From assembly GCA_050250435.1 (NCBI GenBank), contig JBFWOR010000012.1, forward strand, positions 1 to 64,000: a stretch of 64,000 nucleotides of DNA, written 5' to 3'. The stretch comes from Pirellulales bacterium (lineage in GTDB: Bacteria; Planctomycetota; Planctomycetia; Pirellulales; PALSA-1355). Made by a program: the position numbers and the translations under genes. The notes beneath the pieces are model-generated. The model did no database searches. It saw only the letters and a program-made list of their open reading frames with translations, and was not told where the DNA came from. Shown here in pieces: positions 1 to 64,000 of this stretch. Positions within the stretch are counted from its first letter, which is position 1. The number at the start of each line of letters is the position of its first letter.

Positions 1-500
1 CCATTACCGATACCGTGACGCAGGCCCAAGCCATGCAAAACTACACCGTCAACATCCCAGCCATCGTCGGCGCCAACACTGCCTACGTCGGCTTCACTGC
101 CGCCACCGGCGGTCGTACCGCCTTCCATAATGTACTCAACTGGGTCTACGCCACGGGTGTGGTCCCGCTAAATCTCGTGGCACCACAGGCATCTATCGCG
201 ACGACTGCATCTGTCGCAGTACCAACGGCCATGGCGTCTTCGCTAGTCGATAGCGGCGCCGCGTCTGGACAAACACTAGTACGCGAGTCGACAAACGCGG
301 TTCGCGTGCAAGGTGACGTTGTTAAGGCATCCCCAAGCACAGCGGTGTTTGCCAAGGTCGGCAGGCGGCTGCGAAGCGACAGCGATACGGAAGTCGTTCC
401 AATTGTCGACGAAGACTTGCTCGACTTGCTTACGGGCACAAACCGTCAGATCGCGATGGAGCGTCAGGTAAGGCCAAAGTTACGATTAAGTCTCCAATAG
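1..500 (+). CDS. 3' portion of a gene truncated by the window start, reading frame from nt 3. It encodes an L-type (legume-like) lectin domain C-terminus and is paralogous to the C-terminal lectin module of the giant protein at 47272-53133.
   Basis: The frame-3 translation ITDTVTQAQAMQNYTVNIPAIVGANTAYVGFTAATGG...VLNWVYATG aligns with VTITDTVTLATATQLYEVDIPAAVGGDTAYVGFTAGTGGFRAVQNVLNWVYTPG at 52000-52140. There is no in-frame stop before nt 1. Confidence 0.6.
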   Translation, partial: ITDTVTQAQAMQNYTVNIPAIVGANTAYVGFTAATGGRTAFHNVLNWVYATGVVPLNLVAPQASIATTASVAVPTAMASSLVDSGAASGQTLVRESTNAVRVQGDVVKASPSTAVFAKVGRRLRSDSDTEVVPIVDEDLLDLLTGTNRQIAMERQVRPKLRLSLQ

Positions 501-841
501 ACGTGGGTGAACCTCTGCGGAAGTGGCAGTTTCCGCAGCTAGCCGCACTGATGGCCCTTGGTCAGCTACTGCAATCTACCAGGCAGCACAGCTCGCTAGG
601 TTACAGACTCGCTCGGCGTTTGCCGCCGCGTGTGCTGTTTCCGCTCCGGCTGCTCCTGCGCTCCAGCAGCACACGCGAAGACAAGAAGAACCTTCAACCT
701 AACCCTTACCTTCAAAACCGGTGGTACAGAAAATCAACGCTGGTCACATGGTGGCGTGGTCTATGAATGAGGCGAGTAGGTGCGTGATTCGCGGATGTTT
801 TCACCCCCGATGAGCGGTATTGTTTTCGAGTCGATAGCGAC

Positions 842-1084
842 ATGGTGGACGCGCCGCGGATCGGCTGGTCGCCGGATGGCACGCGGCTGGCGATTGCAAC
901 GCGAGACAATTCGGTGGCGCTTTTCGACGGTCACTCGGGCGAGATGGACGGCGGGCTGGAGTCGATCATCTCAAATCTAGTTTTCCAAGCCGACGGACAG
1001 GAACTGGTCGTCTTCACCGGCGGCGCAGGCGGTCGCGGCCGGTGGCGCGTCTGGCGGGCGGACCGGCAGCTGTCCGCTCGCTGA
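842..1084 (+). pseudogene. WD40-repeat-like gene fragment (SPDGTRLAIATRDNSVALFDGHSG) with no credible start. Probably a decayed gene remnant.
   Basis: A single WD-repeat-like peptide lies in an 80-aa ORF. Overlapping short ORFs in other frames occupy 500-1130, and no coherent long ORF exists. Confidence 0.25.
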
Positions 1085-1131
1085 AGGCCGACGTTCGTCA
1101 CTTTTGCTGGACTAGTGGGCGGTTGCGCGTG

Positions 1132-1758
1132 ATGACAGACCGATCGAACCGTCTCGTCGTATGGACAATCCAACCCGCAACGGTCTGGGTGCTATTGCAC
1201 TCTGAGGGAACGCTCACCGTCGATCCGCGCTACTCAGGTAACCTGCATCATTGCTACGAGTGGCTCCGTGAGCGGTTGAGTCAGATGATTCCCGGGTACG
1301 CAGGTCACTATCCGTGGTGGGCCTATTGCAGCCGGCCAGATCTCCGTTCCGTCCGACACAATAAGCCCTGTGGCGAGCTGAATTACCTTATCGAGCTGTT
1401 AGTGCCGCGAGATTCCGTGATCCTCTCTCCGTCTTGGGCGTGGGAAGTCATTTACCAAGGCCAGTTTTTGTCGCCGACCCGCCGGGAAGCTAAGGACTGG
1501 GTCTGTCGCGGAAAAAAGGCCACTGCCGACTGGGAAGAGCGTTGGCCTCTTCCAGAACCGTGGATGTCCCAATTGCTGGCGAGTTGGGAGCGACTCTTTG
1601 ACCCGTCCTTGCCGAATTCAGGATGGTTGGAAACGTCGTTGACTTCGTATAGTGGGCGAGAGGCTGTCTTCGAGGTACTGGAGTTGTCGCAGGTCCGCCA
1701 GGTAATTGCATTCCACGGGAGCGATCCAAGAATGGGCATCCGGCGAGCGTCGTCATAA
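1132..1758 (+). CDS. Hypothetical protein, possibly DUF3841-like.
   Basis: 209-aa ORF from an internal ATG (MTDRSNRLVVWTIQP...). It is Trp-rich and has HYPWWAY and SPSWAWEV motifs. The family assignment is from memory only. Confidence 0.4.
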   Translation: MTDRSNRLVVWTIQPATVWVLLHSEGTLTVDPRYSGNLHHCYEWLRERLSQMIPGYAGHYPWWAYCSRPDLRSVRHNKPCGELNYLIELLVPRDSVILSPSWAWEVIYQGQFLSPTRREAKDWVCRGKKATADWEERWPLPEPWMSQLLASWERLFDPSLPNSGWLETSLTSYSGREAVFEVLELSQVRQVIAFHGSDPRMGIRRASS

Positions 1759-2368
1759 GCGCTCTCCAGGCCACTTTCCGGTGCAGACATGGTGGAAGGC
1801 AGGAGGCCCTCTACTATCGGAGATGCTCGAGAATCTCGAGCAGCGCTCCACGCAGATGCATCGGTGTGTTCGCCCACAAGCGGAGAAGTTGTTCCGCTTC
1901 ATGCGCGAGGGTAGGCCTCAAATCTGCACCGGATTCTGCAGCGCGCGAAACGTGGGGTTGGCCTAAGTTGCTTGCCGCACAAGGCCTTGCGTTTGTTGGT
2001 TCAAGTCCAACAGGGAGCACTATTTGAGTCGCATCACTTCGCACGCCGTCGAATTCCTCGGCAAATTCGCTGATCGGCGGTGCGGCTTGCTGGTCGTTGC
2101 GGGCCGTTGCGGCTGCTGACTGCACCGGATTCTGCAGCGCGCCAGTCGGCGCCTTCGCGGCCCGCTCAAAATGCTCGTCGGTCACGCGCAGGTAATTCTC
2201 ATTCGCCACCGACTGCGAATTGGGCAAAGCCCGCCTCACTCCACGCGACGATCACCCTAGCGAAACTCAGACACGCGCGGCTGGTTGTGGGTATACTGGT
2301 GGAGTTTTCGTCCGCCTTCCCCCGCCCGCCCGCCGGAGCGTCGACGCGTGTCGCACGACTCACGCACG

Positions 2369-4951
2369 ATGTTGCTTGTTAAGCGCACGGCGATGTTCGC
2401 CGCTTTGCTGATTCTGTTCATTGTCGGCCCCGCGGGTCCGGCCCGCGCCGTGGACTATGTGCGCGATATCCGTCCGATTCTCGCCGGCAAGTGCTTTGGG
2501 TGCCACGGCCCCGACGAGGAGGCGCGACAGGCGGGGCTGCGACTGGATGAGCGCGACGGTGCAATCACCCTGCTCGAAAGCGGCCACCCGGCGATCGTAC
2601 CGGGTAAACCGGATCAGAGTCAGCTGATTGTCCGCGTCGCGTCGAGCGATCCGCAATTCGCAATGCCACCGGGCGAGACGGGCAAACGGCTTTCGCCCCA
2701 GGAAGTCGCCACGCTTCGCGAGTGGATTTCCGCCGAGGCGCCCTACGCCAGGCACTGGGCGTACGTGACACCCGTGCGTCCTCCGCTGCCCACGGTGAGC
2801 CACAGGAACTGGCCGCGCGGAGCCATCGATCACTTCGTGCTGGCGCGGCTTGAATCCGAAGGGCTAGAGCCCTCGCCGCCAGCCGATCGCGCCACGCTCA
2901 TCCGGCGCGTGTCGCTTGATTTGACCGGCCTGCCACCCACGGGCGCCGAAGTGCAGGATTTCGTGCTCGATTCGCGCGCCGAAGCGTATGCCGAACTCGT
3001 CGACCGACTGCTGGCCAAGAGTGCCTACGGAGAGCGCTGGGCAGCGATGTGGCTCGACCTGGCGCGCTATGCCGATTCGCAGGGCTATGCACCGGACGGC
3101 CCGCGCACCATCTGGCGGTGGCGCGACTGGGTGATTTCCGCGCTCAACGCCAACATGCCGTACGATCAATTCACGATCGAGCAATTGGCGGGTGACCTGA
3201 TGGGCGAGCCGACCGCGATGCAAATCGCAGCGACCGGCTTTCATCGCAATACCCAGCTCAATACCGAAGGGGGCGTGAACCTGGAGGAATTTCGCCATGC
3301 CGCAGTCGTCGACCGCGTGAACACGACTTTTGCGGTCTGGATGGGCACCACGATGGCGTGCGCTCAGTGCCACCATCACAAGTACGACCCCTTCAGCCAG
3401 CGCGACTACTATCAGGTTTTCTCGATTTTCAACAACACCGACGACTTCAATACCGACCATCCCGTGCAGGAGATTCCGCGCGTCGGAGAGGACCTGGGAT
3501 TCGCGCAAATCAAGAGCGAGCTGTTGGCGATTCAAGCACAGTGGGACGAGCAAACCAAGGCGCGCGATGCCTTGCAAGGGGAATGGGAGAAGCAGGCGAC
3601 GGCAAATCAGGCGACTGCGAATCCGTCAACGGCAAATCCGTCGACCGCAAACCCGTCAACGGGCGGGGCGGGCAGCGAAAAGCCTGCCGCTGGCAACGAC
3701 ATGGCGGTGACGCAACCGAAAGAAATCGCCGACATCCTGGCCGTGGCCGCCGACAAGCGCGACAAGAACCAGCAGGATAAACTGCAGGCCTATCATCGCG
3801 GTCTGTCCGACGAATGGAAGGCGCTCGACGAGCGGCTCGCCGCGCTCAAACGCGAGTTTGATGACGTGAGCACCACGGTGCCCGTCATGCGCGACGGCAC
3901 GCCGCGGCCGACATATATCTATGTGCGCGGCGAATATCAAAGTCCCGGCAAGCCCGTAAATCCTGGCGTGCCGGCAGCACTGCACCCTATTCCGGCCGGC
4001 GCGCCGAGCAATCGTCTGGGCCTGGCGCGGTGGCTGGTCGACGCCAACAACCCGCTGGCGGCTCGGGTGGCCGTGAATCGTCTGTGGCAAGAGTTGTTCG
4101 GCACGGGCATTGTCGAGACGGCCGAAGAATTCGGCACGCAGGGAGAGCCGCCGTCGCATCCCGAGCTGTTGGATTATCTGGCCGTTGAGTATCGTGAAAG
4201 CGGCTGGGACACCAAGCACATTTTGCGGCTGATCGTCAACTCGGCCACGTATCAGCAAGCGGCAGCCGTGAGCCCTGCGTTGGCGCAGCGCGATCCCAAA
4301 AACCGGCTCCTGGCCCGCGGACCGCGCGTGCGCCTGGGCGCGGAGATGTTGCGCGATCAAGCGCTCGCAGTTTCCGGACTGCTGAGTGCCAAGATGTACG
4401 GCCCTCCGGTCCAGCCGGTGCAGCCGTCGCTTGGATTGGCGGCGGCGTTTGGATCGAGCACCGACTGGAACACGAGCGAAGGCGAAGACCGGCACCGCCG
4501 AGCGATCTACACACGCTGGCGGCGCAATTTGCCCTATCCTTCGATGATCGCATTTGACGCTCCCGAGCGCAACGTCTGCGCTATGCGTCGGATGCGCAGC
4601 AACACGCCGCTGCAGGCGCTGGTGACGCTCAACGATCCAGTGTTCGTCGAGTGCGCTCAAGGACTGGCGCGGCGCATCGTGCGCGAAGGGGGCAGCGACG
4701 TTACGGCCCGCGCAGGCTGGGCCCTGACGCAGGCCGTTGGCCGGCGGCCGACCAATGGCGAGGCGGAGCGACTGGCCGAGTTGTACGCCCAAGCGCGCCG
4801 GGAGCTCGAAGCCGATCCGGCCAAGGCTGAGGCGCTCTCGACCAAGCCGCTGGGCCCATTGCCCGACGGAATGAGTCCTCTCGATGCGGCTGCCTGGACC
4901 GTGGTAGCCAATGTGGTGCTCAATCTTGACGAGACGCTGACAAAACCATGA
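2369..4951 (+). CDS. Planctomycete cytochrome-c-domain protein (PSCyt1/PSCyt2/PSD1; DUF1549/DUF1553 family), secreted.
   Basis: N-terminal signal peptide (MLLVKRTAMFAALLILFIVGPAGPARA). Two CxxCH heme motifs (CFGCHGPDE, CAQCHHHKYDP). A family-typical DUF1553 C-terminus. The stop overlaps the next start as ATGA. Confidence 0.85.
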   Translation: MLLVKRTAMFAALLILFIVGPAGPARAVDYVRDIRPILAGKCFGCHGPDEEARQAGLRLDERDGAITLLESGHPAIVPGKPDQSQLIVRVASSDPQFAMPPGETGKRLSPQEVATLREWISAEAPYARHWAYVTPVRPPLPTVSHRNWPRGAIDHFVLARLESEGLEPSPPADRATLIRRVSLDLTGLPPTGAEVQDFVLDSRAEAYAELVDRLLAKSAYGERWAAMWLDLARYADSQGYAPDGPRTIWRWRDWVISALNANMPYDQFTIEQLAGDLMGEPTAMQIAATGFHRNTQLNTEGGVNLEEFRHAAVVDRVNTTFAVWMGTTMACAQCHHHKYDPFSQRDYYQVFSIFNNTDDFNTDHPVQEIPRVGEDLGFAQIKSELLAIQAQWDEQTKARDALQGEWEKQATANQATANPSTANPSTANPSTGGAGSEKPAAGNDMAVTQPKEIADILAVAADKRDKNQQDKLQAYHRGLSDEWKALDERLAALKREFDDVSTTVPVMRDGTPRPTYIYVRGEYQSPGKPVNPGVPAALHPIPAGAPSNRLGLARWLVDANNPLAARVAVNRLWQELFGTGIVETAEEFGTQGEPPSHPELLDYLAVEYRESGWDTKHILRLIVNSATYQQAAAVSPALAQRDPKNRLLARGPRVRLGAEMLRDQALAVSGLLSAKMYGPPVQPVQPSLGLAAAFGSSTDWNTSEGEDRHRRAIYTRWRRNLPYPSMIAFDAPERNVCAMRRMRSNTPLQALVTLNDPVFVECAQGLARRIVREGGSDVTARAGWALTQAVGRRPTNGEAERLAELYAQARRELEADPAKAEALSTKPLGPLPDGMSPLDAAAWTVVANVVLNLDETLTKP
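3599..3658 (+). repeat. Four tandem 15-bp units (acggcaaatccgtcg-like) encoding the low-complexity linker ATANQATANPSTANPSTANPST inside the PSD1 gene.
   Basis: Direct inspection shows units at 3599-3613, 3614-3628, 3629-3643 and 3644-3658. Confidence 0.6.
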
Positions 4952-6414
4952 AACACTCTGCCCCAGCGTCGCAGTTCGAGCGCTTGTTGCTGCAAACGCG
5001 CCGGCATTTCCTGCGCGATACGGCGTTGGGCCTGGGCGCGACGGCACTTGCCCAACTGGAGCAACCAGCCGCCGCGGCCGGCTTGCCGGTCGTCGATCCG
5101 TTCCTTCCCAGGCAGCCCCATTTCGCCCCGCGCGCGAAGAGCGTGATCTATCTGTCGATGTCGGGCGGGCCACCGCATCTCGACTTGTTCGACTATAAAC
5201 CGGAGTTGGTGCGCCGCGATGGCGAGGATTGCCCCGAGTCGCTCACCAAGGGCAAGCAGTTCGCCTTCACCAGCGGCACACCCAAGTTGCTGGGCACGCG
5301 GCAAAAGTTCGCACAGCATGGGGAAAGTGGCGCCTGGATGTCGCAGGCGCTGCCGAATCTGGCCGCCGTGGCCGACGACCTGACCATCATCAAGTCAGTT
5401 TGGACGGAGCAATTCAATCACGGCCCTGCTGAGCTATTGCTCTATACCGGCTTCCCCCGCGCGCAAGATCGAGCGTCTATGGGCTCCTGGGTCACGTACG
5501 GCCTGGGATCCGACAGCCGCGATCTACCGGGTTACATTGTGTTCGTCTCGGGCAGATCGTTACCGAGTGCCGGCAAGGCGGCTTGGGGCAGTGGATTTCT
5601 GCCGTCGGTGTACCAGGGCGTGCAATGCCGCACCGGCGGTGATCCGGTGCTGTACCTTTCCAACCCCGAGGGGATGGACCGAGCTCTGCGGCGCTTGAGT
5701 GTGGATGCGGTGAACGATTTGAATCGGATCGAATTGCAAAAGCTCGGCCAGCCGGAAACCGCCACACGAATGGCGCAATATGAACTGGCGTTTCGCATGC
5801 AGACCATCGTGCCCGAGACGATGGACATCTCGAACGAGCCCGCGCATACGCTGGCGGATTATGGTGCCGAGCCGGGGGCGGCGACCTTTGCCAACAATTG
5901 TTTGCTCGCCCGCCGACTCGTCGAGCGCGGCGTGCGATTCGTGCAATTGTTCGACTGGGGGTGGGATTTCCACGGCACGAACGCGGGCGAGGAAATCGAG
6001 GCCGGTTTGGTGAACCGCACGAAGTCGATGGACAAGCCGGTCGCGGCGCTGATTCGTGATCTCAAGCGGTGCGGCCTGCTCGACGAGACTCTGGTGGTGT
6101 GGTCGGGCGAATTCGGTCGCACGCCGTTTCGAGAAGGGCGCACCAAAGACGGCAAATTCCTGGGCCGTGACCATCACCCGTTTTCCAACACCATCTTTAT
6201 GGCCGGTGCCGGACTGAAACCGGGCATTAGCTACGGCGCGACCGACGAACTCGGTTGGGCGCCGGTCGAAAAGCCCGTCCACCCGCACGACCTGCAAGCC
6301 ACCATTCTGCACCTCCTGGGATTGGACCACACTCAACTAACGTACCGCTTCCAGGGGCGCGATTTCCGTTTGACCGATGTCCGCGGACAAGTGATCCACG
6401 ACATTCTGGCTTGA
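4948..6414 (+). CDS. DUF1501 (sulfatase-like) family protein with a Tat signal.
   Basis: RRHFLRDTALGLGATALA twin-arginine signal. Typical DUF1501 blocks (SGGPPHLDLFDYKP, DHHP). It is translationally coupled to the upstream PSD1 gene. Confidence 0.85.
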   Translation: MKHSAPASQFERLLLQTRRHFLRDTALGLGATALAQLEQPAAAAGLPVVDPFLPRQPHFAPRAKSVIYLSMSGGPPHLDLFDYKPELVRRDGEDCPESLTKGKQFAFTSGTPKLLGTRQKFAQHGESGAWMSQALPNLAAVADDLTIIKSVWTEQFNHGPAELLLYTGFPRAQDRASMGSWVTYGLGSDSRDLPGYIVFVSGRSLPSAGKAAWGSGFLPSVYQGVQCRTGGDPVLYLSNPEGMDRALRRLSVDAVNDLNRIELQKLGQPETATRMAQYELAFRMQTIVPETMDISNEPAHTLADYGAEPGAATFANNCLLARRLVERGVRFVQLFDWGWDFHGTNAGEEIEAGLVNRTKSMDKPVAALIRDLKRCGLLDETLVVWSGEFGRTPFREGRTKDGKFLGRDHHPFSNTIFMAGAGLKPGISYGATDELGWAPVEKPVHPHDLQATILHLLGLDHTQLTYRFQGRDFRLTDVRGQVIHDILA

Positions 6415-6595
6415 CCGTAGCGCAGGCGTCGTTCGATCTCAGGTAGCTTATCGAGTCGCGTTGCCGAACGCGGCGTGCGCGGCCGGGTACGGCTGTGGCG
6501 TGCGGGTGCAGTGCCAACTCGCCCAGAGAAACCTGCGAAAGACTCGCTGCCGCAGCTGGTCAACCGGCGACACAGCAACCCCGAGCGGTCGCGGG

Positions 6596-6820
6596 TCACT
6601 GCATCGTGACTTGGGGCGGCGTCAAGGCCGCGGCCCGCTCGGCCGCGAGCGCGTCTGGATATGTGCGGAATCCGTTGGCTGCGTGATCCGCCGCGGTCGG
6701 ACAGGCTCCGTTCGAGCAAGCGCCTGGCCAGCAATCGCTGATGGGGCGGCCATCGCAGCAGCAGCCGGCCACGACACTAATCAGCGCCCAGACGATCAAT
6801 AGGATCCGTGTAGTCTTCAT
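6596..6820 (-). CDS. Small secreted Cys-rich protein, putative lipoprotein (lipobox-like VAGC), 74 aa.
   Basis: Strong SD AAGGAGGTG lies 7 nt upstream of the ATG on the minus strand. A hydrophobic N-terminus MKTTRILLIVWALISVVAGCCC is followed by 7 further Cys residues. Confidence 0.45.
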   Translation of the reverse strand: MKTTRILLIVWALISVVAGCCCDGRPISDCWPGACSNGACPTAADHAANGFRTYPDALAAERAAALTPPQVTMQ

Positions 6821-7073
6821 GGCACACCTCCTTGCCTCCCAAGGGCATTTCGTGCATGGGGGAAGCGGCGGCCGGTGGGGGACATCGGCTGGTATCCTGC
6901 TCCCCCGTTATTTGTTATCGGCCGATGGGGAGGGGCTCGATTGGCGAAAGCGCTCGGGCGGACCAGGCAAGGGCCAAGGCGGCGCAGGCTGCGCGGAGCA
7001 ACGTTGCGAGGCCTTCCGAATTCCGCGGTAATCTCGTCGCGGGCAAGCGTGCCCGTCGATTTACCAAGGAGGA

Positions 7074-8423
7074 CTAGGTTTTACTCTCCGGCCGACGGTC
7101 GTCGTGCGATTTCCATTCTTTCTGCAAGATGAGCCGCGCGCCGCGATGGAACCACAGGTAGTACCAGGCCCATTGCAGTACGACGAGCAGCCGATTCTTG
7201 AAGCCGGTGAGATAATAGATGTGCACGATGAGCCACAAGAGCCACGCCAGGAAGCCGCCGAAGGAGTGACGACCGAATTGGGCGATGGCGCGGCTGCGGC
7301 CGATCGTGGCCAGCTGTCCTTTGTCGACAAACTCGAACGGCCGGCGCGGTTTGCCGGCCAGGTCACCGCGGATCGTGCGCGCCACGTAGCGGCCCTGTTG
7401 CATGGCCACCGGCGCCGTGCCCGGCAGCAGTTTGCCCTGCGGGTCGCGGCAGGCCGCCATGTCACCCGCGACAAACACCAGCGGAAAGCCGGGCGCGGTC
7501 AGATCAGGCTCGACAAGCACGCGGCCGCTGCGATCGACCGGCAGCCCGGCGTCCTGGCCGATGCGCGAGGCTTCGACACCGGCGGCCCAGAGCACGGTTG
7601 CGGCCTCGATGCGCTCGTTGCCCACTTGGACCCCGCGCGCATCCACGCCGGTGACCGCGCGGCCGACAAGCACTTGCACGCCCAGCCGCTCCAGGTCGCG
7701 CTGGGCGCGGGCGGCCAGCTTTTCGCGGAATGAAGGGAGAATGCGCGGGCCGGCTTCGAGCAGCAGAACGTGCGCGGAGGTTGGATCGATGTTGCGAAAG
7801 TCCTTGGCCAGCGTGAAGCGGCTCATTTCGGCCATGGCGCCGGCCAGTTCGACGCCGGTGGGCCCGCCGCCGACGACGACAAAGGTCAAGTAGCGCGCGC
7901 GATCTGCCGTCGAGTCGCTGCGCTCCGCGGTTTCATAAGCCGTGAGCACGCGGCGGCGAATTTCGGTGGCCTGCTCGAGCGTCTTCAGGCCCGGAGCGTA
8001 TTCTTCCCAGTCATCGTGCCCGAAGTAGCTGTGCGTTGAGCCGCAGGCCAGCAAAAGGTAGTCGAAAGCGATCTGCGAAAAATCGGTGCCGGCCAACTTC
8101 TGGGCCAGGTTGACGGACTTCAATTCAGCCTGCAGCACGTGGACGTTGCCAGAGCGGGACAAGAGGCTGCGAATCGGCTGCGCAATGTTGGCGGGGCTGA
8201 GGCCGGCCATCGCCACCTGGTAGAGCAGCGGCTGAAACAAATGATGGTTCGTGGCATCCAACAGCGTGACGCGAACATCGGCCACGCCGGCCAGGCCCTT
8301 GGCCGCATTGAGCCCCGCGAAGCCTGCTCCTGCGATCAGGACGTGTGGCACAAGCGTGTTTCCCGAGTGCGCGATGTGCCGCGTGCGTGATTTTGGCTTC
8401 GCAAGCGGCGGAAGCCGCGGCAT
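7074..8423 (-). CDS. Type II NADH dehydrogenase-like FAD/NAD(P)-binding oxidoreductase (NDH-2 family).
   Basis: Rossmann motif IAGAGFAGL near the N-terminus, a second dinucleotide site VVVGGGPTGVELAGA and a C-terminal hydrophobic segment. 449 aa. Confidence 0.8.
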   Translation of the reverse strand: MPRLPPLAKPKSRTRHIAHSGNTLVPHVLIAGAGFAGLNAAKGLAGVADVRVTLLDATNHHLFQPLLYQVAMAGLSPANIAQPIRSLLSRSGNVHVLQAELKSVNLAQKLAGTDFSQIAFDYLLLACGSTHSYFGHDDWEEYAPGLKTLEQATEIRRRVLTAYETAERSDSTADRARYLTFVVVGGGPTGVELAGAMAEMSRFTLAKDFRNIDPTSAHVLLLEAGPRILPSFREKLAARAQRDLERLGVQVLVGRAVTGVDARGVQVGNERIEAATVLWAAGVEASRIGQDAGLPVDRSGRVLVEPDLTAPGFPLVFVAGDMAACRDPQGKLLPGTAPVAMQQGRYVARTIRGDLAGKPRRPFEFVDKGQLATIGRSRAIAQFGRHSFGGFLAWLLWLIVHIYYLTGFKNRLLVVLQWAWYYLWFHRGARLILQKEWKSHDDRRPESKT

Positions 8424-8511
8424 TCCGTGCCGCGCATCTGCACGCCAGTCTATCTGTCACGATTGCCGTTGCAAACGCCGGCGCGACAGCGCGGCGAAGC
8501 CCAGGGCCGCG

Positions 8512-9348
8512 TCAGGGCTTCACGGCATAGACCTTCACGCTCGCCGCGTAGTCGTTGATGTTGTACTTCTTCATCAGGTCGAAAAGCTGGACCTGCACAT
8601 CCTGTCCGTCGTTCGAGCAGCACGCAGAGCTGGGTGGACAGCACGTCGATTGCTGCTCTACGTTCTTGCTGTAGACATTCAAGTCGGCCTGGCTGTCGAT
8701 GATTTCGACGTGCGCGAAACCGGCGGCACGCAAGCCCTGGCGATACTCTTCGATGGGAATGGTGCCCGCGATGCAGGCGACATAGGCCAGCAGGTTCTGG
8801 CCGATCTCGGGGGGGAGCTCGCGCTTCAGGGCGATATCGCTCACGGCCAATCGGCCGCCGGGCTTGAGCACGCGGGCGATCTCGCGGAAGACGGCGTGCT
8901 TGTCGGGAGCGAGATTGATGACGCAATTGCTGATCACGCAATCGACGGATGCGTCGGGCAAGGGGATCTGGTCGATCGTCGACTCGTAGAATTCGACGTT
9001 CGTCAATCCGGCCCTGGCTGCGTTGGTGCGCGCCAAGGCGAGCATTTCGGGCGTCATGTCGATGCCGATGGCCTTGCCGGTCAGTCCGACCTTGGCGGCA
9101 GCCAGGAACACATCGAGTCCGCCGCCCGAGCCGAGATCGACGACGGTTTCGCCCTCGCGAATGCTGGCGAAGGCGGTGGGGTTGCCGCAAGAGAGCCCCA
9201 TGTTGGCTTCCGCGGGGATCGAAGCCAGTTGGTCGGCGGAATATCCGAACGCCTCGGCGATGGCTTTCACGCCTTCGTGTTCGGTCGACAGGCCTTGGGT
9301 GGCGATTTCGCCGTAGCGGTTTTGCACGATCTTTTCGATCGAGGACAT
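8512..9348 (-). CDS. arsM: Arsenite S-adenosylmethionine methyltransferase.
   Basis: SAM-binding motif [11 protein letters not shown] and the conserved ArsM cysteines (CGNP, CVISNCV, CIAG). Start set at the internal [11 protein letters not shown] (9348). There is a Cys-rich C-terminal tail. Confidence 0.8.
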
Positions 9349-9493
9349 GGTGGGCGCTCCGTGATGGGGATGATGGTCGGGCCGTCGCGGGACGGACGCT
9401 GAACGAAAGGTGTGGGTTACGGTTTGAGTTGGCGGCGATACATACGCATGAACGAATATATTGGCGCAAAAATTTTTCAGTTGCAATATGTTT

Positions 9494-9841
9494 TCAGTCG
9501 CAACAGAGTCGCTTTCGCCCGAGCTCCTCGTCATCCTGCAAGAGCTCCGGCATGCCTTCGCAGCAGCAGCCGAGACAATCGATCAGCTTACGGTGCAGCT
9601 TGGTTCGCGCGGGGGCGAGCTTGTAGTAGCTCCAACGTCCCTCTTTGCGCGCGCGCACCAGGCCGACTTTTCGCAGATAGGCCAGGTGCCGCGACGCCTT
9701 CGGTTGCGGGACACCCAGCACGTCCACGATGTGGCAGACGCACAGCTCACCGCCGAGCAGCATGTGCAGAATGCGCAGCCGGGTGCGATCCGAGAAGGCC
9801 CGGAACAGTCGGTCAACGCGTTGGCGGGTGGCGGTTTTCAT
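9494..9841 (-). CDS. arsR: ArsR/SmtB family As(III)-responsive repressor.
   Basis: Canonical ELCVCHIVD metal-binding motif within the HTH region. It lies directly upstream of arsM on the same strand. Confidence 0.85.
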
Positions 9842-10383
9842 ATTCGCTTAAGCGAATGTTACGAAATCGCCCTCGTCGCGTCAAGGGATGCGGGAAGGCG
9901 GGCAGTGGGTCAGTTTGGACCCGTTCGAGGGGAAAACCGCTCGCGTCATCCCATCATCTGCCACGCCGTCCAAACCAAATAGCTCATCAAAGCTGCGCCC
10001 AATATCCAGACCAGGACAAGCGGTGCGTAGATTATCGCAATGAGGCTGCGACGAGGATTGCGTGGCGGCTTGCCGGACTCTGCCGTTGACCTGCTCGTGT
10101 GTTCGTCCATGCCCCCATTGTACCAGAGGTCGGGAACGGTGCGCCAGGTTGATCGCATGTGTGAGCCCATGCCGGACACTGATGATCCGCGACAGGCTCC
10201 GGAATTGACGATCGAACGGGTTGTGCCGGCGATTGGGCGATCTTGGCGGAGCGACGCACCCCAGCGCGCGGGGAGCGCATGTCCTATGGTTTAGGTGACC
10301 TTGGCGCGGGCTGCGCAGCTGGCGCCAGGCGAATCACGATGTTGATCTTGTGACGTCAATTTCGTGCAACTTCACTCACCCCG

Positions 10384-11007
10384 TTGCGGACCCGAGTCAT
10401 GCCCTCCGTCGCTGAATTCGACCAGCTCGACAATCCTTATCGTTCGAGTCGCTACGCCGACGTCGACGCTTTGCCGAGCGTCTACGGCGCTGCGGAAGCA
10501 GCAGAGCTGCAAGCGTTCGTCGGTCGCAAAGCCGACTATTATCTGCGCAAGTGGGCCCCGCGGCTGGAGAGCCCGGACGGAGAAGCGGGCTTTAACTGGG
10601 CCGCGTTCTTCCTGACCGCGCTGTGGATGGCCTATCGCAAGATGTATCGCAATGCGATTTTCTGCATTGTCGCGAGCTGGGTTGTATCCCTCGGGCTGCA
10701 GTTGCTGTTCATGTTCGTCTTTCAATCGAAATCGTTGCCGGCGAGTGCGGCTGTGATTTCGAACATCATGTTCTGCCTGGTGTGCGGCGTGTTGGGCAAC
10801 TCCTGGTACCTGGCGCATGCCCAGCGGAAGATTGCCGCGGCCCGGGCTCAAGGGCTGGACGGTCCGATCCTGATGTCGACCCTGCAACAGCGGGGCGGCA
10901 CGAGCTGGTGGGCCGTGTTGGGCCTGATGTTCGGTCCGGGGTTGATCCTCTTCGCCTTGCTCATGCTGCTGGCTGTGATGCTCGTGGTCGCCGGCGCGGC
11001 CAGCTGA
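10384..11007 (+). CDS. DUF2628-like membrane protein.
   Basis: Matches DYYLRKW...FNWAAFFLTALWMAYRKMY, the conserved N-terminal signature remembered for DUF2628, followed by several TM helices. Confidence 0.55.
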   Translation: MRTRVMPSVAEFDQLDNPYRSSRYADVDALPSVYGAAEAAELQAFVGRKADYYLRKWAPRLESPDGEAGFNWAAFFLTALWMAYRKMYRNAIFCIVASWVVSLGLQLLFMFVFQSKSLPASAAVISNIMFCLVCGVLGNSWYLAHAQRKIAAARAQGLDGPILMSTLQQRGGTSWWAVLGLMFGPGLILFALLMLLAVMLVVAGAAS

Positions 11008-11114
11008 TCCACAGCACTTCTTAGGCATCGACGAAGACTCGTTCGACCGCGTTCGTCGTGGGCGGCGGATTGCGCTTACTTCGCGCCGGCCGAAACGCCG
11101 GGTTAGATGAGCGC

Positions 11115-12509
11115 TTACGTCCCGCTTTCGGCGGTGACGCGCAGCTTGTCCAGATATCCTGCGAGCAGCCCGCGCTGCTGCTCGGGCGAGAAGCACTGGC
11201 CGTCGCTCAGCACGGCCACGGACATGCGTCCGGCGTAGGTGTGCACGGCCAGCGAGACGCGCGTTTCCGGCCGGATGGGTCCGGCACCGTAGCCGGCTTC
11301 CACCACCAGGTCGCCCGCGGCGCGGCGGCCTTCACGCCACGGCAGCGGCACGTGGTCGAAGCCCGCGTTCAAATTGGTGAACACGCCCGTGGCGAACGCC
11401 CCGCTGCGCGATAGCGACTGGTGCAGCAATCGGGGCCAGATGCACATCAGCCACAGCGTGGCCTTGTAGTAGATGCCGGACTTCACACGCTTGATGTACG
11501 CCATCTCATTGCTAATCGAACGCAACAGTTCACCGCGGTCGCCGCACGACTTGGCGCGCTCGGTGACAAACGCGTAGCCGAAGGCGTTGGCCGCCGGCGC
11601 GCGGTAGTCTTCCTTGCGGCGCATATTCGTGGGCACCAGCACACGGATTGGCCGGCGCGTTTCGGCAGTGCCGCGATTCCAGTCGGACAGCATCAGAAAA
11701 TAGTCGCGCAGCAACAGGTCGTGCAGCCGCACCGACAAGTTGCGCGCCACGCGCGCCAGCGCCGTGGTCTCGCTTTCGCTCAAGGTGTGGACGAGAAACT
11801 CGGGGCCGGCGTTGCCATCGCTTGCCGCCGGGGCCTGGCCGTGGTCGCTCACCACCGCCACGCGCTGGAACAACAGCGACCAGCTCAGGCGGGCCACGCG
11901 CAGCAGATCCACGAGTTTCAACCGTCGATCTGAAAGCTTGTGTCCGCCTCGATTCGCGAGCAACCGGGGCTTGAGCGGATACCAAGGCAGCGGTTCGCTG
12001 CTGCCGGTGGTCAAGTGCGCATAGGCCACCATCAAGTCGGCAATGAATTGAAAGCCGCCCAATCCGTCCACCGCGATATGGTGGAACGCGAACGACATGA
12101 TGTTGAGATCTTCTTCGCGGCTGATGCGCACGTGCAGGGGGGGCCGATGGGCGGGCTCGCACACGACACCGGACGCTGCCCGGCAACTGCCGGCCTCGTC
12201 CACCCATTCCACCGGCGCTGCCTTGCCGGGGAAATAGTGCGGCCAGCCGCGCCGATCGCACTCGAAGCGCGCGGTGAGCAACGGATGGCGCGCGTACGTG
12301 AGCTGCAACGACTGCTCGAACGCCTCGCGATCCAAATGTCCCCGGCATTCCAAGCGGATGAAGAATACCGAGGGATACTGCGTGCGATCGTCGGCCCAGA
12401 GATAGTATTCGAACGCGTTGAACGGCAGCGGGTAGATGGTGGCGTCGGCCGTCTCGGGGGGGCTAGTCGCCTGATGCGATTCGAGCGCGGCTGTGCGGTT
12501 TTGCGACAT
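11115..12509 (-). CDS. Stand-alone condensation-domain (HHxxxDG) acyltransferase, WS/DGAT-PapA5-NRPS C-domain superfamily.
   Basis: HHIAVDGLGG catalytic motif, ~465 aa. Start chosen at MSQNRT (12509). An alternative upstream ATG exists at 12611. Confidence 0.65.
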   Translation of the reverse strand: MSQNRTAALESHQATSPPETADATIYPLPFNAFEYYLWADDRTQYPSVFFIRLECRGHLDREAFEQSLQLTYARHPLLTARFECDRRGWPHYFPGKAAPVEWVDEAGSCRAASGVVCEPAHRPPLHVRISREEDLNIMSFAFHHIAVDGLGGFQFIADLMVAYAHLTTGSSEPLPWYPLKPRLLANRGGHKLSDRRLKLVDLLRVARLSWSLLFQRVAVVSDHGQAPAASDGNAGPEFLVHTLSESETTALARVARNLSVRLHDLLLRDYFLMLSDWNRGTAETRRPIRVLVPTNMRRKEDYRAPAANAFGYAFVTERAKSCGDRGELLRSISNEMAYIKRVKSGIYYKATLWLMCIWPRLLHQSLSRSGAFATGVFTNLNAGFDHVPLPWREGRRAAGDLVVEAGYGAGPIRPETRVSLAVHTYAGRMSVAVLSDGQCFSPEQQRGLLAGYLDKLRVTAESGT

Positions 12510-12971
12510 CAGGACGCACCAGGATAGGAGGTGAGAGGTGAGGGCAGGGAGGTGGCCACGGCGAGCGTTTGTCTCTGGTTGCCAAATCAGGGGCGCGCCG
12601 GCCAAGCTCAACCATGACTGACCGCACCCTCGCTGTCCAGTGTCACGAGGCGGCGAATCGTGCGCAAAATCGCGTCATCCTGGCTGCCGTGCTGCCGAAA
12701 ACCAGTGCTCTGCCGATGCCCTGGGGTGCCGCCGGCGTCTCGGCGGAGCGAAATTTCGGGCGTTGATAGCATCTCCCGTCGAGGCCGCTAACAACCCTGT
12801 CAATATGCGGTTACGAATACCGAATCCAAATTCCAATTCGACGTAACTGCCGTACCTTTCGTGCGGAAGTGAGCCGGCCGATTCAACTTGGCCATTGCCG
12901 CGCAAGATTGTTACGAACTTGCGCGTGCGAACGACAATCGGCGCAGAGCCGGGCCGTTTTCCCAGTGAATT

Positions 12972-13014
12972 TATAATCAACTTCAACGCGGCTGGAACAT
13001 CGAACGTTTCGATG
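12972..13014 (+). promoter_or_regulatory. Candidate promoter/operator of the flotillin gene: a perfect TATAAT at 12972-12977, then an inverted repeat CATCGAA-cgt-TTCGATG at 12998-13014.
   Basis: Lies in an AT-enriched divergent intergenic region. The TATAAT-to-ATG distance is ~100 nt. No clear -35 box. Confidence 0.3.
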
Positions 13015-13075
13015 TGGGCTGTTTACAATCCACAGCGTTTCGCACATTTGGCCGCGCCAAGGAGTGGTTAACAGA

Positions 13076-15280
13076 ATGTTTACCACCGCGACGTGGGTAC
13101 TAGTGGCTGATTGGTCGAGTCGATGGTCCGCTTTGCAAGAGAACTTCTCTTCGTCCGCGGAACTGGTGTTCCTGCTGATCGTGGGTCTCTTGTTTCTGTG
13201 GGAGTTGATGGGGCTGCGCTATATCCCCAACAACTACGTGGGAATCGTCGAGAAGCTCTGGTCGCGCAATGGCTCGGTGACCGAGGGCAGCATCATCGCC
13301 ATGGCGGACGAGGCCGGCTTTCAGGCCGAGGTGCTGCGCGGCGGCTTTCACTTCGGCTTGTGGCGCTGGCAATATCGCATCCATCGCGTGCGATTGGTGA
13401 CGATTCCGCAGGGCAAGATTGGGTATATCTACGCCCGCGACGGCGAGCCGCTGGAAGCGAGTCAGACGCTGGGCCGCGTGGTCGAGTGCATGAACTTTCA
13501 AGATGCGCGCGCTTTTCTCGGCGGCGACGACGCCGTGGGACATCGGCGCGGGCAGCGCGGCCGCCAACGAGCCGTCTTGCGCGAAGGCGTGTACGCCATC
13601 AACCTGGCGCTGTTCGTGGTCATGACGGAAAACGACGTCTACCTGTTGCGACCACTGCACGACAAGCAGGCGCTGGCCATGCTGGCCGGCTGGCAACGCG
13701 AGTTGGCGGCCATTGCCGGCTTCAGTCCGGTGGTGATCGGCGCCGACGTCGAAGTGCCGGACCCGGTGCATGCCGACGTCTTGCGTAGCGTCGACTCGAT
13801 CGGCATTGTCACCGTGCATGACGGCCCGTCATTGCTGCCGGGCGAGATCATTGCGCCGCCGGTCGGCACGAGCGCCGAGGAGCCGCACTTCCACAACAAC
13901 TACCAGAACACGGAGGCGTTTCTGGCCGCGGGCGGGCGGCGCGGCCGCCAGTATGTGCCGCTCACCGACGGCACCTACTTCATCAACCGCTGGTTTGCCA
14001 CGGTGGAGACGATTGCCAAGACCGTGGTGCCCATCGGCTACGTCGGCGTCGTGGTGAGTTACTTTGGCCAGATCGGCCGCGACCTTTCCGGCACGGCCTT
14101 CCGCCATGGCGAACGCGTGGCCGAGGGACATCGCGGCGTGTGGGAACACGCGCTGGGACCGGGCAAGTATGCGTTCAACTCCTACGCCGGGAGCATCGTG
14201 CTGGTGCCAACTACGAACTTCGTGTTGCACTGGATTACCGGCCGCACGGAAACCCATCGCTACGATGAGAGCCTGCGATCGATCGACCTGGTGACCAAGG
14301 ATGCTTATGAGCCGCTGCTGCCGCTGTCCGTAGTGGTGCACATCGACTATCAGAAAGCGCCCAACGTCATTCAGCGCTTCGGCGACGTGAAGAAGCTGAT
14401 TACGCAGACGCTCGATCCGATGTTGAGTGCCTACTTCCGCGACGTGGCGCACAAATGCACCATGCTCCAGCTCTTGCAAGAGCGCGATCAAATTCAGCGC
14501 GATGCGCGCAACGAGCTGCGGCAACGGTTTCAGGAGTTCGACATCGAATGCGTTGACGTGTTGATCGGCAAACCCGACACGGCCGAGGCCGGCGGCAAGA
14601 TCGAGACGCTGCTGGAACAGCTGCGATTGCGGCAGCTGTCGATCGAGCAGATCGAAACGTTCGAGCGGCAACGGGCCGCGGCCGAAAAACAGCGCGGGCT
14701 GAGCGAGGCGCAGGCCCACGCCGCCAAGCAGACCGAGCTGACCAATTCGGCAATTCAGATTCAGATCGCCGAGAACCAGGGCGAGGCTGATCTGGCGCAG
14801 GCTCGCAAACGGGCCGAGCAATTGCTGGTCACCGCTCGGGCCGACAGCCAGCAGCGCGTGCTGGCCGGCAAGGGTGAAGGCGCGCGGGTGCTGCAAACCG
14901 GTTTGGCGGAAGCCTCGGTGCTGCTGCGCAAGATCGGCTCGTTTGGCGACCCGCGACTGTACGCGGTGCTGTCGGCGGCCGAGCGATTGTCGGCCAGCAG
15001 TCAGCCGCTGGTGCCCGAGCGCGTGTTCGTCGCCGGTGGCGGCGAAAACGGTCATGCGACCGGCGCCAGCCAAGGCCTGCTCGGCACGCTGATCAGTTTG
15101 CTGGTGGCTGAGAAGTCGGGATTCCAGCCCGCGGGCGACGGCGCGTTCGCCGGTCTGGAGGAAATGACGGAGCGCATGACGCGCGACGCCATGGAGTCGA
15201 TGCAACAGGCGATCGGCGTTGGGTCGCCCGCGGTGGCCGTGACTACGGCGGTCGACGCGAAAGTGATTGAGCAGAAGTGA
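13076..15280 (+). CDS. SPFH/band-7 domain protein, flotillin-like.
   Basis: N-terminal TM, an SPFH-like core, and a long Ala/Glu/Gln-rich coiled coil (AEKQRGLSEAQAHAAKQTEL...). ATG at 13076 has AAGGAG 11 nt upstream. The track's 13064 start is a GTG. Confidence 0.8.
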   Translation: MFTTATWVLVADWSSRWSALQENFSSSAELVFLLIVGLLFLWELMGLRYIPNNYVGIVEKLWSRNGSVTEGSIIAMADEAGFQAEVLRGGFHFGLWRWQYRIHRVRLVTIPQGKIGYIYARDGEPLEASQTLGRVVECMNFQDARAFLGGDDAVGHRRGQRGRQRAVLREGVYAINLALFVVMTENDVYLLRPLHDKQALAMLAGWQRELAAIAGFSPVVIGADVEVPDPVHADVLRSVDSIGIVTVHDGPSLLPGEIIAPPVGTSAEEPHFHNNYQNTEAFLAAGGRRGRQYVPLTDGTYFINRWFATVETIAKTVVPIGYVGVVVSYFGQIGRDLSGTAFRHGERVAEGHRGVWEHALGPGKYAFNSYAGSIVLVPTTNFVLHWITGRTETHRYDESLRSIDLVTKDAYEPLLPLSVVVHIDYQKAPNVIQRFGDVKKLITQTLDPMLSAYFRDVAHKCTMLQLLQERDQIQRDARNELRQRFQEFDIECVDVLIGKPDTAEAGGKIETLLEQLRLRQLSIEQIETFERQRAAAEKQRGLSEAQAHAAKQTELTNSAIQIQIAENQGEADLAQARKRAEQLLVTARADSQQRVLAGKGEGARVLQTGLAEASVLLRKIGSFGDPRLYAVLSAAERLSASSQPLVPERVFVAGGGENGHATGASQGLLGTLISLLVAEKSGFQPAGDGAFAGLEEMTERMTRDAMESMQQAIGVGSPAVAVTTAVDAKVIEQK

Positions 15281-15285
15281 CGCGC

Positions 15286-15311
15286 GATTGCCGCGTGACG
15301 TGCGCGGCAAT
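15286..15311 (+). terminator. Perfect 10-bp inverted repeat (GATTGCCGCG-tgacgt-CGCGGCAATC) just after the flotillin stop. Terminator-like hairpin without a U-tract.
   Basis: Seen directly in the sequence; begins 6 nt after the TGA. Confidence 0.35.
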
Positions 15312-15627
15312 CAGATGGCAGTGTTCGATTCGCCCTTGCCGTCGGCGTTCCGGCGGCAAGGGTTTTGTTTGCGCGCTGGGCGAGTCGGGATCACACACGA
15401 GCCTGCAGCGCAAGCGACGGGAAACGACCAAGAACCCTCGCTGGCGCTGCGGGTTAGTGAATGCGGGCTTGCGGCTGTTCGTGTGGGTAGCCCAGACGCC
15501 GACCTGCTGCGTCTGGGCCAGCCGAGCAGAATTCGGCCCGCCGGCGGCAGCTTGACCCGGGCGAATTGTCTGATAATCTAGCAGAACCTGCCTGCTCCGC
15601 CGTCCCGCCTGCCAGGAGCCACCACGC

Positions 15628-16314
15628 ATGTTGCAAACACTCGGCCGCGCCAAGATTCGCGACGTCGTCGCCACGCGGCTCAAGTCCTATATCGTCGATG
15701 CCGGGCTCAAGCCGGGCGATCGCCTGCCCACTGAAACCGAGCTCGCCGCGCAGTTCGGCGTCAACCGGCTCAGCCTGCGCGAAGCCACCAAGGCGCTGGA
15801 GTTTTTGGGCATCGTGGAAGCCAGGCCCGGCCGCGGCCTGACCGTCGGGCGGATGGACATGCAGCGGGTGACCGAGCACTTGAGCTTCCATCCGGCGCTG
15901 CACGATATTTCGCCCGCGGAGTTGATCGACACGCGCGTGGTGATCGAGGTGGGTGTGCTGCCGATTGTCGCGCAGCGGATGCGCCGCGACGCAGCCATCG
16001 AGCCGGCGCTGCGTGCGGTCAACGACCAGCTGCGTCAGGCGCGGACGCTGCAGCGCTTCGTGGAGCTGGACATTGTGTTTCACCGCGAGCTGATCGTGGC
16101 CAGCGGCCTTTCGTCGCTGACCGCGTTTTGCGACGTGCTGGAAGTTTTTTGTCAGCGCTTCCGCGAGAGCGTGAAGAAGGCCGAATGGCGACGCGGCATC
16201 GAACATCACGACCGGATTCTCGACGCGCTGGCCGCCGGACAAATTCGCGCCGCCCAGCGACAGCTGCGCTCGCACATTGAAAGCCACCGCACACGATTCA
16301 ACGTGACCCAGTGA
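15628..16314 (+). CDS. GntR family transcriptional regulator (FadR/FCD subfamily).
   Basis: N-terminal wHTH (TETELAAQFGVNRLSLREATKALEFLGIV) plus an FCD-type C-terminal domain. AGGAG lies 9 nt upstream of the ATG. Confidence 0.85.
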   Translation: MLQTLGRAKIRDVVATRLKSYIVDAGLKPGDRLPTETELAAQFGVNRLSLREATKALEFLGIVEARPGRGLTVGRMDMQRVTEHLSFHPALHDISPAELIDTRVVIEVGVLPIVAQRMRRDAAIEPALRAVNDQLRQARTLQRFVELDIVFHRELIVASGLSSLTAFCDVLEVFCQRFRESVKKAEWRRGIEHHDRILDALAAGQIRAAQRQLRSHIESHRTRFNVTQ

Positions 16315-16339
16315 TTCGGCGTGATCCGCCGCACCGTTG

Positions 16340-18718
16340 ATGAACATGCCCGCTGCCAGCGACAAATTGCGAACCGGCCGCCGTGCGAAGACGCATCGGT
16401 CGAAGTATCGCCTTGCGCGGCGTGCCGGGGCGTGCACCGCAGCGCTGTTGGTCGTCGCGGCCTGCCTGGCTCCGCGGCCGGCGACGGCCGACGAGCGCGA
16501 AGAGTTCTTCGAGAAACAAATTCGGCCGGTCCTGGCCGGCGTTTGCTTTCGCTGTCACGGAGGTCTGCAAACGCAACACGACTTGCGGGTGGACTCGCGC
16601 GCGGCCTTGCTGGCGGGAGGCGCGTCGGGCCCGGCCCTGGTCGAGGGCGATGCGCGCGAAAGTTTGCTGCTGAAGGCGCTGCGTGGCGAAGGCGACGTGG
16701 CGCGGATGCCGCCCGATGGCCCGCTACCGCCGGCGCAAGTGGCCGCCTTCGAGCAGTGGATCGCCGCGGGTGCCGCGTGGCCGAGCGCTGCCGCGCCGTT
16801 TCCCAAGAGCTCGCATTGGGCGTTTGAGCCGGTGCAGGAAGTTCCGCTGCCGGCGGTGCAGGATACCGCCTGGGTGCAGTCGAGTGTTGACTATTTTATT
16901 CTTGCGCGGCAAGAGTCGGCAGGTGTGCGGCCGGGGCCCGTGGCCGATCGTCGCACGTTGATCCGCCGCGCTACCTACGACTTGACCGGATTGCCGCCAT
17001 CGTCGGCGGAGGTGGCGGCGTTCGAGGCGGATCCGGCGCCGGATGCGTTCGCGCGGCTCGTCGATCGCTTGCTGCACTCGCCGCGCTACGGCGAACAGTG
17101 GGGTCGGCATTGGCTCGACCTGGTGCGTTATGCCGACACGGCCGGCGAGAACACCGACCATCCGTTGCCTCATGCGTGGCGCTACCGCAACTGGGTTATC
17201 GACGCGCTGAATCGCAATCTGCCGTACGACGAGTTTCTGCGCGAGCAAGTGGCCGGCGACCTACTGGCGCTGGACGGCCCGGCGGAAGGCTACGCCGATC
17301 GCGTCGTGGCGACGGGCTACCTGGCGATTGCGCGGCGGTTTGGCCACGACATCGATCGCGACATGCATCTGACAATCGAAGACACGATCGACACGCTGGG
17401 TAAATCCGTGCTGGGGCTGACGATCGGCTGCGCGCGGTGCCACGATCATAAGTTTGATCCGCTGACGGCCGCGGACTATTACGGGCTGTATGGCATTTTT
17501 GCGAGTACGAAGTTTTCGTTCCCCGGCTGCGAGCCGAAGCAACAGCCGCGCGATCTCGTGCCGCTGGTGCCGCCGGGGGAGTACGCCCCCAGCGTTGCGC
17601 CGGCGAATGACGGCGCGGTGTCGCCCGCGGGCGACGTCAAGACTGCCGCGCAGCCCGATCCCGCCGTGACCACCGTGCCGGTGGCCTACGCCGTGAGTGA
17701 TGCCGCCGGCCAGAACGCGCGCGTTCACAAGCGGGGCGATCCGGCCGATCTGGGCGACGAAGTGCCGCGTAAGTTTCCCGACGTGCTCGGCGGCCACGTT
17801 GTGCAGGCCGCGGCCGGCAGCGGCCGGCGCGAATTGGCCGACTGGCTCGTGCGTCGCGACAACCCGCTCACGGCCCGCGTGTTTGTCAATCGCGTGTGGC
17901 AGTGGCATTTCGGTCGCGGGCTGGTGGCCACGCCCAACGATTTTGGCACGCGCGGCGCGGCACCCACGCACCGCGAGCTGCTCGACCACCTGGCGATCGA
18001 GTTTGTGCGCAGCGGCTGGGACGTGCGCGCCTTGCATCGCCGGATCATGCTCAGCGCCACCTATCAGTTGGCCTCGCCAGGCGGGGCGGACGGCGGGGGC
18101 GCGGCCGACGGCGCGAGCGATGCGGCCGTCCAAGCGCCGCCCGAACTCTACACGCACTTTTCCCGGCGGCGGGTGACGGCTGAAGAGCTGCGCGATTCGC
18201 TGCTGGCCGCCAGCGGAGAGCTCGACCTGGCTCCGGGCGGCTGCCATCCGTTTCCGCCGGAGTCGTCCTGGTCGTTCACGCAGCACAATCCGTTTGCCGC
18301 CGAGTATGAGACGCAGCAGCGCTCGGTCTATGTGATGCAAAAGCGCAACCGGCGGATGCGGTTCTTCCAGCTGTTCGACGGCGCCGACCCGAATGCCAGC
18401 ACGCCGCTGCGCGACGTGACGACCGTGCCCACTCAGGCCCTGTACTTCATGAACGATCCGTTCGTGCATGCGCGGTCCGAGCGTCTTGCGGGGCAGCTCG
18501 TGTCGGCCGCGTCGAACGATGACGAGCGCACGCGAGCCATTTACGCGCGGGTGCTCGGCCGGCTGCCCAGCGCGGCTGAACGCGCCGGCGCCGCGGAGTT
18601 TCTCACGGCCTACCGAGAGTCGCAGGGCAACGGCGATCAGGAGCGCCGCCAGGCGACGGCCTGGGCCGCGTATGCCCGAGTGCTGTTTGCCAGCAACGAG
18701 TTCTTGTACGTCGATTGA
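16340..18718 (+). CDS. Planctomycete cytochrome-c-domain protein (PSCyt1/PSCyt2/PSD1; DUF1549/DUF1553).
   Basis: CFRCHGG and CARCHDHKFDP CxxCH motifs. Signal peptide present. Paralog of 2369-4951. Confidence 0.85.
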   Translation: MNMPAASDKLRTGRRAKTHRSKYRLARRAGACTAALLVVAACLAPRPATADEREEFFEKQIRPVLAGVCFRCHGGLQTQHDLRVDSRAALLAGGASGPALVEGDARESLLLKALRGEGDVARMPPDGPLPPAQVAAFEQWIAAGAAWPSAAAPFPKSSHWAFEPVQEVPLPAVQDTAWVQSSVDYFILARQESAGVRPGPVADRRTLIRRATYDLTGLPPSSAEVAAFEADPAPDAFARLVDRLLHSPRYGEQWGRHWLDLVRYADTAGENTDHPLPHAWRYRNWVIDALNRNLPYDEFLREQVAGDLLALDGPAEGYADRVVATGYLAIARRFGHDIDRDMHLTIEDTIDTLGKSVLGLTIGCARCHDHKFDPLTAADYYGLYGIFASTKFSFPGCEPKQQPRDLVPLVPPGEYAPSVAPANDGAVSPAGDVKTAAQPDPAVTTVPVAYAVSDAAGQNARVHKRGDPADLGDEVPRKFPDVLGGHVVQAAAGSGRRELADWLVRRDNPLTARVFVNRVWQWHFGRGLVATPNDFGTRGAAPTHRELLDHLAIEFVRSGWDVRALHRRIMLSATYQLASPGGADGGGAADGASDAAVQAPPELYTHFSRRRVTAEELRDSLLAASGELDLAPGGCHPFPPESSWSFTQHNPFAAEYETQQRSVYVMQKRNRRMRFFQLFDGADPNASTPLRDVTTVPTQALYFMNDPFVHARSERLAGQLVSAASNDDERTRAIYARVLGRLPSAAERAGAAEFLTAYRESQGNGDQERRQATAWAAYARVLFASNEFLYVD

Positions 18719-18745
18719 AGGGCCCACGCCCAGCGAGCCAACCTC

Positions 18746-20158
18746 ATGTGCCAACCGCTGCCACTTTCCCGCCGCGGCTTCGTGCGATCCGCCGTGGCGG
18801 GGTCGCTGTTGATGCCGGGCATCTTGCAGGAGCTATTGGCGGCCGACGTTGCCCGATCCGGCGCGGCCGATCCGCTGGCTGCGCATCCGGCGCACTTTCC
18901 CGGCCGCGCGAAGCAGGTGATCTTTTTGTTCATGACGGGCGGCGTGTCGCACGTCGACACGTTTGATCCCAAGCCCAAGCTCGCTGCCGACGTGGGCCGG
19001 GAAGTGAAGCTCGACCATCCGGAGATTCGCGATCGGCCCGGCTACGAGCGGATCTTTTTGAAGCGGCCACAGTGGGAGTTCCAGCCGCACGGTCAGTGCG
19101 GCACGGAAGTCAGCACGTTGTTCCCGCACGTAGCCCGGCACGTCGACGACCTCGCGGTGATTCGCTCGCTGCACACCGATCACTCGAACCACTACAACGC
19201 GACCTTGGGCATGCACACCGGCTCGTTTGCCGCGGCGCGGCCCAGCCTGGGCGCCTGGGTCAGCTACGGCCTGGGCACCGAGAATCGCAATTTGCCGTCG
19301 TTCATCACGATTGCGCCGGCGCCCACTTATGCCGGCACCCAGGTCTACGCCAGCGACTTTCTGCCGGGTGCGCACCAGGGCACGCTGCTGGTGCCGGGCA
19401 CGGAGCCGATCGCCAACGTCCAGCCGCGCGTCGAGGCGCGCCAGCAACAACTGGAGCTCGCGGCGCTGGCGGCCATGAACGCGCGTCACTTGTCGGCGCG
19501 GGCCGAAGACCCCGCGCTGGCCGCGCGCATCAAGTCGTTCGAAACGGCCTTCGGCATGCAATCGGCAGTGCCGGCCGTGTTCGATCTGGCGCAAGAGACC
19601 GACGACACGCTGGCCCGCTACGGTCTGGAGCGCGGCAGCACCAGCGGCTTTGCCTGGCAGTGTCTGATTGCGCGGCGGCTGGTGGAGCGGGGCGTGCGGT
19701 TTGTGGAGCTGATCGACACCGGCTCGAGCGGCAATTGGGACTCGCACGGCGACATGCAGGATCACGCGAAGCTGGCCAAGAACGTGGATCAGCCGATCGC
19801 GGGTCTGTTGGAAGATCTCAAACTGCGCGGGCTGTTCGACGACACGCTGGTCGTGTGGACGACCGAATTCGGCCGCACGCCGTTCAACAACACGGCCGAA
19901 GCCAAGGGGCGCGAACACCACAACTGGGCCTTCAGCTCCTGGCTGGCCGGCGCGGGCGTCAAGGGTGGCATCGTCCACGGCGAGACCGACGAATACGGCA
20001 TCCGCGTGGTCAAAGATCACGTCCACGTGCACGATTTTCACGCCACTATTTTGCACCTGATGGGTCTGGATCATACTCGACTTACCTACCGACACAGCGG
20101 GCGCGACTACCGCCTGACCGACGTTCACGGCAACGTGGTCCACCAGGTTTTGGCCTGA
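18746..20158 (+). CDS. DUF1501 (sulfatase-like) family protein.
   Basis: Paralog of 4948-6414 with conserved blocks FMTGGVSHVDTFDPKP and GREHH, and a Tat-like N-terminus. Confidence 0.85.
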   Translation: MCQPLPLSRRGFVRSAVAGSLLMPGILQELLAADVARSGAADPLAAHPAHFPGRAKQVIFLFMTGGVSHVDTFDPKPKLAADVGREVKLDHPEIRDRPGYERIFLKRPQWEFQPHGQCGTEVSTLFPHVARHVDDLAVIRSLHTDHSNHYNATLGMHTGSFAAARPSLGAWVSYGLGTENRNLPSFITIAPAPTYAGTQVYASDFLPGAHQGTLLVPGTEPIANVQPRVEARQQQLELAALAAMNARHLSARAEDPALAARIKSFETAFGMQSAVPAVFDLAQETDDTLARYGLERGSTSGFAWQCLIARRLVERGVRFVELIDTGSSGNWDSHGDMQDHAKLAKNVDQPIAGLLEDLKLRGLFDDTLVVWTTEFGRTPFNNTAEAKGREHHNWAFSSWLAGAGVKGGIVHGETDEYGIRVVKDHVHVHDFHATILHLMGLDHTRLTYRHSGRDYRLTDVHGNVVHQVLA

Positions 20159-20203
20159 GCCGCGCCGCCGTCCCGCCTCCTTATGCTTTGAGTTGCCCAC
20201 ATC

Positions 20204-23200
20204 ATGAAGTTCGAAACGCCAGCCAGAATCGTCATTGCGCTCGTTGCCCTGTCAGCCCCGGTGGTAGCTTCGCAGGCCGCCGAGCAGACGACGGATCCTT
20301 TTGCGGGCGTGGCCGAGGACTACACGGCCGACGCGCTGCCGCTGGTGCAAAAGTTCTGCCTGGAATGTCATTCCACAGCGGCGCAAGAGGGCGAACTCGA
20401 TCTGGAACAGTTCGCCAAGCTCGACGACGTGCGACGGGGCACCAAGGCCTGGCTCAAAGTGGCCGAGATGCTGGACAACGGCGAGATGCCGCCTAAAGAC
20501 GCCGCGCAGCCAACGCCGGAAGAACGGAAACGTTTGCGCGGTTGGGTGGCGGGCTACCTGCACGTCGAGGCACTGGCCCACGCCGGCGATCCCGGGCCCG
20601 TGGCGCTGCGCCGCTTGAACAACGCGCAGTTCAATTTCACGGTGCGCGATTTGACGGGCGTCGACTTGCGGCCGGCGCGCGAGTTTCCGGCTGATGGCGC
20701 CGCCGGCGAGGGTTTTACCAATGCCGGCAACGCGCTGGTCATGTCGCCGTCGCTGTTGACCAAGTATCTCGACGCGGGCAAGGAGATCGCCCGGCACGCC
20801 GTGCTGTTGCCGGATGGGATTCGGTTTTCACCCGGAGTTTCGCGGCGCGACTGGACGGATGAGCGGCTGGCCGAAATCCGCGCGACGTATCGACGGTATA
20901 CCGATCCGAGCGGCGGCACGAAGGTGAACCTGCAAGGCCTGTCGTGGGAGACCAACCAGGGCGGCCGGTTGCCATTGGAGCACTATCTGGCGGCGACGCT
21001 CGAGTGCCGCGCCGAGTTGGCCAAGGGCGCCGAGGCGATCGCGGCCGTCGCCGCGGAGCGCGGCCTGAATGCAAAATACTTGACCTCGCTGTGGCAGCTG
21101 CTTAACGACGACCAGGCGTCGCTGCTGGTCGCGGAGCTGCGCGATCGCTGGCGCACGGCGCAGCCGAGCGATGCCGCGGCGCTCGTGGCCCAAGTCGCCC
21201 GCTGGCAAGAAGTGCTGACCAGGTTTCAAGCGGTTGGCCACATGAAGACGTGGATGGCGCCGATGAGCCCGCTTGTTGCGCGGCAGGAAATTCGTCAGAA
21301 GTTGCCCGCTTCTGCCGACGGTCGCACGGTCACGCTCTATCTTGCGGCCGGTACGGCCGGCGACGGCGCCGCGCAGGACCTTGTTGTTTGGGAGCGACCC
21401 CGGTTGGTGGCCCCGGGCCGGCCCGAGCTCTTGCTGCGCGATGTGCGCGGCGTGACCGAGCGACTGGCTCAATTGCGCGAGCAGATTTTCGCTGCCACGG
21501 TGCCGGCGTTGGCCGCCGCCGACGAAGCGGGCCGCGCCGGCGGTGAGATCAACGTCGCAGAGCTGGCAACGAAGCACGGCGCCGACGCGGTGGCGGTTCG
21601 CGCGTGGCTCGACTTTCTGGGCATCGGCCCTTCGGCCGCGCTTGATCTGGCCCACTTGCAGGACCGCATCGAGACGTCCGCCGGCTATGCCTTTGTGCAA
21701 GGTTGGGGCACGAATGCCACGCCCAATGTCGTGGCCAACGCCTCCGACCAGCACGTGCGCATCCCTGGCAACATGAAGCCGCACGGAGTGGTGATGCATC
21801 CCGCGCCGACATTGCAGGTGGCCGCCGGTTGGAGAAGCCCCGTCACGGCGCAAATTCGCGTGCAAGGCAAGGTCACCAGCGCCCATCCCGAGTGCGGCAA
21901 CGGGGTTACCTGGTCGCTCGAAGTGCGCCGCGGCCGCACGCGCCAAACGCTGGCCGCGGGCAACGCGACTGGCGGCGCGCCGGGCAGCTTTGACATTGCG
22001 CAGCCGTTTGCGGTGCGCACGGGCGATCTGGTTTCGCTGTCGATCGGCCCGCGCGACGGCAATCATGGCTGTGACCTGACCGACATCGAGCTGGTGATTT
22101 CCACGGTTGGCGACGAGCCGCGCGAGTGGAACCTGGCCGCGGACGTCTCGCCCGACATGCTGGCCGGAAATCCGCATGCCGACCGACAGGGGCATGCCGA
22201 CGTGTGGCACTTTTATACCGAGCCGGTGGACGGCGGTACCGCCGGACCTGCCATTCCCGCCGGCTCGCTGTTGGCGCGCTGGCAAGCGGCCGGCAGCGAG
22301 GCGGAGAAGCGTCAACTGGCCGAGGAGCTGCTCAAACTGCTCACTGGCACGCCGCCGGCCGATGCCCAGCAACAGGACGCACAGCTATACCGACAACTGA
22401 CATCGCTGAGCGGGCCGTTGTTCCTGGCAGCTCGAGCTGACGCGCCGTCTGAGGCCGCGCCATCGGCGAGTGCGAAGACGGATTCGTCCTGGGGCCTTGA
22501 TCCCGCGATGTTTGGCAGCAGCCCCGTCGGTGCGACGATCGATCGCGCGAGCCTGGCCATGCAGGCGCCGGCAACGATTGAAATTCGGCTGCCGGCCGAT
22601 CTGGCCGAGGGCGCCGAGTTTGTGAGCAGCGGCGTTCTCGATGCGACGGCCGCTGCGGAAGGCAGCGTGCAGCTATTGGTTGCGCCGGCCCGGCCCGATG
22701 CGCTCGAAGCGTTGCGGCCCGACGCGCCGGTGCTCGTGGGCGAAGCGGGCGCTGCACGGCAGCGCTACGAGCGGGCCTTTGACGACCACCGCCGCTGGTT
22801 TCCCCGCGCCGTTTGCTATCCGCAGATCGTGCCGGTGGACGAAGTGGTGACCCTGACGCTGTTTCATCGCGAGGATGAGCCGCTGTGCCGATTGATGCTG
22901 GACGACGGCCAACGGGCCGCGCTCGACCGGCTGTGGAATGAGCTGCACTTTGTCAGCCAGGATGCGTTTGCGTCGGTCGACGCGTTCGCCCAGCTCATGG
23001 AGTATGCCACGCAGGACAGCGACCCGGGCCTGTTCGAGCCGTTCCGCAAGCCGATTTACGAGCGGGCCGCGGCGTATCGCGAGGAGCTGGTGGCCGCCGA
23101 GCCGCGCCATCTGGAGGCGGCCGTGCAACTGGCGTCGCAGGCCTATCGGCGTCGGCTGTCGGACGCGGAGGCGGACGAGTTGCGGGCGTTGTATCGCTCG

Positions 23201-24367
23201 CTGCGCGCGCAGGAATTGCCGCACGAGGATGCCATTCGCTTTACGCTGGCGCGGATCTTCGTGGCGCCGGCGTTCTTGTACCGCTGGGAAGAGCCGCCGT
23301 CCGGCGAGAAGCCGGGCCCGGTGAGTTCCTGGGAAATGGCGAGCCGATTGAGTTATTTTCTCTGGTCATCGCTGGGGGATGAGACGCTGCGGTCCGCGGC
23401 CGAAGAAGGCCGGCTGAACGATGCCGAAGAGCTGGCGACGCAGGCGCGCCGCATGCTCGGCGACGAGCGCGTGCGGCGGTTGGCCGGCGAATTCGCCTGC
23501 CAGTGGCTGCATATTTACGACTTCGACACGCTGGATGAAAAGAGCGAGCGGCACTTTCCGGAGTTCGTCGCCTTGCGCGGCGACATGTACGAAGAGGCGC
23601 AGCGCTTCTTTACCGACTTGTTCCAGCGCGACGGATCCGTGCTCGAAATCCTCAACGCCGATCACCTGTTCGTGAACGAAGCGCTGGCGAAGTTTTACGG
23701 CATTCCCAACGTGGCGGGGCCGGAGTGGCGCCGCGTGGACAACGCAGCAGCACACGGCCGGGGCGGCATTCTGGGCCTGGCTGCGACCTTGGCCAAGCAA
23801 TCCGGCGCCTCGCGCACCAGTCCTACGCTGCGCGGCAACTGGGTTTCTGAAGTGTTGCTGGGCGAAAAGCTGCCCAAGCCGCCGAAAGACGTGCCGCAAT
23901 TGCCCGAGGACGAAGCGGCCATCGAGGGCCTGACCGTGCGCCAACTGGTGGAGAAGCACGCCAGCGACGCGCGCTGTGCCGGCTGCCACGTGCGGGTCGA
24001 TCCGCTGGGATTCGCGCTCGAGGCGTTTGACGCGGTCGGCCGTCGGCGCACGGCCGACCTGGCGAACCGGCCCATCGACACCAGCACGCGCCTGGCGGAC
24101 GGAACGCAGTTCGACGGGCTGACAGGACTGCGCGACTATCTGTTGTCGCAGCGGCGCGACGTCGTGGTGCGTCAGTTCTGCCGCAAGCTGCTGGGTTATG
24201 CGCTGGGCCGCGGTCTGCAACTTTCGGACGAGCCCCTGTTGGACGAAATATGCCAGACGCTGGCGCGCGAGAACTATCGATTTTCGACGGCTGTGATTGC
24301 GATTGTGCAGAGCCGGCAGTTCCGCGAAATTCGCGGTCGCGACGCCCAGTTTGCCGAGGCGCCATGA
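20204..24367 (+). CDS. Giant planctomycete-specific protein of the DUF1592/DUF1588/DUF1587/DUF1585/DUF1595 (PSCyt3-PSD) family.
   Basis: 1387 aa with a signal peptide, a CLECHS heme-binding motif near the N-terminus, and family-typical architecture. Followed by a DUF1552 partner. Confidence 0.85.
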   Translation: MKFETPARIVIALVALSAPVVASQAAEQTTDPFAGVAEDYTADALPLVQKFCLECHSTAAQEGELDLEQFAKLDDVRRGTKAWLKVAEMLDNGEMPPKDAAQPTPEERKRLRGWVAGYLHVEALAHAGDPGPVALRRLNNAQFNFTVRDLTGVDLRPAREFPADGAAGEGFTNAGNALVMSPSLLTKYLDAGKEIARHAVLLPDGIRFSPGVSRRDWTDERLAEIRATYRRYTDPSGGTKVNLQGLSWETNQGGRLPLEHYLAATLECRAELAKGAEAIAAVAAERGLNAKYLTSLWQLLNDDQASLLVAELRDRWRTAQPSDAAALVAQVARWQEVLTRFQAVGHMKTWMAPMSPLVARQEIRQKLPASADGRTVTLYLAAGTAGDGAAQDLVVWERPRLVAPGRPELLLRDVRGVTERLAQLREQIFAATVPALAAADEAGRAGGEINVAELATKHGADAVAVRAWLDFLGIGPSAALDLAHLQDRIETSAGYAFVQGWGTNATPNVVANASDQHVRIPGNMKPHGVVMHPAPTLQVAAGWRSPVTAQIRVQGKVTSAHPECGNGVTWSLEVRRGRTRQTLAAGNATGGAPGSFDIAQPFAVRTGDLVSLSIGPRDGNHGCDLTDIELVISTVGDEPREWNLAADVSPDMLAGNPHADRQGHADVWHFYTEPVDGGTAGPAIPAGSLLARWQAAGSEAEKRQLAEELLKLLTGTPPADAQQQDAQLYRQLTSLSGPLFLAARADAPSEAAPSASAKTDSSWGLDPAMFGSSPVGATIDRASLAMQAPATIEIRLPADLAEGAEFVSSGVLDATAAAEGSVQLLVAPARPDALEALRPDAPVLVGEAGAARQRYERAFDDHRRWFPRAVCYPQIVPVDEVVTLTLFHREDEPLCRLMLDDGQRAALDRLWNELHFVSQDAFASVDAFAQLMEYATQDSDPGLFEPFRKPIYERAAAYREELVAAEPRHLEAAVQLASQAYRRRLSDAEADELRALYRSLRAQELPHEDAIRFTLARIFVAPAFLYRWEEPPSGEKPGPVSSWEMASRLSYFLWSSLGDETLRSAAEEGRLNDAEELATQARRMLGDERVRRLAGEFACQWLHIYDFDTLDEKSERHFPEFVALRGDMYEEAQRFFTDLFQRDGSVLEILNADHLFVNEALAKFYGIPNVAGPEWRRVDNAAAHGRGGILGLAATLAKQSGASRTSPTLRGNWVSEVLLGEKLPKPPKDVPQLPEDEAAIEGLTVRQLVEKHASDARCAGCHVRVDPLGFALEAFDAVGRRRTADLANRPIDTSTRLADGTQFDGLTGLRDYLLSQRRDVVVRQFCRKLLGYALGRGLQLSDEPLLDEICQTLARENYRFSTAVIAIVQSRQFREIRGRDAQFAEAP

Positions 24368-24436
24368 GGACGCGCCGCCGGGAGCATGCCTCGGTCCGGG
24401 CGGCCAGCATTCACTTGCCGGCGGAAATGACCCATA

Positions 24437-25774
24437 ATGATGAACAGTAACCCCACTAGCACGAGGACGAATATGAATCTCGAGCGACTTTCGCGCCGGA
24501 CTTTTCTGCGTGGCGTGGGCGTGAGCTTGGCCTTGCCGTGGCTCGAGTCGCGCGCCGTGTGGGCCGATGCCGCCGATCCGCAGTCGGCCGGCGATCCGCC
24601 GGTGCGCTTCGCGGCGCTGTTCTCCGGCAACGGCTTTCACAGCCGCGAGTGGTGGGCTGAAGGGCAGGGGCGCGACATGAAGCTCGGCCAGGTGCTGGCG
24701 CCCTTGAGTGACTTTCGCGAGAAGCTGCTGTTCATCCAAGGGCTGCACAATGCCGAGGCCCTCAAAGGCAACATCCACAGCTCGCAGACCGGCAACTTGC
24801 TCAGCGGGGCGCCGCTGGCTTCCGGCGGCGAGATTCGCTCTGGCACGAGCATCGACCAGGTGATCGCCCAGCAGCTCGGCCATGCCAACAAGGTGCCAAG
24901 TCTGGTGTTGGGCTGCGAAAAGTCGAATCCCTCGGTGCACAAGAACTACTCGATGCTCTATAGCTCGCACATTTCGTGGAGCTCGCCGACGAGCCCCACG
25001 CCGCTCGAGCTGTATCCGGCGCTGGCGTTCGATCGGCTGTTCAAAGACGAGGTGCAGCGCGGCGACGAGAGCGTGCTGGACGCGGTGCTGGAAGACGCCA
25101 CCGACATCCGCCGCCAGATCAGCGCTGCCGACCAGCGCAAGCTCGACGAATACCTGGAGAGCGTGCGCGACGTGGAGCGCCGCATTGCCAACGCGGGCAA
25201 GAAGGGTGAACTGCAAGGCTGGCGGCCTACGCTCGAAGGCCCGAACGTTCCGCGCCCCGCCGACGGCATTCCCCAGGACATCAGCGAGCACATGCGGCTG
25301 ATGTGCGACATTCTGGTGCTCGGCTTCCAGACCGACACCACGCGGGTTTGTACGCTCAAGCTCAACAACGACCACAGCTCGCTGCGCTTCCCGCACCTGG
25401 GCGTGGACTACATGATCCACCACCTGCTGTCGCACTCCGACACGGCCGACTGGCTGAAGGTGAACCAGTTCTTCCTGGAACAGGTGGGCTATATTGCTCG
25501 CAAGCTCGATGCGATTCAGGAAGGCGAGCGCACGGCGCTCGACAACTCGGTGCTGTTGTACTGTTCGAGCATGTTGACGGGCAATCACGACGCCACGAAG
25601 TTGCCGGTGGTGGTGGTGGGCCGCGGCGGCGGCAAGCTGGAAAGCGGGCGCACGCTCGACTATCGCGAGCGAGCGGAGCGCAAAATGTGCAGCCTGTACT
25701 TGTCGCTAATGGACAAGGTGGGCGTGCGGCTGAAGCAGTTTGGCGACGCTGAGCAGCGGTTGGCGGAGGTGTAG
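24437..25774 (+). CDS. DUF1552 family protein with a Tat signal.
   Basis: RRTFLRGVGVSLALPWLESRAVWA. It is the characteristic partner of DUF1592 proteins. Confidence 0.85.
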   Translation: MMNSNPTSTRTNMNLERLSRRTFLRGVGVSLALPWLESRAVWADAADPQSAGDPPVRFAALFSGNGFHSREWWAEGQGRDMKLGQVLAPLSDFREKLLFIQGLHNAEALKGNIHSSQTGNLLSGAPLASGGEIRSGTSIDQVIAQQLGHANKVPSLVLGCEKSNPSVHKNYSMLYSSHISWSSPTSPTPLELYPALAFDRLFKDEVQRGDESVLDAVLEDATDIRRQISAADQRKLDEYLESVRDVERRIANAGKKGELQGWRPTLEGPNVPRPADGIPQDISEHMRLMCDILVLGFQTDTTRVCTLKLNNDHSSLRFPHLGVDYMIHHLLSHSDTADWLKVNQFFLEQVGYIARKLDAIQEGERTALDNSVLLYCSSMLTGNHDATKLPVVVVGRGGGKLESGRTLDYRERAERKMCSLYLSLMDKVGVRLKQFGDAEQRLAEV

Positions 25775-25833
25775 CGCGGCTTCGGTGCCAGGGGTGGCGC
25801 GCAGCGACACCCCCGTGCCTGGCCGCCCAGCCG

Positions 25834-27033
25834 TTACCGCGGCGGCGCGATGCCTTCCATCTTGGCGATGATGCCCAGCATGATTTCGTCGGCGCCGGCG
25901 CCGATCGACATCAGCCGCGAATCGCGGAAGTAGCGGGCCATGGGGTACTCTTCCATGTAGCCCATGCCGCCGTGGAACTGCAGGCAGGTGTCGGCCACCT
26001 CACGCACCAGCCGGCCGGCCTTCAGCTTCACCATCGAGGCTTCGCGGGTATAGTCTTCGCCGCGATCCATCAGCCGGCCACACTGGTAGCACATCTGCCG
26101 CAGGAATTCGATTTCCGCGATCAGCTCGGTGAGCTTGAAGTAGATCCACTGGTTCTCGATCAAGGGCTTGCCGAACGTCTTGCGGCCGCGGCAATACTCG
26201 ATGGTCATGCGCACGATCTTCTCCGCGCCGGCAGCGGCGCCCAGTCCGCTCACCAGCCGCTCGTTCTGGAACTGCTGCATCTGGTAGATGAAGCCCAGGC
26301 CTTCTTCGCCGATGCGGTTGTCCACCGGCACGCGCACGTTGTCGAACACCAGCTCGGCGGTGTCGCTGGCCCAGTTGCCCATCTTTTTGAGTTTCTTGGC
26401 CACCGTGAAGCCGGGCACGTCGGTGGGCACGATGATCAGCGACATGCCTTTGTAGGTGGTGCCGGGCGAGGTGCGGGCCAACAGGCAAATCCAATCGGCC
26501 TGGGCGCCGTTGGTGATGAACATCTTGCTGCCGTTGATCACGTACTCGTTGCCTACGCGCTCGGCCTTGGTGCGAATCGAAGCGACGTCGGAGCCTGCTT
26601 CGGGCTCGGTGACGGCGACCGAGCAGACGGCGTCGCCGCGGATGGCCGGCTCGAGAAAGCGCTTCTTCAATTCGTGCGAGCCAAATTGATTCAAGGCCGG
26701 CGTAGCCATGTCGGTCTGCACGCCGATGGCCATGGGAATAGCGCCGCCCTTGATCCGTGTCAGCTCTTCGGCCAGGGCCATGTTGTACCAGTAGTCGGCG
26801 CCGGCCCCGCCGTATTCCTCAGGATACGAGAGGCCCAGCAGTCCCAGATCGCCGGCCTTCTTGAACAGCTCGTGGGCCGGAAAGATTTCGGCTTCTTCCC
26901 AAGCGTCGACGTAGGGGTTGATTTCCTGGTCGATGAAGCGGCGCACCGTTTCGCGAAACAGTTGATGTGCCTTGGTAAAGCCGGTGCCCGGAATAACCGC
27001 TTCGGAGCCTACGTCGCGTAGCTGCGTGGCCAT
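25834..27033 (-). CDS. Acyl-CoA dehydrogenase.
   Basis: ACAD N-terminal, middle and C-terminal signatures (GSKMFITNG, YxxGRxxxxKP-like). Start at MATQLRDV (27033) with GAGGAG 9 nt upstream. Confidence 0.85.
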   Translation of the reverse strand: MATQLRDVGSEAVIPGTGFTKAHQLFRETVRRFIDQEINPYVDAWEEAEIFPAHELFKKAGDLGLLGLSYPEEYGGAGADYWYNMALAEELTRIKGGAIPMAIGVQTDMATPALNQFGSHELKKRFLEPAIRGDAVCSVAVTEPEAGSDVASIRTKAERVGNEYVINGSKMFITNGAQADWICLLARTSPGTTYKGMSLIIVPTDVPGFTVAKKLKKMGNWASDTAELVFDNVRVPVDNRIGEEGLGFIYQMQQFQNERLVSGLGAAAGAEKIVRMTIEYCRGRKTFGKPLIENQWIYFKLTELIAEIEFLRQMCYQCGRLMDRGEDYTREASMVKLKAGRLVREVADTCLQFHGGMGYMEEYPMARYFRDSRLMSIGAGADEIMLGIIAKMEGIAPPR

Positions 27034-27204
27034 GTAAACCCACTCCTCAAGACTGCTGCGAGAGAAACGCGCGGAAGAAATGCCGCCAGCTGGAAATTCT
27101 AGCCAGCGGTGGCAGTCGATGCCAGACACGGTTTGAGAGGCCGTCGACACGGCGCCACTCAGCCGCCGGCGGCGCGTTGTCAGGCCGTGTGGCTGGCCGC
27201 GCCG

Positions 27205-28017
27205 TCACGCTCCGCCGTAGGCAAACTGCGTCTTGGTCGCGCCCTCGGGCAGGCACCACTCGAGTGCTTGCACGGCCGCGAACAAGTCGCAGGCGAGCTG
27301 GGCATGGAGGGGGTCGTATTGCTCGCGTTTGTCGCCGTAGCGAAACGACAATTCCGCCGCGATGGTGCGCGATTTCCACTCGTACGACCAGAATATCAAG
27401 GCGACCGTGGCCAGCACGTCGCCGCCGAGCGCAAAAACGGGGCCCTTCCAGACGCGCTCCTTGGCCTGAAAATCGTTCACGACGACCAGCGGCGTGCGGT
27501 TGCGGCCGTTGGTATCACCTTCGTTCAGCGCGGCCAACAAAGGGAAGATTTTGGCCGCGGCGGCCACGGTTTTGGGCAGCTTGGCGCCCTGCTTGTCCAC
27601 TTTGACCGTGGAAGAGTGCGAAAAGCGGCTGCGAAACGGCGGCGCAATATCCTCCTCGAACTTCGGCTGGGGCTCGTGCTTGCGGCGCGCATGCACCTGA
27701 GCGTGCTCGGCCACGTAGCGGTCGGGGCTGCGGCATTTGAGCGTAAACTGGCGATCGTTGCCGCCGTCGGCCTCCAGGCGGCGGCGCAGAATCAAGCTGT
27801 TTCGCCGCAACAGGCAATCCGCGGTATCCAGAAACTCGATGGTGCGCCGCTCTTTGACGTCAAAGTCGTTTGCCAGTGGCGCGCCCACGCGCTCGCCGGT
27901 TCTGGCCAGGTCGGCGAGCAACTCCGCGACCGCCGCCTTGCGCGATTGCAGCAGCCGATGATCCAGCATCACCTTGTATTCGCGCGAACTGACCTTAGGC
28001 ACGCCGTGGCCTCCCAC
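27205..28017 (-). CDS. Hypothetical protein, possibly CYTH-like (very tentative).
   Basis: 270-aa ORF with consistent codon usage. It is 18 bp from the downstream LCCL gene on the same strand. Confidence 0.5.
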   Translation of the reverse strand: MGGHGVPKVSSREYKVMLDHRLLQSRKAAVAELLADLARTGERVGAPLANDFDVKERRTIEFLDTADCLLRRNSLILRRRLEADGGNDRQFTLKCRSPDRYVAEHAQVHARRKHEPQPKFEEDIAPPFRSRFSHSSTVKVDKQGAKLPKTVAAAAKIFPLLAALNEGDTNGRNRTPLVVVNDFQAKERVWKGPVFALGGDVLATVALIFWSYEWKSRTIAAELSFRYGDKREQYDPLHAQLACDLFAAVQALEWCLPEGATKTQFAYGGA

Positions 28018-28035
28018 TTGCAGAGCTGACGGCGC

Positions 28036-29172
28036 TCACCGTGCGCGGATTGCGCCGCGGACCCGCAGGCGCTGTTGCGGGCCTTCGTTCTCCTTGACGA
28101 ACGCAAAGCCGGAGGGATACTCGCCCCAGTTGGCGCTGGGCACACCGTTGCGAACCGAGCCGGCGAACGTGGCTTGCGGCCCCACGATCCGCACGCCCAC
28201 GACCTTGCTTTCGCCCGGCAGGGCCGCGCCGGCATGCACCGCGGCCAGTCCCAGGTGGGAATCATAGGTATAGATGTCGGTGCCCCAGACGGCTCCCGGC
28301 TGCATGCCGGGCCGGGGCGCCTGCACTTTGAAAAAGAAGGTTTGGCCGATTTTCTCGCGGTAATCGGTGAGCGTGCCTGGATCGGCCAGCACGTTTTGCT
28401 GAGCGGCCTGCTCCTCCAGCCCCGTGCTCAGGTGGCGCAAATGCACGAGCGTCAGCTGCTGGTTGCCGAACAGTGCGGTTTCGACGTTCAGGCTCGGCAG
28501 GTCGATGGTGCCGGCGATTTGCGACTTATCGGTGTATACAACATCCTCGGTCCGGGCTTGGAGCAGCTCTTCGGGGACGTCCTTGCGAATGCGCTCGAGC
28601 AACAGTTCCGAGCGACGGGCCACTTCCGGATCTTCGCTCTTGGCGCTCTTGGTCAAGGCCGCATAGGCGTTGGCACCCAGGGAGAGCAACTCGGCGCTGG
28701 CCGCCTCGCGCGTGGCGTACTCTTCGGCCCCCAGCTTCTCGATGGCGGCATTCGTGCGCTCGACGATCTCGCCGGCAACGCGCGTGGCGAAATCGATCTG
28801 GCGAATCTCCGCCGCCGGAATCAGCAGCTTGCCGAACTCCGTCTGCAGCGGAATCTTCTCGTCGAGCAGGCGCACCTTGAGCATGCTGCCGTCGCTCGAG
28901 CGAATGTCAAAACGGTCTTTGGGTTGATTGGCCGCGGCCGCGGCGATTTCCTTGGTCGCGGTTTCCGCGGGCTTCGCGTCGGCCGGCGCCGCTGCGGGCG
29001 CCTGTTGCGCTTCGGCCGCGGGGGCCGCCGCGGCGGGTGGCGGTTGAAGTTCGATCAAGCCCTCCAGTGCGAGCGCCCGCGCGCTCGAGACGGCTATCAG
29101 CCACGTGCTGCCCATGCGCAGCGCAGCTCGCAGTTTGCCGTGCAACGAGTTGCGATTGAGACCGCTGGCCAT
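28036..29172 (-). CDS. Secreted LCCL-domain protein.
   Basis: N-terminal signal-like segment and an Ala/Pro/Gln-rich linker. The C-terminal VWGTDIYTYDSHLGLAAVHAG matches the LCCL core (G-TD-YT-DS-x-AAVHAG). Confidence 0.6.
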   Translation of the reverse strand: MASGLNRNSLHGKLRAALRMGSTWLIAVSSARALALEGLIELQPPPAAAAPAAEAQQAPAAAPADAKPAETATKEIAAAAANQPKDRFDIRSSDGSMLKVRLLDEKIPLQTEFGKLLIPAAEIRQIDFATRVAGEIVERTNAAIEKLGAEEYATREAASAELLSLGANAYAALTKSAKSEDPEVARRSELLLERIRKDVPEELLQARTEDVVYTDKSQIAGTIDLPSLNVETALFGNQQLTLVHLRHLSTGLEEQAAQQNVLADPGTLTDYREKIGQTFFFKVQAPRPGMQPGAVWGTDIYTYDSHLGLAAVHAGAALPGESKVVGVRIVGPQATFAGSVRNGVPSANWGEYPSGFAFVKENEGPQQRLRVRGAIRAR

Positions 29173-29476
29173 CGGTGCCTCTCCTTGCTCAAGTGCCTGT
29201 GGTAGCTCTCTGTTCCGCGCTGCACGCTGTCGACGCGTGCGACTTTTAATATAGTCGATTCCCCGGCATCAGGCGGGGAGCGTGGGCACTAGAACTGGGG
29301 GCACCTGGTCGGCGACAAAGCTCACCGCCGGGGCGTGCACTTGCGGGTCGTCGAACGGCCGGACGTTCGGTGGCAGAAGCGGCTTAACCAGCGAGACTTG
29401 CGTCGAAAATGGCCGGCAGTAACAAACGCCGAAATCGCGCCCTCGATGGCGGCCACCGACGGCCATGTCGCGGCGG

Positions 29477-30286
29477 CTACGGCTGCCGTGGAGGCTCGTC
29501 GTCGTGACCCGCGGCCGCGGCGTCGGTGGCGTCGCGATGAAACTCCCACAAGATGCTCTGCCCGCTCGTGTCCCCGAAGAATCGGACCAGCGTCCGCTTC
29601 TGCAAATGATTCAAGAGGTGAACGGTTTCCTGGAGGCGCGTTTTGCGGGCCAGTTCTTCCTGGCAGGGGAGCGGATTGTCGATGCGTGATTGCCAGCCGG
29701 CTTCCTCGAAGGCGGCCAGAACGGACTCCTGGTCCAGCGACGCGACGTTGTAGCGTTTCACGAGCATCGAGCCCACGCGCAGCTCGCGCCGATTTCGATC
29801 CCAGCGCGGCGTGCGCGCCAGCGAGTAAGCGGGCCGCTCGCGCAGCTCTTGGGCCGGCGCGGCTGGTTGCGCAGGAGCATCTTCGGCTTCGACTCCGCCG
29901 CGCAGATCATAGGCTAGTTCCACGCCGGCCGCTGTCAGCACGAAACACGAGCGGCGGCCAAAGTGTGGCCGGCCGGAATCGAGAAAGTCGCGCGTGCCTT
30001 CCCGCATCCGCGGAATTTCCAACGCGTGCTCGACCAGCTCGCGCGCCAGCAACCAACGCAGTTCGCGGTTCGTGAGCTTCAGGCGGCGCAGCGTCTCGAT
30101 TTCGACGGCGAAATCCCAATCGCTGGTGTCGAGATCGCGTGCGTATTCATGCGCTTCCAGCAGGGCTGCCAAGGCGGCTTGAACGTGCGCGGACAGGAGG
30201 CTCTTGGCGGACTCGCTGGAGTGCAGGTCGCCGTCGGCTCGGGCGGCGCGGCGCGATTCTACGGCCGACATTCTCAAGGCTTCCAT
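29477..30286 (-). CDS. Hypothetical protein, paralog A of a divergently arranged pair.
   Basis: 269 aa. It shares with 30623-31423 the blocks LTNxxLRWLxAxxxVEH, FxxxxRPxFG/RRTP, VLxAFEExGW and RIDxPLP. Confidence 0.6.
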   Translation of the reverse strand: MEALRMSAVESRRAARADGDLHSSESAKSLLSAHVQAALAALLEAHEYARDLDTSDWDFAVEIETLRRLKLTNRELRWLLARELVEHALEIPRMREGTRDFLDSGRPHFGRRSCFVLTAAGVELAYDLRGGVEAEDAPAQPAAPAQELRERPAYSLARTPRWDRNRRELRVGSMLVKRYNVASLDQESVLAAFEEAGWQSRIDNPLPCQEELARKTRLQETVHLLNHLQKRTLVRFFGDTSGQSILWEFHRDATDAAAAGHDDEPPRQP

Positions 30287-30380
30287 GGCAACGTCTCCAC
30301 GTCGAGAGAATCATCAAGGTTGGAATCATCAGAGGGGGTCTCGTAGTGTTGCCGTTCTCTGTCCTGCAGGATTTACCGCC

Positions 30381-30418
30381 AAAAAAAGCCCGCACTCACC
30401 GCCTGTGGCGAGTCGGGC
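30381..30418 (-). terminator. Intrinsic terminator on the minus strand: a GC-rich imperfect stem (GCCCGACTCGCC...GGCGGTGAGTGCGGGC) followed by U7.
   Basis: The plus strand reads aaaaaaaGCCCGCACTCACCGCC-tgt-GGCGAGTCGGGC. A 7-nt homopolymer is very rare in this GC-rich window. It lies inside the divergent intergenic region, ~90 nt upstream of the minus-strand ATG at 30286. Confidence 0.45.
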
Positions 30419-30622
30419 CTACTACCCTAGAGGTATGCTTGTCCTAAGCGTTCATAGCATACCGCTTTGACGGTCATTGTCAACAATTCCGGAGATGCCG
30501 GCCATGACGCCGGCAAATGTCGCGGAAAAGTAAGATTCGTTTGGCAAAACTCTCGACACGCGGCAGCGCTCGACTATGATCTTCATAAGCCTCCCCCCAA
30601 CGAGTCCCGCCTCCAATCGCAC

Positions 30623-31423
30623 ATGTTGCCCGTGCTGGCCACCGACTTGATGTCGCGAAGCGAAGTCGCGCGCGGTCAATCAATTCCGCGCCTCCCCTCC
30701 GAACTGCGCTCGCATCTGCAGCCTGCGCTGAGTCTGTTGTTGCAGGCGTGGGACTACGCCATCGAGTTGGAGCAGGACGTGTGGAACATGGCGGTCGAGC
30801 TGGACGTGTTGCGCGCCGCCAAACTGACCAACAGCGACTTGCGTTGGCTGGCGGCGAAAGGTTACGTCGAGCACGGCGTGGAAGCCACCGGCCTCGACGA
30901 CAGCGTGCGGCACTTTCGGCGCACGCCGTTGCCGATGTTCACGGAATTGACGTGCGTGGTGTTGACGCCGATCGGCGCTGCTGCGGCGCGCGAGCTGTGC
31001 GAGGCTGCGGCCGCGGGTGAGAACATAGGCCCCGCGGTTGCGTTGTGCGAAATTGGCGGCCTCCAGGAGGTCCAGCGCCGACCGAACTGGGATCAACAGC
31101 GCCGTCAGCTGCGCGTCGGCGGTCAGATTGTCAAAGAGTTCAAGCTTCCTTCGCCGAATCAAGAGACCGTGCTGATGGCCTTCGAAGAAGAGGGCTGGCC
31201 GCCGCGGATCGACGATCCGCTGCCGCCGGTTGGTCACCTCGATTCGCGGCGCCGCTTGCACGACACCATCAAGGCACTCAATCGCAAACAGAAGCGGCTC
31301 TTGATCCGCTTTCGCGGCGACGGCAGCGGCGAAGGAATTCGCTGGGAGCCCGCCATCGAGCCGGCCGAGAGCCGGCCCGCCACGCTCGCCAGCGACCCGT
31401 ACGGCAACGGCGCAACTGTATAG
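30623..31423 (+). CDS. Hypothetical protein, paralog B, divergently transcribed from paralog A.
   Basis: Start at the internal ATG MLPVLATDL (30623). Homologous to 29477-30286 over the whole length. Confidence 0.6.
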   Translation: MLPVLATDLMSRSEVARGQSIPRLPSELRSHLQPALSLLLQAWDYAIELEQDVWNMAVELDVLRAAKLTNSDLRWLAAKGYVEHGVEATGLDDSVRHFRRTPLPMFTELTCVVLTPIGAAAARELCEAAAAGENIGPAVALCEIGGLQEVQRRPNWDQQRRQLRVGGQIVKEFKLPSPNQETVLMAFEEEGWPPRIDDPLPPVGHLDSRRRLHDTIKALNRKQKRLLIRFRGDGSGEGIRWEPAIEPAESRPATLASDPYGNGATV

Positions 31424-31679
31424 CGCGCGATGTGTAATTGCACTCGCGCCGCGCTGCTTTGCCGAGCGCTTCTCCGGTCAGTACCCGCTGGTGCGCCCCC
31501 ATCGTTCCCCTCTGTTCACCTTGGCCGACACCACTATGCGACTATGCTTTGCAGTTGCGAACGGCCGTCCCCCGCTGTGGTTTAACCGATATTCGATGGA
31601 CCGGACTTAGGGAGGTACTGGCCGCGGCGGGGCAGAGAGCCGGGCGGATGTTCGCCCGCATCCTCTCCAGGTCGACCGT

Positions 31680-32534
31680 ATGGCACACTTCGAGCCTCGC
31701 GGATTCGGATGGATTCCGAGTCTCCCGGACTTCCGCGACTATAGCGCCGGTTCAGCCCCGGCGGACGAACTGTTGGCACAACTGCGCGACGTCGCGCCGG
31801 TGACGGCGCCGCGGCCGCCGACTGTCGACTTGCGCGAGTACTTTCTCCCCGCAGGCGATCAACTCCAGCTGCACGCTTCAGCGGCCTGCGCTTGCGCCAG
31901 TCTGGTGGAATACTTCGAGCGGCGCGCCAACGGCGAAATGCTGCGTCCGGCACGGCTGTTCCTTTATCAGAATGCGCAGCGGCTGGCCGGCGTGCGCGGC
32001 AACGTGGGAATGGACCTGCGCAGCACGCTCAAAGCCATGGTTCGCTGCGGCATTCCGCCCGAACGTTATTGGCCTTACGAGGTCGACAGGCTGGATGTCA
32101 CGCCGGACCCGTTTCTGTATTCCTTTGTCGAACCTTACCGGGGCGTCAGTTATTTGCGGCTGGACGGTCGCCAAACGAGCGGCGGCGAAAACTTGCAGAT
32201 CGTGAAGGCGTTTCTGGCCGCGGGATTTCCCTGCACCTGCGGTTTTCCGGTGCCGGATTCCATCGCGGGCGATCCGGATATTCCCTACCGTCCGACGTTC
32301 GACAGCATTGTCGGCGGACAAGCGGTAGTCGCCGTGGGATACGACGATCGCTGGCTGCGCGGATCGCGCGGCGCATTGCTGGTGCGCAGCTCCTGGGGCA
32401 GCGATTGGGGCGAAAGCGGCTACGGTTGGTTGCCATACGCCTACGTCGAAGAGCGCCTGGCGATCGATTTTTGGACGCTGGTGCATCCGGCGTGGATTGC
32501 ATCGGGCGAATTCGACGCGCCCGATCTCCCCTGA
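31680..32534 (+). CDS. Papain-like (C1 family) cysteine-peptidase homolog, probably non-catalytic.
   Basis: C1 signatures are recognisable, but GGQAVVAVGYDD replaces GGHAV..VGY (His->Gln) and RSSWGSDWGESGYGWLPY replaces NSWG...GY (Asn->Ser). The Cys/Gln region DQLQLHASAACACAS is atypical. Confidence 0.7.
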   Translation: MAHFEPRGFGWIPSLPDFRDYSAGSAPADELLAQLRDVAPVTAPRPPTVDLREYFLPAGDQLQLHASAACACASLVEYFERRANGEMLRPARLFLYQNAQRLAGVRGNVGMDLRSTLKAMVRCGIPPERYWPYEVDRLDVTPDPFLYSFVEPYRGVSYLRLDGRQTSGGENLQIVKAFLAAGFPCTCGFPVPDSIAGDPDIPYRPTFDSIVGGQAVVAVGYDDRWLRGSRGALLVRSSWGSDWGESGYGWLPYAYVEERLAIDFWTLVHPAWIASGEFDAPDLP

Positions 32535-32710
32535 ACGGGCGCCGAGCGTGCAGAATCGCGCCAATCGCAGCGACCGATTTCGCCTGGCGCGACCATTCCC
32601 TGAATCGTCCACATAGCTCCCATACATGCGCCGTTGTGAGAGCCAGTAAGGGACTAAAATGGGACCTCAATGGATCGCGTTTCGGCCCGCCTTGATGTAG
32701 GGAGCTAGCT

Positions 32711-34276
32711 ATGGTCAGCCGCACACCGGCCAACGGTCACAATTCTACTAGCCGATCGGCCGCGGCTGGAACGCGCGACTTCTTCCGAGTCTTGTTTCGG
32801 CACAAGCGGAAAATGGTGGCGTTCTTCCTGACGTCGATGACGCTGGTGGTGCTGGGGTTGCTGTTCTTCCCGCGCACGTACAAGTCGGATGCACGCCTGT
32901 TCGTGCGGTTGGGCAAGGAAAGCGTGGGCCTCGATCCGACGGCGGCCTTGCAACAAACGGTGTCGGTGAACGATTCGCGCGAAAGCGAAATCAACTCCGT
33001 CGTCGAATTGTTGCGCAGCCGCGCAGTGCTGGATGATGTTGTGAAGCGCCTGGGCGCCGACGAGATCCTGGGCACGCAGCCCGGCGAGTCGACCTCGTGG
33101 TTGCAGATGGTCAAGGCGCCGGCCGACATCGCGCGCACGTGGCTGTATGGAAATATTGGCGCCGAAGAGCGTGCGGTGGCGCGACTGGAAAAGGCGATCA
33201 CGATTGGCGCGCCGCGCCGCTCGAACGTGGTGCTCGTATCGGCCCAGGCACGCGATCCCCAGCTGGCCCAGCGCATTCTGCAGGCCTTGATCGAGTCGTA
33301 CACCGAACAGCACGTGGACGCGAACCGCACGGAAGGTTCGCACGCGTTCTTCGTCACGCAGTCTGACCTGCTGCAAGAACAATTGCGGCGTGCCAACGAA
33401 GAGGTGCGCGACGCCCGCAATGCAAGCTCGCTGGTATCCATCGACGGCGAACGACAGAACGTACAAAGCCAGGCGACCTCGATCGAGGCGGCGATCCTGG
33501 CCAACCAGCGCGACCTGGCTGCGTCGGACGCCCGTATTGCGGCGCTCAAACGGCAGCTGGAAGAGTTACCGCACGACCTGGTCGCCGAACAAACGGCCGG
33601 CTTGCCGAACCAGGCGGCCGACGCCATGCGGAACGAACTGTACCGCCTGCAAATCGAGGAAAAAGACATCAGCTCGCGCTTTACCAGCCTGCACCCGAGC
33701 GTGATTGCCATTCGCCGGCAGGTGGCCGAGACGCAGAAGATTTTCGATGAGCAGCAGGACAGTCGCAGCCAGACGACGCGGCGTCCCAGCGTGGTGCATC
33801 AGCACGTGCAGACGGAGCTGTCGACGGCCACGGCCCTGGCCGCCTCGCAGCGGGCTGCGGCCGCCTCGCTCGAGCAGCAGTTCGACGCGGTGCGCTCGCG
33901 CATGCGTTCGCTCAACGACAACGAATTCCGCATTGCCGAGCTGTCGCGCAAGGCCGAGCTTTTGGAAACGACCTATCGCACGTACGTCCGCAACCGCGAA
34001 CAGGCCCGTATCGATCAGGAGCTGGCCAGCGGTCGCATATCGAACATCAACGTCGTGCAGCCGGCGACGATCGTGGCCAAGCCCTCCAGCCCGCGCGTCA
34101 TGCTGACGCTGGCGATGGGTTTGTTCGCTTCGACGTTCGGCGCGGTGCTGTTGGCCTTCGTGGCAGAGCACTTCGATCGCTCGCTCAAGACGCAGGAGCA
34201 GATCGAGCACGAGCTGGGCATTCCCGTCTTGTTCTCCGTTCCCCGTAGCCGTGGACACGAGCTACTCCCGCATTAA
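32711..34276 (+). CDS. Polysaccharide co-polymerase (Wzz/GumC/exopolysaccharide chain-length determinant family), without a fused kinase domain.
   Basis: N-terminal TM. A Wzz-like periplasmic coiled-coil region (RIAALKRQLEELPHDL...). C-terminal TM GLFASTFGAVLLAFVAEHFD. 521 aa. Confidence 0.8.
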   Translation: MVSRTPANGHNSTSRSAAAGTRDFFRVLFRHKRKMVAFFLTSMTLVVLGLLFFPRTYKSDARLFVRLGKESVGLDPTAALQQTVSVNDSRESEINSVVELLRSRAVLDDVVKRLGADEILGTQPGESTSWLQMVKAPADIARTWLYGNIGAEERAVARLEKAITIGAPRRSNVVLVSAQARDPQLAQRILQALIESYTEQHVDANRTEGSHAFFVTQSDLLQEQLRRANEEVRDARNASSLVSIDGERQNVQSQATSIEAAILANQRDLAASDARIAALKRQLEELPHDLVAEQTAGLPNQAADAMRNELYRLQIEEKDISSRFTSLHPSVIAIRRQVAETQKIFDEQQDSRSQTTRRPSVVHQHVQTELSTATALAASQRAAAASLEQQFDAVRSRMRSLNDNEFRIAELSRKAELLETTYRTYVRNREQARIDQELASGRISNINVVQPATIVAKPSSPRVMLTLAMGLFASTFGAVLLAFVAEHFDRSLKTQEQIEHELGIPVLFSVPRSRGHELLPH

Positions 34277-34309
34277 TCCTCGACGACTCGCCCCCAAGGA
34301 TCGTTTGGC

Positions 34310-34990
34310 ATGATCACGACAACGCAGGATGCAGCCGGCGTCTCCGTCAGCACCGGCCGACGGGACGCGGGTGTTGCCGAAGACTATTACTCGCTATTCC
34401 ACTGGTTGCGATCGGTCGGCGGACCGTCAGAGAGTGCGCCGATGTCGGTCGGCATCACCAGTTGCGCGCCTCGCGCGGGCGTGAGCACGGTGGCCGCCAA
34501 TCTGGCGATCGCGGCCGCGCAGGTCAGCGATCAGCCCGTGTTGCTGTTGGACCTGGGCAGCCCGCGACAAGCGATGACGACGCGCCTGTCGGCAGCCGGC
34601 GACGGCTTCCGCGTGGTTTCTGACCCGGCACAAATCAGTGCTTCGATTCGGCCTTCGCGGTTCGAGAACCTGTCGGTGCTGGACGCCAGCACGGCGGGCA
34701 GCCTGCGCGGCTGGAACCTCGACTGCAACAAGGCCACGGAATTGCTCCGCGCCGTGGAAAACGATTTTGGTTTCATCGTGGTCGATTTGCCGCCGGTGGA
34801 TTCCAGCCAGTGTTTCGTCACCGCCGGCGCCTTGCACGGCGTGCTGCTGGTAATGGAAGCCGAGCGGACGCGTTCCGATATCGCGGTGCGTGCCAAGCAA
34901 CGGTTGGCAGATTCGCGCGCGAACATTCTGGGCATCATCCTCAACAATCACCCGCAACACCTTCCGCAATGGCTCGAGACGAGGCTCTAG
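34310..34990 (+). CDS. BY-kinase/CpsD-like P-loop ATPase-domain protein with degenerate Walker A and A'.
   Basis: GITSCAPRAGVSTVAANLA has Val where GxGKS/T has Lys. VLLLDLGSPRQ replaces the DxD A' motif. Walker B FGFIVVDLPPV is conserved. There is no C-terminal Tyr cluster. Confidence 0.6.
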   Translation: MITTTQDAAGVSVSTGRRDAGVAEDYYSLFHWLRSVGGPSESAPMSVGITSCAPRAGVSTVAANLAIAAAQVSDQPVLLLDLGSPRQAMTTRLSAAGDGFRVVSDPAQISASIRPSRFENLSVLDASTAGSLRGWNLDCNKATELLRAVENDFGFIVVDLPPVDSSQCFVTAGALHGVLLVMEAERTRSDIAVRAKQRLADSRANILGIILNNHPQHLPQWLETRL

Positions 34991-35103
34991 TTTACAAGAC
35001 CGCAGGGAGCACCCTGGCCGCGTGGCAGGCAAGCCCGCGATACACCGCTTGAGACACCTACCCCCCAACCGATTTTCCCACCCGCGACTCGACAGGACGA
35101 CCG

Positions 35104-36180
35104 ATGATTCGCATTTGGAATATATTCAAGGGGCGACTGCCGTGGGCGGGCAGCGGCGCGCCTCATGACCAGTTGCACTCGACCGAGCGGATGCGCGCGA
35201 TCCTGGATCGCGAGCGGATGCGAGCCGATCGCGGCAACGCCAGCTTTGCGCTGTTGACCTTCACGATCCATCGTTCCGCCGAAGCCGGTGACCTGGCAAC
35301 GCTGGCCGGCATTCTCAGTGACCGGATTCGCGCTACCGATGATGCGGGCCTGTTGGGCGCGCGTCGCGTGGGCGTGGTACTACCCGAAACGCCCGCGGAA
35401 GGCGCCTGGAAGCTCTCGCAAGACGTGTGCGACCTGCTGCCGCAGCGCATGCGCCGGCCCGATCGAGAAGTCTACGTATATCCTTCGCTCGACGATGCCG
35501 CCGACCCGACGGCCGAAGTCGAAGAAGATGAGACGCCGCAGGGCCGCCCCGCGCGTTCCATGCACGTGTTGTTCGCACAGCCGTTGCCGGCCTGGAAGCG
35601 AGCCATCGACGTGATCGGCGCGTTTACGGCACTGGTGCTGCTGTCGCCGTTGCTGTTGATCGTGGCCGTGGCAATCAAGCTGACTTCGCCCGGGCCGGTG
35701 ATTTTTCGCCAGGGTCGCGATACGATCGCAGGCCGGCGTTTCACGATGTACAAGTTTCGCACGATGGTTCCTGACGCCGAGCGGGCGAAGGCAGCCCTGC
35801 GACAATTCAGCGAGCAGGATGGTCCGGCGTTCAAGATGACGAACGATCCGCGGATCACGCGGCTCGGCAAGTTCCTGCGCGCGACCAGCATCGACGAGCT
35901 GCCGCAGTTGTTCAACGTGTTGCTGGGAGACATGTCGCTGGTCGGCCCCAGGCCCCTGCCATGCGACGAATCAGGCGATTGTGAGGTCTGGCAGAGACGA
36001 CGGCTGGATGTGACCCCCGGCATCACTTGCATTTGGCAGGTCCACGGCCGGTCGACCGTCTCCTTCTCCGAATGGATACGGATGGATCTCCGCTACGTAG
36101 AGTCGCGATCGCTGGCCAACGACCTATGGTTGTTGGTGCAGACGATACCGGCGGTCGCCTTGCGTCGCGGTGCGCGCTGA
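35104..36180 (+). CDS. Polyprenyl-phosphate sugar phosphotransferase (bacterial sugar transferase, WbaP/EpsB-like) with an N-terminal degenerate GGDEF-like domain.
   Basis: C-terminal KFRTM...DELPQLFNVLLGDMSLVGPRP motifs. Residues 20-150 align to the GGDEF domain of the DGC at 44260-45063. The RATD I-site is aligned, but GGDEF is replaced (ARRVGVV) and the first metal-binding Asp is lost. Confidence 0.8.
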   Translation: MIRIWNIFKGRLPWAGSGAPHDQLHSTERMRAILDRERMRADRGNASFALLTFTIHRSAEAGDLATLAGILSDRIRATDDAGLLGARRVGVVLPETPAEGAWKLSQDVCDLLPQRMRRPDREVYVYPSLDDAADPTAEVEEDETPQGRPARSMHVLFAQPLPAWKRAIDVIGAFTALVLLSPLLLIVAVAIKLTSPGPVIFRQGRDTIAGRRFTMYKFRTMVPDAERAKAALRQFSEQDGPAFKMTNDPRITRLGKFLRATSIDELPQLFNVLLGDMSLVGPRPLPCDESGDCEVWQRRRLDVTPGITCIWQVHGRSTVSFSEWIRMDLRYVESRSLANDLWLLVQTIPAVALRRGAR

Positions 36181-37207
36181 ATTTTCCACCGTTTCTCGGT
36201 GCCTGATGAATGTTGTCGCCCCATCTACTGAGGGTACTAAGGGGGTATTGCCCCCACCGAGCCGCGCGCGGCAAGCGGCCGTTTGGACCGCCGAACGCCT
36301 GGCCGCCGGACTGGGACAATTGTGCGGGCAGCGCTGGAAAGAAGGGTTTGGCATTCTGTGCTACCACCGCGTTGCCGAGGTCGTGCCCGGCGTGGAGCCG
36401 CCCACCTGGAACGTGACGCCCGGCCAGCTTCGCGCGCAGCTCAGCGGCCTGTTGGCGTGCGGCTTCGAGCCGTGGCCGCTGGCGAAGTTGATCCGACATC
36501 GGCATCTGGGTCGAGCCATCCCGGCCAATGCCTTTGTCGTGACGTTCGACGACGGCTACGAGAACAACTACACCGCCGCGCTGCCGGTGCTCAAAGAATT
36601 GCGCGTGCCGGCGACCATCTTTCTGGCCACCGCGTATCTCGACAGCCACGAACCATTCCCGTTCGACGATTGGTCGGCCACGGGCACGTCGCGCGTGCCT
36701 GCGCGGAGTTGGCATCCGCTGTCGACCGCGCAATGCCACGAGCTCCTGGCGAGCGGGATCATTGAGCTGGCCGCGCACACGCATCGGCACGAGCGCTTTG
36801 TCGGCCGCTGCGACGACTTTGCCCGCGACCTTGACGAATGCCTGGAGACGCTGGCCACGAGATTTGGCATCAGGCAGCCGGCGTTTGCGTTTCCCTACGG
36901 AGCGTCGAGCCCGGAATTGAACGCGGCCGCTCGACAAGCCGGAGTCCGCTGCATCCTGTCGACCAAGCTCGAGCGCGTGCAGCCCGAACAAGACGAGTTC
37001 CAGTGGGGGCGGTTCACGGTCGTGGCCAGCGACAACGCCGCGGTGCTGGCCGCGAAGCTATCCGGTTGGTACACCACCGTGGCCACGGCGGGCAAGCGTG
37101 TCATGCGGCGCCTGTCCGCGGCGAAGTCGGCGGCCGCCGCCGATGCACCCGCCGGCAACACGCATGCTGTCCAGCACGATCCATTGGCCGCGAGCCGCGC
37201 GCATTAA
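36170..37207 (+). CDS. Polysaccharide deacetylase (NodB-homology, CE4) family protein.
   Basis: VTFDDGYENNY and HTHRH motifs. The start is uncertain (36170 GTG/ATG or 36206 MNVVAP). Confidence 0.75.
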   Translation: MRAEFSTVSRCLMNVVAPSTEGTKGVLPPPSRARQAAVWTAERLAAGLGQLCGQRWKEGFGILCYHRVAEVVPGVEPPTWNVTPGQLRAQLSGLLACGFEPWPLAKLIRHRHLGRAIPANAFVVTFDDGYENNYTAALPVLKELRVPATIFLATAYLDSHEPFPFDDWSATGTSRVPARSWHPLSTAQCHELLASGIIELAAHTHRHERFVGRCDDFARDLDECLETLATRFGIRQPAFAFPYGASSPELNAAARQAGVRCILSTKLERVQPEQDEFQWGRFTVVASDNAAVLAAKLSGWYTTVATAGKRVMRRLSAAKSAAAADAPAGNTHAVQHDPLAASRAH

Positions 37208-37213
37208 GGTTCC

Positions 37214-38575
37214 ATGAAAGTCGATCTCAAGGAATACTACCCGCCCGAAGATCAGCAGCGCCCGGCGCCGCCGAGCGTCGCTGCGCGCGTGCTGCGTCTG
37301 CGGCAGAAGTTTCCCGGGGCGTCGACCGGATTGTTGTCCATCTTCGATCAGGCGATCGTCAGCGGCACGGGCTTTGCCACGGCGGCCATCATCGGCCGCA
37401 TGACGGCTCCTGAGCAACTCGGTTTGTACTACCTCACGCTCACGATCGTGCTGATCGTGGTCGGCGTGCAGGATCAGATCGTGGCGGCGCCCTATCTGGT
37501 GTATGCCAAGCGACATCACGGCGAGGAGCATGCGCAGTATGCCGGCAGCTCCTGGTTTCACCACTTGCTGCTGACCGTGGCGAGCATGGTGGTGTTGTTG
37601 CTGACGATCGGCATTCTTTCGGTCAGCGGCTCGACGGCGATCCTGCCGGGGCTGTGGGCGTTAGTCGGCGCCGGTCCGCTGTTGCTGGTGCGCGAAGACA
37701 TTCGCCGTTTTGCCTTTGCCGATTTGCACCTCCGGTCGGCCATTGCCATTGATGCCGTCGTGGCCGTGTTGCAACTGGGCGGGCTGTTCTTGCTGGGCTA
37801 CTACGGTCACCTGACATTGTTCAACATTTTCGCGGTCATGGGCGGGGCCTGTGCACTGGCTGCCTTAGGGTGGCTGATCGTCGATCCGCCGCGCGTGCGC
37901 TTTTCGCGAGTCCGCATTCGCGCCGATTGGTCGCACAACTGGGCCTTTGCCAAATGGGCGCTGCGCGGCCACCTGCTGGGCAGCACCACGCCCTACGTCA
38001 TGATCTGGATTGTCAACGGGGCAATTGGCCCGGTGGCCGCGGGCGTGCTCGGCGCGTGTACTACCCTGGTTGGAGTCACGAAAGTGATTCAGGCCGGGGT
38101 GACTAACGTGCTTACAACTCAATCGTCTCACGCGTATGTCACCGGCGGCTGGAAAGAATTGCGCCGAGTGATGATTCGCGCGTCGCTGTTTCTGGGGCTG
38201 TCGGTCGGCAGCCTGTGTTTGTTGTTCCTGGTCACCGGCGACGCATTGGCCGTGCTGGTGTATGGCGAGTTCTACCAAGGCTGCGGACCGATCCTGGTCA
38301 CACTGTCGCTGGCCGCGCTGGTGAGCAGCTTGAGCATCGTGATTGGCAACGGGCTGTGGGCCATCGATCAGCCGCGGGCCAGTTTCGCCGCCGACGTGTG
38401 CAGCACCGTGATTACGCTGGCCGCCGCGGCACTGCTCGTTCCCTCGATGGGCGCGCTGGGCGCCGCGCTGGCCACGTTGGCCGGCAGCGCCGTGGCCACG
38501 CTGGTGCGTCTGGTCATCCTGGTTCGCGCGTATGAACCGACGCGCTTCGACAAAGCATCGCTTCCGACTCCATAA
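37214..38575 (+). CDS. Wzx-type oligosaccharide flippase (polysaccharide biosynthesis protein, MOP superfamily).
   Basis: 453 aa, ~12 predicted TM helices, typical Wzx topology and length. Located inside the EPS locus. Confidence 0.75.
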   Translation: MKVDLKEYYPPEDQQRPAPPSVAARVLRLRQKFPGASTGLLSIFDQAIVSGTGFATAAIIGRMTAPEQLGLYYLTLTIVLIVVGVQDQIVAAPYLVYAKRHHGEEHAQYAGSSWFHHLLLTVASMVVLLLTIGILSVSGSTAILPGLWALVGAGPLLLVREDIRRFAFADLHLRSAIAIDAVVAVLQLGGLFLLGYYGHLTLFNIFAVMGGACALAALGWLIVDPPRVRFSRVRIRADWSHNWAFAKWALRGHLLGSTTPYVMIWIVNGAIGPVAAGVLGACTTLVGVTKVIQAGVTNVLTTQSSHAYVTGGWKELRRVMIRASLFLGLSVGSLCLLFLVTGDALAVLVYGEFYQGCGPILVTLSLAALVSSLSIVIGNGLWAIDQPRASFAADVCSTVITLAAAALLVPSMGALGAALATLAGSAVATLVRLVILVRAYEPTRFDKASLPTP

Positions 38576-38592
38576 GCAAGGGCCGCAAGGCC

Positions 38593-39672
38593 TTGGATTT
38601 CATGAATATCCGCAGTGTTAAGTTCGACCGTCTGACGAGCGAGGAGCTTGCGACCTGGAGTGCGATCCAGCTCGGCAACGAGGTCTATTCCAGCCCGTAC
38701 TTCCGTCCGGAGTTCACGCAGGCCGTGGCTGCGGTGCGCGACGACGTGGAAGTGGCCGTGCTGGAAGAGTCGGGCCGGGCGGTAGGCTTTTTGCCCTTTC
38801 AGCGCACACCGTGGAACGGCGGGCGGCCCATCGGCGGACGCTTGTCCGACTATCACGCATTGATCGCCGGGCCGGACGTGTTGTGCGAGCCGGTAGAGAT
38901 CGTGCGCGCGTGCCGGCTGTCGTCGTGGCACTTCGACCATCTGGTCGCCGCGCATCCCTCGTTCACGCGCTACGCCTGGTCGTTCGCGGAATCGCCCTAC
39001 ATTGACGTGTCCGACGGCTTCGAGGCTTACATGCGCCAGCGGGGCAACACCCGCGGCGTGATGTCGGAATATGGCCAGAAGAAACGCAAGCTGGAGCGCG
39101 AGATTGGGCCCGTGCGTTACGAACGGCACGTGGCCGATCGCGCCGTGTTGGCCACGCTCATCGAATGGAAGTCCGAGCAGTATCGCCGTACCAAGGTCGA
39201 CAACATCTTCGCTTTCCCGTGGGTCATCAACCTGCTGGAACAGATCATGCAGTTTGACAGTCCGCACATCGCCCCGATCATGTCGGTGACGTATTGCGGC
39301 GATCAGATTGCGGCGATCAACTTCGGCATGCGCGCCGGCACGGTGTTGCATCCGTGGTTCCCGGCGTACAACGTGGATTTCGGCAAGTATTCGCCGGGCA
39401 CGCTGCATTGGGTGGCCACGCTGCAAGACGCGGAAGACATGGGCGTCAAGCGCATCGACCTCGTCTCCGGCGGTGAAACTTACAAACAACGGTTTTCCAG
39501 CGGCACGATTCGCGTGGCCCAGGGCGCGATCGATCCGCGGCCGTCCCTGGCGGCCGCCCGCCGCGCCTGGCGGCGGACGCGCGAGATCGTGCGCTCTTCG
39601 CCCGTGTATTCCCGCGTGCGCGGGCCGGTGCGCATGCTGCACAATGTCAAAGCCTGGCTGGAGCTGCGATGA
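38593..39672 (+). CDS. CelD/BcsL-like GNAT-fold acetyltransferase (Acetyltransf_6 / FemAB-like).
   Basis: ~360 aa soluble protein. A C-terminal block (FPWVINLLEQ...GTLHWVATLQDAEDMGVKRIDLVSGGETYKQRF) resembles CelD-family acyl-CoA N-acyltransferases. Confidence 0.6.
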   Translation: MDFMNIRSVKFDRLTSEELATWSAIQLGNEVYSSPYFRPEFTQAVAAVRDDVEVAVLEESGRAVGFLPFQRTPWNGGRPIGGRLSDYHALIAGPDVLCEPVEIVRACRLSSWHFDHLVAAHPSFTRYAWSFAESPYIDVSDGFEAYMRQRGNTRGVMSEYGQKKRKLEREIGPVRYERHVADRAVLATLIEWKSEQYRRTKVDNIFAFPWVINLLEQIMQFDSPHIAPIMSVTYCGDQIAAINFGMRAGTVLHPWFPAYNVDFGKYSPGTLHWVATLQDAEDMGVKRIDLVSGGETYKQRFSSGTIRVAQGAIDPRPSLAAARRAWRRTREIVRSSPVYSRVRGPVRMLHNVKAWLELR

Positions 39673-41006
39673 CGACTTCCGCGCCTTGGGCGCTTGAACA
39701 CAGCTATGACTCGACCGCGACGCCGTCTCGCTTCTGGCTGTGGACGCTGCTGGTGGGTTTGGCGTTCTTCATCGCCGATCAGGATCCGCGCATGCTGGAA
39801 GCGGAATCCTGGGATGCCGAAGTGTACTCGGCCGATGAGCACAGCGAGCGCATTGCCGGCGGCAATCTTTTGCGGCAGGCCATGTTCTTGTCCTTGGGGC
39901 TGGCGGGCGTCTATGGCCTGGCAAGCAGCCAGGGTCGCAAGCTCGATTGGCGCGATCCCTTGGTCTTGACCTGCGTCGGCTTTCTGGCCTGGGCCGCGCT
40001 GAGCGTTGCCTGGTCGAACGATCCCGGGCTATCGTTGCGGCGCGTGCTGCGGCTGGCCTGCGTGTACGCGGCCGCGTTGGGGCTGGTGCGCCATTTTTCG
40101 CCGCGAGATTTCTTGCGCATGGCTTTTGCCATTGCGCTCGGCTGGTTCGTGTTCTCGATCGGCCTGGAGCTGGCGCTCGGCCGTTTTCAACCGTGGCAAG
40201 AGAACTATCGCTTTTGCGGGATGATGCACCCGAACCTGCAGGTGCTGCAGTGCGGGGTCCTGGTGCTGGCCGCGGTGGCAATTCTGGCGAGTGAAACCCG
40301 GCCCGATTGGTTCGTTCGCGGCACGCTGCTGGTGGCCGGCGCTTCGTTCCTGCTCACCCGCTCGCGCACCGCGTTGGCGGCCATGGTGGTGGCGTTTGTC
40401 GTGGCCTGGCTGGCCAAGCCGGGTGGCCGCAAACTTCCCTGGGTGTTTGCGGCGGCGCTGGTCGCTTCGGCCGTGGGGCTGTTTGCCGGTCTGTTTGGCA
40501 GCGGAGTCGACCAAGGTGTGGCGAACGTCGCGCTATTGGGCCGCAGCGAAGACGTCGGCTCGTTGACCGGGCGCTTGCCGTTGTGGACCGAGCTGGTGGG
40601 GCATGGGCTGGTGCGCCCGTTGACCGGCTACGGCTACGGCGCGTTCTGGGGTCCCGAGCGGGCGGAAATCGTGGCCGACGCATTGTCCGTTCGCGGCTGG
40701 CAAATTCCCCACGCACACTCGTCGTTCATCGATGCGTTTCTGAGCCTGGGACTCATTGGTGTGACGGCGCTGGCGCTCACGATGATCGTGGCGCTCGTGC
40801 GAGCCGTCAAACGATATCACGCGGCGCCGATTGCGGAATCCTTGTTCCTGCTCGGGCTGATCACGTTCGGTGCGTGCGACGCGCTGGCCGAATCGTCGGT
40901 CGTCGAGCCGTCGTTCTTTTGTTTCCTGATCCTGTGCAGCGCGCTGCAACTGACGTTTCCGGCGCAGCAGCACTCGGCAGACGAATCCCAATTCAACTGG
41001 AATTAA
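39669..41006 (+). CDS. O-antigen ligase/Wzy-like polymerase family membrane protein.
   Basis: Many TM helices and a large periplasmic loop with Wzy_C-like features. 4-nt overlap with the upstream gene. Confidence 0.7.
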   Translation: MTTSAPWALEHSYDSTATPSRFWLWTLLVGLAFFIADQDPRMLEAESWDAEVYSADEHSERIAGGNLLRQAMFLSLGLAGVYGLASSQGRKLDWRDPLVLTCVGFLAWAALSVAWSNDPGLSLRRVLRLACVYAAALGLVRHFSPRDFLRMAFAIALGWFVFSIGLELALGRFQPWQENYRFCGMMHPNLQVLQCGVLVLAAVAILASETRPDWFVRGTLLVAGASFLLTRSRTALAAMVVAFVVAWLAKPGGRKLPWVFAAALVASAVGLFAGLFGSGVDQGVANVALLGRSEDVGSLTGRLPLWTELVGHGLVRPLTGYGYGAFWGPERAEIVADALSVRGWQIPHAHSSFIDAFLSLGLIGVTALALTMIVALVRAVKRYHAAPIAESLFLLGLITFGACDALAESSVVEPSFFCFLILCSALQLTFPAQQHSADESQFNWN

Positions 41007-41034
41007 TCGGCCCCGAAACCCCGGTCCCGAATTC

Positions 41035-42093
41035 ATGCCTCGCACTGTAAGCCAACGCCTGTCGGTCAGCGTGATTATCCCCACGTATAACCGCGCCACG
41101 TTAGTGAGCGAGGCGATCGACAGCGCGCTGGGCCAAACCCGCGTGCCGGACGAGATCATCGTCGTCGACGACGGTTCGACCGACGGCACGGCCGACGTGC
41201 TGCGACGGTATGGCGCGCCGGTGCGGGTCGTTTCGCAAGCGAATCGCGGCCGTTCCGCCGCGCGCAACACGGGCCTGCAGGAAGCGCGCGGCGATCTGAT
41301 TCTGTTTCTCGATTCAGACGACCTGCTGGTCCCCCAGTGCGTGGAACACTGTGCCCGCATTCTGGAACGCGAGCCCGAGACTGCGGTGGTGTACACCGAC
41401 GCCCACGTGATCGATCGCGAAGGGCGCATCGTCGGCCGCTACAGCGAGGCGCTGCGCGGAGCGCGTCCGTCGGGAATGATCTTGGGCGAGCTGGCCCGGC
41501 GCTGCTTCCTCACGGTGTCGTCGATGGTGCGCCGCGCGAGCTTGCCGGAAGTGGCGTTCGAAGTGGGCATGGAGCATTGCGAAGACTACGACCTGTGGCG
41601 CCGGCTTTCGGCCCGCTGCCAGTTTCACTACCTGGCGGAGCCGCTGCTGTGTTACCGATTTCACGAGGGCATGACGAACGCCGTGCAGCACCAGAACATC
41701 CTCACCAGTGAGATTGAAGTGCAGCGGCGCTTCATGGGCATGGACGAATTCGCCCGGCTGTCGCGGCGCGAGCGGGCCCGCGTGTACTGTACGCACGGGA
41801 TCAAGAACGCGCTGGTCGATCGGAGCGACGTGGCGCGGCAGTATTTTCGCAAGGCGCTTGTGACTTCGCCGACGTATCCGGGCGGCCCGGCCCTGACGCT
41901 CTTAAGCCTGGGCGGCTCGCGGTTCCTGAAATATGCCATCCTTAAGCGGCGCAAGCTGGCCGGCAACCAATTGGGCTCGCAGGCCGGTCCGCTGGCCGTG
42001 GTGCGCCAGCCGCGCAAGGACGGCGAGGAGTTTGCGGCGGCGCCGGCCAGCGCCGTTGCTTCCGCCGGCGCGCTGGTGGGCGAAAGCTCGTAG
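41035..42093 (+). CDS. Family 2 glycosyltransferase.
   Basis: VSVIIPTYNRATLVSEAIDSALGQT...VVDDGSTDGT and a DSDD motif. Confidence 0.85.
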   Translation: MPRTVSQRLSVSVIIPTYNRATLVSEAIDSALGQTRVPDEIIVVDDGSTDGTADVLRRYGAPVRVVSQANRGRSAARNTGLQEARGDLILFLDSDDLLVPQCVEHCARILEREPETAVVYTDAHVIDREGRIVGRYSEALRGARPSGMILGELARRCFLTVSSMVRRASLPEVAFEVGMEHCEDYDLWRRLSARCQFHYLAEPLLCYRFHEGMTNAVQHQNILTSEIEVQRRFMGMDEFARLSRRERARVYCTHGIKNALVDRSDVARQYFRKALVTSPTYPGGPALTLLSLGGSRFLKYAILKRRKLAGNQLGSQAGPLAVVRQPRKDGEEFAAAPASAVASAGALVGESS

Positions 42094-42104
42094 CAGGAAA
42101 CACC

Positions 42105-43373
42105 ATGTCGATCGACACTGAATTCTCGCCCGCCGCACACGCCGCCACGACCGTGGGTTCGACCACGGCCGGCGCGAACTTCGCGCGCCCAGCTGCCGAC
42201 GCCGCGCGCCATCTGGTCCGCGTGTTGCACATCATCAATGGCGAACACTACGCCGGGGCCGAGCGTGCCCAGGACCTGATGGCCTTGCGGCTGCCGGAGT
42301 TTGGCTACGAAGTGACGTTCGTGTGCCTGAAGCACGGCAAGTTTGCCGAGGCGCGCCGCTCGCAGGCCGCGCCGCTGGTGACGCTGCCAATGCGCGGCCG
42401 TTTTGACTTGCGTCCGGCACGCGCGGTGGCCCGCATGGTCCGCGACGAAGACTTTGCCTTGATTCATACGCACACGCCGCGCTCGTCGCTAGTGGGCGGC
42501 GTGGCATCGGCCTGGGCACGCGTGCCGCTGGTCCACCATATTCAAAGTCCCGCGTCGCACGACAGCACGTCGCGCTGGCGCAACTGGGTCAACGCCGCGG
42601 TGGAGCGGGCGAGCGCCGGCCGGGCCGCGGCCATCCTGCCCGTCTCCAAGAGCCTGGAAGACCACTCCCGCACGTACGGCCCTCGCGGCCGCTCGATGGC
42701 GATCGTTCCCAACGGCGTGCCCGCGCGGCCGTCGCTGGCGGCGCGAGAAACCCCGAGTGAGATCTGGACGATTGGCACCGTGGCGCTGTTTCGACCGCGC
42801 AAGGGGCTAGACGTGCTGCTGTCCGCGTTTGCCGGCCTGCACGCTGCAGGGCTGCCGGTTCGGCTGCGCGCCGTGGGCCGCTTCGAAACGCCCGAGTACG
42901 AAACGCAAATCATGAATCAGGTGCGCGAGCTGGGGATTGCCGACGCCATCGAATGGCGCGGCTTCCGGCACGACGTGCAGGCGGAACTCGACACCATGGA
43001 CTTATTCGTGCTGCCCAGCCTGTTCGGCGAGGGCCTGCCGTTCGTGGTGCTGGAGGCCATGTCGGCGGGCGTGCCGGTCATCAGCACCAACGTGGAAGGC
43101 ATTCCCGAGGCCGTGCGCGATGGCCGCGACGGGCTGATCGTCGAGCCCAGCGATGTGCCCGGTCTGGCCGGCGCGATGGGTCGGTTCGTCACCGGGCAGG
43201 TCGATTGGCAGGCGCTGCGACGCTCGGCCTACGAGCGCCAATCCAGCCTTTATACCGACGTGAGCATGTCGGCCGGCGTGGCTGCCGCGTATGACGCGGT
43301 GCTGGACGGCCGCCGAGCCAACGGATCGGCCGCGCGCGGCGTCTCCCCATCACCCTTGAACACGGCCTCATGA
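42105..43373 (+). CDS. Family 4 (GT-B, RfaG-like) glycosyltransferase.
   Basis: C-terminal motif FVLPSLFGEGLPFVVLEAMSAGVPVISTNVEGIPE. Confidence 0.85.
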   Translation: MSIDTEFSPAAHAATTVGSTTAGANFARPAADAARHLVRVLHIINGEHYAGAERAQDLMALRLPEFGYEVTFVCLKHGKFAEARRSQAAPLVTLPMRGRFDLRPARAVARMVRDEDFALIHTHTPRSSLVGGVASAWARVPLVHHIQSPASHDSTSRWRNWVNAAVERASAGRAAAILPVSKSLEDHSRTYGPRGRSMAIVPNGVPARPSLAARETPSEIWTIGTVALFRPRKGLDVLLSAFAGLHAAGLPVRLRAVGRFETPEYETQIMNQVRELGIADAIEWRGFRHDVQAELDTMDLFVLPSLFGEGLPFVVLEAMSAGVPVISTNVEGIPEAVRDGRDGLIVEPSDVPGLAGAMGRFVTGQVDWQALRRSAYERQSSLYTDVSMSAGVAAAYDAVLDGRRANGSAARGVSPSPLNTAS

Positions 43374-44245
43374 AACATCAGGTTCCGGCTATGAACAGGC
43401 GCGTCAAGTTGTTTGGCTGCCAGATCGACCGCGTGCGGATGCCGCAGGCGGTGGCGCGCGTGTATCGCTGGCTCGCGGCGCGCAGCGGCGCCTGCCGCTA
43501 CGTGGTCACGCCCAACGTGGACCACGTGGTAATGCTCGAACATCACGAAGGGCTGCGCCGGGCCTACGACGGCGCAGACCTGGTGCTGGCCGACGGTATG
43601 CCGGTGGTGCTGGCCAGCCGCTTGTTGGGTCGGGCCTTGCCCGAGCGTGTCACCGGCGCGGATCTGGTCGTCGGCCTGCTCGAAGCGGCGCACGAGCGCG
43701 GCGGAATCTCGGTGTTTCTGCTGGGCGCGGGGCCGGGCGTGGCCGAGCAGGCGCAGGCCAAAGTCGAGGCCCGCTGGCCGGCGGTCAAAGTCGTGGGCAC
43801 TTATTGCCCGCCGCTTGGATTCGAGCACGACGGCAATGAGAATAAACAGATACTGGAGCGCATTCGCGCGGCCCAGCCGGACGTCCTGGTGGTCGGTCTC
43901 GGCGCGCCCAAGCAGGAGTTGTGGGTCCACGCTCACCGGCAACAAATTGCCGCGGGCGTAGCCCTGTGCGTGGGTGCGACGATCGATTTCCTGGCCGGCC
44001 ACAAGCGCCGCGCCCCGCTGTGGATGCAAAAGTCAGGGCTCGAATGGCTGCATCGCGTGGGCACTGAACCGCGACGACTGGCCGGGCGTTACGTCAAAGA
44101 CGCGTGGCGCTTTCCGCGGCTGGTGTGGCGCGAGTGGGCCCGCAGTCGCCCGACGGCACAGCCCGGGGCACGGCATGCCGCGCCGAGTCACGCGGCGCCG
44201 CTGCACGTGGCCGAGGAGCCCGTGAGCGAAGTGGTGGGACATTAG
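43370..44245 (+). CDS. WecB/TagA/CpsF family glycosyltransferase.
   Basis: Family-typical N-terminal region (VTPNVDHVVMLEHH...ADGMPVV) and C-terminal region (GVALCVGATIDFLAGHKRRAP). 4-nt overlap with the GT4 gene. Confidence 0.8.
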   Translation: MKHQVPAMNRRVKLFGCQIDRVRMPQAVARVYRWLAARSGACRYVVTPNVDHVVMLEHHEGLRRAYDGADLVLADGMPVVLASRLLGRALPERVTGADLVVGLLEAAHERGGISVFLLGAGPGVAEQAQAKVEARWPAVKVVGTYCPPLGFEHDGNENKQILERIRAAQPDVLVVGLGAPKQELWVHAHRQQIAAGVALCVGATIDFLAGHKRRAPLWMQKSGLEWLHRVGTEPRRLAGRYVKDAWRFPRLVWREWARSRPTAQPGARHAAPSHAAPLHVAEEPVSEVVGH

Positions 44246-44259
44246 CAAGGCAAAACGAC

Positions 44260-45063
<804 letters not shown>

Positions 45064-45082
45064 CCATCGCCCACGTGATGCC

Positions 45083-46126
45083 ATGACCGCCACGGCGCCC
45101 TCACAACTCGACTTGCGACCCGGCGACTGGGTGGAAGTGCGCAGCGCGGCGGAAATTCTTGCCACGCTCGATGATCAGGCTGCGCTCGAGGGTCTGCTGT
45201 TCATGCCCGAGATGCTGGCTTGCTGCGGACAACGATTCCGCGTGTACAAGCGGGCCGACAAGACGTGCGACACAATCCATCTGACCGGCATGATGAGGAT
45301 GCAGAATACGGTGCACCTGGAGATGACGCGTTGCGACGGCGCGGCGCACGGCGGTTGCCAGGCGGCTTGCATGTTCTTCTGGAAAGAGCGTTGGCTGCGG
45401 CGCGTTGGCGACGATGGGCCCGCGGATTCCGAGGCCGGTAACGGTCAGGCGGCGACCCGGCCGGTAACCAGCGCGGCCCGCGACCGCGCCTGGCTGGAAG
45501 CGACCACGCAGCGCGAACCGGCGGAGGACGGCGAAGCGCGCTATCGCTGCCAGGCCACGGAACTCAAAAGTGCCGCCTGTCCGCTGAAGTGGTGGGGGCC
45601 GACGCAATATGTGCGCGACATACGCACCAACGATTGGCCGGTCAACCGCGTGTTCAAGACCGTGGGCATCCTGGTGTTCAACAAAGTGCTGCGGCGGCTG
45701 GGCAAGTGGCAGTATCCCAGCGTAGTCGGCAAACTCAAGCGCACCCCCAGCGAAGTCTTGGACCTGCAAGTTGGCGAGTGGGTGGTGGTGAAGAGTCGCC
45801 AGGAGATCGTTACCACACTCGACGGCAACGGCAAGAACCGCGGGATGACGTTCGAGCCGGAGATGATTCCCTATTGCGACAAGTGTTACCGGGTCATTCA
45901 GCGCGTCGACCGGATCATCGAGGAAGGCACCGGTCGCATGAAAGAGCTGAACAGCGTGGGCATCATTCTGGAAAACGTCATCTGCGCCTCGACCTATCGC
46001 ACTCCGTGCCCGCGGGCGAACTATCTGTACTGGCGTGAGATCTGGCTGCGCAGAGCGCTGCCGCACGAAATTCCGCAGGATGCGCAAGCCAACGGCCTGT
46101 GTGTCTTGCAGGCGCCCTGCGTCTAA
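45083..46126 (+). CDS. Hypothetical protein with an internal tandem duplication of a ~100-aa Cys-containing module.
   Basis: LDLRPGDWVEVRSAAEILATLD...FMPEMLACCGQRFRVYKR at the N-terminus repeats as LDLQVGEWVVVKSRQEIVTTLD...FEPEMIPYCDKCYRVIQR in the second half. Both modules end with WLRR. Confidence 0.55.
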   Translation: MTATAPSQLDLRPGDWVEVRSAAEILATLDDQAALEGLLFMPEMLACCGQRFRVYKRADKTCDTIHLTGMMRMQNTVHLEMTRCDGAAHGGCQAACMFFWKERWLRRVGDDGPADSEAGNGQAATRPVTSAARDRAWLEATTQREPAEDGEARYRCQATELKSAACPLKWWGPTQYVRDIRTNDWPVNRVFKTVGILVFNKVLRRLGKWQYPSVVGKLKRTPSEVLDLQVGEWVVVKSRQEIVTTLDGNGKNRGMTFEPEMIPYCDKCYRVIQRVDRIIEEGTGRMKELNSVGIILENVICASTYRTPCPRANYLYWREIWLRRALPHEIPQDAQANGLCVLQAPCV

Positions 46127-46137
46127 CGAGTTTCGCC

Positions 46138-47067
46138 ATGAGCCAGACCGCCCACTCCACCAGCACCGCGCCCGCGCAGCCGCAAGGCCTCGGCGGTCTC
46201 AAATGGCGTGCGCGGGGCATTGCCTCCGCCTGCGTGCTGCCGCTCATGCAACGCGCGGCGCGCGCCTATGTCGGCGGAGAATCACTTGACGACGCGCTGG
46301 CCGTGGCTCAGCGGTATCGCAGTGAAGGCAAGCCCAGTACGTTGGGATTCTGGAACGCGGAAGGGGCGCAAGCGCGCGAAGTGGCCGACGGATATCTGGC
46401 GGCGATCGACCGCGTGGCCGAACTGGGGCTCGATAGCTACCTGTCCATCAAGCCGCCGGCGCTCGAGTTTGACGCGCACCTGTCCAGGCAGTTGGCCACG
46501 GCGGCGCAGGCCGCCAACGTGCGGCTGCACTGCGACTCGCACGGGGTGGAAGTGGCCGATCCCTCGTTCGAGATGCTGGAGACGTTGCTTCTTGCGCTGC
46601 CGCCGTCGTTGGTCAGCACGACGCTGCCGGGCCGCTGGTCGCGCAGCCTGGCCGATGCCGATTGGGCCGTCGAGCGCGGCATCACGGTGCGCGTCGTGAA
46701 GGGCCAGTGGCCAGACCCCGCCGAGCCCGAGCGCGACATGACCACCGGTTTCCTGGAAGTGATCGATCGATTGGCAGGTCGCGCCAGCCACGTGGCGGTG
46801 GCCAGTCACAACGTGCCGTTGGCGGCCGAGGCCATCCGGCGGTTGCGCGCTGCCGGCACAACTTGCGAGTTGGAGTTGCTGTTCGGCTTGCCGATCACGC
46901 AGTCGCTCCAATGGGCACACGAGAGTCGTATTGGTGTTCGAGTCTATGTTCCTTATGGAAAGGGTTACATCCCACACGCGATTGAGCAACTTTGGCGGAA
47001 CCCGCGTTTTGCGTGGTGGATCATCAAAGATCTGGTAACCGTCCGTTCCGGTGGCGCGCGTTCCTGA
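46138..47067 (+). CDS. Proline dehydrogenase-family protein.
   Basis: FMN/TIM-barrel-like PRODH blocks and the C-terminal VRVYVPYG signature. Start at MSQTAH (46138). Confidence 0.65.
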   Translation: MSQTAHSTSTAPAQPQGLGGLKWRARGIASACVLPLMQRAARAYVGGESLDDALAVAQRYRSEGKPSTLGFWNAEGAQAREVADGYLAAIDRVAELGLDSYLSIKPPALEFDAHLSRQLATAAQAANVRLHCDSHGVEVADPSFEMLETLLLALPPSLVSTTLPGRWSRSLADADWAVERGITVRVVKGQWPDPAEPERDMTTGFLEVIDRLAGRASHVAVASHNVPLAAEAIRRLRAAGTTCELELLFGLPITQSLQWAHESRIGVRVYVPYGKGYIPHAIEQLWRNPRFAWWIIKDLVTVRSGGARS

Positions 47068-47271
47068 GAGCGCAGAGCTGACCATTGGGGTGACGGGGGA
47101 CGATCTGGATCTCACGTTAGATGCCGAACCTTTGCGCTCGCATGTCCCGCCAGCCAATGCAATGGGTATCAGTGACGGGCCGGCGCGCTTGGTTGCGCTG
47201 CCGCGTGAACGGTCACTGCCGACTCAGAGCCGCGCGCAGTCGCTTGGACCGGATGCCGAAAGGGCGACGCC

Positions 47272-50200
47272 ATGCCGCAGAATCCAAAGCGCAAATCGTC
47301 GGGGAGCAGTCCGCGCAAGGCGACGCCGCAGCGGCGTCACCGCCGCGCTCAGTTCGAGGCGCTCGAGGTCCGCGTGGCGCTCCACGCCGGCCACGATCAC
47401 GATCCGCCTGACGACCCGGGTCCCGAGCCGCCGGAGCACGAACCGGACGACCACGCCAGCCACGTGGATTTGAATAACTGGCTCGACCACATGCTGTACG
47501 ACAATGGCGCCGTGGATGCCACGGCCGCCGGCGTGCCCCAGCCCGACCTGCTCGAGGCGCAGTTTCCGGAGGACTCGGACGCGGCCGATACCGGCGAGTG
47601 GAGTCCGCTGCAGAACTGGCCCATCGAGTTCATCAACGCCCTGATGCTGCCCACGGGCAAGGTGATGGGCTACGACCGCACGATGAACTTGCGGTTGTGG
47701 GATCCGCTCACGAACACGTTCACTTCACCGGCCGATCCGGGCTACAACCTGTTTTGCACCGGCACCGCCCTGCTGGCTGACGGCACGGTGCTGGTCACCG
47801 GCGGACACGTGGTGGATACGGTTGGACTGCCGTACGCGTCGATCTACGACCCGTTCCAGGACTCGTGGACGCAGCTGGCGAACATGAACGCCGGCCGCTG
47901 GTATCCCTCGCAAACCACGCTGGCCAATGGCGACGTGCTCGTACTGTCCGGTGACACGAACGGCGACATTACGGATCCCTTGCCACAGATCTACGAGGCG
48001 GCCACGGGCACCTGGCGCGATCTGACCACCGCCGAGCTCACGTTGTCGTTCTATCCGCGGACGTTCTCGGCGCCCAACGGCGCCGCGTTCGTCGCCGGGC
48101 CCGATCCGCTGTCACAGTATCTCGACGTGACGGGCACCGGCCAATGGATTCCGGTCGACTACCGCATCGAGCCCAACCGCAGCTTCGGCTCGGCCGTGAT
48201 GTATGCGCCGGGCAAGGTGTTGTATGTGGGCGGCGGTTCGCCGGCGACGGCCACGGCCGAAGTGATCGACCTCAACGAGCCGAGCCCGCAATGGCGGGCC
48301 GTTTCGAACATGGCCTTTCCGCGCCGCAACGGGCACGCCACGCTGCTGCCGAACGGCGAAGTGCTGGTGGTGGGCGGCAACACCGGCGTGTTGCACTACG
48401 ACGGCGACGCCGTGCTGGCCGCGGAGATTTGGAACCCCGTGACCGAGACCTTCCGCACCGTGGAGAACATGGACGACGTGCGCTGGTACCACTCGGTGGC
48501 GGTGCTGCTGCCCGATGGACGCGTTCTGTCCACCAGCGGCGACTTGCATCTGACCGGTCAGGTCTACTCGCCGCCGTACTTGTTCCAGGGCGATCGGCCC
48601 ACGATCTCCTCCGCCCCGGAAACGTTGCAATACGGCGACAGTTTCTTCGTGGGCACTCCCGACGCCGCCGAGATTACCAAGGTGAGTTGGGTGCGGATGG
48701 GCACCGCCACGCACGCCCAGGACTGGGACCAGTATATACAGGAAGCCGTGTTCACCGAGACGCCGGGCGGACTGATGGTCACGGCGCCCCCCACGGCCAA
48801 CACGGCGCCGCCGGGCTACTACATGCTGTTCATCCTGAACGGCGACGTGCCCTCGGTAGCCAAGACCATTCGCGTCGGCACGATGCTTCCGGAAGTGTCC
48901 GTGTCGCGCTCGTCGACTGCCGAAGGTCCTAACGGCGGCACGACCGAGATGGTGTTTACTGTCAGCTTGGCGCTGTCGAGTGCCGAGACCGTGACGGTGC
49001 CCTACACCACCTTCGACCAGACGGCGCTTGCCGGTCAGGACTATGTGGCACAGGCCGGCACGCTCACGTTTGCACCGCTGGAGAAGGTGAAGACCGTTAC
49101 CGTGCAGGTGCTCGGCGATCTCGAGACGGAAGCGCCCGAGGAGTTTGATCTCAACATCTACGATCCGGTTGGCGCCGTATTGTTCGAGCCGATCGGTCAG
49201 GGCATCATTCGCGATTTTGGCTCCCTGCCGGTGCTCACGATCGACGACGTCGTGGTCGTCGAAGGCGACGCGGGCACGTCGAACGCCGTCTTCACGGTCA
49301 CGCTCTCGGCACCGCCGGCCGGCACGCCCGTCACCGTGCAATACTCCACGGCCGACGGCACCGCGACCGCCGGGCAAAGCTACCTGACGACCGCCGGCAC
49401 GTTGACGTTCAGTCCGGGTGTGACCACGCAGACCATCGCGGTGCCGATCATCGGCGACACGATGGACGAGTTCAACAACTCGTTCCTGCTCAATCTCACG
49501 GCCCCCGTCGGCGCCGACTTGGAAGACGCGCAGGGCCTGGGGCTGATCTACAATAACGACGACCCGGTGACGGCCAACTTCATTGGCACCGAGGTTGACT
49601 TCGAGCCGATCGGCAGTGCCGCGCAATTGACGTTCACCGTGGCGCTCTCCGCAGCCAGCGGCAAACCGGTCGAAGTCTTCTGGACCACCCAGGCCGACGG
49701 CACTGCCAAGCCGGGCGTCAACTTCGTGGAGCAGGTGGGGCATTTCGTGATGGCGCCGGGTACGACCACGGCCACCTTCAACGTTACCGTGCTCGACGAC
49801 GGCGTGCGGACTACGGATCGCACGTTCTCCGTGATCATGCAAAGCGAGCTGACGAACGCCAACTACGGCGACCGCTATACCTTTGCCTTGCTCGTCGATA
49901 CCGATACGCTGCCCGCACTGTCGCTGTCCAAGCCCGAAGTCACGGAAGGGCTGGCGGGCTCGGTGGCAATGGTGTTTACGGTTTCGCTCACGGCGGCGGC
50001 CGATGATCCGGTGGTCGTGAACTATGCGACTTCCGCCGGCACGGCCACGCCCGGTGTGGATTACACCGAAACGTCGGGAGTGATCACTTTTGCGCCGGGC
50101 ATCACCTCGCAGCTCATCACCGTATCGGTCGCGGGCGACGGGGACGATGAATCGAACGAGACGTTCAACCTCACGCTCAGCAATCCGGTGAATGCGACGT

Positions 50201-53133
50201 TGGCCGGCGGGCTGGCGGTGGGCACGATTCTGGACGACGACGGCGCGGCCTCGCCCGCGGTGCCGCAAGATCTGACGGCCGAAGCCGGTTTTGCCCGCGT
50301 GACGCTGCGTTGGGACGCGGTGGCGGGCGCAAGCGGCTACCAGGTGTATCGCGGCACGACGCCGGGCGGCGCCGGCACCACGCCCATCGCGGGCGGCATC
50401 GTCGGCACGGAATACACGGACACCGGTTTGACGAACGGCACGGATTATTACTATTGGGTCACGGCCGTGCAGGGCGCAATCGAAGGATCGGCGTCCGCGG
50501 AAGTTCACATCGTGCCGACGGCCTACGATTTTTCTGAGGGCTTTCCGGGCCGCAGCCTGGATCCCACGGTGCCCAACGCCCTGGGCAGCGCCGAAGTGCT
50601 GAGCCTCAACGGTTACAACATTCACAACGTGCGCCTGTTCGGCACGGCCATGCAACTGACCGATGGCGGCAGCAACCAGCGCGACAGCGTCTTTACGCGG
50701 CAACTGGTCGACGTGCGCCGCTTTACGACGCACTTTTCGTTTCAGCAGATTCCCAGCCTGGGCTACGTGAATCAACTGGCCGACGGCATGACGTTTACCA
50801 TCCAAACCGACGGGCCAACCGCGCTGGGCGGTTCGGGCGGCGGGTTGGGCTTCTCGTCAATTCCCAACAGCCTGGCCATCAAGTTTGATCTGTACGACAA
50901 CACGGGCGAGGGCTTCAACTCCACCGGTCTGTATACGAACGGCGCTTATCCCAGCGCAGACGACTCGATCGACCTGACGGGCGGGGGCATCGACTTTCAC
51001 AGCGGCCATTTGTTCGACGTGAGCATGGAGTACGACGGCACGACGTTGCGCGTGACGATTACCGACACAGTCACTTTGGGCACCGCGACGCAGGAATATG
51101 TCGTCGACATTCCGACAGTGGTCGGCGGCGACCTGGCCCACGTGGGCTTCACCGGCGGCACGGGTGGATTGTCTGCCGTGCAGCGCATCACCAACTGGAT
51201 TTTCACTCCGGCGCCGGCGGTGCCCACCGGGCTGCAGGTGACCTCGATTGCCGCGGCCGAAGTCGCGCTCGCCTGGACCAATGTCGATCCCAACGCCAGC
51301 GGCGTGATCGTCGAGCGGCGCACGGGATTGGCCGGCACGTACGAAGCGATTGGCGGCACCTTGCCGGCCGGAACCGCCACGTTTGCCGACGCGACCGTCG
51401 CCCCGGGCAACACCTACTACTATCGCGTCCGGGCGGTCAACGGCACGAGCCCCTCGGAGGCTTCGAACGAAGTCGAAGCCACGCCGACCGGCGACATCGA
51501 TTTTCCGGATGGCTTCGACGGTTTCGAGAACTACTTCGTCTACAACGGTCCGACCGCCGCGCAAGTGGACGACCACCTGCAAGTTTCCGGCGGCGGCATG
51601 AACGAGGCCACCAGCATCTTCTGGCCGGGCGCCGTCGACGTGACTGCGTTCTCCACGGAGTTCGAAATTCAGCTGCTGCCGGGCACGGTCCCGATGGCCG
51701 ACGGCATGACCTTTACCATTCAGGGCGTGGGTCCGACGGCGCTGGGCGCCACCGGCGGCTCGTTGGGCTATGCCGGCATTCCCACGAGCCTGGCCATCAA
51801 GTTCGATCTGTACGACAACACGGGCGAAGGCTTCAGCTCGACCGGCTTGTACCTCAACGGCGCCTATCCGAGCATGGACGACTCGATTGATTTGACCGCT
51901 GCGGGCCTCGACCTCCACAGCGGCCACGTGTTCGCCGTGAGCATGACGTACGACGGCACCACGCTGGAAGTCACCATCACCGACACGGTCACGCTGGCCA
52001 CGGCCACGCAGTTGTACGAAGTGGACATTCCCGCGGCCGTGGGTGGCGATACGGCGTATGTCGGCTTTACCGCGGGCACCGGCGGATTCCGCGCCGTGCA
52101 AAATGTGCTCAATTGGGTGTACACGCCCGGCTTCACTCCGCCCGCCATCTCCGAGGTGGTCGGCCGCCACATCTTCTACAATCAAAGCGCGTTCGACGGC
52201 AACAATCCGGCCATCAATGCGGCCGACGACGGTGCCATCGCGCCCGACAAGACCGCCTACCTTCCGGGCGACGGACTGGCCGGGTTCCAGCACATTACGA
52301 GCTATGCGCGCGGCATCAACGGCATCATCGTCGACCTGTCGACGGGCGGAAATCACGCGTCGCTCGGCGTGAACGATTTTGCTTTTAAAGTGGGCGCGAA
52401 CAATTCGCCCGACACTTGGGGAGCAGCGCCTGCTCCGTCGGCAATTACGGTGCGCACCGGCGCAGGCCTCAGCGGCTCCGACCGGGTGGAGATTACCTGG
52501 GCCAACGGCGCCATCGTCAACCAATGGCTCGAAGTGCAGGTGCTGGCCACGGCGAACACGGGCCTGGCCGCCCCCGACGTGTTCTTTTGGGGCAATCGGC
52601 TGGGCGACACCGGCGCGCCGACGGCCACCTCCTTCACCACCACCACCGCCGACGCGTCGACCATCATTGCCGGCGGTCTGGGCGGTGCCGGCGGCATCAC
52701 GAACGTGCGCGATATCGACAAGAGCAATACGGTCACGGTGGCCGGCGATCGCGCGGCTGCGCTGGGTAATATCGGTGCTTTGAATCGGCTGAACGTCGGT
52801 ACCGGCGGGCCGTTCGCCCCGCAGGCCAGTGCCCTGGCAAACTCCAGCGAGAGTGCGGGTAGCGGCAGCGCAAACCCCGGCGAGGCCGGCATTGCCTTCG
52901 CACTGGCTGCGCTGGCAGCCGCCCCTGCCGATCCGCAAGTTTCGCTAGGGACCGCTGCGGTGCAAGAGACCAGGAGCGTGGCGATCGATGCGCGCCATCC
53001 CAGCGTTCATGCTCTGCACCAGGCCCTGTGGTGCGGCGCGGCGATGGACGATGCGGACGACAGCGCCGAGGATTGGCGCGTGAGCGACGAGCTGGCGGAG
53101 CTGTTGGCGGGGGCGGTTTCGCTCGACGAGTAA
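47272..53133 (+). CDS. Giant (1953 aa) multidomain surface protein. Domain order: glyoxal/galactose-oxidase-like (Glyoxal_oxid_N + DUF1929), several Calx-beta domains, FN3, then two FN3+L-type-lectin modules and a C-terminal extension with an acidic tail.
   Basis: WPIEFINALMLPTGKVMGYD...LVTGGH (glyoxal oxidase N). VVVEGDAGTSNAVFTVTLS...VQYSTADGTATAGQSYLTTAGTLTF (Calx-beta). AVPQDLTAEAGFARVTLRWDAV (FN3). MTFTIQ...LAIKFDLYDNTGEGF...VGFTGGTGG appears twice (lectin). The N-terminus has RRHRRAQFEALEVRV, then a His/Asp/Pro/Glu-rich stretch. Confidence 0.85.
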   Translation: MPQNPKRKSSGSSPRKATPQRRHRRAQFEALEVRVALHAGHDHDPPDDPGPEPPEHEPDDHASHVDLNNWLDHMLYDNGAVDATAAGVPQPDLLEAQFPEDSDAADTGEWSPLQNWPIEFINALMLPTGKVMGYDRTMNLRLWDPLTNTFTSPADPGYNLFCTGTALLADGTVLVTGGHVVDTVGLPYASIYDPFQDSWTQLANMNAGRWYPSQTTLANGDVLVLSGDTNGDITDPLPQIYEAATGTWRDLTTAELTLSFYPRTFSAPNGAAFVAGPDPLSQYLDVTGTGQWIPVDYRIEPNRSFGSAVMYAPGKVLYVGGGSPATATAEVIDLNEPSPQWRAVSNMAFPRRNGHATLLPNGEVLVVGGNTGVLHYDGDAVLAAEIWNPVTETFRTVENMDDVRWYHSVAVLLPDGRVLSTSGDLHLTGQVYSPPYLFQGDRPTISSAPETLQYGDSFFVGTPDAAEITKVSWVRMGTATHAQDWDQYIQEAVFTETPGGLMVTAPPTANTAPPGYYMLFILNGDVPSVAKTIRVGTMLPEVSVSRSSTAEGPNGGTTEMVFTVSLALSSAETVTVPYTTFDQTALAGQDYVAQAGTLTFAPLEKVKTVTVQVLGDLETEAPEEFDLNIYDPVGAVLFEPIGQGIIRDFGSLPVLTIDDVVVVEGDAGTSNAVFTVTLSAPPAGTPVTVQYSTADGTATAGQSYLTTAGTLTFSPGVTTQTIAVPIIGDTMDEFNNSFLLNLTAPVGADLEDAQGLGLIYNNDDPVTANFIGTEVDFEPIGSAAQLTFTVALSAASGKPVEVFWTTQADGTAKPGVNFVEQVGHFVMAPGTTTATFNVTVLDDGVRTTDRTFSVIMQSELTNANYGDRYTFALLVDTDTLPALSLSKPEVTEGLAGSVAMVFTVSLTAAADDPVVVNYATSAGTATPGVDYTETSGVITFAPGITSQLITVSVAGDGDDESNETFNLTLSNPVNATLAGGLAVGTILDDDGAASPAVPQDLTAEAGFARVTLRWDAVAGASGYQVYRGTTPGGAGTTPIAGGIVGTEYTDTGLTNGTDYYYWVTAVQGAIEGSASAEVHIVPTAYDFSEGFPGRSLDPTVPNALGSAEVLSLNGYNIHNVRLFGTAMQLTDGGSNQRDSVFTRQLVDVRRFTTHFSFQQIPSLGYVNQLADGMTFTIQTDGPTALGGSGGGLGFSSIPNSLAIKFDLYDNTGEGFNSTGLYTNGAYPSADDSIDLTGGGIDFHSGHLFDVSMEYDGTTLRVTITDTVTLGTATQEYVVDIPTVVGGDLAHVGFTGGTGGLSAVQRITNWIFTPAPAVPTGLQVTSIAAAEVALAWTNVDPNASGVIVERRTGLAGTYEAIGGTLPAGTATFADATVAPGNTYYYRVRAVNGTSPSEASNEVEATPTGDIDFPDGFDGFENYFVYNGPTAAQVDDHLQVSGGGMNEATSIFWPGAVDVTAFSTEFEIQLLPGTVPMADGMTFTIQGVGPTALGATGGSLGYAGIPTSLAIKFDLYDNTGEGFSSTGLYLNGAYPSMDDSIDLTAAGLDLHSGHVFAVSMTYDGTTLEVTITDTVTLATATQLYEVDIPAAVGGDTAYVGFTAGTGGFRAVQNVLNWVYTPGFTPPAISEVVGRHIFYNQSAFDGNNPAINAADDGAIAPDKTAYLPGDGLAGFQHITSYARGINGIIVDLSTGGNHASLGVNDFAFKVGANNSPDTWGAAPAPSAITVRTGAGLSGSDRVEITWANGAIVNQWLEVQVLATANTGLAAPDVFFWGNRLGDTGAPTATSFTTTTADASTIIAGGLGGAGGITNVRDIDKSNTVTVAGDRAAALGNIGALNRLNVGTGGPFAPQASALANSSESAGSGSANPGEAGIAFALAALAAAPADPQVSLGTAAVQETRSVAIDARHPSVHALHQALWCGAAMDDADDSAEDWRVSDELAELLAGAVSLDE
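50515..52135 (+). repeat. Intragenic tandem duplication. Two ~650-bp FN3/lectin modules (about 50515-51215 and 51484-52135), 85-90% identical in the best-aligning portions.
   Basis: For example 50791-50950 (atgacgtttaccatccaaaccgacgggccaaccgcgctgggcgg...ctggccatcaagtttgatctgtacgacaacacgggcgagggcttcaac) matches 51701-51860. A third related copy is at 1-150. Confidence 0.6.
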
Positions 53134-53163
53134 GCCTGCGCTCGTGTCGTCGTGCAACGCGTG

Positions 53164-53985
53164 CTAAGTGAACCAGAAGCGCTTGCCTTGCCGGAAGGCT
53201 TCCAATCCGCGGCGCGTGCTGTCGCTGCTCATCACCGGTTGCAAGTTGCGCGCCTCGAGCGCCAACGCTTCGTCCATCGTCAGGTGCCAGCCGTTTGTAG
53301 CGCTCTGTAAATCGGCCAGCATGGCGTCGCGCGGCTGCTGGCAGATCTGTTGGGCCATCGACAGGGCACGTTCCCGGCCGCCGCCTTGCGGCGCCAACTC
53401 CCACACCAGTCCGATCTGATAGGCGCGCTCGGCGGTGATGCGCTGGCCGGTGATGATCAAGGGCAGGGCGGCGCCCCAGCCGAGCAGTCGCGGCAGATAC
53501 ACCGTGCCGCCGTCCACCAAGGGCACGCCCCAGCGCCGGCAGGCGACGGAGAACGTGGCTTGCGGCTCGGCCAGGCGAATGTGTCCATGACAAAACAATT
53601 CCAGACCGCCGGCGTAGGTGTAGCCCTGCGAGACGGTGATCACCGGTTTGGTTTGCACGATGCGCGTGCCGCCCATCGGCCCGCTGCGCTGTCTCTCCAG
53701 CCGGACGGCGTCCTCCGAGGCCGATCCGAGTTTCGCCAGGGACCCGAGCGCTGTCAGATCTGCGCCGGAGCAGAACGATGACTCGCCTGCGCCGCGCAAG
53801 ATGGCCACGCTCAGCGTGTCGTCGTCGCGGAACTGCTGCCAGGTTTCGAGCAGCTTCTGTGCCGCGGCGCCATTGACTGCGTTGTGCACCTCGGGCCGGT
53901 TGATGACGATCTCGAGGATCGCGCCGCCGTCGACGTCGTGGCGCGTCGTCAAAACCAGGTCGGCGGTGCTCTCAACGGCGCACAT
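53164..53985 (-). CDS. Enoyl-CoA hydratase/isomerase (crotonase-fold) family protein.
   Basis: ILRGAGESSFCSGADL oxyanion-hole motif. 273 aa. Confidence 0.85.
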   Translation of the reverse strand: MCAVESTADLVLTTRHDVDGGAILEIVINRPEVHNAVNGAAAQKLLETWQQFRDDDTLSVAILRGAGESSFCSGADLTALGSLAKLGSASEDAVRLERQRSGPMGGTRIVQTKPVITVSQGYTYAGGLELFCHGHIRLAEPQATFSVACRRWGVPLVDGGTVYLPRLLGWGAALPLIITGQRITAERAYQIGLVWELAPQGGGRERALSMAQQICQQPRDAMLADLQSATNGWHLTMDEALALEARNLQPVMSSDSTRRGLEAFRQGKRFWFT

Positions 53986-54277
53986 GAAATCGCTCCCGGA
54001 GGAACCATTGGGCCGCGGCCGTGCCAGGCCCGGCTGCGGCCGCTGGATTGTTGGGCGCTGACACGCGACAATCTAACACGGTCGCTTGCTGGCTGGCAAC
54101 AAACCACACGCTGTGACGGGACGAGGCAAATACCAACATCTCCGCCTGGAGTGACGGCAACAGCCAGAACATTTGTTTCGTTCGTGGGCTGATCGTGCAG
54201 GTACTCGGCCTGCACATGCTGTCGTTGGACACCAAGCACGTCGAGGCCAGGTGATCGCGAACGAGCGTCCGCGCCGA

Positions 54278-54967
54278 CTACGCGGTGGACAGCCGATAGC
54301 CGACGCCCGGCTCCGTAAGCAGAAAGCGCGGGCGGGCGGGATCGGGCTCGATCTTTCGCCGCAAGTGCGCCATGTATACGCGCAGGTAGTGTGTTTCGAA
54401 CACGCTCTCGGGCCCCCACACTTCCTTGAGCAACTGCCGATGCGTCAGCACCTGGCCCGCATGCTTCACCAGCGACGTGAGCAGGCGATACTCGATGGGC
54501 GTCAGATGGATTTCGCGGTCGGCCACAAAGACCTGCCGCCGCGCCAGGTCGACGCGCAGCGTGTCGAGGGTGAACACCGGTTCCGCGGGCTCTTCGGCAG
54601 CGGCCGCGTGGCGCAGCGCCACGCGTATCCGCGCCGTCAGTTCGCTCACGCCGAACGGCTTGGTCAGGTAGTCGTCGGCGCCCAGGTCCAGGGCCCGCAC
54701 CTTGTCGGCCTCGCGGCCACGTGCCGAGAGCACGATAATGGGCAGCGCCGACCATTCACGCAATCGCCCGATCACTTCCAGGCCGTCCATGTCCGGCAAG
54801 CCGAGATCCAAGAGCACCAATTCGGGCCGTTCGTCCGCGGCACGCTGCAGCCCGTCGCCGCCGGTGTGCGCTTCGATCACTTCGAAGCCGAGCGTGCCCA
54901 GCGAGGCGCGCAGGAAGCGGCAGATTTCCAGTTCGTCCTCGACGACAAGTATTTTCTGAGCACCCAC
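54278..54967 (-). CDS. kdpE: KdpE-like OmpR-family response regulator.
   Basis: The receiver domain (ILVVEDE...LLDLGLPDMDG...) plus winged-helix domain is ~50% similar to E. coli KdpE. There is no ATG between the kdpD stop and ILVVEDE, so the start is assigned to GTG at 54967. The track's ATG at 55126 lies inside kdpD. Confidence 0.75.
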   Translation of the reverse strand: MGAQKILVVEDELEICRFLRASLGTLGFEVIEAHTGGDGLQRAADERPELVLLDLGLPDMDGLEVIGRLREWSALPIIVLSARGREADKVRALDLGADDYLTKPFGVSELTARIRVALRHAAAAEEPAEPVFTLDTLRVDLARRQVFVADREIHLTPIEYRLLTSLVKHAGQVLTHRQLLKEVWGPESVFETHYLRVYMAHLRRKIEPDPARPRFLLTEPGVGYRLSTA

Positions 54968-54984
54968 GATGCGCGGCTTGCCCT

Positions 54985-57687
54985 CTAGGCATCGAGCGGA
55001 ATGGAATTGAGCGGCACGGATGATTCGGTCGCGGCCAGCGGCAGTCGCAGGCGAAACACGGAGCCGCCGCCGGGTCGATTTTCCGCCACCAGCGTGCCGC
55101 CGTGCAACTCGACGATGCCGCGGCAAATAGCCAGCCCAAGCCCCGCGCCGGGTCGCCGGCCCGACTCGCCGACGCGATAGAACTTCTCGAACACGCGCTG
55201 GAGATCTTGCGGCGGCAATCCCGCGCCCCGGTCGGCCACTTCGATCTGCAAGAAGCCCTCTGCCTCGACGGCCCGCAGCTCGATCGTGCTGTCCGGTGGA
55301 GAATACTTGGCGGCATTTTCCAGCAGGTTGACCAGCACCTGCTCCATCAGCAGATCGTCCATCGGCACGAAGGGTAAATCGGGCTGGAGGTGCGTGACGA
55401 CCTGATGCTGCGTCAGCTCGCGGGAGATACGGCCTAGCGCGGCGCCGATCACTTCCTCTACGGCTTGCAGCTCCTTGTGAACTTCGAGCGCGCCGGCCTC
55501 CAGCCGCGTCATGTCCAGGAGATTGGCCACCAGGCGGTTGAGATGGATCGCCTCGCTATGGATTGATTCCAGCAATTCGCGTCGCACGTCGGGAGTGAGC
55601 GGTTCACCATTCTCCAGCAGCGTGCTGGCCCCGCCGATGATCACCGACAACGGCGTGCGCAAATCGTGCGAGACGGCGCTTAAAAGCGAGCTGCGCAACC
55701 GTTCGGTCTCCATTTGCACGCGCACCCGAGCGCCCTCGGCCGCGAGCTCCACGCGTTCTGTGGCCAGTGCGATGAGGCCGGCAAACGCTTCCAGCAAGTG
55801 GATTCGCTCTGGCCCGGCATTGCGCCAGCTGGCGTGTGGCAATACCCCCAGTACGCCCACGGTCCCCAGCGAAGCCTTGAGCGGCAAGTACAAGCCTGCG
55901 GATCCCGGCAGCGTGGCGGAGCCGTGGCCCGCCGCCTCGCCGTGATCGAACGCCCAGCGCGCCACCGCCAGCTCATGCGGTCCCGTGGCAAATCCACCGG
56001 CGTCGGCCGAGGCCGCAACCATCTGCTGCTGCGCGTCGGGAAAGAGCAACACGGCTTCGGCATCCACCGCCTCGGTCACGTGCCGCAGGGCGATTTTGGC
56101 AATCGCGTCGCGGGTGCGCGCGCCGGCCAGTTGTTGGCTGATGGCATACAGCGATGCCGTGCGGCGTTCGCGCTGCCGGGCCGATTCAACCTGAAATTGC
56201 ACCCGCGCCGTCAGCGTGCTGATCAGCAGTGCCGTCGCCAGCATGACCCCAAAGGTGATGACGTACTGCGTGTCCTGCACGGCGAAGGTGAACGTGGGCG
56301 GGATGAAAAAGAAGTCGAACGCCGCCACTGCCAACACGCTGGCCAGCGCCGACGGCCCGCTGCCGTACCGCAACGCGATCGACAGCACGCCCAGCAGGTA
56401 CAGCATCACCAGGTTGGTTTCGTCGAGAAAACGAGACAGCGGCCAACCGATCAACGTGCACAAAATGACGACGCCGATTGCCACCGCGTAGCCGCCACGG
56501 TACTCGGCGGCGGCGGGCGTGCGCACCACGGCGTCGGGCCGGGGGGTAGCCTCGCCGGAGATGACGTAGACATCGATCTCGCCGCATTTGCGCGTGACTT
56601 CATACACGAGCGAACCGCGCAGCCACTCTTTCCAGCGCGGCTGATGGGGTTTGCCCACGATGATCTTGCTGACGTTGCGGCTGCGCGCGTAGTGGATCAA
56701 CTCGTCGGCCAGGTTCTGTCCGGACAGCGTGGCCACCTCGCCACCCAGCTCTTCCGCCAGATGGAGCGTTTGCGCCAGTCGATCCCGATCGGCAAGCGAC
56801 ATGCGCGCGTCGGCGGGCGTTTCCACGTGCACGGCGATCCAGGGGGCCTTGAGGCTGGTCGCCATCCGCCGCGCGGCCCGCACCAACCGGGCGGAGAAAG
56901 GGCTGGGGCCGACGCAAACCAAGAGCCGCTCCGTCACCGGCATGGTCGTCGCCATGCCGTGCGACTGGCGGAAGTCCTCCATCTGCGCGCCGACGCGTTC
57001 GGCGGCTTTGCGCAGCGCCAGCTCGCGCAGCGCGATCAAGTTGCCCTTGGCGAAGAAATTCTTGATCGCGCGCTCCGCCTGGAATGGCAAGTAGACCTTG
57101 CCTTCGCGCAACCGCTCGATCAAGTCTTCCGAGGGCAAATCGACGAGTTCCACGTCGTCGGCCTCGTCGAAGATCGAATCCGGCACCGTTTCGGCCACGG
57201 CTACCCCGGTGATCCGCGCCACGACGTCGTTGAGGCTGTCGAGATGCTGCACGTTCAGCGTGGTGTATACGCTGATGCCGGCTTCGAGCAGCCGCACGAC
57301 GTCCTGCCAACGCTTGGCGTAGGTCATGCCCGGCGCATTGGTGTGTGCCAGCTCGTCAACCAGGATCAATTGCGGGCGCCGCGCCAGCGCCGCCTCCAAG
57401 TCGAACTCCAGCAGCCGCGTGCCTCGGTAGGGCACCTCTTTGCGCGCCAGCACGTCGAGGCCCAGCACCAAAGCCTGGGTCTCAGGTCGGGCGTGCGGCT
57501 CGATGTAGCCCACCAGCACGTCGAGCCCTTCGCGCGCCTGTTCGCGGGCCGCCTCGAGCATTGTGTAGGTCTTGCCCACACCGGGCGCCGCGCCGAAGAA
57601 GATCTTCAATTTGCCGCGCGCCTGGCGTGCCTCATCGGCTTGCACGCGGGCCAGCAGTCGATCGGGATCCGGCCGCTCGTCGTTCAT
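54985..57687 (-). CDS. kdpD: KdpD-like sensor histidine kinase (KdpD N-terminal sensor + USP + 4 TM + GAF + HisKA + HATPase).
   Basis: KIFFGAAPGVGKTY P-loop of the KdpD sensor domain. H-box SHDLRTPLS. G-box ADRGAGLP...GAGLGLAIC. Start at MNDERPDP (57687). Confidence 0.85.
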   Translation of the reverse strand: MNDERPDPDRLLARVQADEARQARGKLKIFFGAAPGVGKTYTMLEAAREQAREGLDVLVGYIEPHARPETQALVLGLDVLARKEVPYRGTRLLEFDLEAALARRPQLILVDELAHTNAPGMTYAKRWQDVVRLLEAGISVYTTLNVQHLDSLNDVVARITGVAVAETVPDSIFDEADDVELVDLPSEDLIERLREGKVYLPFQAERAIKNFFAKGNLIALRELALRKAAERVGAQMEDFRQSHGMATTMPVTERLLVCVGPSPFSARLVRAARRMATSLKAPWIAVHVETPADARMSLADRDRLAQTLHLAEELGGEVATLSGQNLADELIHYARSRNVSKIIVGKPHQPRWKEWLRGSLVYEVTRKCGEIDVYVISGEATPRPDAVVRTPAAAEYRGGYAVAIGVVILCTLIGWPLSRFLDETNLVMLYLLGVLSIALRYGSGPSALASVLAVAAFDFFFIPPTFTFAVQDTQYVITFGVMLATALLISTLTARVQFQVESARQRERRTASLYAISQQLAGARTRDAIAKIALRHVTEAVDAEAVLLFPDAQQQMVAASADAGGFATGPHELAVARWAFDHGEAAGHGSATLPGSAGLYLPLKASLGTVGVLGVLPHASWRNAGPERIHLLEAFAGLIALATERVELAAEGARVRVQMETERLRSSLLSAVSHDLRTPLSVIIGGASTLLENGEPLTPDVRRELLESIHSEAIHLNRLVANLLDMTRLEAGALEVHKELQAVEEVIGAALGRISRELTQHQVVTHLQPDLPFVPMDDLLMEQVLVNLLENAAKYSPPDSTIELRAVEAEGFLQIEVADRGAGLPPQDLQRVFEKFYRVGESGRRPGAGLGLAICRGIVELHGGTLVAENRPGGGSVFRLRLPLAATESSVPLNSIPLDA

Positions 57688-57985
57688 GGGCGATTCGGTT
57701 CTCCAGAAAGCCGGCAGTGGTACTGTCCGCCAGTGCCGAGCGAGGCGCAACAGGAATTCCGCGGCTGTGGCAATTCTACGATACAACCCTCACGCCCGCC
57801 CACGGGCTGAAGCGGTGCGGGGACTGCAGGGGGCGAAAAATGTTCGCCGGCATGCGCGCGAGCAGGCAGCAAAGGGCCACGATCACTATAGGCCCCAGCG
57901 CGTCAAAATTGCGCTAAAATCGGCACGGGCGCGGGTAAACTGCACGGCTTCGCGGGGCAAGCGTGAAAACACGAGAAAGCACGCG

Positions 57986-59458
57986 TCAGGCGCGGGTGTC
58001 GCCCGGGCCGGCAGCCAGCGCCGCCAGTTGATGCGCCATTGGCTCCAGCACGCTCTGCCAATCGCCGATGCGCGCCTGGCGAAACAATCGCATCGTCGGA
58101 TACCAGGGACTGTCGTCGCGGTCGGCCAGCCAGCGCCATTCTGCCGAGAACACGAGTGCCACCCAAACCGGCACACTGAGCGCGCCGGCCACATGCGCCG
58201 TCACCGTATCGTTGGTCACTACCAGGTCGAGGGTTTTCATCAGTGCAGCCGTGTCCATCAGCGCGCCGTGCTCGCCGTCGAGCTGATCGCCAAAGTCGAG
58301 GACTTCAAATCGATCTGCCACGGCGGCAATCTGCTCTACACCTTCCTGCTTCTGCAAGCTGACGAGGATCGTGCCGGGCACGCGCGCCAGCGCTGCAAAC
58401 TCTGCCAAGGGAATCACTCGGCCGTCGCGGATGGCAACCTGGCTGCCGTGCCAATGGATGCCAATTTTGACGCCGTCGTGCGCGGCCAACCGCTGGCGCC
58501 ACAAGGATTCGAGCGCGTCATCGGCGGACAGATAGGGAACGTCGGCCGGAATGCAGTCGAGCCGGGTGCCGAGGATTCGCGGCAGGCTCATCAAGGCTGC
58601 CTGGACATGACAATCACCAGGCGGCCTGTCGACAGAGGCCGCCGTTTGGAATCCGCTCGTGTGCAATAGCGGCAACAGTTGCGGCTGCACGGCCAGCGCC
58701 ACCTCGCCGCCGCGCGCTTGCACTAGCGGGAGATAGCGAACGAATTGCAGTGTGTCGCCCAGTCCTTGCCCCCATTCGCTGTAGATCAAGACGCGCCGGC
58801 CGTCTAACGGCCTGCCGTCCCACTGGGGCAACGCAAAATTGCGGGCCACCCGCTTCAGCCGCCAATCGTACTGCGGCCAACCGCCATCGAAATCGCCCGC
58901 CGCCAACAGCGCCGCGCCCAGGCGAAAGCGGGGCTCGTCGCGCTCGGGATCGAGCGCGATGGCGCTGCGAAAACAGTCGGCCGCCTCGGCCAGTTTCCGT
59001 TGTGCCTGCAAGCATTGCCCCATTTGCACGAGCACGTCGACGTGCGGTGCGCGGAGTCGCAGATAGTGGCGGTACTCGGTTTCCGCCTCCGCCAAGTGCC
59101 ATTGTTTGTGCAGCACGGTCGCCAGATTCAAGCGCGCGTCGGCGCTGTCCGGCTCGAACTGCAAGAAACGCCGATACTCAGCGGCGGCCTCGTCGAGCTG
59201 CTCGAGCAACTGCAGCGACACGGCCAGCGCTCCCATCGCGGCGCTGGCGTTTGGGCGGATGCTGAGCACTTCACGATGGCACGCCACCGCCTCGCTGTAG
59301 CGCCGTTGCGCTTGCAGCACGAGGCCCAGCAAGTGCCAGGCATCGGCGTGGCGACCGTCGCCGCTGAGAATCTGGCGACAGTTTTCGGCGGCCGCGAGCA
59401 AGTCGCCCGACTGCTGGCAGCGCAGCGCGTCCTGAAACAATTCGTGGTTGCTCGGCAT
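57986..59458 (-). CDS. TPR-repeat protein fused to a family 9 glycosyltransferase (heptosyltransferase-like) domain.
   Basis: N-terminal TPRs (AWHLLGLVLQAQRRYSEAVACHREVL...). The C-terminus has GT9 features (VLIYSEWGQGLGDTLQFVRYLPLV...DLVVTNDTVTAHVAGALSVPVWV). Start at MPSNHELF (59458). Confidence 0.7.
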   Translation of the reverse strand: MPSNHELFQDALRCQQSGDLLAAAENCRQILSGDGRHADAWHLLGLVLQAQRRYSEAVACHREVLSIRPNASAAMGALAVSLQLLEQLDEAAAEYRRFLQFEPDSADARLNLATVLHKQWHLAEAETEYRHYLRLRAPHVDVLVQMGQCLQAQRKLAEAADCFRSAIALDPERDEPRFRLGAALLAAGDFDGGWPQYDWRLKRVARNFALPQWDGRPLDGRRVLIYSEWGQGLGDTLQFVRYLPLVQARGGEVALAVQPQLLPLLHTSGFQTAASVDRPPGDCHVQAALMSLPRILGTRLDCIPADVPYLSADDALESLWRQRLAAHDGVKIGIHWHGSQVAIRDGRVIPLAEFAALARVPGTILVSLQKQEGVEQIAAVADRFEVLDFGDQLDGEHGALMDTAALMKTLDLVVTNDTVTAHVAGALSVPVWVALVFSAEWRWLADRDDSPWYPTMRLFRQARIGDWQSVLEPMAHQLAALAAGPGDTRA

Positions 59459-59585
59459 ACGCGCCCCGACAAAGAACGGCGCGGTGCACAACCCGTTGCC
59501 GCCGGGTGCGGCTCCGCCACGCCGTCAGGTGGTGGCATCATAAATGGGGCAGGGGGGGCCGATCAAGTTTGCAAGCTGGGGCCGC

Positions 59586-60296
59586 TCAGGCAGCCGCTCG
59601 TGTGGGCGCGGGCGCTGAAACGTCAACTGCGGCGCTGGCAGTTTGACCGTACCGGTTGCAGTAACGGTCGTGCCACTTGGCGGCCTCTGCTGCGGGAATG
59701 GTAACCGGCTGTGCCATTTGCATGGCCAGCAACACGGTGCGAGCGACATCTTCGACCATTACGGCCGCCTTGAGCGCGGCTTCTGCCGACGGTCCCCAAG
59801 TGAACACTCCGTGTTGGCCCAACAGAATGGCCGGCGCCCGATTGCGATGAGCGAGAATGGCGCGGCCGATTGCGTCGCCCTCGTTGCTGACATACGGGGT
59901 GCAAGGAATGGCGTCACCGAACTCGTCGGCGATGGCGGTCAGGCACAGCGGAATGGGCTTCAAGCAGGCCGCGAAGGCCGTGGCATGGTTGCTGTGCGTG
60001 TGCACGATGCTGCGCACGTCGCGCAGGTGCCGATAGAGAAACAAATGGTGCGGCAGGTCGACGCTGGGTCGCCTTTCGCCTCGTACCACTCGGCCGCTCT
60101 CCAAGTCAACTTCCACGATGTCGTCGGGCGAGATGCATTCGTAGTCCATGCCCGAGGGCTTGATGTATACCCGGCCGTGCTCGGGGTCCAGCACGCTGCC
60201 GTTGCCAGAATGCATCACGACCAACTGGTGCTTGGGCAGGGCCTGGTTCAAGCGACAGGTGGCAAGGCGCAGTTCGTCGTGAGGCGCGGCGGGCAT
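59586..60296 (-). CDS. Class II aldolase/adducin-family protein (L-ribulose-5-phosphate 4-epimerase/fuculose-phosphate aldolase-like).
   Basis: GNGSV...IKPSGMDYE, HTHS and HGVFTWG metal-binding and active-site motifs. Confidence 0.8.
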   Translation of the reverse strand: MPAAPHDELRLATCRLNQALPKHQLVVMHSGNGSVLDPEHGRVYIKPSGMDYECISPDDIVEVDLESGRVVRGERRPSVDLPHHLFLYRHLRDVRSIVHTHSNHATAFAACLKPIPLCLTAIADEFGDAIPCTPYVSNEGDAIGRAILAHRNRAPAILLGQHGVFTWGPSAEAALKAAVMVEDVARTVLLAMQMAQPVTIPAAEAAKWHDRYCNRYGQTASAAVDVSAPAPTRAAA

Positions 60297-60368
60297 GGCG
60301 GGACTCCTCAGAGGCCTGGAGGCAACTGGCCGGCAATTTGGGGAGCGGTATATAAACGCCCCGTCGCG

Positions 60369-60573
60369 CCGACGTCAAGGCGAGCGCCGTGCTAGCACGC
60401 GCGAGCGCGGCAGGTTGCGCTTGCGCAGCGGGCGGACCGGCGCGGGCCAATTCGCATGGCACGTTTTGTTGAAAACTGTTACCTTCCTGCTCCGCCCGCC
60501 GCTGGAAATTCCGCACGGACGCCGCCCCGCTCCCGCCCGAATCGACTCGCGCTCAGCAGTGAAAGGATTCACG
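60369..60573 (+). promoter_or_regulatory. Conserved 5' leader/regulatory region of membrane paralog 1. Blocks: gccgacgtcaagg; AAGGCGAGCGCCGTGCTAGCA (palindrome CGTGCTAGCACG); GGGCCAATTCGCATGG; CTGTTACCTTCCTGCTCCGC; CCGCACGG; GCAGTGAAAGGATTCACG-ATG.
   Basis: The blocks recur in the same order and spacing upstream of paralog 2 (62388-62650), while the intervening sequence has diverged. A TATATAA lies at 60349-60355 just upstream. Confidence 0.5.
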
Positions 60574-62382
60574 ATGAGTATCGCGGATCATCCGTCCCAT
60601 CCCGCGCTGCGCCGCCGCTGGTTGGCTTGGTCTGCGGGCGAAGCTTCGCTCGGCGTGGCGACGCGCGTCTGCCGCCGTGCCTGGCAGGCGCTGCGGTCCG
60701 ATCGGCCATTGGTCATGGGGATTGTGTGGGGCCTGGCGGCCTGGATCGTTCTGGAATTGCTATTCGTCGGCTGGGTTCACCGCAATGCCGAGGGCGTTTC
60801 GTACCGCGCCTTTCTTCCCGGCGTGATGTTGGGCCAGACCGAGGCCGAACGCGCGTCGGGCTGGCAGCCCGTGTGCAAGGTGGGCTTCGACGGCCAGCAG
60901 TACTATCGCATTTCGAACGACCTGTTGGCGCGAAAGAACCCCGCCAACGCCATGACGAACGTGATCTATCGCTATCAGCGCATTGGCATGCCGCTGATCG
61001 CCGGCTCTGTGGCTGGATTGCTGGGATACAGCGTGACGCCGCCCTTGTTGTATCACTCGCTGCAAATCGGCTTGACGTGCGTGGGGTTTGGCGCGCTGGT
61101 GTATTGGCTCGTGGCGCACCGCCTGAGTCCGGCGTACGCGCTGGGCTGGCTGCTGGCGGGCGGCACCATCAACGCGCTGTGGGTGGGCGTGGCCGATGCG
61201 CCGGGCGACGCGTTTTTTATCTTAGCCATGCTGGCGATTTTGTCGCGCCGGCTGTGGGCCTACGTGCCCCTGGCCACGTTGATGGTTCTGACGCGGGAAG
61301 GCTATGTCGCCTTCGCCTTCCCAATCTTCTTGCTCACCGCTTTGGGGCGATGCGGCTGGCAGTCGGGCACCGGCGAATGGAAGATGCTGCCCACGTTCAC
61401 GTGGCGCGACGTGACCGGCTACTGGAAGCCGGTGCTGTTGACGGCGCTGCCGGGGATCATCGTCGTCGGCTGGACGTTGTTCCTGGAGGTGCAGCTGCAG
61501 ACCTCGGCGCGCGAAGCGCGCAGCGATCCGAACATGCAAGGCTGGCCCTTCGTGGCCCTGGTGGAATATCTGAAACTCACGTTTCGCGACGGCAACTGGG
61601 TGCAACTTCGGCTGTTGCTGGCGAGCGCATTCACCGTGGTGGGCGTACTGCTGTTGCTGGTGCGCAACGTACGGCGGGCACCGCTGGCGCTGTTGTGCGC
61701 GGCTCCCTACCTGCTGTTGATCGCTTCGCTGGGCAACTACACCTGGGAACACTACATCTGCTTTTTGCGCGTGATCGGCGGCCCCATTGCGATTGGCGTG
61801 CTGCTATTGCCCTACGACAAGTCGCTCGTGCTGCGCTTCATGCTGGCCCTGCAGGCGATGGTCGGGCTGGACTTGCAAATCGAGCAGCGGCTTTTTCACT
61901 CGCGTCAGTTCTCGCCGTACCTGATCCATGAAGACGAAGGCTTTGCACCCAATCCCGCCGGCGCTCCGGACAACCCGCTGCTTACCGATTTGCGCAGCAG
62001 CGTCGAATGGACCGATGCCAAGCCGGTGTTGCGCATGGACTATCACGGCGTCTGGTCGCGCGTGCATCGCGAAGTTCGGCCGGTGACCATCGCCGTCACG
62101 AATCACTCGGATGTCACCTGGCAGCCAGGCAAAGGTCAGCATGCGATTTACCTGGGCTGCAGAATCTACGACGAGTCCGGTCAGCGCCAACTCGCCGAGC
62201 ACTCCGCCATTCTCACCCAGCCCATCGCGCCCGGGGAGACAAAAAACCTCTCGGCCTACCTCGAGCTGTGGCGGCCGGGTCGCAACTACGTCGTTGAATT
62301 CTCGCTGTGGCAGGAGGGGAAAGGCTGGTTTGTGCAGACGGATGCCACGTTTGGGCGGCGCTACGAGTATCGCGTCGAATGA
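60574..62382 (+). CDS. Polytopic integral membrane protein (~450-aa TM domain plus a ~150-aa C-terminal soluble domain), paralog 1. Function unknown.
   Basis: Start at MSIADHPSHP (60574) preceded by AAAGGA. About 10-12 hydrophobic helices. A conserved loop motif VGFDGQQYY...YRYQRIGMP. The track's N-terminal extension from 60295 would read through the conserved leader and is rejected. Confidence 0.7.
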   Translation: MSIADHPSHPALRRRWLAWSAGEASLGVATRVCRRAWQALRSDRPLVMGIVWGLAAWIVLELLFVGWVHRNAEGVSYRAFLPGVMLGQTEAERASGWQPVCKVGFDGQQYYRISNDLLARKNPANAMTNVIYRYQRIGMPLIAGSVAGLLGYSVTPPLLYHSLQIGLTCVGFGALVYWLVAHRLSPAYALGWLLAGGTINALWVGVADAPGDAFFILAMLAILSRRLWAYVPLATLMVLTREGYVAFAFPIFLLTALGRCGWQSGTGEWKMLPTFTWRDVTGYWKPVLLTALPGIIVVGWTLFLEVQLQTSAREARSDPNMQGWPFVALVEYLKLTFRDGNWVQLRLLLASAFTVVGVLLLLVRNVRRAPLALLCAAPYLLLIASLGNYTWEHYICFLRVIGGPIAIGVLLLPYDKSLVLRFMLALQAMVGLDLQIEQRLFHSRQFSPYLIHEDEGFAPNPAGAPDNPLLTDLRSSVEWTDAKPVLRMDYHGVWSRVHREVRPVTIAVTNHSDVTWQPGKGQHAIYLGCRIYDESGQRQLAEHSAILTQPIAPGETKNLSAYLELWRPGRNYVVEFSLWQEGKGWFVQTDATFGRRYEYRVE

Positions 62383-62387
62383 GGAAG

Positions 62388-62650
62388 CCGACGTCACAAG
62401 GCCTGGGGCAAGCGGCCGGCACGAAACCGGACCATGGCCGGCGCCGCGTCGCCGGAAGGGAAGGCGAGCACCGTGCTAGCAAACCGTGCCGCGTACGTCG
62501 GCAGCGGCCGCTCCCTTCGCAGGGGCCCAATTCGCATGGAGTGATTGTTCCAAAGCTGTTACCTTCCTGCTCCGCATCAGAGCCCCCGCACGGCTGCTGC
62601 CTCGATCCCCGCCGATTCGTCCCGCGCGCTTCGCAGTGAAAGGATTCACG
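62388..62650 (+). promoter_or_regulatory. Second copy of the block-conserved leader, upstream of membrane paralog 2. A ~60-nt insertion carrying a GGCCGG...CCATGGCCGG hairpin lies between the first two blocks.
   Basis: Blocks at 62388-62404, 62460-62480, 62522-62538, 62554-62574, 62585-62592 and 62625-62650. Confidence 0.5.
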
Positions 62651-64000
62651 ATGAGTATCGCGGATCATCCGTCGCGTCCCGCGCTGGGGCATCGCGCGCC
62701 CGGCTGGTTCGCCGGCGGAGCGCCGCACACCACACCGGCCAGTAGGCTCGTCGCGGCCTGGCACGCGCTGCGGGCGAACCGCCCCTTGTTTCTAGGCATC
62801 TTGTGGGGGCTGACGGCCTGGGTCGCGCTTGAAACTGCGTTTCTCGCTTGGGCTCACCGCAATCTGGAAGGCGTCACCCAGCGGGCATTTCTGCCCGGAC
62901 AGGTGTTCGGTGTTCCCGAGCGTGAGGCGGCCGCCAACTATCATCCCGTCAGCAGAGTCGGCTACGACGGGCAGTTCTACTACTGGATGTCCAACGACAT
63001 CTTCGCGCGCTACGACGCGCAGCGGCACATGGACGCGCCGCTATATCGTTATCAGCGCATCGGCATTCCCATGCTGGCCGGCGGGCTGGCAACCGCGATG
63101 GGTCTCGAACTCACCCCCGCAAGGCTCTATCACACGCTGCAATTCGGCCTGACGTCGGCCGGCTTCGGAGCGCTGGTTTATTGGCTCAAACGGAACGGTC
63201 TCAATCCGGCTTACGCCCTGGGTTGGCTCATCTCGGGCGGAACGTTGCAGTCGTTGTGGCTGGGGATCCTCGACGCGCCATCCGATGCGATGTTCGTCTT
63301 CACGCTGCTGGCAGTGCTGGGAAGGCGTTTACTGTGGTACGTGCCGATCGCCACGCTCATGCTGCTGACGCGCGAGGGCTACGTTGTCTACGCCTTGGCG
63401 ATGTTCCTGGCGACGGCGGCGGCGCCCCTCGTGGCCAGGGCGACCGGCGGACGCGCGCAGCGCTTCGGCTGTTTCGCCTGGCGAGACGTCGGCAACTACT
63501 GGCACGCAGTCGTGCTGGCGGCGGTGCCCGGCGTCGTAATGCTCTCGTGGACAGCGTACCTGGCAATTCATTTTCAATTGTCGCCGACGGCGGTTCGCGG
63601 CGGTTCCGATGCGACCCATTGGCCGTATTACATGATGGCGCATTACGCGGAAGTCTTTTTTCGCCGCGGCAATTGGTTTGAATTGCGGTTGCTACTGGTC
63701 AGCGGGTTCTCGCTATTGTTGATTTCGGCGCTGCTGGTCCGCGATTTTCGGCACCTGCCGGTGGCCTTGATCTGCACCGTGCCATACGTGCTCCTGACCG
63801 CGGCGCTGGGAAACATGGTGTGGGAGGCCTGGATCGGCCACATGAAAGCCAGCGGCGCGATCCTCGTCATCGGACTGTTCCTGATGCCCTTTGACAAATC
63901 CGTGTTGCTGCGATTCGTGCTGATGCTCCAAGCGGTCGTCGGAGTGGACTTGCAAACCCAGCTGCGGGTAATGGACGGGCAGTTGCTCTGCCCGCACCTC
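62651..64000 (+). CDS. Polytopic integral membrane protein, paralog 2 (3' end beyond the window). It is absent from the ORF track because no stop occurs before the window end.
   Basis: A manual frame-2 translation from the ATG at 62651 gives MSIADHPSRPALGHRAPGW...VGYDGQFYYWMSNDIFAR...YRYQRIGIPMLAGG... with no stop to nt 64000. It is collinear with paralog 1 throughout. Confidence 0.7.
   Translation, partial: MSIADHPSRPALGHRAPGWFAGGAPHTTPASRLVAAWHALRANRPLFLGILWGLTAWVALETAFLAWAHRNLEGVTQRAFLPGQVFGVPEREAAANYHPVSRVGYDGQFYYWMSNDIFARYDAQRHMDAPLYRYQRIGIPMLAGGLATAMGLELTPARLYHTLQFGLTSAGFGALVYWLKRNGLNPAYALGWLISGGTLQSLWLGILDAPSDAMFVFTLLAVLGRRLLWYVPIATLMLLTREGYVVYALAMFLATAAAPLVARATGGRAQRFGCFAWRDVGNYWHAVVLAAVPGVVMLSWTAYLAIHFQLSPTAVRGGSDATHWPYYMMAHYAEVFFRRGNWFELRLLLVSGFSLLLISALLVRDFRHLPVALICTVPYVLLTAALGNMVWEAWIGHMKASGAILVIGLFLMPFDKSVLLRFVLMLQAVVGVDLQTQLRVMDGQLLCPHL

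Follow-up and report, generated by a model that had tools for sequence, protein, structure and literature searches.

An undescribed promoter-and-terminator unit conserved in front of planctomycete tandem winged-helix genes, most likely a leader attenuator or a small RNA from the leader

Why should an intrinsic terminator stand in front of the start codon of a gene, on the very strand from which that gene is read? The question is raised by two divergent genes, paralogs A and B, separated by a spacer of 336 nt in a 64,000-nucleotide stretch of DNA from a Pirellulales metagenome-assembled genome (MAG), the whole of which we refer to as the window. An earlier note on this DNA had proposed that a hairpin and U run on the minus strand of the spacer belong either to the end of a small RNA or to an attenuator within the 5′ leader of paralog A. 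The proteins themselves offer few clues—their winged-helix assignment comes from a fold search, sequence searches of Pfam, NCBIfam and PDB placed neither in a family, and the copy in the window is annotated as a hypothetical protein of the Pirellulales MAG. Homologues of A and B are restricted to Planctomycetes. The tandem winged-helix family is multi-copy, and one of its pairs adjoins a polysaccharide-export cluster. The features discussed below are collected in Table 1.

Table 1. Positions in the window of the two paralogs and of the features recognised or predicted in the spacer between them
Feature	Position	Strand	Description
Paralog A	29477..30286	minus	269 aa; tandem winged-helix protein; gene downstream of the leader
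Downstream leader	30287..30380	minus	contains AGAGAAC, a direct repeat of TGATGATTC (two copies) and a CTCTCGAC box
Shine-Dalgarno GGAG	30298..30295	minus	inside a UCUCU/GGAGA hairpin at 30309..30294 (RNAalifold)
A7 run	30381-30387	plus	U7 on the minus strand; U tract of the terminator
Terminator hairpin	30388..30418	minus	GCCCGACUCGCC-ACAGGC-GGUGAGU(G)CGGGC; 31 nt, GC-rich
Predicted short transcript	30381..30449	minus	about 66-72 nt, predicted from promoter geometry and terminator
GGGU block	30424..30427	minus	able to pair with GCCC, the first four nt of the terminator 5′ arm
AGGA	30445..30442	minus	most conserved sequence of the RNA body; found in 14 or more of the 16 instances aligned
5′ hairpin P1	30437..30449	minus	GCUU-AGGAC-AAGC; moderately supported helix
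−10 hexamer TATGCT	30456..30461	minus	16 nt after the −35 hexamer
−35 hexamer TTGACA	30478..30483	minus	promoter of the leader/sRNA; invariant in all aligned instances
Divergent promoter of B, TCGACA-16-TATGAT	30553..30580	plus	conserved in paired loci; outside the RNA
Paralog B	30623..31423	plus	266 aa; 44% identical to A; without the leader element

We begin with the hairpin, which has the form expected of an intrinsic terminator, a GC-rich stem followed by a U run on the transcribed strand (30418..30381). Its stem consists of 12 pairs with one bulged G on the 3′ side, closed by a 6-nt loop, and U7 adjoins it without a gap. The folding energy is about −21 to −24 kcal/mol; within a context of 55 nt it comes to −23.7 kcal/mol (z = −2.7), a value that 2 of 200 shuffles attained. 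What had been described as the only A7 run in non-coding sequence turns out to be the only A7 or T7 run anywhere in the 64 kb, on either strand; shuffled windows hold a mean of 2.5 such runs, so the run by itself is not significant. A simple terminator scan had no match at the hairpin because of the bulge in its stem, and the custom scan for hairpins with T runs that we wrote to replace it, which is stricter, returned ten sites on the two strands of the window. Just two of the ten are both textbook in form and intergenic—the hairpin at 30381-30418 and a 3′-end terminator at 15333-15370—which indicates that this genome uses canonical intrinsic terminators, and rarely. The U tract ends 95 nt from the ATG of paralog A (30286), close to the ~90 nt estimated before, and the description of the hairpin and U7 as a canonical rho-independent terminator is borne out by the 12-bp stem, the U7 and the covariation in relatives reported below. 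A scan of the window for tRNA and tmRNA genes found none. The Rfam scan that the earlier note had suggested brought no family to light, with no match to Rfam 15 for 30371-30622 at E ≤ 10 and none at gathering score in 15 related loci.

For comparison, we sampled relatives of A and B at 80 loci from species-representative genomes and at a further 80 from metagenomes. A terminator scan of 80 loci found hairpins with U runs of similar sequence in front of many family genes, and alignment of the spacer, one of the checks that the earlier note had suggested, likewise places the hairpin and U run in related loci. The aligned instances share a unit that opens with an invariant (G)TTGACA(A), a 16-nt spacer and TAnnnT, continues ~10 nt later with a conserved (Y)AGGA, and, after a variable linker ending in GGG(U/C), closes with a GCCCG(R)C.../...G(bulge)CGGGC hairpin and a U run. 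Two covariance models of this unit, R1 and R2, score the copy in the window at 100.9 and 96.6 bits. Across about 1 Mb of loci, covariance models recovered 18 strong distinct instances, all in Pirellulales/Planctomycetia metagenomic assemblies (the window, L001, L002, two copies in L003, L004, which is the same as L083, L006, L013, L014, L015, L017, L029, L081, L082, L090, L136, L161 and L162); scanning the 160 loci with model R2 raised the number of strong members no further. Weaker matches with the same architecture came from L055, L018, L107 and L087, and two more loci, L008 and L023, have the form of L018 by alignment and were not reported by the covariance models.

Several properties recur across these instances. 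Each match has a family gene immediately downstream on its own strand, with none elsewhere in the ~1 Mb searched, and the distance from terminator to ATG ranges from 54 to 117 nt. In 16 of 20 instances, 16 nt separate the −35 hexamer from TAnnnT, and the L008 group of three loci has a spacing of 18 nt; our script found no TAnnnT in L003b. A U-rich tract is present in nearly all instances and is degenerate in L013, L087 and L161, which keep promoter, hairpin and gene despite it. From −35 hexamer to U tract, the unit is 58-75% identical to the copy in the window, as against 57-64% for the coding DNA of A and 34-45% for the A protein in the same comparison. On the evidence of these alignments, the terminator-bearing motif is a conserved and previously uncatalogued leader or small-RNA motif.

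The invariant hexamers at the head of the unit read as a promoter. A scan for consensus promoters between 29000 and 32000 returned two sites against 0.3 expected, both within the A/B spacer. TTGACA-16-TATGCT (30483..30456) matches the sigma70 consensus at 10 of 12 positions, has its hexamers within the 16-18 nt of a sigma70-type promoter at a conserved position, and sits ~30 nt upstream of the hairpin. A TTGAC...GTCAA repeat within the promoter spacer was dropped from consideration, as it appeared by eye to be specific to the window among the aligned sequences. From the promoter geometry, the transcription start site (TSS) is predicted at 30449 ± 3, with the 3′ end within the U tract; the transcript of 150-250 nt that had been anticipated is therefore replaced by a predicted RNA of about 66-72 nt starting near 30449. 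Read over 30378-30449 of the minus strand, this RNA has a minimum free energy of −29.7 kcal/mol (z = −2.7) and is predicted to fold into a small 5′ hairpin (P1), a linker and then the terminator hairpin. Within P1, 74% of alignment cells are paired and three of the four pairs show double changes, with folds that are inconsistent in some members. No conserved short open reading frame, of the kind that characterises leader-peptide attenuators, was found before or over the terminator, and the stretch of only ~30 nt that precedes the hairpin is too short to hold an aptamer or a leader peptide.

The remainder of the spacer can be accounted for in the same terms. The earlier note had seen ~200 nt of unusually AT-rich sequence with further hairpins; the composition is real (GC 0.49-0.57 across 30250-30600 vs 0.647 for the window), whereas conserved RNA structure is not what it reflects. 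On our alignments, the AT-richer remainder consists of two divergent promoters, one for each direction, together with a stretch upstream of the −35 hexamer (30486-30550) that is not conserved and varies in length. The second hairpin proposed at ~30437-30469, with arms separated by 17 nt, does exist as a palindrome, at slightly different positions—GGTATGCT at 30432-30439 and AGCATACC at 30456-30463, 16 nt apart. We rejected GGTATGCT/AGCATACC as an RNA hairpin: it is specific to this genome, and its 5′ arm on the minus strand is the −10 hexamer, so that the palindrome would not be transcribed as a hairpin.

The same alignments bear on the idea that the hairpin merely ends a small protein gene on the minus strand, for instance the 75-codon open reading frame at 30679..30452. 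Frames of 67-75 codons do end 34-60 nt upstream of the hairpin; against this, their frames, lengths and stop positions are not conserved in 12 related loci, and they contain the conserved promoter and overlap the promoter and start of B. We regard the chance of this explanation as close to negligible.

A hairpin in DNA next to genes for predicted DNA-binding proteins might instead be an operator, that is, an inverted repeat bound by dimeric winged-helix A or B and not an RNA structure at all, and the spacer does hold other repeated boxes (CTCGAC and TGATGATTC). Covariation speaks to this directly. We measured it on a model-guided alignment of 16 sequences, in which the fit to the structure inflates the counts somewhat. 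Standard pairs fill 87.7% of the cells of the hairpin, 10 of its 16 pairs are changed on both sides, and none of 500 column shuffles reached the observed pairing values; sliding the 3′ partners by 1-3 columns lowered pairing to 21-49%. The same compensatory changes can be read from the raw sequences—for example A-U in the window, L014 and L015 vs G-C in L004, L029 and L006—and another position of the stem runs through UA, AU, GC, CG and GU. Almost every member also retains the one bulged nucleotide in the 3′ arm of the stem. The hairpin of this intrinsic terminator is thus held by compensatory changes in relatives, and it is pairing, not sequence, that they preserve. G-U pairs, found at several stem positions and equivalent to A-C on the other strand, argue together with the conserved, strand-specific U run against a purely DNA-level palindrome. 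Strand preference in folding points the same way, with the plus strand over 30378-30449 reaching −22.4 kcal/mol and the minus strand doing better by 7 kcal/mol. An operator is, in our judgement, a very improbable account of the hairpin.

If the hairpin acts as RNA, does it belong to the gene behind it? The element travels with its downstream gene, and the divergent partner B occurs in only some loci. By tblastn, divergent A/B pairs with the element between them were found in the window, L004, L029, L014, L015, L017, L081 and L136; L161, outside the tblastn comparison, has a divergent 257-aa gene upstream. Identity in the tblastn-tested pairs is 63-67% among B orthologues and 36-48% among A orthologues. 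The element also precedes unpaired genes (L001, L002, L006, L008, L013, L018, L023, L055, L082 and L090), and L003 has two tandem gene copies with an element of its own in front of each. Because the unpaired genes carry the element and are about equally far from A and from B, the leader is probably older than the A/B duplication, after which A retained it. The alternative posed at the outset, a small RNA ending at the hairpin or an attenuator in the leader of A, is strongly supported as a whole by this comparison, in which conserved hairpin and U run, promoter and A-type gene recur together.

In an attenuator, the terminator lies between the start codon and the only promoter, and this arrangement was found in 20 of 20 leaders when sigma70-like sites are considered; a second sigma70-like promoter between terminator and ATG was seen in 0 of 20 leaders, under a promoter rule that covers the sigma70 consensus only. 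The persistence of promoter, hairpin and gene in the U-tract-poor L013, L087 and L161 is what would be expected if the promoter of the leader is also the promoter of the gene, and the degenerate U tracts of these three members suggest that the hairpin may have a role beyond termination.

The competing possibility is a stand-alone gene for a trans-acting small RNA (sRNA) of ~70 nt, linked to a regulator gene that has a separate, unrecognised promoter; such an RNA would act on other mRNAs, or titrate a protein, through its single-stranded AGGA and GGGUAGUA parts. The unit is complete from promoter to terminator, with a perfect −35 hexamer and a strong U7-U9 terminator, and a small 5′ hairpin followed by a terminator hairpin is the usual build of an sRNA. 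The terminator looks efficient (U7-U9) and, as far as its sequence goes, equally suited to a dedicated sRNA gene, and a clear antiterminator was not found. Several members carry GGA motifs in loops, and CsrA/FliW has been reported for Planctomycetes (PMC4682653). Leaders or decoys bound by CsrA/RsmA present GGA motifs in hairpin loops, one of them overlapping the Shine-Dalgarno sequence. Here the conserved AGGA falls within the P1 loop or close to it, and the Shine-Dalgarno GGAG of A sits in a small hairpin; the number of GGA motifs, 1-4 per RNA, is near the expectation from composition, and a CsrA-type reading of GGA in loops is possible. Against an independent sRNA gene stands its linkage: although it has its own promoter and terminator, the element is always 54-117 nt upstream of a same-strand family gene, including both copies in L003, and in the ~1 Mb searched it never occurred without that gene. 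Further, no promoter-like site separates element and gene under the sigma70 rule, the arrangement persists in members without a U tract, and no target complementarity was identified. We therefore consider a stand-alone sRNA unlikely.

Conservation extends beyond the terminator into the downstream leader, which is nearly invariant among close relatives and 68-70% identical in them to that of the window, with protein A at only 36-45%. The CTCTCGAC box of this segment also marks the −35 of B. Two possible pairings, AGAGAA/UUCUCU and UCUCU/GGAGA, are invariant and so provide no covariation evidence; the features of the downstream leader could serve as translational switches in the RNA or as operators in the DNA. 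Several other readings of the segment were set aside. An ECF-type promoter at GAGAAC was dropped since AAC is lost in L014 and L081, a long-range GGCAAC/GUUGCC pairing by the start codon is absent in L029, L014 and L015, and an off-frame ATGATG "uORF" was taken as ordinary high-GC noise.

Regulated attenuation calls for something that competes with the terminator, and the only recurrent alternative pairing is a mini-hairpin of 4-5 bp, GGG(U/C)/GCCC, far weaker than the terminator itself. It is predicted in nascent-RNA folds of most of 17 instances, and sequence variants keep the pairing (GAGC/GCUC in L001/L002 and GGUA/UGCC in L008). Its summed helix length is 79 vs 65.1 ± 3.3 in shuffles, by a statistic that ignores relatedness. 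We take the GGGU/GCCC mini-hairpin as a weak candidate for an antiterminator. Being too weak to beat the terminator unaided, it would need a bound factor if read-through is regulated.

Perhaps, then, nothing is regulated, and the unit is a constitutive damper in which a strong promoter and a leaky terminator unconditionally fix a low level of the regulator or a ratio of RNA to protein. This possibility shares its architecture in full with the attenuator and draws on the same scarcity of parts, in that a credible alternative structure or sensor domain is lacking and just ~30 nt lie before the hairpin. What it leaves unexplained is conservation beyond the needs of a bare terminator, namely of the 5′ AGGA, the GGG block and the stem bulge, and of the downstream leader too; a weaker promoter, moreover, would be a simpler route to the same result. 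We hold a damper to be rather improbable.

Taken at its broadest, and as far as comparison of sequences can tell, the most probable identity of the element is an attenuator in the leader, or a small RNA derived from it, that had not been described before. The specific reading that we prefer is that the hairpin and U7 form the intrinsic terminator of a promoter-proximal leader attenuator of A-type genes, with a small RNA as the terminated product, and our confidence in it is evenly balanced. RNA polymerase would start at the strong sigma70-type promoter TTGACA-16-TATGCT, transcribe the 5′ AGGA hairpin and the short G-rich linker, and after ~70 nt meet the 12-bp bulged hairpin and U7. Most transcripts would stop at the U tract, releasing a small RNA of ~70 nt, and only polymerases that read through would go on, over another ~95 nt, to reach the ribosome-binding site of A and then its coding sequence. 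The attenuator would in this way set, and probably modulate, the expression of A. Control would most likely be exerted in trans, by a factor—perhaps the winged-helix protein itself, perhaps some other protein that binds RNA—that would stabilise the weak GGGU/GCCC mini-hairpin over the 5′ arm of the terminator, or act on the bulged stem. It is from the sequence and its conservation that we infer where transcription starts, that it terminates in vivo, that A depends on read-through and that read-through may be regulated.

One extension of the attenuator makes the ~70-nt RNA and the downstream winged-helix protein an ancestral module, in which the protein would bind the leader and stop termination, or the RNA would titrate the protein. 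The AGGA hairpin, the GGGU mini-hairpin and the bulged stem would be the candidate binding sites. We put this forward as a doubtful, speculative idea, and the winged-helix fold is not known to antiterminate.

How does the unit compare with systems already described? The class of mechanism is already known. In the BglG/SacY-RAT systems, a weak hairpin overlapping the 5′ arm of the terminator needs a bound protein, and the RAT is ~29 nt. The planctomycete leader is likewise short and places a weak upstream hairpin over the 5′ arm of a stronger terminator; unlike there, the candidate antiterminator is 4-5 bp and no CAT/PRD protein is linked. The sRNAs rnTrpL and SreA/SreB derive from attenuator or riboswitch leaders and also act in trans, the sensor being a leader peptide or an aptamer. 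As in these, termination here would yield a separate small RNA from a unit that has a promoter and terminator of its own and precedes the gene to be attenuated; unlike in these, no leader peptide or aptamer was found.

The 6S RNA of phage lambda is the short terminated product of the lambdoid late promoter PR′. In Shiga-toxin phage, the late promoter is followed immediately by a terminator, and the terminated product is the short RNA StxS (PMC7547250). The resemblance lies in a promoter followed almost at once by a terminator, such that a short RNA is the default and downstream genes need read-through, and in a by-product RNA that can itself be regulatory. Unlike the lambdoid arrangement, the present unit is chromosomal and attached to a single regulator gene, and we found neither a Q-like antiterminator nor a conserved −10-like pause element; a sigma-dependent pause element was rejected because the conserved YAGGA is not −10-like (not TAnnnT). 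Functionally closest are, by analogy, the premature-terminator attenuators of 5′ leaders, surveyed across bacteria by Naville and Gautheret in 2010 (PMC2965389), with which the unit shares a conserved Rho-independent terminator between promoter and start codon across orthologous leaders. It differs from the surveyed attenuators in that no comparably strong antiterminator, no leader peptide and no recognisable aptamer was found here.

Four other assignments were rejected. The order of promoter, short RNA, terminator and protein gene is also that of type III toxin-antitoxin loci such as ToxIN, where the antitoxin RNA is tandemly repeated, the toxin is an endoribonuclease, and the terminator sets the ratio of RNA to protein; our RNA has no tandem repeats, and a tandem winged-helix protein stands where the endoribonuclease would be. 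ANTAR targets consist of a tandem pair of hairpins, each closed by a hexaloop that has A as its first and G as its fourth nucleotide, and the terminator overlaps the second of them, whereas here P1 loops are 5-9 nt, mini-hairpin loops are 3-9 nt, and no conserved hexaloop pattern is seen. A riboswitch or other known Rfam family was dismissed, as no curated covariance model matched. Lastly, the Rhodopirellula-1 motif (Weinberg 2010) is a hairpin with an AACxA...GAU..GAAC / GUUAUC...CGUU conserved base, the sole planctomycete candidate motif that we found in the literature, and its published alignment differs in both sequence and architecture.

Promoters and terminators appear to be poorly charted in Planctomycetes. 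Very few regulatory RNAs have been described in the phylum, for which the element provides a comparative example, backed by covariation, in which a sigma70-type promoter of consensus form and an intrinsic terminator of canonical form occur as a unit. It adds a new leader/sRNA motif, absent from Rfam and tied to uncharacterised tandem winged-helix regulators, and in ~110 nt of DNA it offers a compact, easily testable system for the control of these regulators. Should the RNA and the protein indeed form a module, the family would exemplify a winged-helix-based antitermination or decoy mechanism, and the element would represent an experimentally tractable class of cis-regulatory RNA specific to Planctomycetes.

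At the paired loci, where A- and B-type genes diverge with the leader element (conserved promoter, predicted ~70-nt RNA and terminator) between them, the two winged-helix paralogs showed disparate conservation. Across seven such loci (L004, L014, L015, L017, L029, L081, and L136), B orthologues were 63-67% identical to the window protein, whereas A orthologues reached only 34-48%—by this comparison of sequences, the leader-bearing paralog is evolving much faster than its partner.

The B promoter, TCGACA-16-TATGAT, is kept across paired loci and contains the box CTCGAC twice, at the -35 and again directly 5' of the -10. The same box, as CTCTCGAC, lies inverted in the A leader, ~20 nt upstream of the A start codon; these boxes may be operators common to the winged-helix proteins. 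Downstream of its terminator, the A leader additionally has two copies, 15 nt apart, of the direct repeat GAATCATCA (minus-strand reading TGATGATTC), with partial conservation in L004, L029, and L014. Finally, the Shine-Dalgarno sequence of A is enclosed by a UCUCU...GGAGA hairpin, and a UUCUCU in the leader is complementary to AGAGAA further upstream. Together, these pairings could form a translational switch, though they are invariant in the close group and so give no covariation evidence.

Features in the window and in related loci
Feature	Location	Position (strand)
ORF 5' of second terminator	window	13064..15280
Second intrinsic terminator	window	15333-15370 (+)
LCCL-domain gene	window	28036-29172 (-)
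Shine-Dalgarno hairpin	window	30294-30309 (-)
Inverted CTCTCGAC	window	30301-30308
Direct repeat	window	30308-30316, 30323-30331
B promoter	window	30550-30580 (+)
Polysaccharide genes	window	32711-36180 (+)
LCCL-domain gene	L162	2443-3579
Leader elements	L003	3698-3811, 5908-6023
Leader element, degenerate U tract	L013	3809-3917
Leader element, degenerate U tract	L087	232-340
Leader element, degenerate U tract	L161	1032-1137

Besides the A-leader terminator, the only textbook intrinsic terminator in the window (TTTTGTTT; a 13-bp perfect stem, -25.4 kcal/mol) lies directly 3' of an ORF. Among related loci, a Planctomycetaceae MAG (L003) encodes two tandem family genes, each with its own leader element, and three other loci (L013, L087, and L161) retain the promoter and hairpin although their U tracts are degenerate, so in some lineages the hairpin may have a role besides termination.

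Next after A, on the same strand, lies a gene for a 378-aa LCCL-domain protein, and a 378-aa LCCL-domain gene occupies the same position after the A-type gene on a related metagenomic contig (L162), suggesting conserved synteny or, possibly, an operon. Downstream of B are polysaccharide-export/synthesis genes, namely a Wzz/GNVR chain-length determinant and a Bac_transf sugar transferase, and this cluster may be under the control of the A/B pair.

What the first reader, a model, noticed from the sequence alone, without database searches (positions are those of the whole stretch)
35104..36180. Priming sugar transferase fused to a degenerate GGDEF-like domain that keeps the RxxD I-site
The C-terminal half is a standard polyprenyl-phosphate hexose-1-phosphate transferase. 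Residues ~20-150 align with the GGDEF domain of the diguanylate cyclase encoded 8 kb downstream (44260-45063). The I-site RPTD of the cyclase aligns to RATD in the transferase. The GGDEF catalytic motif of the cyclase (RYGGDEF) aligns to ARRVGVV in the transferase, and the first metal-binding Asp of the cyclase (DLDGF) is lost.

This is the signature of a catalytically dead GGDEF domain that still binds c-di-GMP, as in PelD or PopA. Placed on the enzyme that initiates repeat-unit synthesis, it would make exopolysaccharide initiation directly c-di-GMP-gated. An N-terminal GGDEF-like receptor is an unusual arrangement for WbaP/EpsB-type priming transferases.
Basis: partly seen in the sequence, partly recalled or inferred. 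Interest (0 to 1): 0.68.

Follow-up and report, generated by a model that had tools for sequence, protein, structure and literature searches.

The report
Sugar-priming enzyme with dead-cyclase c-di-GMP sensor
The enzyme that starts exopolysaccharide synthesis in this planctomycete carries a shrunken, catalytically dead diguanylate-cyclase domain. That domain keeps only the c-di-GMP "inhibition-site" motif, so the second messenger probably switches sugar-chain initiation on or off directly. This kind of control has not been described for this class of pathway.

Summary

The A-site is gone. GGDEF aligns to GARRV, which is variable. The metal-binding Asp is Thr54. Ten residues of the phosphate-binding loop are deleted, and the C-terminal third of the domain is missing.

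The I-site is invariant. R76 and D79 are kept in 157 of 157 domain copies from clusters at ≤50% identity. R74 and R43, the latter at the position of the secondary I-site arginine, are kept in 153 of 157.

The gene lies in a Wzx/Wzy-type EPS operon that ends with an active PAS-GGDEF cyclase. A GGDEF gene lies within 10 kb in 9 of 18 informative related loci.

c-di-GMP binding is inferred, not shown, and the third I-site arginine (PleD R390; PelD R402 by analogy) is Asp here. I found no published description. I rate it a new variant of a known kind.

The parts
35104..36180 (+). Whole gene, 358 aa: GGDEF-like domain, acidic linker, then a small monotopic phosphoglycosyl transferase
   Evidence: ORF. 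It is 100% identical to the NCBI Pirellulales MAG 'sugar transferase'. The full-length AF2 model has pLDDT 90.3 and pTM 0.84.
35173..35487 (+). Minimal degenerate GGDEF-fold domain (residues ~24-128), with topology alpha-beta-alpha-beta-beta-alpha-beta
35323..35340 (+). R74-I-R76-A-T78-D79: the retained I-site RxxD (R76..D79), extended by a family-specific R74
   Evidence: Translation checked. R76 and D79 are present in 157/157 domain copies, R74 in 153/157 and T78 in 126/157. The motif aligns with RPTD of the window's cyclase and with the RxxD of 3ign, the best PDB hit.
35209..35232 (+). R36-E-R-M-R-A-D-R43: conserved charged helix. R43 lies at the position of the secondary I-site arginine (WspR R198 / PleD R313)
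   Evidence: Translation checked. E37 is present in 157/157 copies, R43 in 153/157 and R40 in 152/157. The equivalence of R43 to WspR R198 / PleD R313 is my own residue count on published sequences. It is consistent with the alignments.
35356..35370 (+). G85-A-R-R-V89: the remnant of the GG(D/E)EF active-site hairpin, non-catalytic and variable
   Evidence: hhalign aligns these residues with GGDEF. The columns are variable across the family.
35263..35271 (+). T54-I-H56, in place of the metal-binding DxD. A 10-residue deletion of the 'GFKxiNDxxG' phosphate-binding loop follows
   Evidence: The hhalign and hmmsearch alignments show the gap and T54 opposite the first Asp. The column is variable across the family.
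35488..35553 (+). Acidic, disordered linker of variable length (residues 129-150)
   Evidence: pLDDT 53-66 in the full-length model. Length and sequence vary among homologs.
35590..35685 (+). Re-entrant membrane helix of the PGT (residues 163-194), with K165, R166, D169 and the S181-P182 break
   Evidence: K165, R166, D169 and P182 are invariant in 87 sequences. The model has a helix at 163-194.
35596..36156 (+). Bac_transf catalytic domain (residues 165-351) with the Asp264-Glu265 dyad in SIDELPQL
   Evidence: PF02397 E 3.8e-64. Foldseek: PglC 8e37 at 37% identity and E 1e-14; WbaP 8t53 at 34% identity. D264 and E265 are at least 90% conserved. Translation checked.
44260..45063 (+). PAS-GGDEF diguanylate cyclase, the last gene of the same operon. 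It has intact GGDEF, DLD and RPTD motifs
   Evidence: PF00990 E 2.4e-42 plus PAS_8. NCBIfam hits. NCBI annotates it as a 267-aa sensor diguanylate cyclase. A same-strand GGDEF gene closes the cluster in 6 other distinct loci.
32711..45063 (+). Wzx/Wzy-type EPS operon. Order: PCP, BY-kinase-like ATPase, PGT, deacetylase, flippase-like protein, acetyltransferase, Wzy, GT2, GT4, WecG, cyclase
   Evidence: Pfam and NCBIfam hits. All genes are on the + strand with short gaps or overlaps. The order is syntenic in homologous loci.
34310..34990 (+). BY-kinase-family ATPase directly upstream, with a degenerate Walker A. It is fused to the GGDEF-like PGT in one relative
   Evidence: TIGR01007 E 2e-19. 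Walker A reads GAG[VA][ST][ST] in 22/22 loci. In the fusion protein P0247 (646 aa), residues 62-190 give only a weak BcsQ/ParA-type match (PF06564, E 0.0044, below threshold).

Best explanation
The protein is a small, PglC-type monotopic phosphoglycosyl transferase. Its cytoplasmic N-terminus carries a minimal GGDEF-derived domain. That domain has lost everything needed to make c-di-GMP but keeps the allosteric product-binding I-site.

The most likely mechanism runs as follows.
1. c-di-GMP is made by the PAS-GGDEF cyclase at the end of the operon, or by other cyclases.
2. It binds at R74/R76/D79, probably as an intercalated dimer.
3. R43 of a second domain may help, as in the trans cross-links seen in WspR and PleD.
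4. Binding changes how the domain docks on the catalytic domain, or how the enzyme oligomerises. This gates transfer of sugar-1-phosphate to polyprenyl phosphate.
5. The first committed step of this Wzx/Wzy-type exopolysaccharide pathway then depends on c-di-GMP.

Shown here: the fold, the loss of the catalytic site, the invariance of the I-site, an intact PGT domain, the operon context, and the linkage to a cyclase gene.
Inferred: ligand binding, the sign of the effect (activation seems likelier, by analogy with PelD, BcsA and Alg44), and the cross-linking idea.
For: - GGDEF homology and fold.
- The A-site is not under selection. GARRV and T54 fall in variable columns, the loop is deleted, and the C-terminal sub-domain is absent.
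- The I-site is under strong selection. R76 and D79 are present in 157/157 copies; R74 and R43 in 153/157.
- From general knowledge, RxxD is not needed for the GGDEF fold, since many active cyclases lack it. Its invariance therefore points to ligand binding.
- Every copy whose motif I could find in the tandem (2x, 3x) relatives keeps RxRxxDxxG. One copy of P0151 and all three copies of P0211 did not match the pattern.
- The N-terminal domain has no TM segment before the re-entrant helix, so it is cytoplasmic.
- A full-length pTM of 0.84 despite a disordered linker suggests a defined docking of the two domains.
- A GGDEF gene closes the cluster on the same strand in 7 distinct loci. It lies within 5 kb upstream in 2 more, giving 9 of 18 informative loci. 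No other GGDEF ORFs occur in those flanks.
- Several cyclase orthologs and PGT homologs report the same longest-contig length, which suggests shared contigs.
- The PGT catalytic features are intact.
Against: - No binding data exist.
- The third I-site arginine on helix alpha3 (PleD R390) is Asp107 here, by my count of residues from the conserved PxT motif. By analogy it corresponds to PelD R402, which is described as absolutely required in PelD (PMC8461298). I did not align PelD itself.
- Only K103 lies one turn earlier on that helix, and it is K or R in about 65% of copies.
- Half of the informative loci have no cyclase gene nearby.
- The conserved charged residues could instead form an inter-domain or protein-protein interface.
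- I could not inspect model coordinates, so the I-site geometry and its exposure are unverified.
Confidence: 0.55

Rival explanations
1. The GGDEF-derived domain is a relic that now serves only as a docking or dimerisation module. It might contact the PGT catalytic domain, the adjacent BY-kinase-like ATPase/PCP, or the operon's cyclase. The conserved Arg, Asp and Glu residues would then be interface residues, not a nucleotide site.
For: - A pTM of 0.84 implies a fixed inter-domain contact.
- One relative appears to fuse the upstream ATPase-like protein to this domain, though the ATPase match is weak. That argues for physical association.
- The PleD R390 equivalent is Asp (plus my residue count).
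- Many conserved charges lie outside RxxD, for example the RERxRxDR helix.
Against: - The residues that stay invariant are exactly the canonical I-site pair, in the canonical position five residues before the former GGDEF hairpin.
- Linkage to cyclase genes is far above chance.
- GGDEF protein-protein contacts characterised so far, such as GcbC-LapD, use other surfaces (general knowledge).
Confidence: 0.25
2. The retained site binds a different nucleotide, such as GTP, (p)ppGpp, cGAMP or another cyclic dinucleotide. Initiation would then be coupled to a different signal.
For: - The site is remodelled: R74 is added, the invariant G100-A101-W102 motif sits at the start of alpha3, and Asp replaces the third Arg.
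- PleD structures with ppGpp bound exist in the PDB (9g85/9g86, listed).
Against: - The GTP-binding A-site elements are deleted.
- The linked signalling gene is a canonical GGDEF cyclase with GGDEF and RxxD motifs, not a Hypr-type enzyme or another synthase.
Confidence: 0.1
3. The similarity to GGDEF is chance or generic ferredoxin-like convergence, and the N-terminal region is an unrelated family-specific domain.
For: The single sequence is below all curated thresholds. BLASTP against the neighbouring cyclase gives E 22.
Against: - The profile hits GGDEF domains almost exclusively in the whole PDB.
- The hhalign controls are clean.
- The motif register (RxxD, hairpin, LPxT) is collinear with GGDEF.
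- A three-copy relative passes Pfam's GGDEF whole-protein threshold at 31.4 bits.
Confidence: 0.02

Closest known systems
PelD (Pseudomonas aeruginosa Pel system), a degenerate-GGDEF I-site receptor
   Different: - PelD is a separate 4-TM + GAF + full-length GGDEF protein in a synthase-dependent pathway.
- Here a 105-aa truncated GGDEF core is fused directly to the initiating PGT of a Wzx/Wzy-type pathway.
- PelD needs R402. The presumed equivalent position here is Asp107.
Other I-site receptors with degenerate GGDEF or GGDEF-like domains: PopA (Caulobacter), PssE (Listeria), YdaK (Bacillus), BcsE GIL domain
   Different: None of them is fused to a phosphoglycosyl transferase. All act on synthase-type glycosyltransferases or on proteolysis adaptors. 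Their GGDEF domains are full-length.
Small monotopic PGT PglC (Campylobacter) and large PGT WbaP (Salmonella)
   Same: The C-terminal 195 residues share the fold, the re-entrant helix, the Asp-Glu dyad and 34-37% identity.
   Different: PglC has no N-terminal domain. WbaP has four TM helices and a nucleotide-binding-like DUF domain instead of a GGDEF-like domain.
EpsW-EpsZ (Myxococcus xanthus) and monoPGT-receiver fusions
   Same: The initiating PGT of a Wzx/Wzy pathway is regulated post-translationally by a signalling domain (PMC12802240).
   Different: There the input is phosphorylation of a response-regulator receiver domain acting in trans, or fused in some small PGTs. Here the input module is a c-di-GMP I-site domain.
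Product inhibition by I-site cross-linking in WspR and PleD
   Same: The primary RxxD and the arginine at the end of helix alpha1 (WspR R198 / PleD R313, here R43) are both conserved. Relatives with two or three tandem copies exist.
   Different: In WspR and PleD the cross-link immobilises active cyclase domains. Here it would reposition or oligomerise a transferase. This is untested.

Membership tests
GGDEF domain (PF00990 / diguanylate cyclase) | Palm-type beta-alpha-beta-beta-alpha-beta core preceded by helix alpha1 | tested here: met
GGDEF domain (PF00990 / diguanylate cyclase) | Score above the curated Pfam or NCBIfam threshold | tested here: not met
   PF00990 scores 12.1 bits against a 23.8 cutoff. 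TIGR00254 scores 14.3 bits against 37.4. Only profile-level searches are significant.
GGDEF domain (PF00990 / diguanylate cyclase) | GG(D/E)EF active-site motif and metal-binding Asp, which define cyclase activity | tested here: not met
   GARRV replaces GGDEF, T54 replaces Asp, and 10 residues of the phosphate-binding loop are deleted. These columns are variable across the family.
GGDEF domain (PF00990 / diguanylate cyclase) | Full ~160-aa domain including the C-terminal beta-alpha-beta-beta elements | tested here: not met
   The domain ends at residue ~128 after the fourth strand, and a disordered linker follows. hhalign covers only columns 10-134 of the 180-column template.
Degenerate-GGDEF I-site c-di-GMP receptors (PelD/PopA type) | RxxD located five residues upstream of the former GG(D/E)EF position and conserved in orthologs | tested here: met
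   R76-A-T-D79 aligns with RPTD/RxxD. It is present in 109/109 and 157/157 sequences.
Degenerate-GGDEF I-site c-di-GMP receptors (PelD/PopA type) | Additional arginine on helix alpha3 (PleD R390; PelD R402 taken as its analogue) | tested here: not met
   My count from the conserved PxT motif places PleD R390 opposite D107, which is Asp in 101/157 copies. K103 lies one turn earlier and is K or R in ~65% of copies. R74 is a family-specific extra arginine. PelD was not aligned directly.
Degenerate-GGDEF I-site c-di-GMP receptors (PelD/PopA type) | Demonstrated c-di-GMP binding | not testable with these tools
   This needs DRaCALA, ITC or MST, or co-folding with the ligand.
Monotopic phosphoglycosyl transferase (Bac_transf, PF02397; small PglC-type) | Pfam match above threshold and fold similarity to PglC | tested here: met
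   E 3.8e-64, 216 bits. PglC 8e37 at 37% identity and TM 0.79 normalised to the target.
Monotopic phosphoglycosyl transferase (Bac_transf, PF02397; small PglC-type) | Asp-Glu catalytic dyad, and a re-entrant helix with basic N-cap and Ser-Pro break | tested here: met
   D264-E265 lie in SIDELPQL. K165, R166, D169 and P182 are invariant.
Large PGT (WbaP/WcaJ/EpsZ type) | Four N-terminal TM helices plus a cytosolic DUF (CoA_binding_3-like) domain | tested here: not met
   The TIGR03022, TIGR03023 and NF041877 models match only their C-terminal ~195 positions, and the scores are below cutoff. There is no hydrophobic segment before residue 163.

The most novel reading that the evidence does not exclude
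A widespread, so far unrecognised class of c-di-GMP receptor: an ~105-aa 'I-site-only' mini-GGDEF module fused in one to three copies to the initiating phosphoglycosyl transferase.

In this reading, c-di-GMP dimers cross-link the RxxD of one module to the alpha1 arginine (R43) of another. The cross-link would form in trans in single-copy enzymes and in cis in tandem ones, switching the PGT on. That would be the first direct c-di-GMP control of a Wzx/Wzy-dependent pathway at its committed step.

In these planctomycete clusters it would operate alongside a BY-kinase that has lost its Walker A lysine and tyrosine tail. That pairing hints that c-di-GMP has replaced tyrosine phosphorylation as the pathway's control input.
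Probability: 0.3. Interest if true: 0.8.

Novelty: new variant of a known kind. Interest (0 to 1): 0.66.

Why it matters
Direct, post-translational c-di-GMP control of polysaccharide synthesis is well established for synthase-dependent systems: cellulose BcsA/BcsE, alginate Alg44, Pel PelD and PNAG. For Wzx/Wzy-dependent pathways the post-translational control points are described as poorly understood (PMC12802240). A 2021 review of c-di-GMP control of EPS does not mention them at all (PMC8461298).

An I-site domain fused to the PGT would place the signal at the step that commits the scarce polyprenyl-phosphate carrier.

The family is large: 1184 clusters at 50% identity match at E<=1e-10. Pfam does not detect the domain, so domain-architecture surveys of PGTs and of c-di-GMP effectors are likely to have missed it.

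It also defines the smallest GGDEF-derived unit that appears to be kept only for its I-site. That makes it a useful minimal scaffold for studying, or engineering, c-di-GMP binding.

Tried and rejected
- BLASTP of the N-terminal 179 aa against the neighbouring cyclase gave no similarity (E 22).
- Single-sequence Pfam and NCBIfam searches gave only sub-threshold GGDEF hits.
- An Rfam scan of the whole window for c-di-GMP riboswitches or other RNAs found nothing.
- The afdb50 fold library was unavailable.
- The search for related loci with the broad alignment A1 failed for lack of conserved stretches. It worked with the narrower A3, but that biases the 18 loci towards Planctomycetota.
- O'Toole et al. 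2021 (PNAS, the monoPGT fusion survey) is not held in the library. I could not check whether GGDEF-like fusions are listed there.
- Full-text searches combining GGDEF or c-di-GMP with PGT terms returned no paper describing this fusion.
- Domain-only hits in the representative search looked like possible stand-alone receptors. Most are contig-end fragments or frameshifted PGTs.
- P0128 (1078 aa, 14 stretches) is a spurious repeat protein.
- I rejected the idea that the enzyme is WbaP-type.
- I rejected residual cyclase activity, because the A-site is deleted.
Full report
**1. What is at the coordinates**

The ORF at 35104-36180 (+) exists as described and encodes 358 aa. It is identical to a protein annotated only as "sugar transferase" in a Pirellulales MAG.

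Pfam places Bac_transf (PF02397) on residues 165-351 at E 3.8e-64 and finds nothing credible on residues 1-164. NCBIfam models for large PGTs (WbaP, WcaJ, EpsZ) match only their last ~195 positions and fall below their cutoffs. The enzyme is therefore a small PglC-type monotopic PGT with an extra N-terminal region, not a WbaP-type large PGT.

The full-length AF2 model matches PglC (8e37, 37% identity, E 1e-14) and WbaP (8t53, 34%) with its C-terminal half. The catalytic Asp264-Glu265 dyad in SIDELPQL is conserved. So are the basic cap K165/R166/D169 and Pro182 of the re-entrant helix.

**2. Is the N-terminal region GGDEF-like?**

Direct BLASTP against the cyclase 8 kb downstream shows nothing (E 22). 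Single-sequence HMM hits are faint: TIGR00254 at E 0.025 and PF00990 at E 0.17.

With homologs the relationship becomes clear.
- A profile of 59 N-domains (alignment A1) was searched against all PDB sequences. It returned 17 chains at E<=10. At least 15 are named GGDEF/diguanylate-cyclase proteins, and the two weakest (E ~0.9) are deposited as "ammonium transporter". The best hits are 3ign (E 3e-7), GcbC (9e-6) and WspR (2e-4).
- hhalign of A1 against an alignment of 118 GGDEF domains related to the window's own cyclase gives Prob 85-86%, P 7e-7 in global mode and 5.6e-6 in local mode.
- The PGT domain alignment, a reversed alignment and ten column-shuffled alignments all give Prob <=2.6%.
- AF2 on A1 gives pLDDT 93.8 and pTM 0.86, with topology alpha-beta-alpha-beta-beta-alpha-beta.
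- The top 50 Foldseek hits are all GGDEF domains.

**3. Anatomy relative to a canonical GGDEF**

In the hhalign alignment:
- RATD (R76-D79) lies opposite RPTD of the cyclase.
- G85-ARR-V89 lies opposite GGDEF, so RYGGDEF corresponds to LLGARRV.
- T54 and H56 lie opposite the two Asp residues of DLD.
- Ten residues of the "GFKQINDRWG" phosphate-binding loop are deleted.
- LPET(93-96) matches the usual "LPxT" that follows GGDEF.

The domain ends at about residue 128, so the C-terminal third of a normal ~160-aa GGDEF domain is absent. Residues 129-150 are an acidic linker of low confidence and variable length.

**4. Conservation**

I examined two sets. The first is 109 close homologs at 53-69% identity. 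The second is 157 domain copies from the best 150 representatives of 50%-identity clusters.

| Residue | Copies conserved (of 157) |
|---|---|
| E37, R76, D79 | 157 |
| G82 | 156 |
| R43, R74 | 153 |
| R40, A101 | 152 |
| L93, T96 | 146 |
| P94 | 145 |

The former A-site positions (85-89) and position 54 are variable. This pattern, with the I-site fixed and the A-site free to drift, is what is expected of an I-site receptor. It is the opposite of what is expected of a cyclase.

By my own count on published sequences, R43 sits where WspR R198 and PleD R313 sit. That is the secondary I-site arginine, which binds c-di-GMP in trans.

One caveat concerns the position of PleD R390. By my count from the conserved PxT motif it is Asp107 here. 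I take PelD R402 to be the equivalent residue by analogy, because I did not align PelD. R402 is described as absolutely required for binding in PelD (PMC8461298). K103 lies one helical turn earlier and is K or R in about 65% of copies. R74 is a family-specific extra arginine. The site is therefore remodelled rather than simply retained.

**5. Distribution and architectures**

The A1 profile finds 3975 cluster representatives at E<=1e-3, 1184 at E<=1e-10 and 34 at E<=1e-30.

| Architecture among the best 150 | Count |
|---|---|
| Domain + PGT | 62 |
| Two tandem copies + PGT | 6 |
| Three tandem copies + PGT | 2 |
| Domain + split PGT match | 1 |
| Domain(s) only | 78 |
| No match (spurious repeat protein) | 1 |

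Most of the domain-only entries are contig-end fragments or frameshifted PGTs. Every tandem copy whose motif I could find keeps RxRxxDxxG. One copy of P0151 and all three copies of P0211 did not match the pattern.

A three-copy protein passes Pfam's whole-protein GGDEF threshold at 31.4 bits. One planctomycete protein (P0247, 646 aa) appears to fuse the upstream BY-kinase-like ATPase in front of the domain, on a weak BcsQ/ParA-type match.

All 18 loci from GTDB species representatives are Planctomycetota MAGs. The search pattern was biased towards them. The tandem forms carry Desulfobulbaceae, Deltaproteobacteria or "Proteobacteria" names.

**6. Genomic context**

The gene sits in a same-strand, tightly packed operon:

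| Coordinates | Gene product |
|---|---|
| 32711-34276 | PCP / chain-length determinant |
| 34310-34990 | BY-kinase-like ATPase |
| 35104-36180 | PGT with the GGDEF-like domain |
| 36170-37207 | Polysaccharide deacetylase |
| 37214-38575 | Flippase-like membrane protein |
| 38593-39672 | Acetyltransf_6 |
| 39669-41006 | Wzy_C polymerase |
| 41035-42093 | GT2 |
| 42105-43373 | GT4 |
| 43370-44245 | WecG/TagA |
| 44260-45063 | PAS-GGDEF cyclase, with intact DLD, GGDEF and RPTD motifs |

The same order recurs in relatives. I scanned every fetched locus with a local GGDEF HMM.
- Seven distinct loci, including the window, end with a same-strand GGDEF gene.
- Two more have a GGDEF gene within 5 kb upstream.
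- Nine have none within 10 kb.
- Six are too short to judge.
- No other GGDEF ORFs occur in these flanks.

Several orthologs of the cyclase report the same longest-contig length as PGT homologs, which suggests further linked pairs. No riboswitch or other Rfam family is present in the window.

**7. Mechanism**

The N-domain precedes the only hydrophobic segment, the re-entrant helix at 163-194. It is therefore cytoplasmic, where c-di-GMP is.

The full-length pTM is 0.84 despite the disordered linker. This suggests the mini-GGDEF docks on the catalytic domain in a defined way. I could not inspect the interface.

The best-supported reading is that c-di-GMP binds at R74/R76/D79. R43 of a second module may contribute in trans. 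Binding would alter docking or oligomerisation and so gate transfer of sugar-1-phosphate to polyprenyl phosphate. Activation is likelier than inhibition, by analogy with PelD, BcsA and Alg44 and given the co-transcribed cyclase.

The fold, the loss of catalysis, the I-site selection, the intact PGT and the cyclase linkage are shown. Binding, the sign of the effect and cross-linking are inferred.

**8. Comparison with known systems**

Functionally it resembles the degenerate-GGDEF I-site receptors PelD, PopA, PssE, YdaK and BcsE. It fails several membership features of GGDEF proper: curated thresholds, the A-site, full domain length and the third arginine. It is best described as a GGDEF-derived mini-domain.

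It is a genuine small monoPGT. Regulatory domains on monoPGTs are on record, including receiver domains, and a stand-alone receiver protein activates EpsZ in Myxococcus (PMC12802240).

I found no paper describing a c-di-GMP-receptor-type domain on a PGT. The monoPGT fusion survey by O'Toole et al. 2021 could not be read. JGI's automatic names for two homologs mention "GGDEF domain-containing", so pipelines occasionally flag it.

**9. Verdict**

I rate it a new variant of a known kind: an I-site receptor module in a new, reduced form, placed on a new class of target enzyme. It is of real interest for c-di-GMP and glycoconjugate researchers.

Noticed in passing
window 34310-34990 (+); also the ORF directly upstream of the PGT in L001-L024: The BY-kinase-family ATPase next to the PGT (TIGR01007, E 2e-19, below cutoff) has lost the Walker A lysine. 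It reads GAG[VA][ST][ST] instead of GxGK[ST]. It has no C-terminal tyrosine cluster and ends in a conserved '...LNxxPQHLPxWLxxRL'. The same holds in all 22 loci examined. It looks like a conserved pseudo-kinase, so tyrosine-phosphorylation cycling may not operate in this EPS system.
   Followed up: partly
L027 10001-11941 (protein P0247, 646 aa, planctomycete MAG GCA_964445985.1): In this relative the BY-kinase-like ATPase appears to be fused in front of the GGDEF-like domain and the PGT as one polypeptide. The ATPase assignment rests on a weak BcsQ/ParA-type Pfam match at residues 62-190. A gene fusion like this would argue that the ATPase-like protein and the PGT N-domain interact physically.
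   Followed up: partly
Proteins P0121, P0123, P0125, P0127, P0129, P0151, P0211 (representative search); L026: PGTs with two or three tandem copies of the mini-GGDEF domain occur in MAGs named Desulfobulbaceae, Deltaproteobacteria or Proteobacteria. RxRxxDxxG is kept in every copy I could match by pattern. One such gene (L026) is stand-alone, with no EPS cluster or cyclase nearby.
   Followed up: partly
window 29335-30075, 30467-31423, 31680-32534 (+), just upstream of the PCP gene: Three ORFs of 246, 318 and 284 aa have no or only marginal family hits. The third gives a weak Peptidase_C1 match at E 8e-4. ORFs of similar size lie in the same position in related clusters (L001, L005, L006), and in L006 the counterpart carries a Peptidase_C1 hit. 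They are probably conserved, uncharacterised parts of this EPS locus. Unlike L001, L005 and L006, the window showed no Wza-type Poly_export hit among the upstream ORFs I scanned.
   Followed up: no
window 45083-46126 (+): A 347-aa ORF lies immediately after the cyclase gene and has no Pfam or NCBIfam hit. It may or may not belong to the operon.
   Followed up: no
window 20204-24367 (+) and 47272-53133 (+): Two very large ORFs (1387 and 1953 aa) flank the region. A DUF1552/HXXSHH protein typical of planctomycetes lies at 24437-25774. The large ORFs were not examined.
   Followed up: no

Follow-up and report, generated by a model that had tools for sequence, protein, structure and literature searches.

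Two genes for membrane proteins lie in tandem on the forward strand at the end of the window, i.e., the whole 64-kb stretch of DNA analysed, and each is preceded by a leader in which the same sequence blocks recur (Table 1). Gene 2 runs past the window end, and its full product is found in the public record of the same MAG (P0014). The original prediction described two tandem paralogs of about 600 aa with 45-55% identity estimated by eye, and indeed the proteins have 602 and 601 aa and are 49% identical across 449 aa with no gaps (BLASTP). It also pointed out that both start with MSIADHPS behind the same Shine-Dalgarno (SD) sequence; these belong to a 41-nt identical stretch (41/41) over the SD and the start codon. 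Among the homologs, gene 2 joins the second member of the L001 and L002 pairs as well as single-copy genes from other genomes. A divergent gene lies on the other side of the gene 1 leader. Its product matches Pfam Aldolase_II (E 6.9e-45) and scores 243.6 bits against NCBIfam NF005123, just below the cut-off of 251. The same divergent neighbor is present in L001, L002, L021, L023 and the P0005 contig.

Table 1. Genes and leader elements at the tandem locus (window positions).
Feature	Position	Strand	Remarks
Class II aldolase/L-ribulose-5-phosphate 4-epimerase-like gene	59586..60296	-	236 aa; intergenic region common with gene 1
Putative sigma-70-like promoter of the divergent gene	60349..60378	-	TTGACG (60378-60373), 18-nt spacer, TATATA (60354-60349); consensus match only
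Block 1, AAGGCGAGC[G/A]CCGTGCTAGCA	starts 60377 and 62461		in the two leaders
Block 1 of leader 1, AAGGCGAGCGCCGTGCTAGCA	60377..60397	.	candidate operator, unknown dimeric regulator
Palindrome TGCTAGCA	60390-60397		inside block 1; longer form CGTGCTAGCACG, 60388-60399
Block 2, CCAATTCGCATGG	60447..60459	+	leader 1
TCGCATGG box	60452-60459	+	within block 2; -35 region of the putative gene 1 promoter
Promoter spacer, leader 1	60460..60476	.	17 nt; short dyad GTTTT-GTTG-AAAAC
Block 3, CTGTTACCTTCCTGCTCCG	60476-60494		leader 1; 19 nt
Putative extended -10, leader 1	60477..60494	+	TGT (60477-60479), TACCTT (60480-60485), then CCTGCTCCG
Predicted transcription start, gene 1	~60491-60494		from consensus and spacing
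Predicted 5' UTR body, gene 1	60495..60555	+	C-rich, poorly conserved, holds CCGCACGG
CCGCACGG	60511-60518; 62586-62593		leader 1; leader 2
Block 5, GCAGTGAAAGGATTCACGATGAGTATCGCGGATCATCCGTC	60556..60596	+	41 nt; translation-initiation region
SD AAGGA	60563-60567		followed by ATG (60574-60576)
Gene 1	60574..62382	+	GT-C fold glycosyltransferase, clade A, 602 aa
Leader 2	62383..62650	+	paralogous copy, whole intergenic region; divergent promoter decayed
Block 1'	62461-62481		leader 2; palindrome at 62474-62481
Block 2'	62527-62539		leader 2
Block 3'	62556-62574		leader 2
Putative extended -10, leader 2	62557-62565	+	TGT+TACCTT, inside block 3'
Predicted transcription start, gene 2	~62571-62574		from consensus and spacing
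Block 5'	62633..62673	+	translation-initiation region
Gene 2	62651..64000, runs past window end	+	paralogous GT-C glycosyltransferase, clade B

The gene 1 protein has approximately 11-13 transmembrane helices and a C-terminal beta-sandwich (residues ~470-602). The loop motif proposed earlier, G(F/Y)DGQ(Q/F)YY, was confirmed in the form G(F/Y)DGQxYY: G104, D106, G107, Q108, Y110 and Y111 are invariant in 20 homologs, D106 being located in the first loop. Searches against Pfam and PDB-chain families revealed no similar sequence. Residues 102-263, comprising this loop and the next helices, match positions 58-218 of 232 of NCBIfam NF046093 (AZOBR_p60025 family cell surface glycopolymer formation protein; E 4.4e-33), although the match extends over no more than the N-terminal third and, at 114.4 bits, falls short of the curated cut-off of 150. 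A literature search for the family name retrieved no paper.

Tandem paralogous GT-C arabinosyltransferase genes, the products of which have C-terminal carbohydrate-binding domains, are known from mycobacteria (EmbC/EmbA/EmbB). The proteins described here are half that size, belong to a different phylum and have no detectable sequence similarity. They resemble the GT-C enzymes of the three-component GtrA/GtrB/GtrC systems of Shigella and Salmonella and of the pentofuranose systems, the GT-C enzyme of which founded CAZy family GT136 (Kelly et al. 2024, PMC11127046), in that TM1 is followed by a periplasmic helical insert and the C-terminal domain is beta-rich and CBM-like. As the window ends inside gene 2, the wider gene context comes from orthologous loci, where a GtrA-epimerase fusion, His_Phos_1, NTP_transf_3, GtrA and an ArnC/PpgS-like GT2 are clustered. 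These loci share with the three-component systems a GT2 polyprenyl-phosphate glycosyltransferase, GtrA-family proteins and auxiliary sugar-phosphate epimerases. They differ in that the flippase candidate is of the GtrA type rather than MATE, and in that an L-ribulose-5-P 4-epimerase-like protein, a ribulose-P 3-epimerase-like protein fused to GtrA, a His_Phos_1 phosphatase and an NTP transferase are found and no PRPP-dependent synthase. We suggest that the tandem genes encode periplasm-facing GT-C glycosyltransferases with a C-terminal carbohydrate-binding-like beta-sandwich. Their most likely reaction would be the glycosylation of a cell-surface glycan, with the sugar coming from a polyprenyl-phosphate donor that the neighboring GT2/GtrA genes supply.

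The leaders were originally described as five ordered blocks separated by diverged sequence. The order and the spacing hold (copy-to-copy offsets of 2084, 2080, 2080, 2075 and 2077 nt), but the homology is not restricted to islands and spans the whole intergenic region. The blocks longer than 13 nt have no further occurrence in the 64 kb, 0 being expected in shuffled sequences. The same blocks precede homologs in 8-10 other Pirellulales loci, in front of the single or the first homolog. Columns conserved among orthologs are identical between the two window leaders at 66/78 positions vs. 57/84 for the unconserved ones (Fisher p = 0.016). The octamer CCGCACGG is common to leaders 1 and 2 only and is not conserved in the other genomes. 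The conserved blocks reflect functional constraint, as the original prediction had argued, with selection acting on both copies.

Blocks 2 and 3 bear the signature of a promoter. The TCGCATGG box is invariant in nine leaders, with the variants TGGCGTGG (L016, L023) and TCGTATGG (L007). Both TGnTAnnnT and a distance of 17 nt between TCGCATGG and TGnTA were found in 11 leaders by script and in L007 by eye, and the first base of block 3 (60476) doubles as the last base of the spacer. The invariant promoter positions are exactly -15T, -14G, -12T, -11A and -7T. Other distances vary, being 76-153 nt to the ATG and 38-159 nt between TCGCATGG and the palindrome of block 1. The composite motif T[CT]GCATGG-N17-TGnTA, which has variants in L016, L023 and L007, occurs twice in the window and has a single occurrence in each of seven other loci (six if L004 and L017, which are the same contig, are counted once), always upstream of the GT-C gene. 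The sequence holding the TG and the TA of the putative promoter is TGTTACCTT. A spacer dyad of 3-5 Watson-Crick base pairs, centered at position 9.5-10.5, is present in 9/12 leaders, and its longest run averages 3.75 vs. 2.87 +/- 0.23 in shuffles. The hexamer located 17-18 nt upstream of the -10 (TGGCAC/ATGGCA) makes a poor -35, and a generic promoter scanner gave no call here. Weak -35 hexamers are typical of promoters in which TGn compensates.

We propose that TCGCATGG, the fixed 17-nt spacer with its small dyad and TGnTAYYTT would together form the promoter of the gene, which would be of the extended -10, sigma-70 type with a conserved box in the -35 region, starting transcription approximately 80 nt before the ATG. 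The TG at -15/-14 followed by TAnnnT, the invariance at precisely the five contact positions, the fixed distance to an upstream box, the short spacer dyad and the weak -35 are all shared with extended -10 (TGn) promoters. The difference lies in TCGCATGG, which shows much stronger conservation than a usual -35 and does not look like TTGACA. Some activator, repressor or sigma variant probably recognizes this box, and the neighborhood of the locus yielded no regulator gene. A sigma-54 promoter, with TGGCAC as the -24 element, TGCTAGCA as the enhancer (UAS) and block 3 at the 5' end of the transcript, is hardly credible. TGGCAC(G) does fit the -24 consensus in gene 1, L001, L002, L004, L020, L021 and L007, and a palindrome at a variable distance upstream resembles an enhancer layout. 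Nevertheless, the obligatory GG-N10-GC spacing occurs in no leader, GC at N9 is seen in only four leaders and not in that of gene 1, leader 2 reads TGGAGT, and the invariant TGnTAnnnT would be left unexplained.

The riboregulator or attenuator first suggested for this locus assumes that the ~200-nt leader is a long 5' UTR, in which block 3 (ACCUUCCUGCUCC) acts as an anti-SD element, pairs with GCAGUGAAAGG and hides the ribosome-binding site. We regard this as quite improbable. All 8 aligned leaders do contain a pyrimidine stretch complementary to GAAAGG, with 93.6% of the cells pairing, the window duplex CCUUCCUGC:GCAGUGAAAGG reaches -10.2 kcal/mol, and a long-range helix could tolerate the variable distance between block 3 and the SD. 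However, the extended complementarity (CUGC:GCAG) is limited to the window and L002, other orthologs reaching -5 to -9 kcal/mol, and the helix appears in neither the MFE nor the centroid fold of either leader. It is also absent from the RNAalifold consensus, which contains only a small SD hairpin with no covarying pair and 0 compensatory pairs; the SD side is invariant and therefore no covariation is possible. Compared with shuffled sequences, both leaders are less stable when folded (z +1.07 and +1.45); they have no Rfam match, and neither a conserved uORF nor a terminator-like hairpin followed by a T-tract is present in them. In addition, ACCTTCCTGCTCC, the stretch to which the anti-SD role had been ascribed, overlaps TGnTAnnnT at the fixed 17 nt from TCGCATGG and is therefore probably not transcribed. 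The invariant positions of block 3 are exactly those of the extended -10, which would place the block upstream of the transcript. Speaking against the promoter reading, the inner -10 positions are unusually rich in pyrimidines, and in all 8 leaders this maintains their complementarity to the SD. The predicted UTR ranges from 70 to 145 nt in length, its C/G ratio being 1.4-2.2 in nine leaders with a UTR of ~80 nt and 1.2 in L016 (~145 nt), and no conserved structure was found in its body by RNAalifold.

The divergent gene has a candidate promoter of its own, since GTCAA-N18-TATA(T/C)A is in register in 9/9 aligned orthologous leaders (seven confirmed by regular expression). It has been lost only from leader 2, in which both hexamers are degenerate (GGGAAGG and no TATATA). 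No gene on the minus strand comes after it there, and the promoter would have decayed because it has nothing upstream to transcribe. Despite the decay of this adjoining promoter, 20/21 positions of block 1 are kept in leader 2. The palindrome TGCTAGCA is present in every orthologous leader having the module, at a variable distance to either promoter, and was counted twice in the window vs. 0.43 expected. It may be an operator-like site common to the gene 1 promoter and the divergent epimerase-like promoter. The fixed-spacing promoter signature and the palindrome favor the promoter-operator alternative, which had also been considered originally.

In block 5, AAGGA lies in the loop of a GUGAA/UUCAC hairpin and is followed by the ATG and the MSIADHPS codons. 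Eight other leaders have (C/T)(A/G)GTGAAAGGATTCGCTATGAGT, GTGAAAGGATTCGCTATGAGT itself being invariant. The 41-nt block is the translation-initiation region, combining a short hairpin that displays a strong SD in its loop with the start codon and conserved first codons (MSxxDxP). CsrA classically targets a GGA located in a hairpin loop that overlaps the SD. The hairpin could thus be one of translational control, with AGGA in the apical loop and AUG in the stem, acting through CsrA-type binding or thermal melting; this is compatible with the promoter model. Such control would explain why at least 23 nt around the SD are frozen across genomes, and CsrA/FliW systems have been reported in Planctomycetes (PMC4682653). 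The predicted energies are -12.9 and -11.0 kcal/mol for the two window hairpins and -11 to -14 kcal/mol for those of six orthologous leaders, where z is -2 to -3.4. In these GC-rich genomes the ATG is invariably followed by AGT, a rare Ser codon, which pairs with the upstream ACUCA; in L020 the AUG is still paired, in a different register. Even so, we consider a control hairpin rather unlikely. There are 0 compensatory pairs in 12 leaders (76% of cells pair), leader 2 folds no better than shuffles (z -0.35), the hairpin is absent in L016 (z +0.68), no second conserved GGA site was found in the UTR, and L007 has the promoter module without this SD block. The AGGA in an apical loop on a 5-6 bp stem overlapping the SD is no more than a resemblance to CsrA/RsmA sites, from which the single site and the lack of covariation set it apart.

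In both units the homology begins directly next to a coding region, behind the start codon of the epimerase-like gene (60297) and behind the stop codon of gene 1 (62383), and covers the whole intergenic region. This suggests that a complete expression cassette, comprising the intergenic control region and the GT-C gene, was duplicated in tandem as a unit of ~2.08 kb (60297-62382, repeated from 62383). With the leader 66% and the CDS 62% identical, the pair is not a uniformly recent duplication, in agreement with the original view. The gene bodies would have diverged long ago, because clades A and B both occur in related genomes. The segment from the promoter to codon 45 appears to have been homogenized later, most likely by gene conversion, and to have drifted since then except where constrained. 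Identity is 79% between the two core leaders vs. 54-60% to orthologous leaders, and six derived bases at otherwise invariant columns are common to both. Four-fold sites are 69% identical in codons 1-45 vs. 46% in codons 46-449 (39% from composition alone), and the N-terminal tail of P0014 is closest to P0001 and the remainder to clade B, the counts for both 5' comparisons being small (11/16 sites; 21/43 vs. at most 17/43 residues).

It is very unlikely that the block identity is neutral, a by-product of gene conversion that was patchy and recent, with leader 2 a non-functional relic and gene 2 read through from the gene 1 promoter. This would agree with a 5' segment that postdates the gene bodies, with the second genes of L001 and L002, which follow the first after 52-85 nt and have no leader of their own, and with the absence of any predicted terminator-like site between the gene 1 stop codon and leader 2. 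On the other hand, the blocks identical in leader 2 are those conserved in independent genomes, and an identical run of 41 nt has p ~1e-7 (hand estimate, 0.68^41, from 57/84 = 68% in unconstrained columns). The decay of leader 2 is also selective, hitting the divergent-promoter hexamers and sparing the plus-strand elements.

On balance, an old tandem duplication of an intergenic-plus-gene unit, in which selection has kept ordinary expression signals as conserved blocks, is the probable origin of the pair. The best reading of the blocks is promoter, operator-like palindrome and ribosome-binding region, in preference to a new RNA switch. The finding is thus real yet fairly ordinary, the conserved blocks being common signals of gene expression.

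The evidence, drawn from sequence comparison, points to a duplicated promoter, operator and translation-initiation cassette in front of two paralogous GT-C glycosyltransferase genes rather than to a leader of the riboswitch-like or attenuator kind. The tandem membrane-protein genes are indeed paralogous, as originally predicted, their products being 49% identical over 449 residues without gaps, and their upstream regions align as described. The five blocks reported to be conserved are also present in both leaders; the longer ones have no copies elsewhere in the 64-kb window, and shuffled sequences give zero expected matches. However, the homology is not confined to the blocks and spans the whole intergenic region. 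Position 60297 aligns with 62383, i.e., the first base past the start codon of the divergent gene (the minus-strand L-ribulose-5-phosphate 4-epimerase-like gene) matches the first base past the stop codon of gene 1, so the repeated unit consists of the entire intergenic region and the gene, approximately 2.08 kb. The units are 66% identical over the leader as a whole and 62% over the CDS, and no terminator-like site was predicted between gene 1 and leader 2.

Location of the features of the duplicated unit, its neighborhood and the orthologous loci (window positions unless a locus is named)
Feature	Location	Strand	Remarks
Gene 1	60574-62382	+	Polytopic membrane protein, 602 aa
Gene 2	Starts 62651, leaves the window	+	Full product P0014, 601 aa (public record, same Pirellulales MAG)
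Divergent gene	59586-60296	-	L-ribulose-5-phosphate 4-epimerase-like
Block 1, AAGGCGAGC[G/A]CCGTGCTAGCA	60377 and 62461		Shared by leaders 1 and 2
Block 2, CCAATTCGCATGG	60447 and 62527		Shared by leaders 1 and 2
Block 3, CTGTTACCTTCCTGCTCCG	60476 and 62556		Shared by leaders 1 and 2
Block 4, CCGCACGG	60511 and 62586		Shared by leaders 1 and 2
Block 5	60556-60596 and 62633-62673		41-nt identical run over SD, ATG and eight codons
Spacers with dyad	60460-60476 and 62540-62556		Candidate operator
Predicted transcription starts	~60491-60494 (gene 1), ~62571-62574 (gene 2)	+	6-9 nt past the hexamer
Predicted 5' UTRs	60495-60555 and 62575-62632	+	
Conserved protein start	60574-60597	+	MS(I/V/T)x(D/E)xP
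TPR/GT9-like gene	57986-59491	-	501 aa
KdpD-type kinase gene	54985-57786	-	Full-length sensor histidine kinase
Very long ORF	47272-53133	+	1953 aa
Conserved downstream cluster	L001 13700-19800; L002 13549-19630; L021 3050-9026; L023 5196-11137		Orthologous loci
L003/L005 divergent segment	L003 5349-6540		Gene at L003 5222-7027 and L005 10001-11806

A word-indexed protein search returned 20 proteins, all of them from Pirellulales or Planctomycetes, and the homologous loci compared (L001 to L023) came from both genomes and metagenomes. Most genomes carry a single copy of the gene, and tandem pairs are found only in the window, L001 and L002. The leader elements recur 5' of the single or first gene in L001, L002, L003, L004 (the same as L017), L005, L020 and L021, and in variant forms in L016, L023 and L007; the blocks are thus conserved across proteins that are just 46-62% identical. 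The exception is CCGCACGG, which is common only to the two window copies. The window leaders are identical at 66 of 78 columns conserved in the orthologues vs. 57 of 84 unconserved ones (Fisher p = 0.016), differing preferentially where the orthologues also vary. The blocks are under selection, and the functional constraint suggested by their block-wise conservation is thereby supported. To define a regulon, the window and the 20-kb flanks of all loci were scanned for additional copies of the motif, and just one module per locus was detected. The module is absent from the more distant homologues in L006, L009/L018 and L019, where the genes follow another plus-strand gene across an intergenic spacer of roughly 75-140 nt.

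Blocks 2 and 3 together form the pattern ..G..TGG, exactly 17 nt, TGnTAnnnT, found in 11 leaders by script and in that of L007 by eye; the upstream box reads TCGCATGG in nine of these. The 17-nt spacing is constant, while the distance from the module to the ATG varies from 76 to 153 nt and that to the palindrome TGCTAGCA of block 1 from 38 to 159 nt. Within TGnTAnnnT, positions -15T, -14G, -12T, -11A and -7T are invariant and -13, -10, -9 and -8 are variable, which, judged from sequence, matches an extended -10 sigma-70 promoter exactly, with TGn lying directly 5' of the TAnnnT hexamer. The promoter-operator alternative included in the original prediction is favored by this pattern and by the fixed spacing. 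At the -35 position stands a poor hexamer (TGGCAC or ATGGCA, matching 2-4 of 6 TTGACA-like positions), and a generic promoter scanner reported no site here. Extended -10 promoters can do without a -35 element. Because the hexamer is poor, the scanner result empty and the box strongly conserved, a standard -35 element is a less likely identity for TCGCATGG than a factor-binding site or an unusual -35. A sigma-54 promoter was considered for TGGCAC. The GG-N10-GC spacing of the -24/-12 elements is obligatory in such promoters; the GG is invariant, yet there is no GC at N10 in any of the 12 leaders, and this reading was rejected.

The spacer contains a short dyad centered at position 9.5-10.5 in 9 of the 12 leaders, with a mean arm length of 3.75 vs. 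2.87 ± 0.23 in shuffles. Its form is TTCG-N-CGAA in most leaders, GTTTT-N4-AAAAC (GTTG) in leader 1 and TTG-N3-CAA (TTC) in leader 2, i.e., the dyad persists while the spacer sequence changes, and it may represent an operator inside the promoter. A MerR-type arrangement was dismissed, as the sole -35-like hexamer (TTCGCA) would give a 23-bp spacer.

Block 1 belongs to a second set of signals. On the minus strand, TGCTAGCA is followed after approximately 9 nt by cCTTGAC, 18 nt and TATATA, a putative sigma-70-like promoter for the divergent gene, the product of which is a class II aldolase closest to L-ribulose-5-phosphate 4-epimerase. Its transcript would start on the minus strand ~7 nt past 60349. 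Across the orthologues GTCAA and TATA(T/C)A are kept in register. In leader 2 both hexamers have decayed (GGGAAGG; no TATATA), yet AAGGCGAGCaCCGTGCTAGCA is retained at 20 of 21 positions. The divergent promoter thus appears dispensable where the divergent gene is absent, and the palindrome block, being retained in leader 2, probably serves the plus-strand gene. Leader 2 is in effect a natural deletion experiment, which separates the signals of the glycosyltransferase gene from those of the divergent epimerase-like gene.

The blocks had also been proposed to belong to a riboregulator or an attenuator, in which block 3 would sequester the SD sequence. No Rfam match was obtained at the gathering score in the whole window, and a permissive search of 60200-62800 gave just two chance microRNA hits (E 1.3 and 5.9). 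Compared with dinucleotide shuffles, the folds of both leaders are less stable (z +1.07 and +1.45), and RNAalifold on eight leaders recovered the SD hairpin alone, with a covariation term of ~0 and 0 compensatory pairs. The proposed anti-SD helix pairs in 93.6% of cells and has 0 compensatory pairs by explicit counting, its SD side being invariant and leaving no room for covariation. In the window, CCUUCCUGC and GCAGUGAAAGG offer a longer complementarity (-10.2 kcal/mol), which only L002 has as well; it is weaker elsewhere and missing from the MFE and centroid folds of both leaders. If TACCTT is the -10 hexamer, block 3 lies upstream of the transcript and would have no anti-SD role. An attenuator with a uORF was likewise rejected: the reading frame begun by the ATG of block 2 is long and out of frame in leader 1 and is closed by a stop two codons on in leader 2, and neither leader has a conserved uORF or a terminator-like hairpin. 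Neither the riboregulator or attenuator nor the anti-SD element is therefore borne out, and no new class of RNA regulator is revealed. On the coding strand, C is strongly enriched and G scarce in the predicted 5' UTR, which varies in both sequence and length; among 10 leaders the C/G ratio is 1.4-2.2 in nine UTRs of ~80 nt and 1.2 in L016. In leader 1, as in several orthologues, CGCCCGCC follows the -10 element after ~10-20 nt, and it is deleted in leader 2.

Past the promoter, the core of the translation-initiation region in block 5, GTGAAAGGATTCGCTATGAGT, is invariant in eight other leaders, and the two preceding bases are variable. The fold predicted for the region is a small, 28-nt bipartite hairpin, the apical loop of which displays AGGA while its 3' arm contains the AUG (-11 to -14 kcal/mol, z -2 to -3.4 in six orthologues; -12.9 and -11.0 kcal/mol in the window copies). 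Explicit pair counting in 12 leaders gave 0 compensatory changes, and the proposed hairpin therefore rests on sequence invariance. A GGA in a hairpin loop overlapping the SD is a feature of CsrA-type sites, which usually have a second GGA site nearby; here the predicted loop holds one GGA over the SD, and a second GGA is not conserved. The protein start MS(I/V/T)x(D/E)xP is conserved family-wide and the next ~35 residues are not. Every leader with the SD block encodes its Ser by the rare AGT, despite the high GC, and because AGT pairs with an upstream ACUCA it may be constrained at the nucleotide level.

Different parts of the duplicated unit appear to have different ages. Clade A of a neighbor-joining tree unites gene 1 and the leading genes of the L001 and L002 pairs; clade B holds gene 2, the second genes of these pairs and most of the single-copy genes. 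The clades cut across species, so the duplication of the gene bodies predates these species. A uniformly recent duplication, the alternative that the original prediction allowed for, is contradicted by the identities of leader (66%) and CDS (62%). In L001 and L002 the second gene starts 52-85 nt past the first, lacks the module and has a different N-terminus. The core window leaders are 79% identical to each other vs. 54-60% to any orthologous leader and have six derived bases in common at columns invariant elsewhere (e.g., CACG for CGCT before the ATG). Identity at four-fold degenerate sites is 69% over codons 1-45; over codons 46-449 it is 46%, with 39% expected from composition alone. In the gene 2 product the N-terminal tail is closest to that of gene 1 and the remainder to clade B. 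The 5' segment in the window thus seems younger than the gene bodies. In the simplest account, an old tandem duplication of the whole unit would have been followed by loss of leader 2 in related lineages, and later the segment from the promoter to codon 45 would have been homogenized in this lineage, probably by gene conversion, with subsequent drift outside the constrained blocks; the counts that suggest this late homogenization are small. The closely related L003 and L005 contigs show 83-94% nucleotide identity in the flanks, 59-70% in the transmembrane part of the GT-C gene and 83-89% at its 3' end, the module being clade-A-type in L003 and clade-B-type in L005. This looks like a tandem A/B pair collapsed to a chimeric single gene, with cassette-like variation of the catalytic module.

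Both proteins have a polytopic membrane domain with the conserved GT-C helical core, and an acidic residue is conserved in their first extracytoplasmic loop, which follows TM1; the GT-C-like glycosyltransferase suggested originally is thereby supported at the level of the fold. The GxDGQxYY loop motif noted originally lies here. Its D106, together with D116, is invariant in 20 homologues, and both are placed between helix 44-71 and helix 138-149 in a loop with short juxtamembrane helices. The first extracytoplasmic loop is the usual place of the GT-C catalytic acid, which makes D106 the candidate by position. Neither protein matched any Pfam family at E ≤ 1, and a family-profile search against PDB chains gave no match at E ≤ 10. 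Residues 102-263 match NCBIfam NF046093 (AZOBR_p60025 family cell surface glycopolymer formation protein) at 114.4 bits, the curated cut-off being 150; the protein is related to this family and not a member by the curated rule. Literature searches on the NCBIfam family name and on Planctomycetes promoter maps gave nothing usable. A profile search of 1.84 billion representatives returned 1243 clusters at E ≤ 1e-3 and 181 at the stricter E ≤ 1e-30, mostly full-length ones, and the wider GT-C protein family is real and uncharacterised. It is also broader than the word-indexed search implied. Distant relatives outside Pirellulales (26-35% identity) include three copies in one MAG labelled Alcaligenaceae (L010, L012, L013), two divergently placed copies in Fimbriiglobus (L011), and loci in Pseudomonas aphyarum (L014) and Bdellovibrionaceae (L015).

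The gene context was read in the orthologous loci, as the window, from the MAG with NCBI locus tags AB7O59_15470/15475, ends inside gene 2. Downstream of the GT-C gene(s) there are genes for a GtrA-ribulose-phosphate-3-epimerase-like fusion, a 501-aa His_Phos_1 protein and an NTP_transf_3 nucleotidyltransferase. The downstream cluster also includes a second GtrA, a ~213-aa protein without family, a DUF1045/2',5'-RNA-ligase-like gene on the minus strand and an ArnC/PpgS-like GT2. The GT2 and GtrA genes would provide the context for a polyprenyl-phosphate-linked sugar donor, and by analogy the cluster has the logic of three-component extracytoplasmic glycosylation. For the enzyme architecture, the closest described parallel is the GT-C plus CBM enzyme of pentofuranose systems (PMC11127046). 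Together with the divergent L-ribulose-5-phosphate 4-epimerase-like gene, the cluster suggests that a lipid-linked pentose or pentulose donor is made by a route not yet described. In the window the epimerase-like gene is adjoined by a gene whose product has TPR repeats at the N-terminus and a weak match to glycosyltransferase family 9 (heptosyltransferase-like) at the C-terminus, and L002 has a similar neighbor. The KdpD-type kinase, the domains of which are KdpD, Usp, DUF4118, GAF, HisKA and HATPase, probably has nothing to do with the locus.

A more far-reaching possibility, which we consider improbable, is that the leader is a dedicated, lineage-specific control module of a variable surface-glycan modification locus and at the same time a recombination anchor, giving cassette-style glycan diversification in Planctomycetes. 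TGCTAGCA and/or TCGCATGG, along with the spacer dyad, would then be recognized by a regulator, and the translational hairpin would offer the SD in its loop to a CsrA-like protein. The conserved leader would anchor recombination, by which clade A and B modules are duplicated, homogenized at the 5' end or collapsed to chimeras; this part is suggested by L003 and L005, with flanks 83-94% identical and a transmembrane module only 59-70% identical. As for the duplicated cassette itself, it provides a concrete predicted promoter and translation-initiation architecture for Pirellulales, Planctomycetota, a lineage with very few defined promoters. In addition, a fold (GT-C plus CBM-like domain) and a likely pathway context are assigned to a Pfam-less family with 181 representative clusters at E ≤ 1e-30, indicating an uncharacterised pathway of surface glycosylation that is three-component-like and has unusual pentose-phosphate enzymes.
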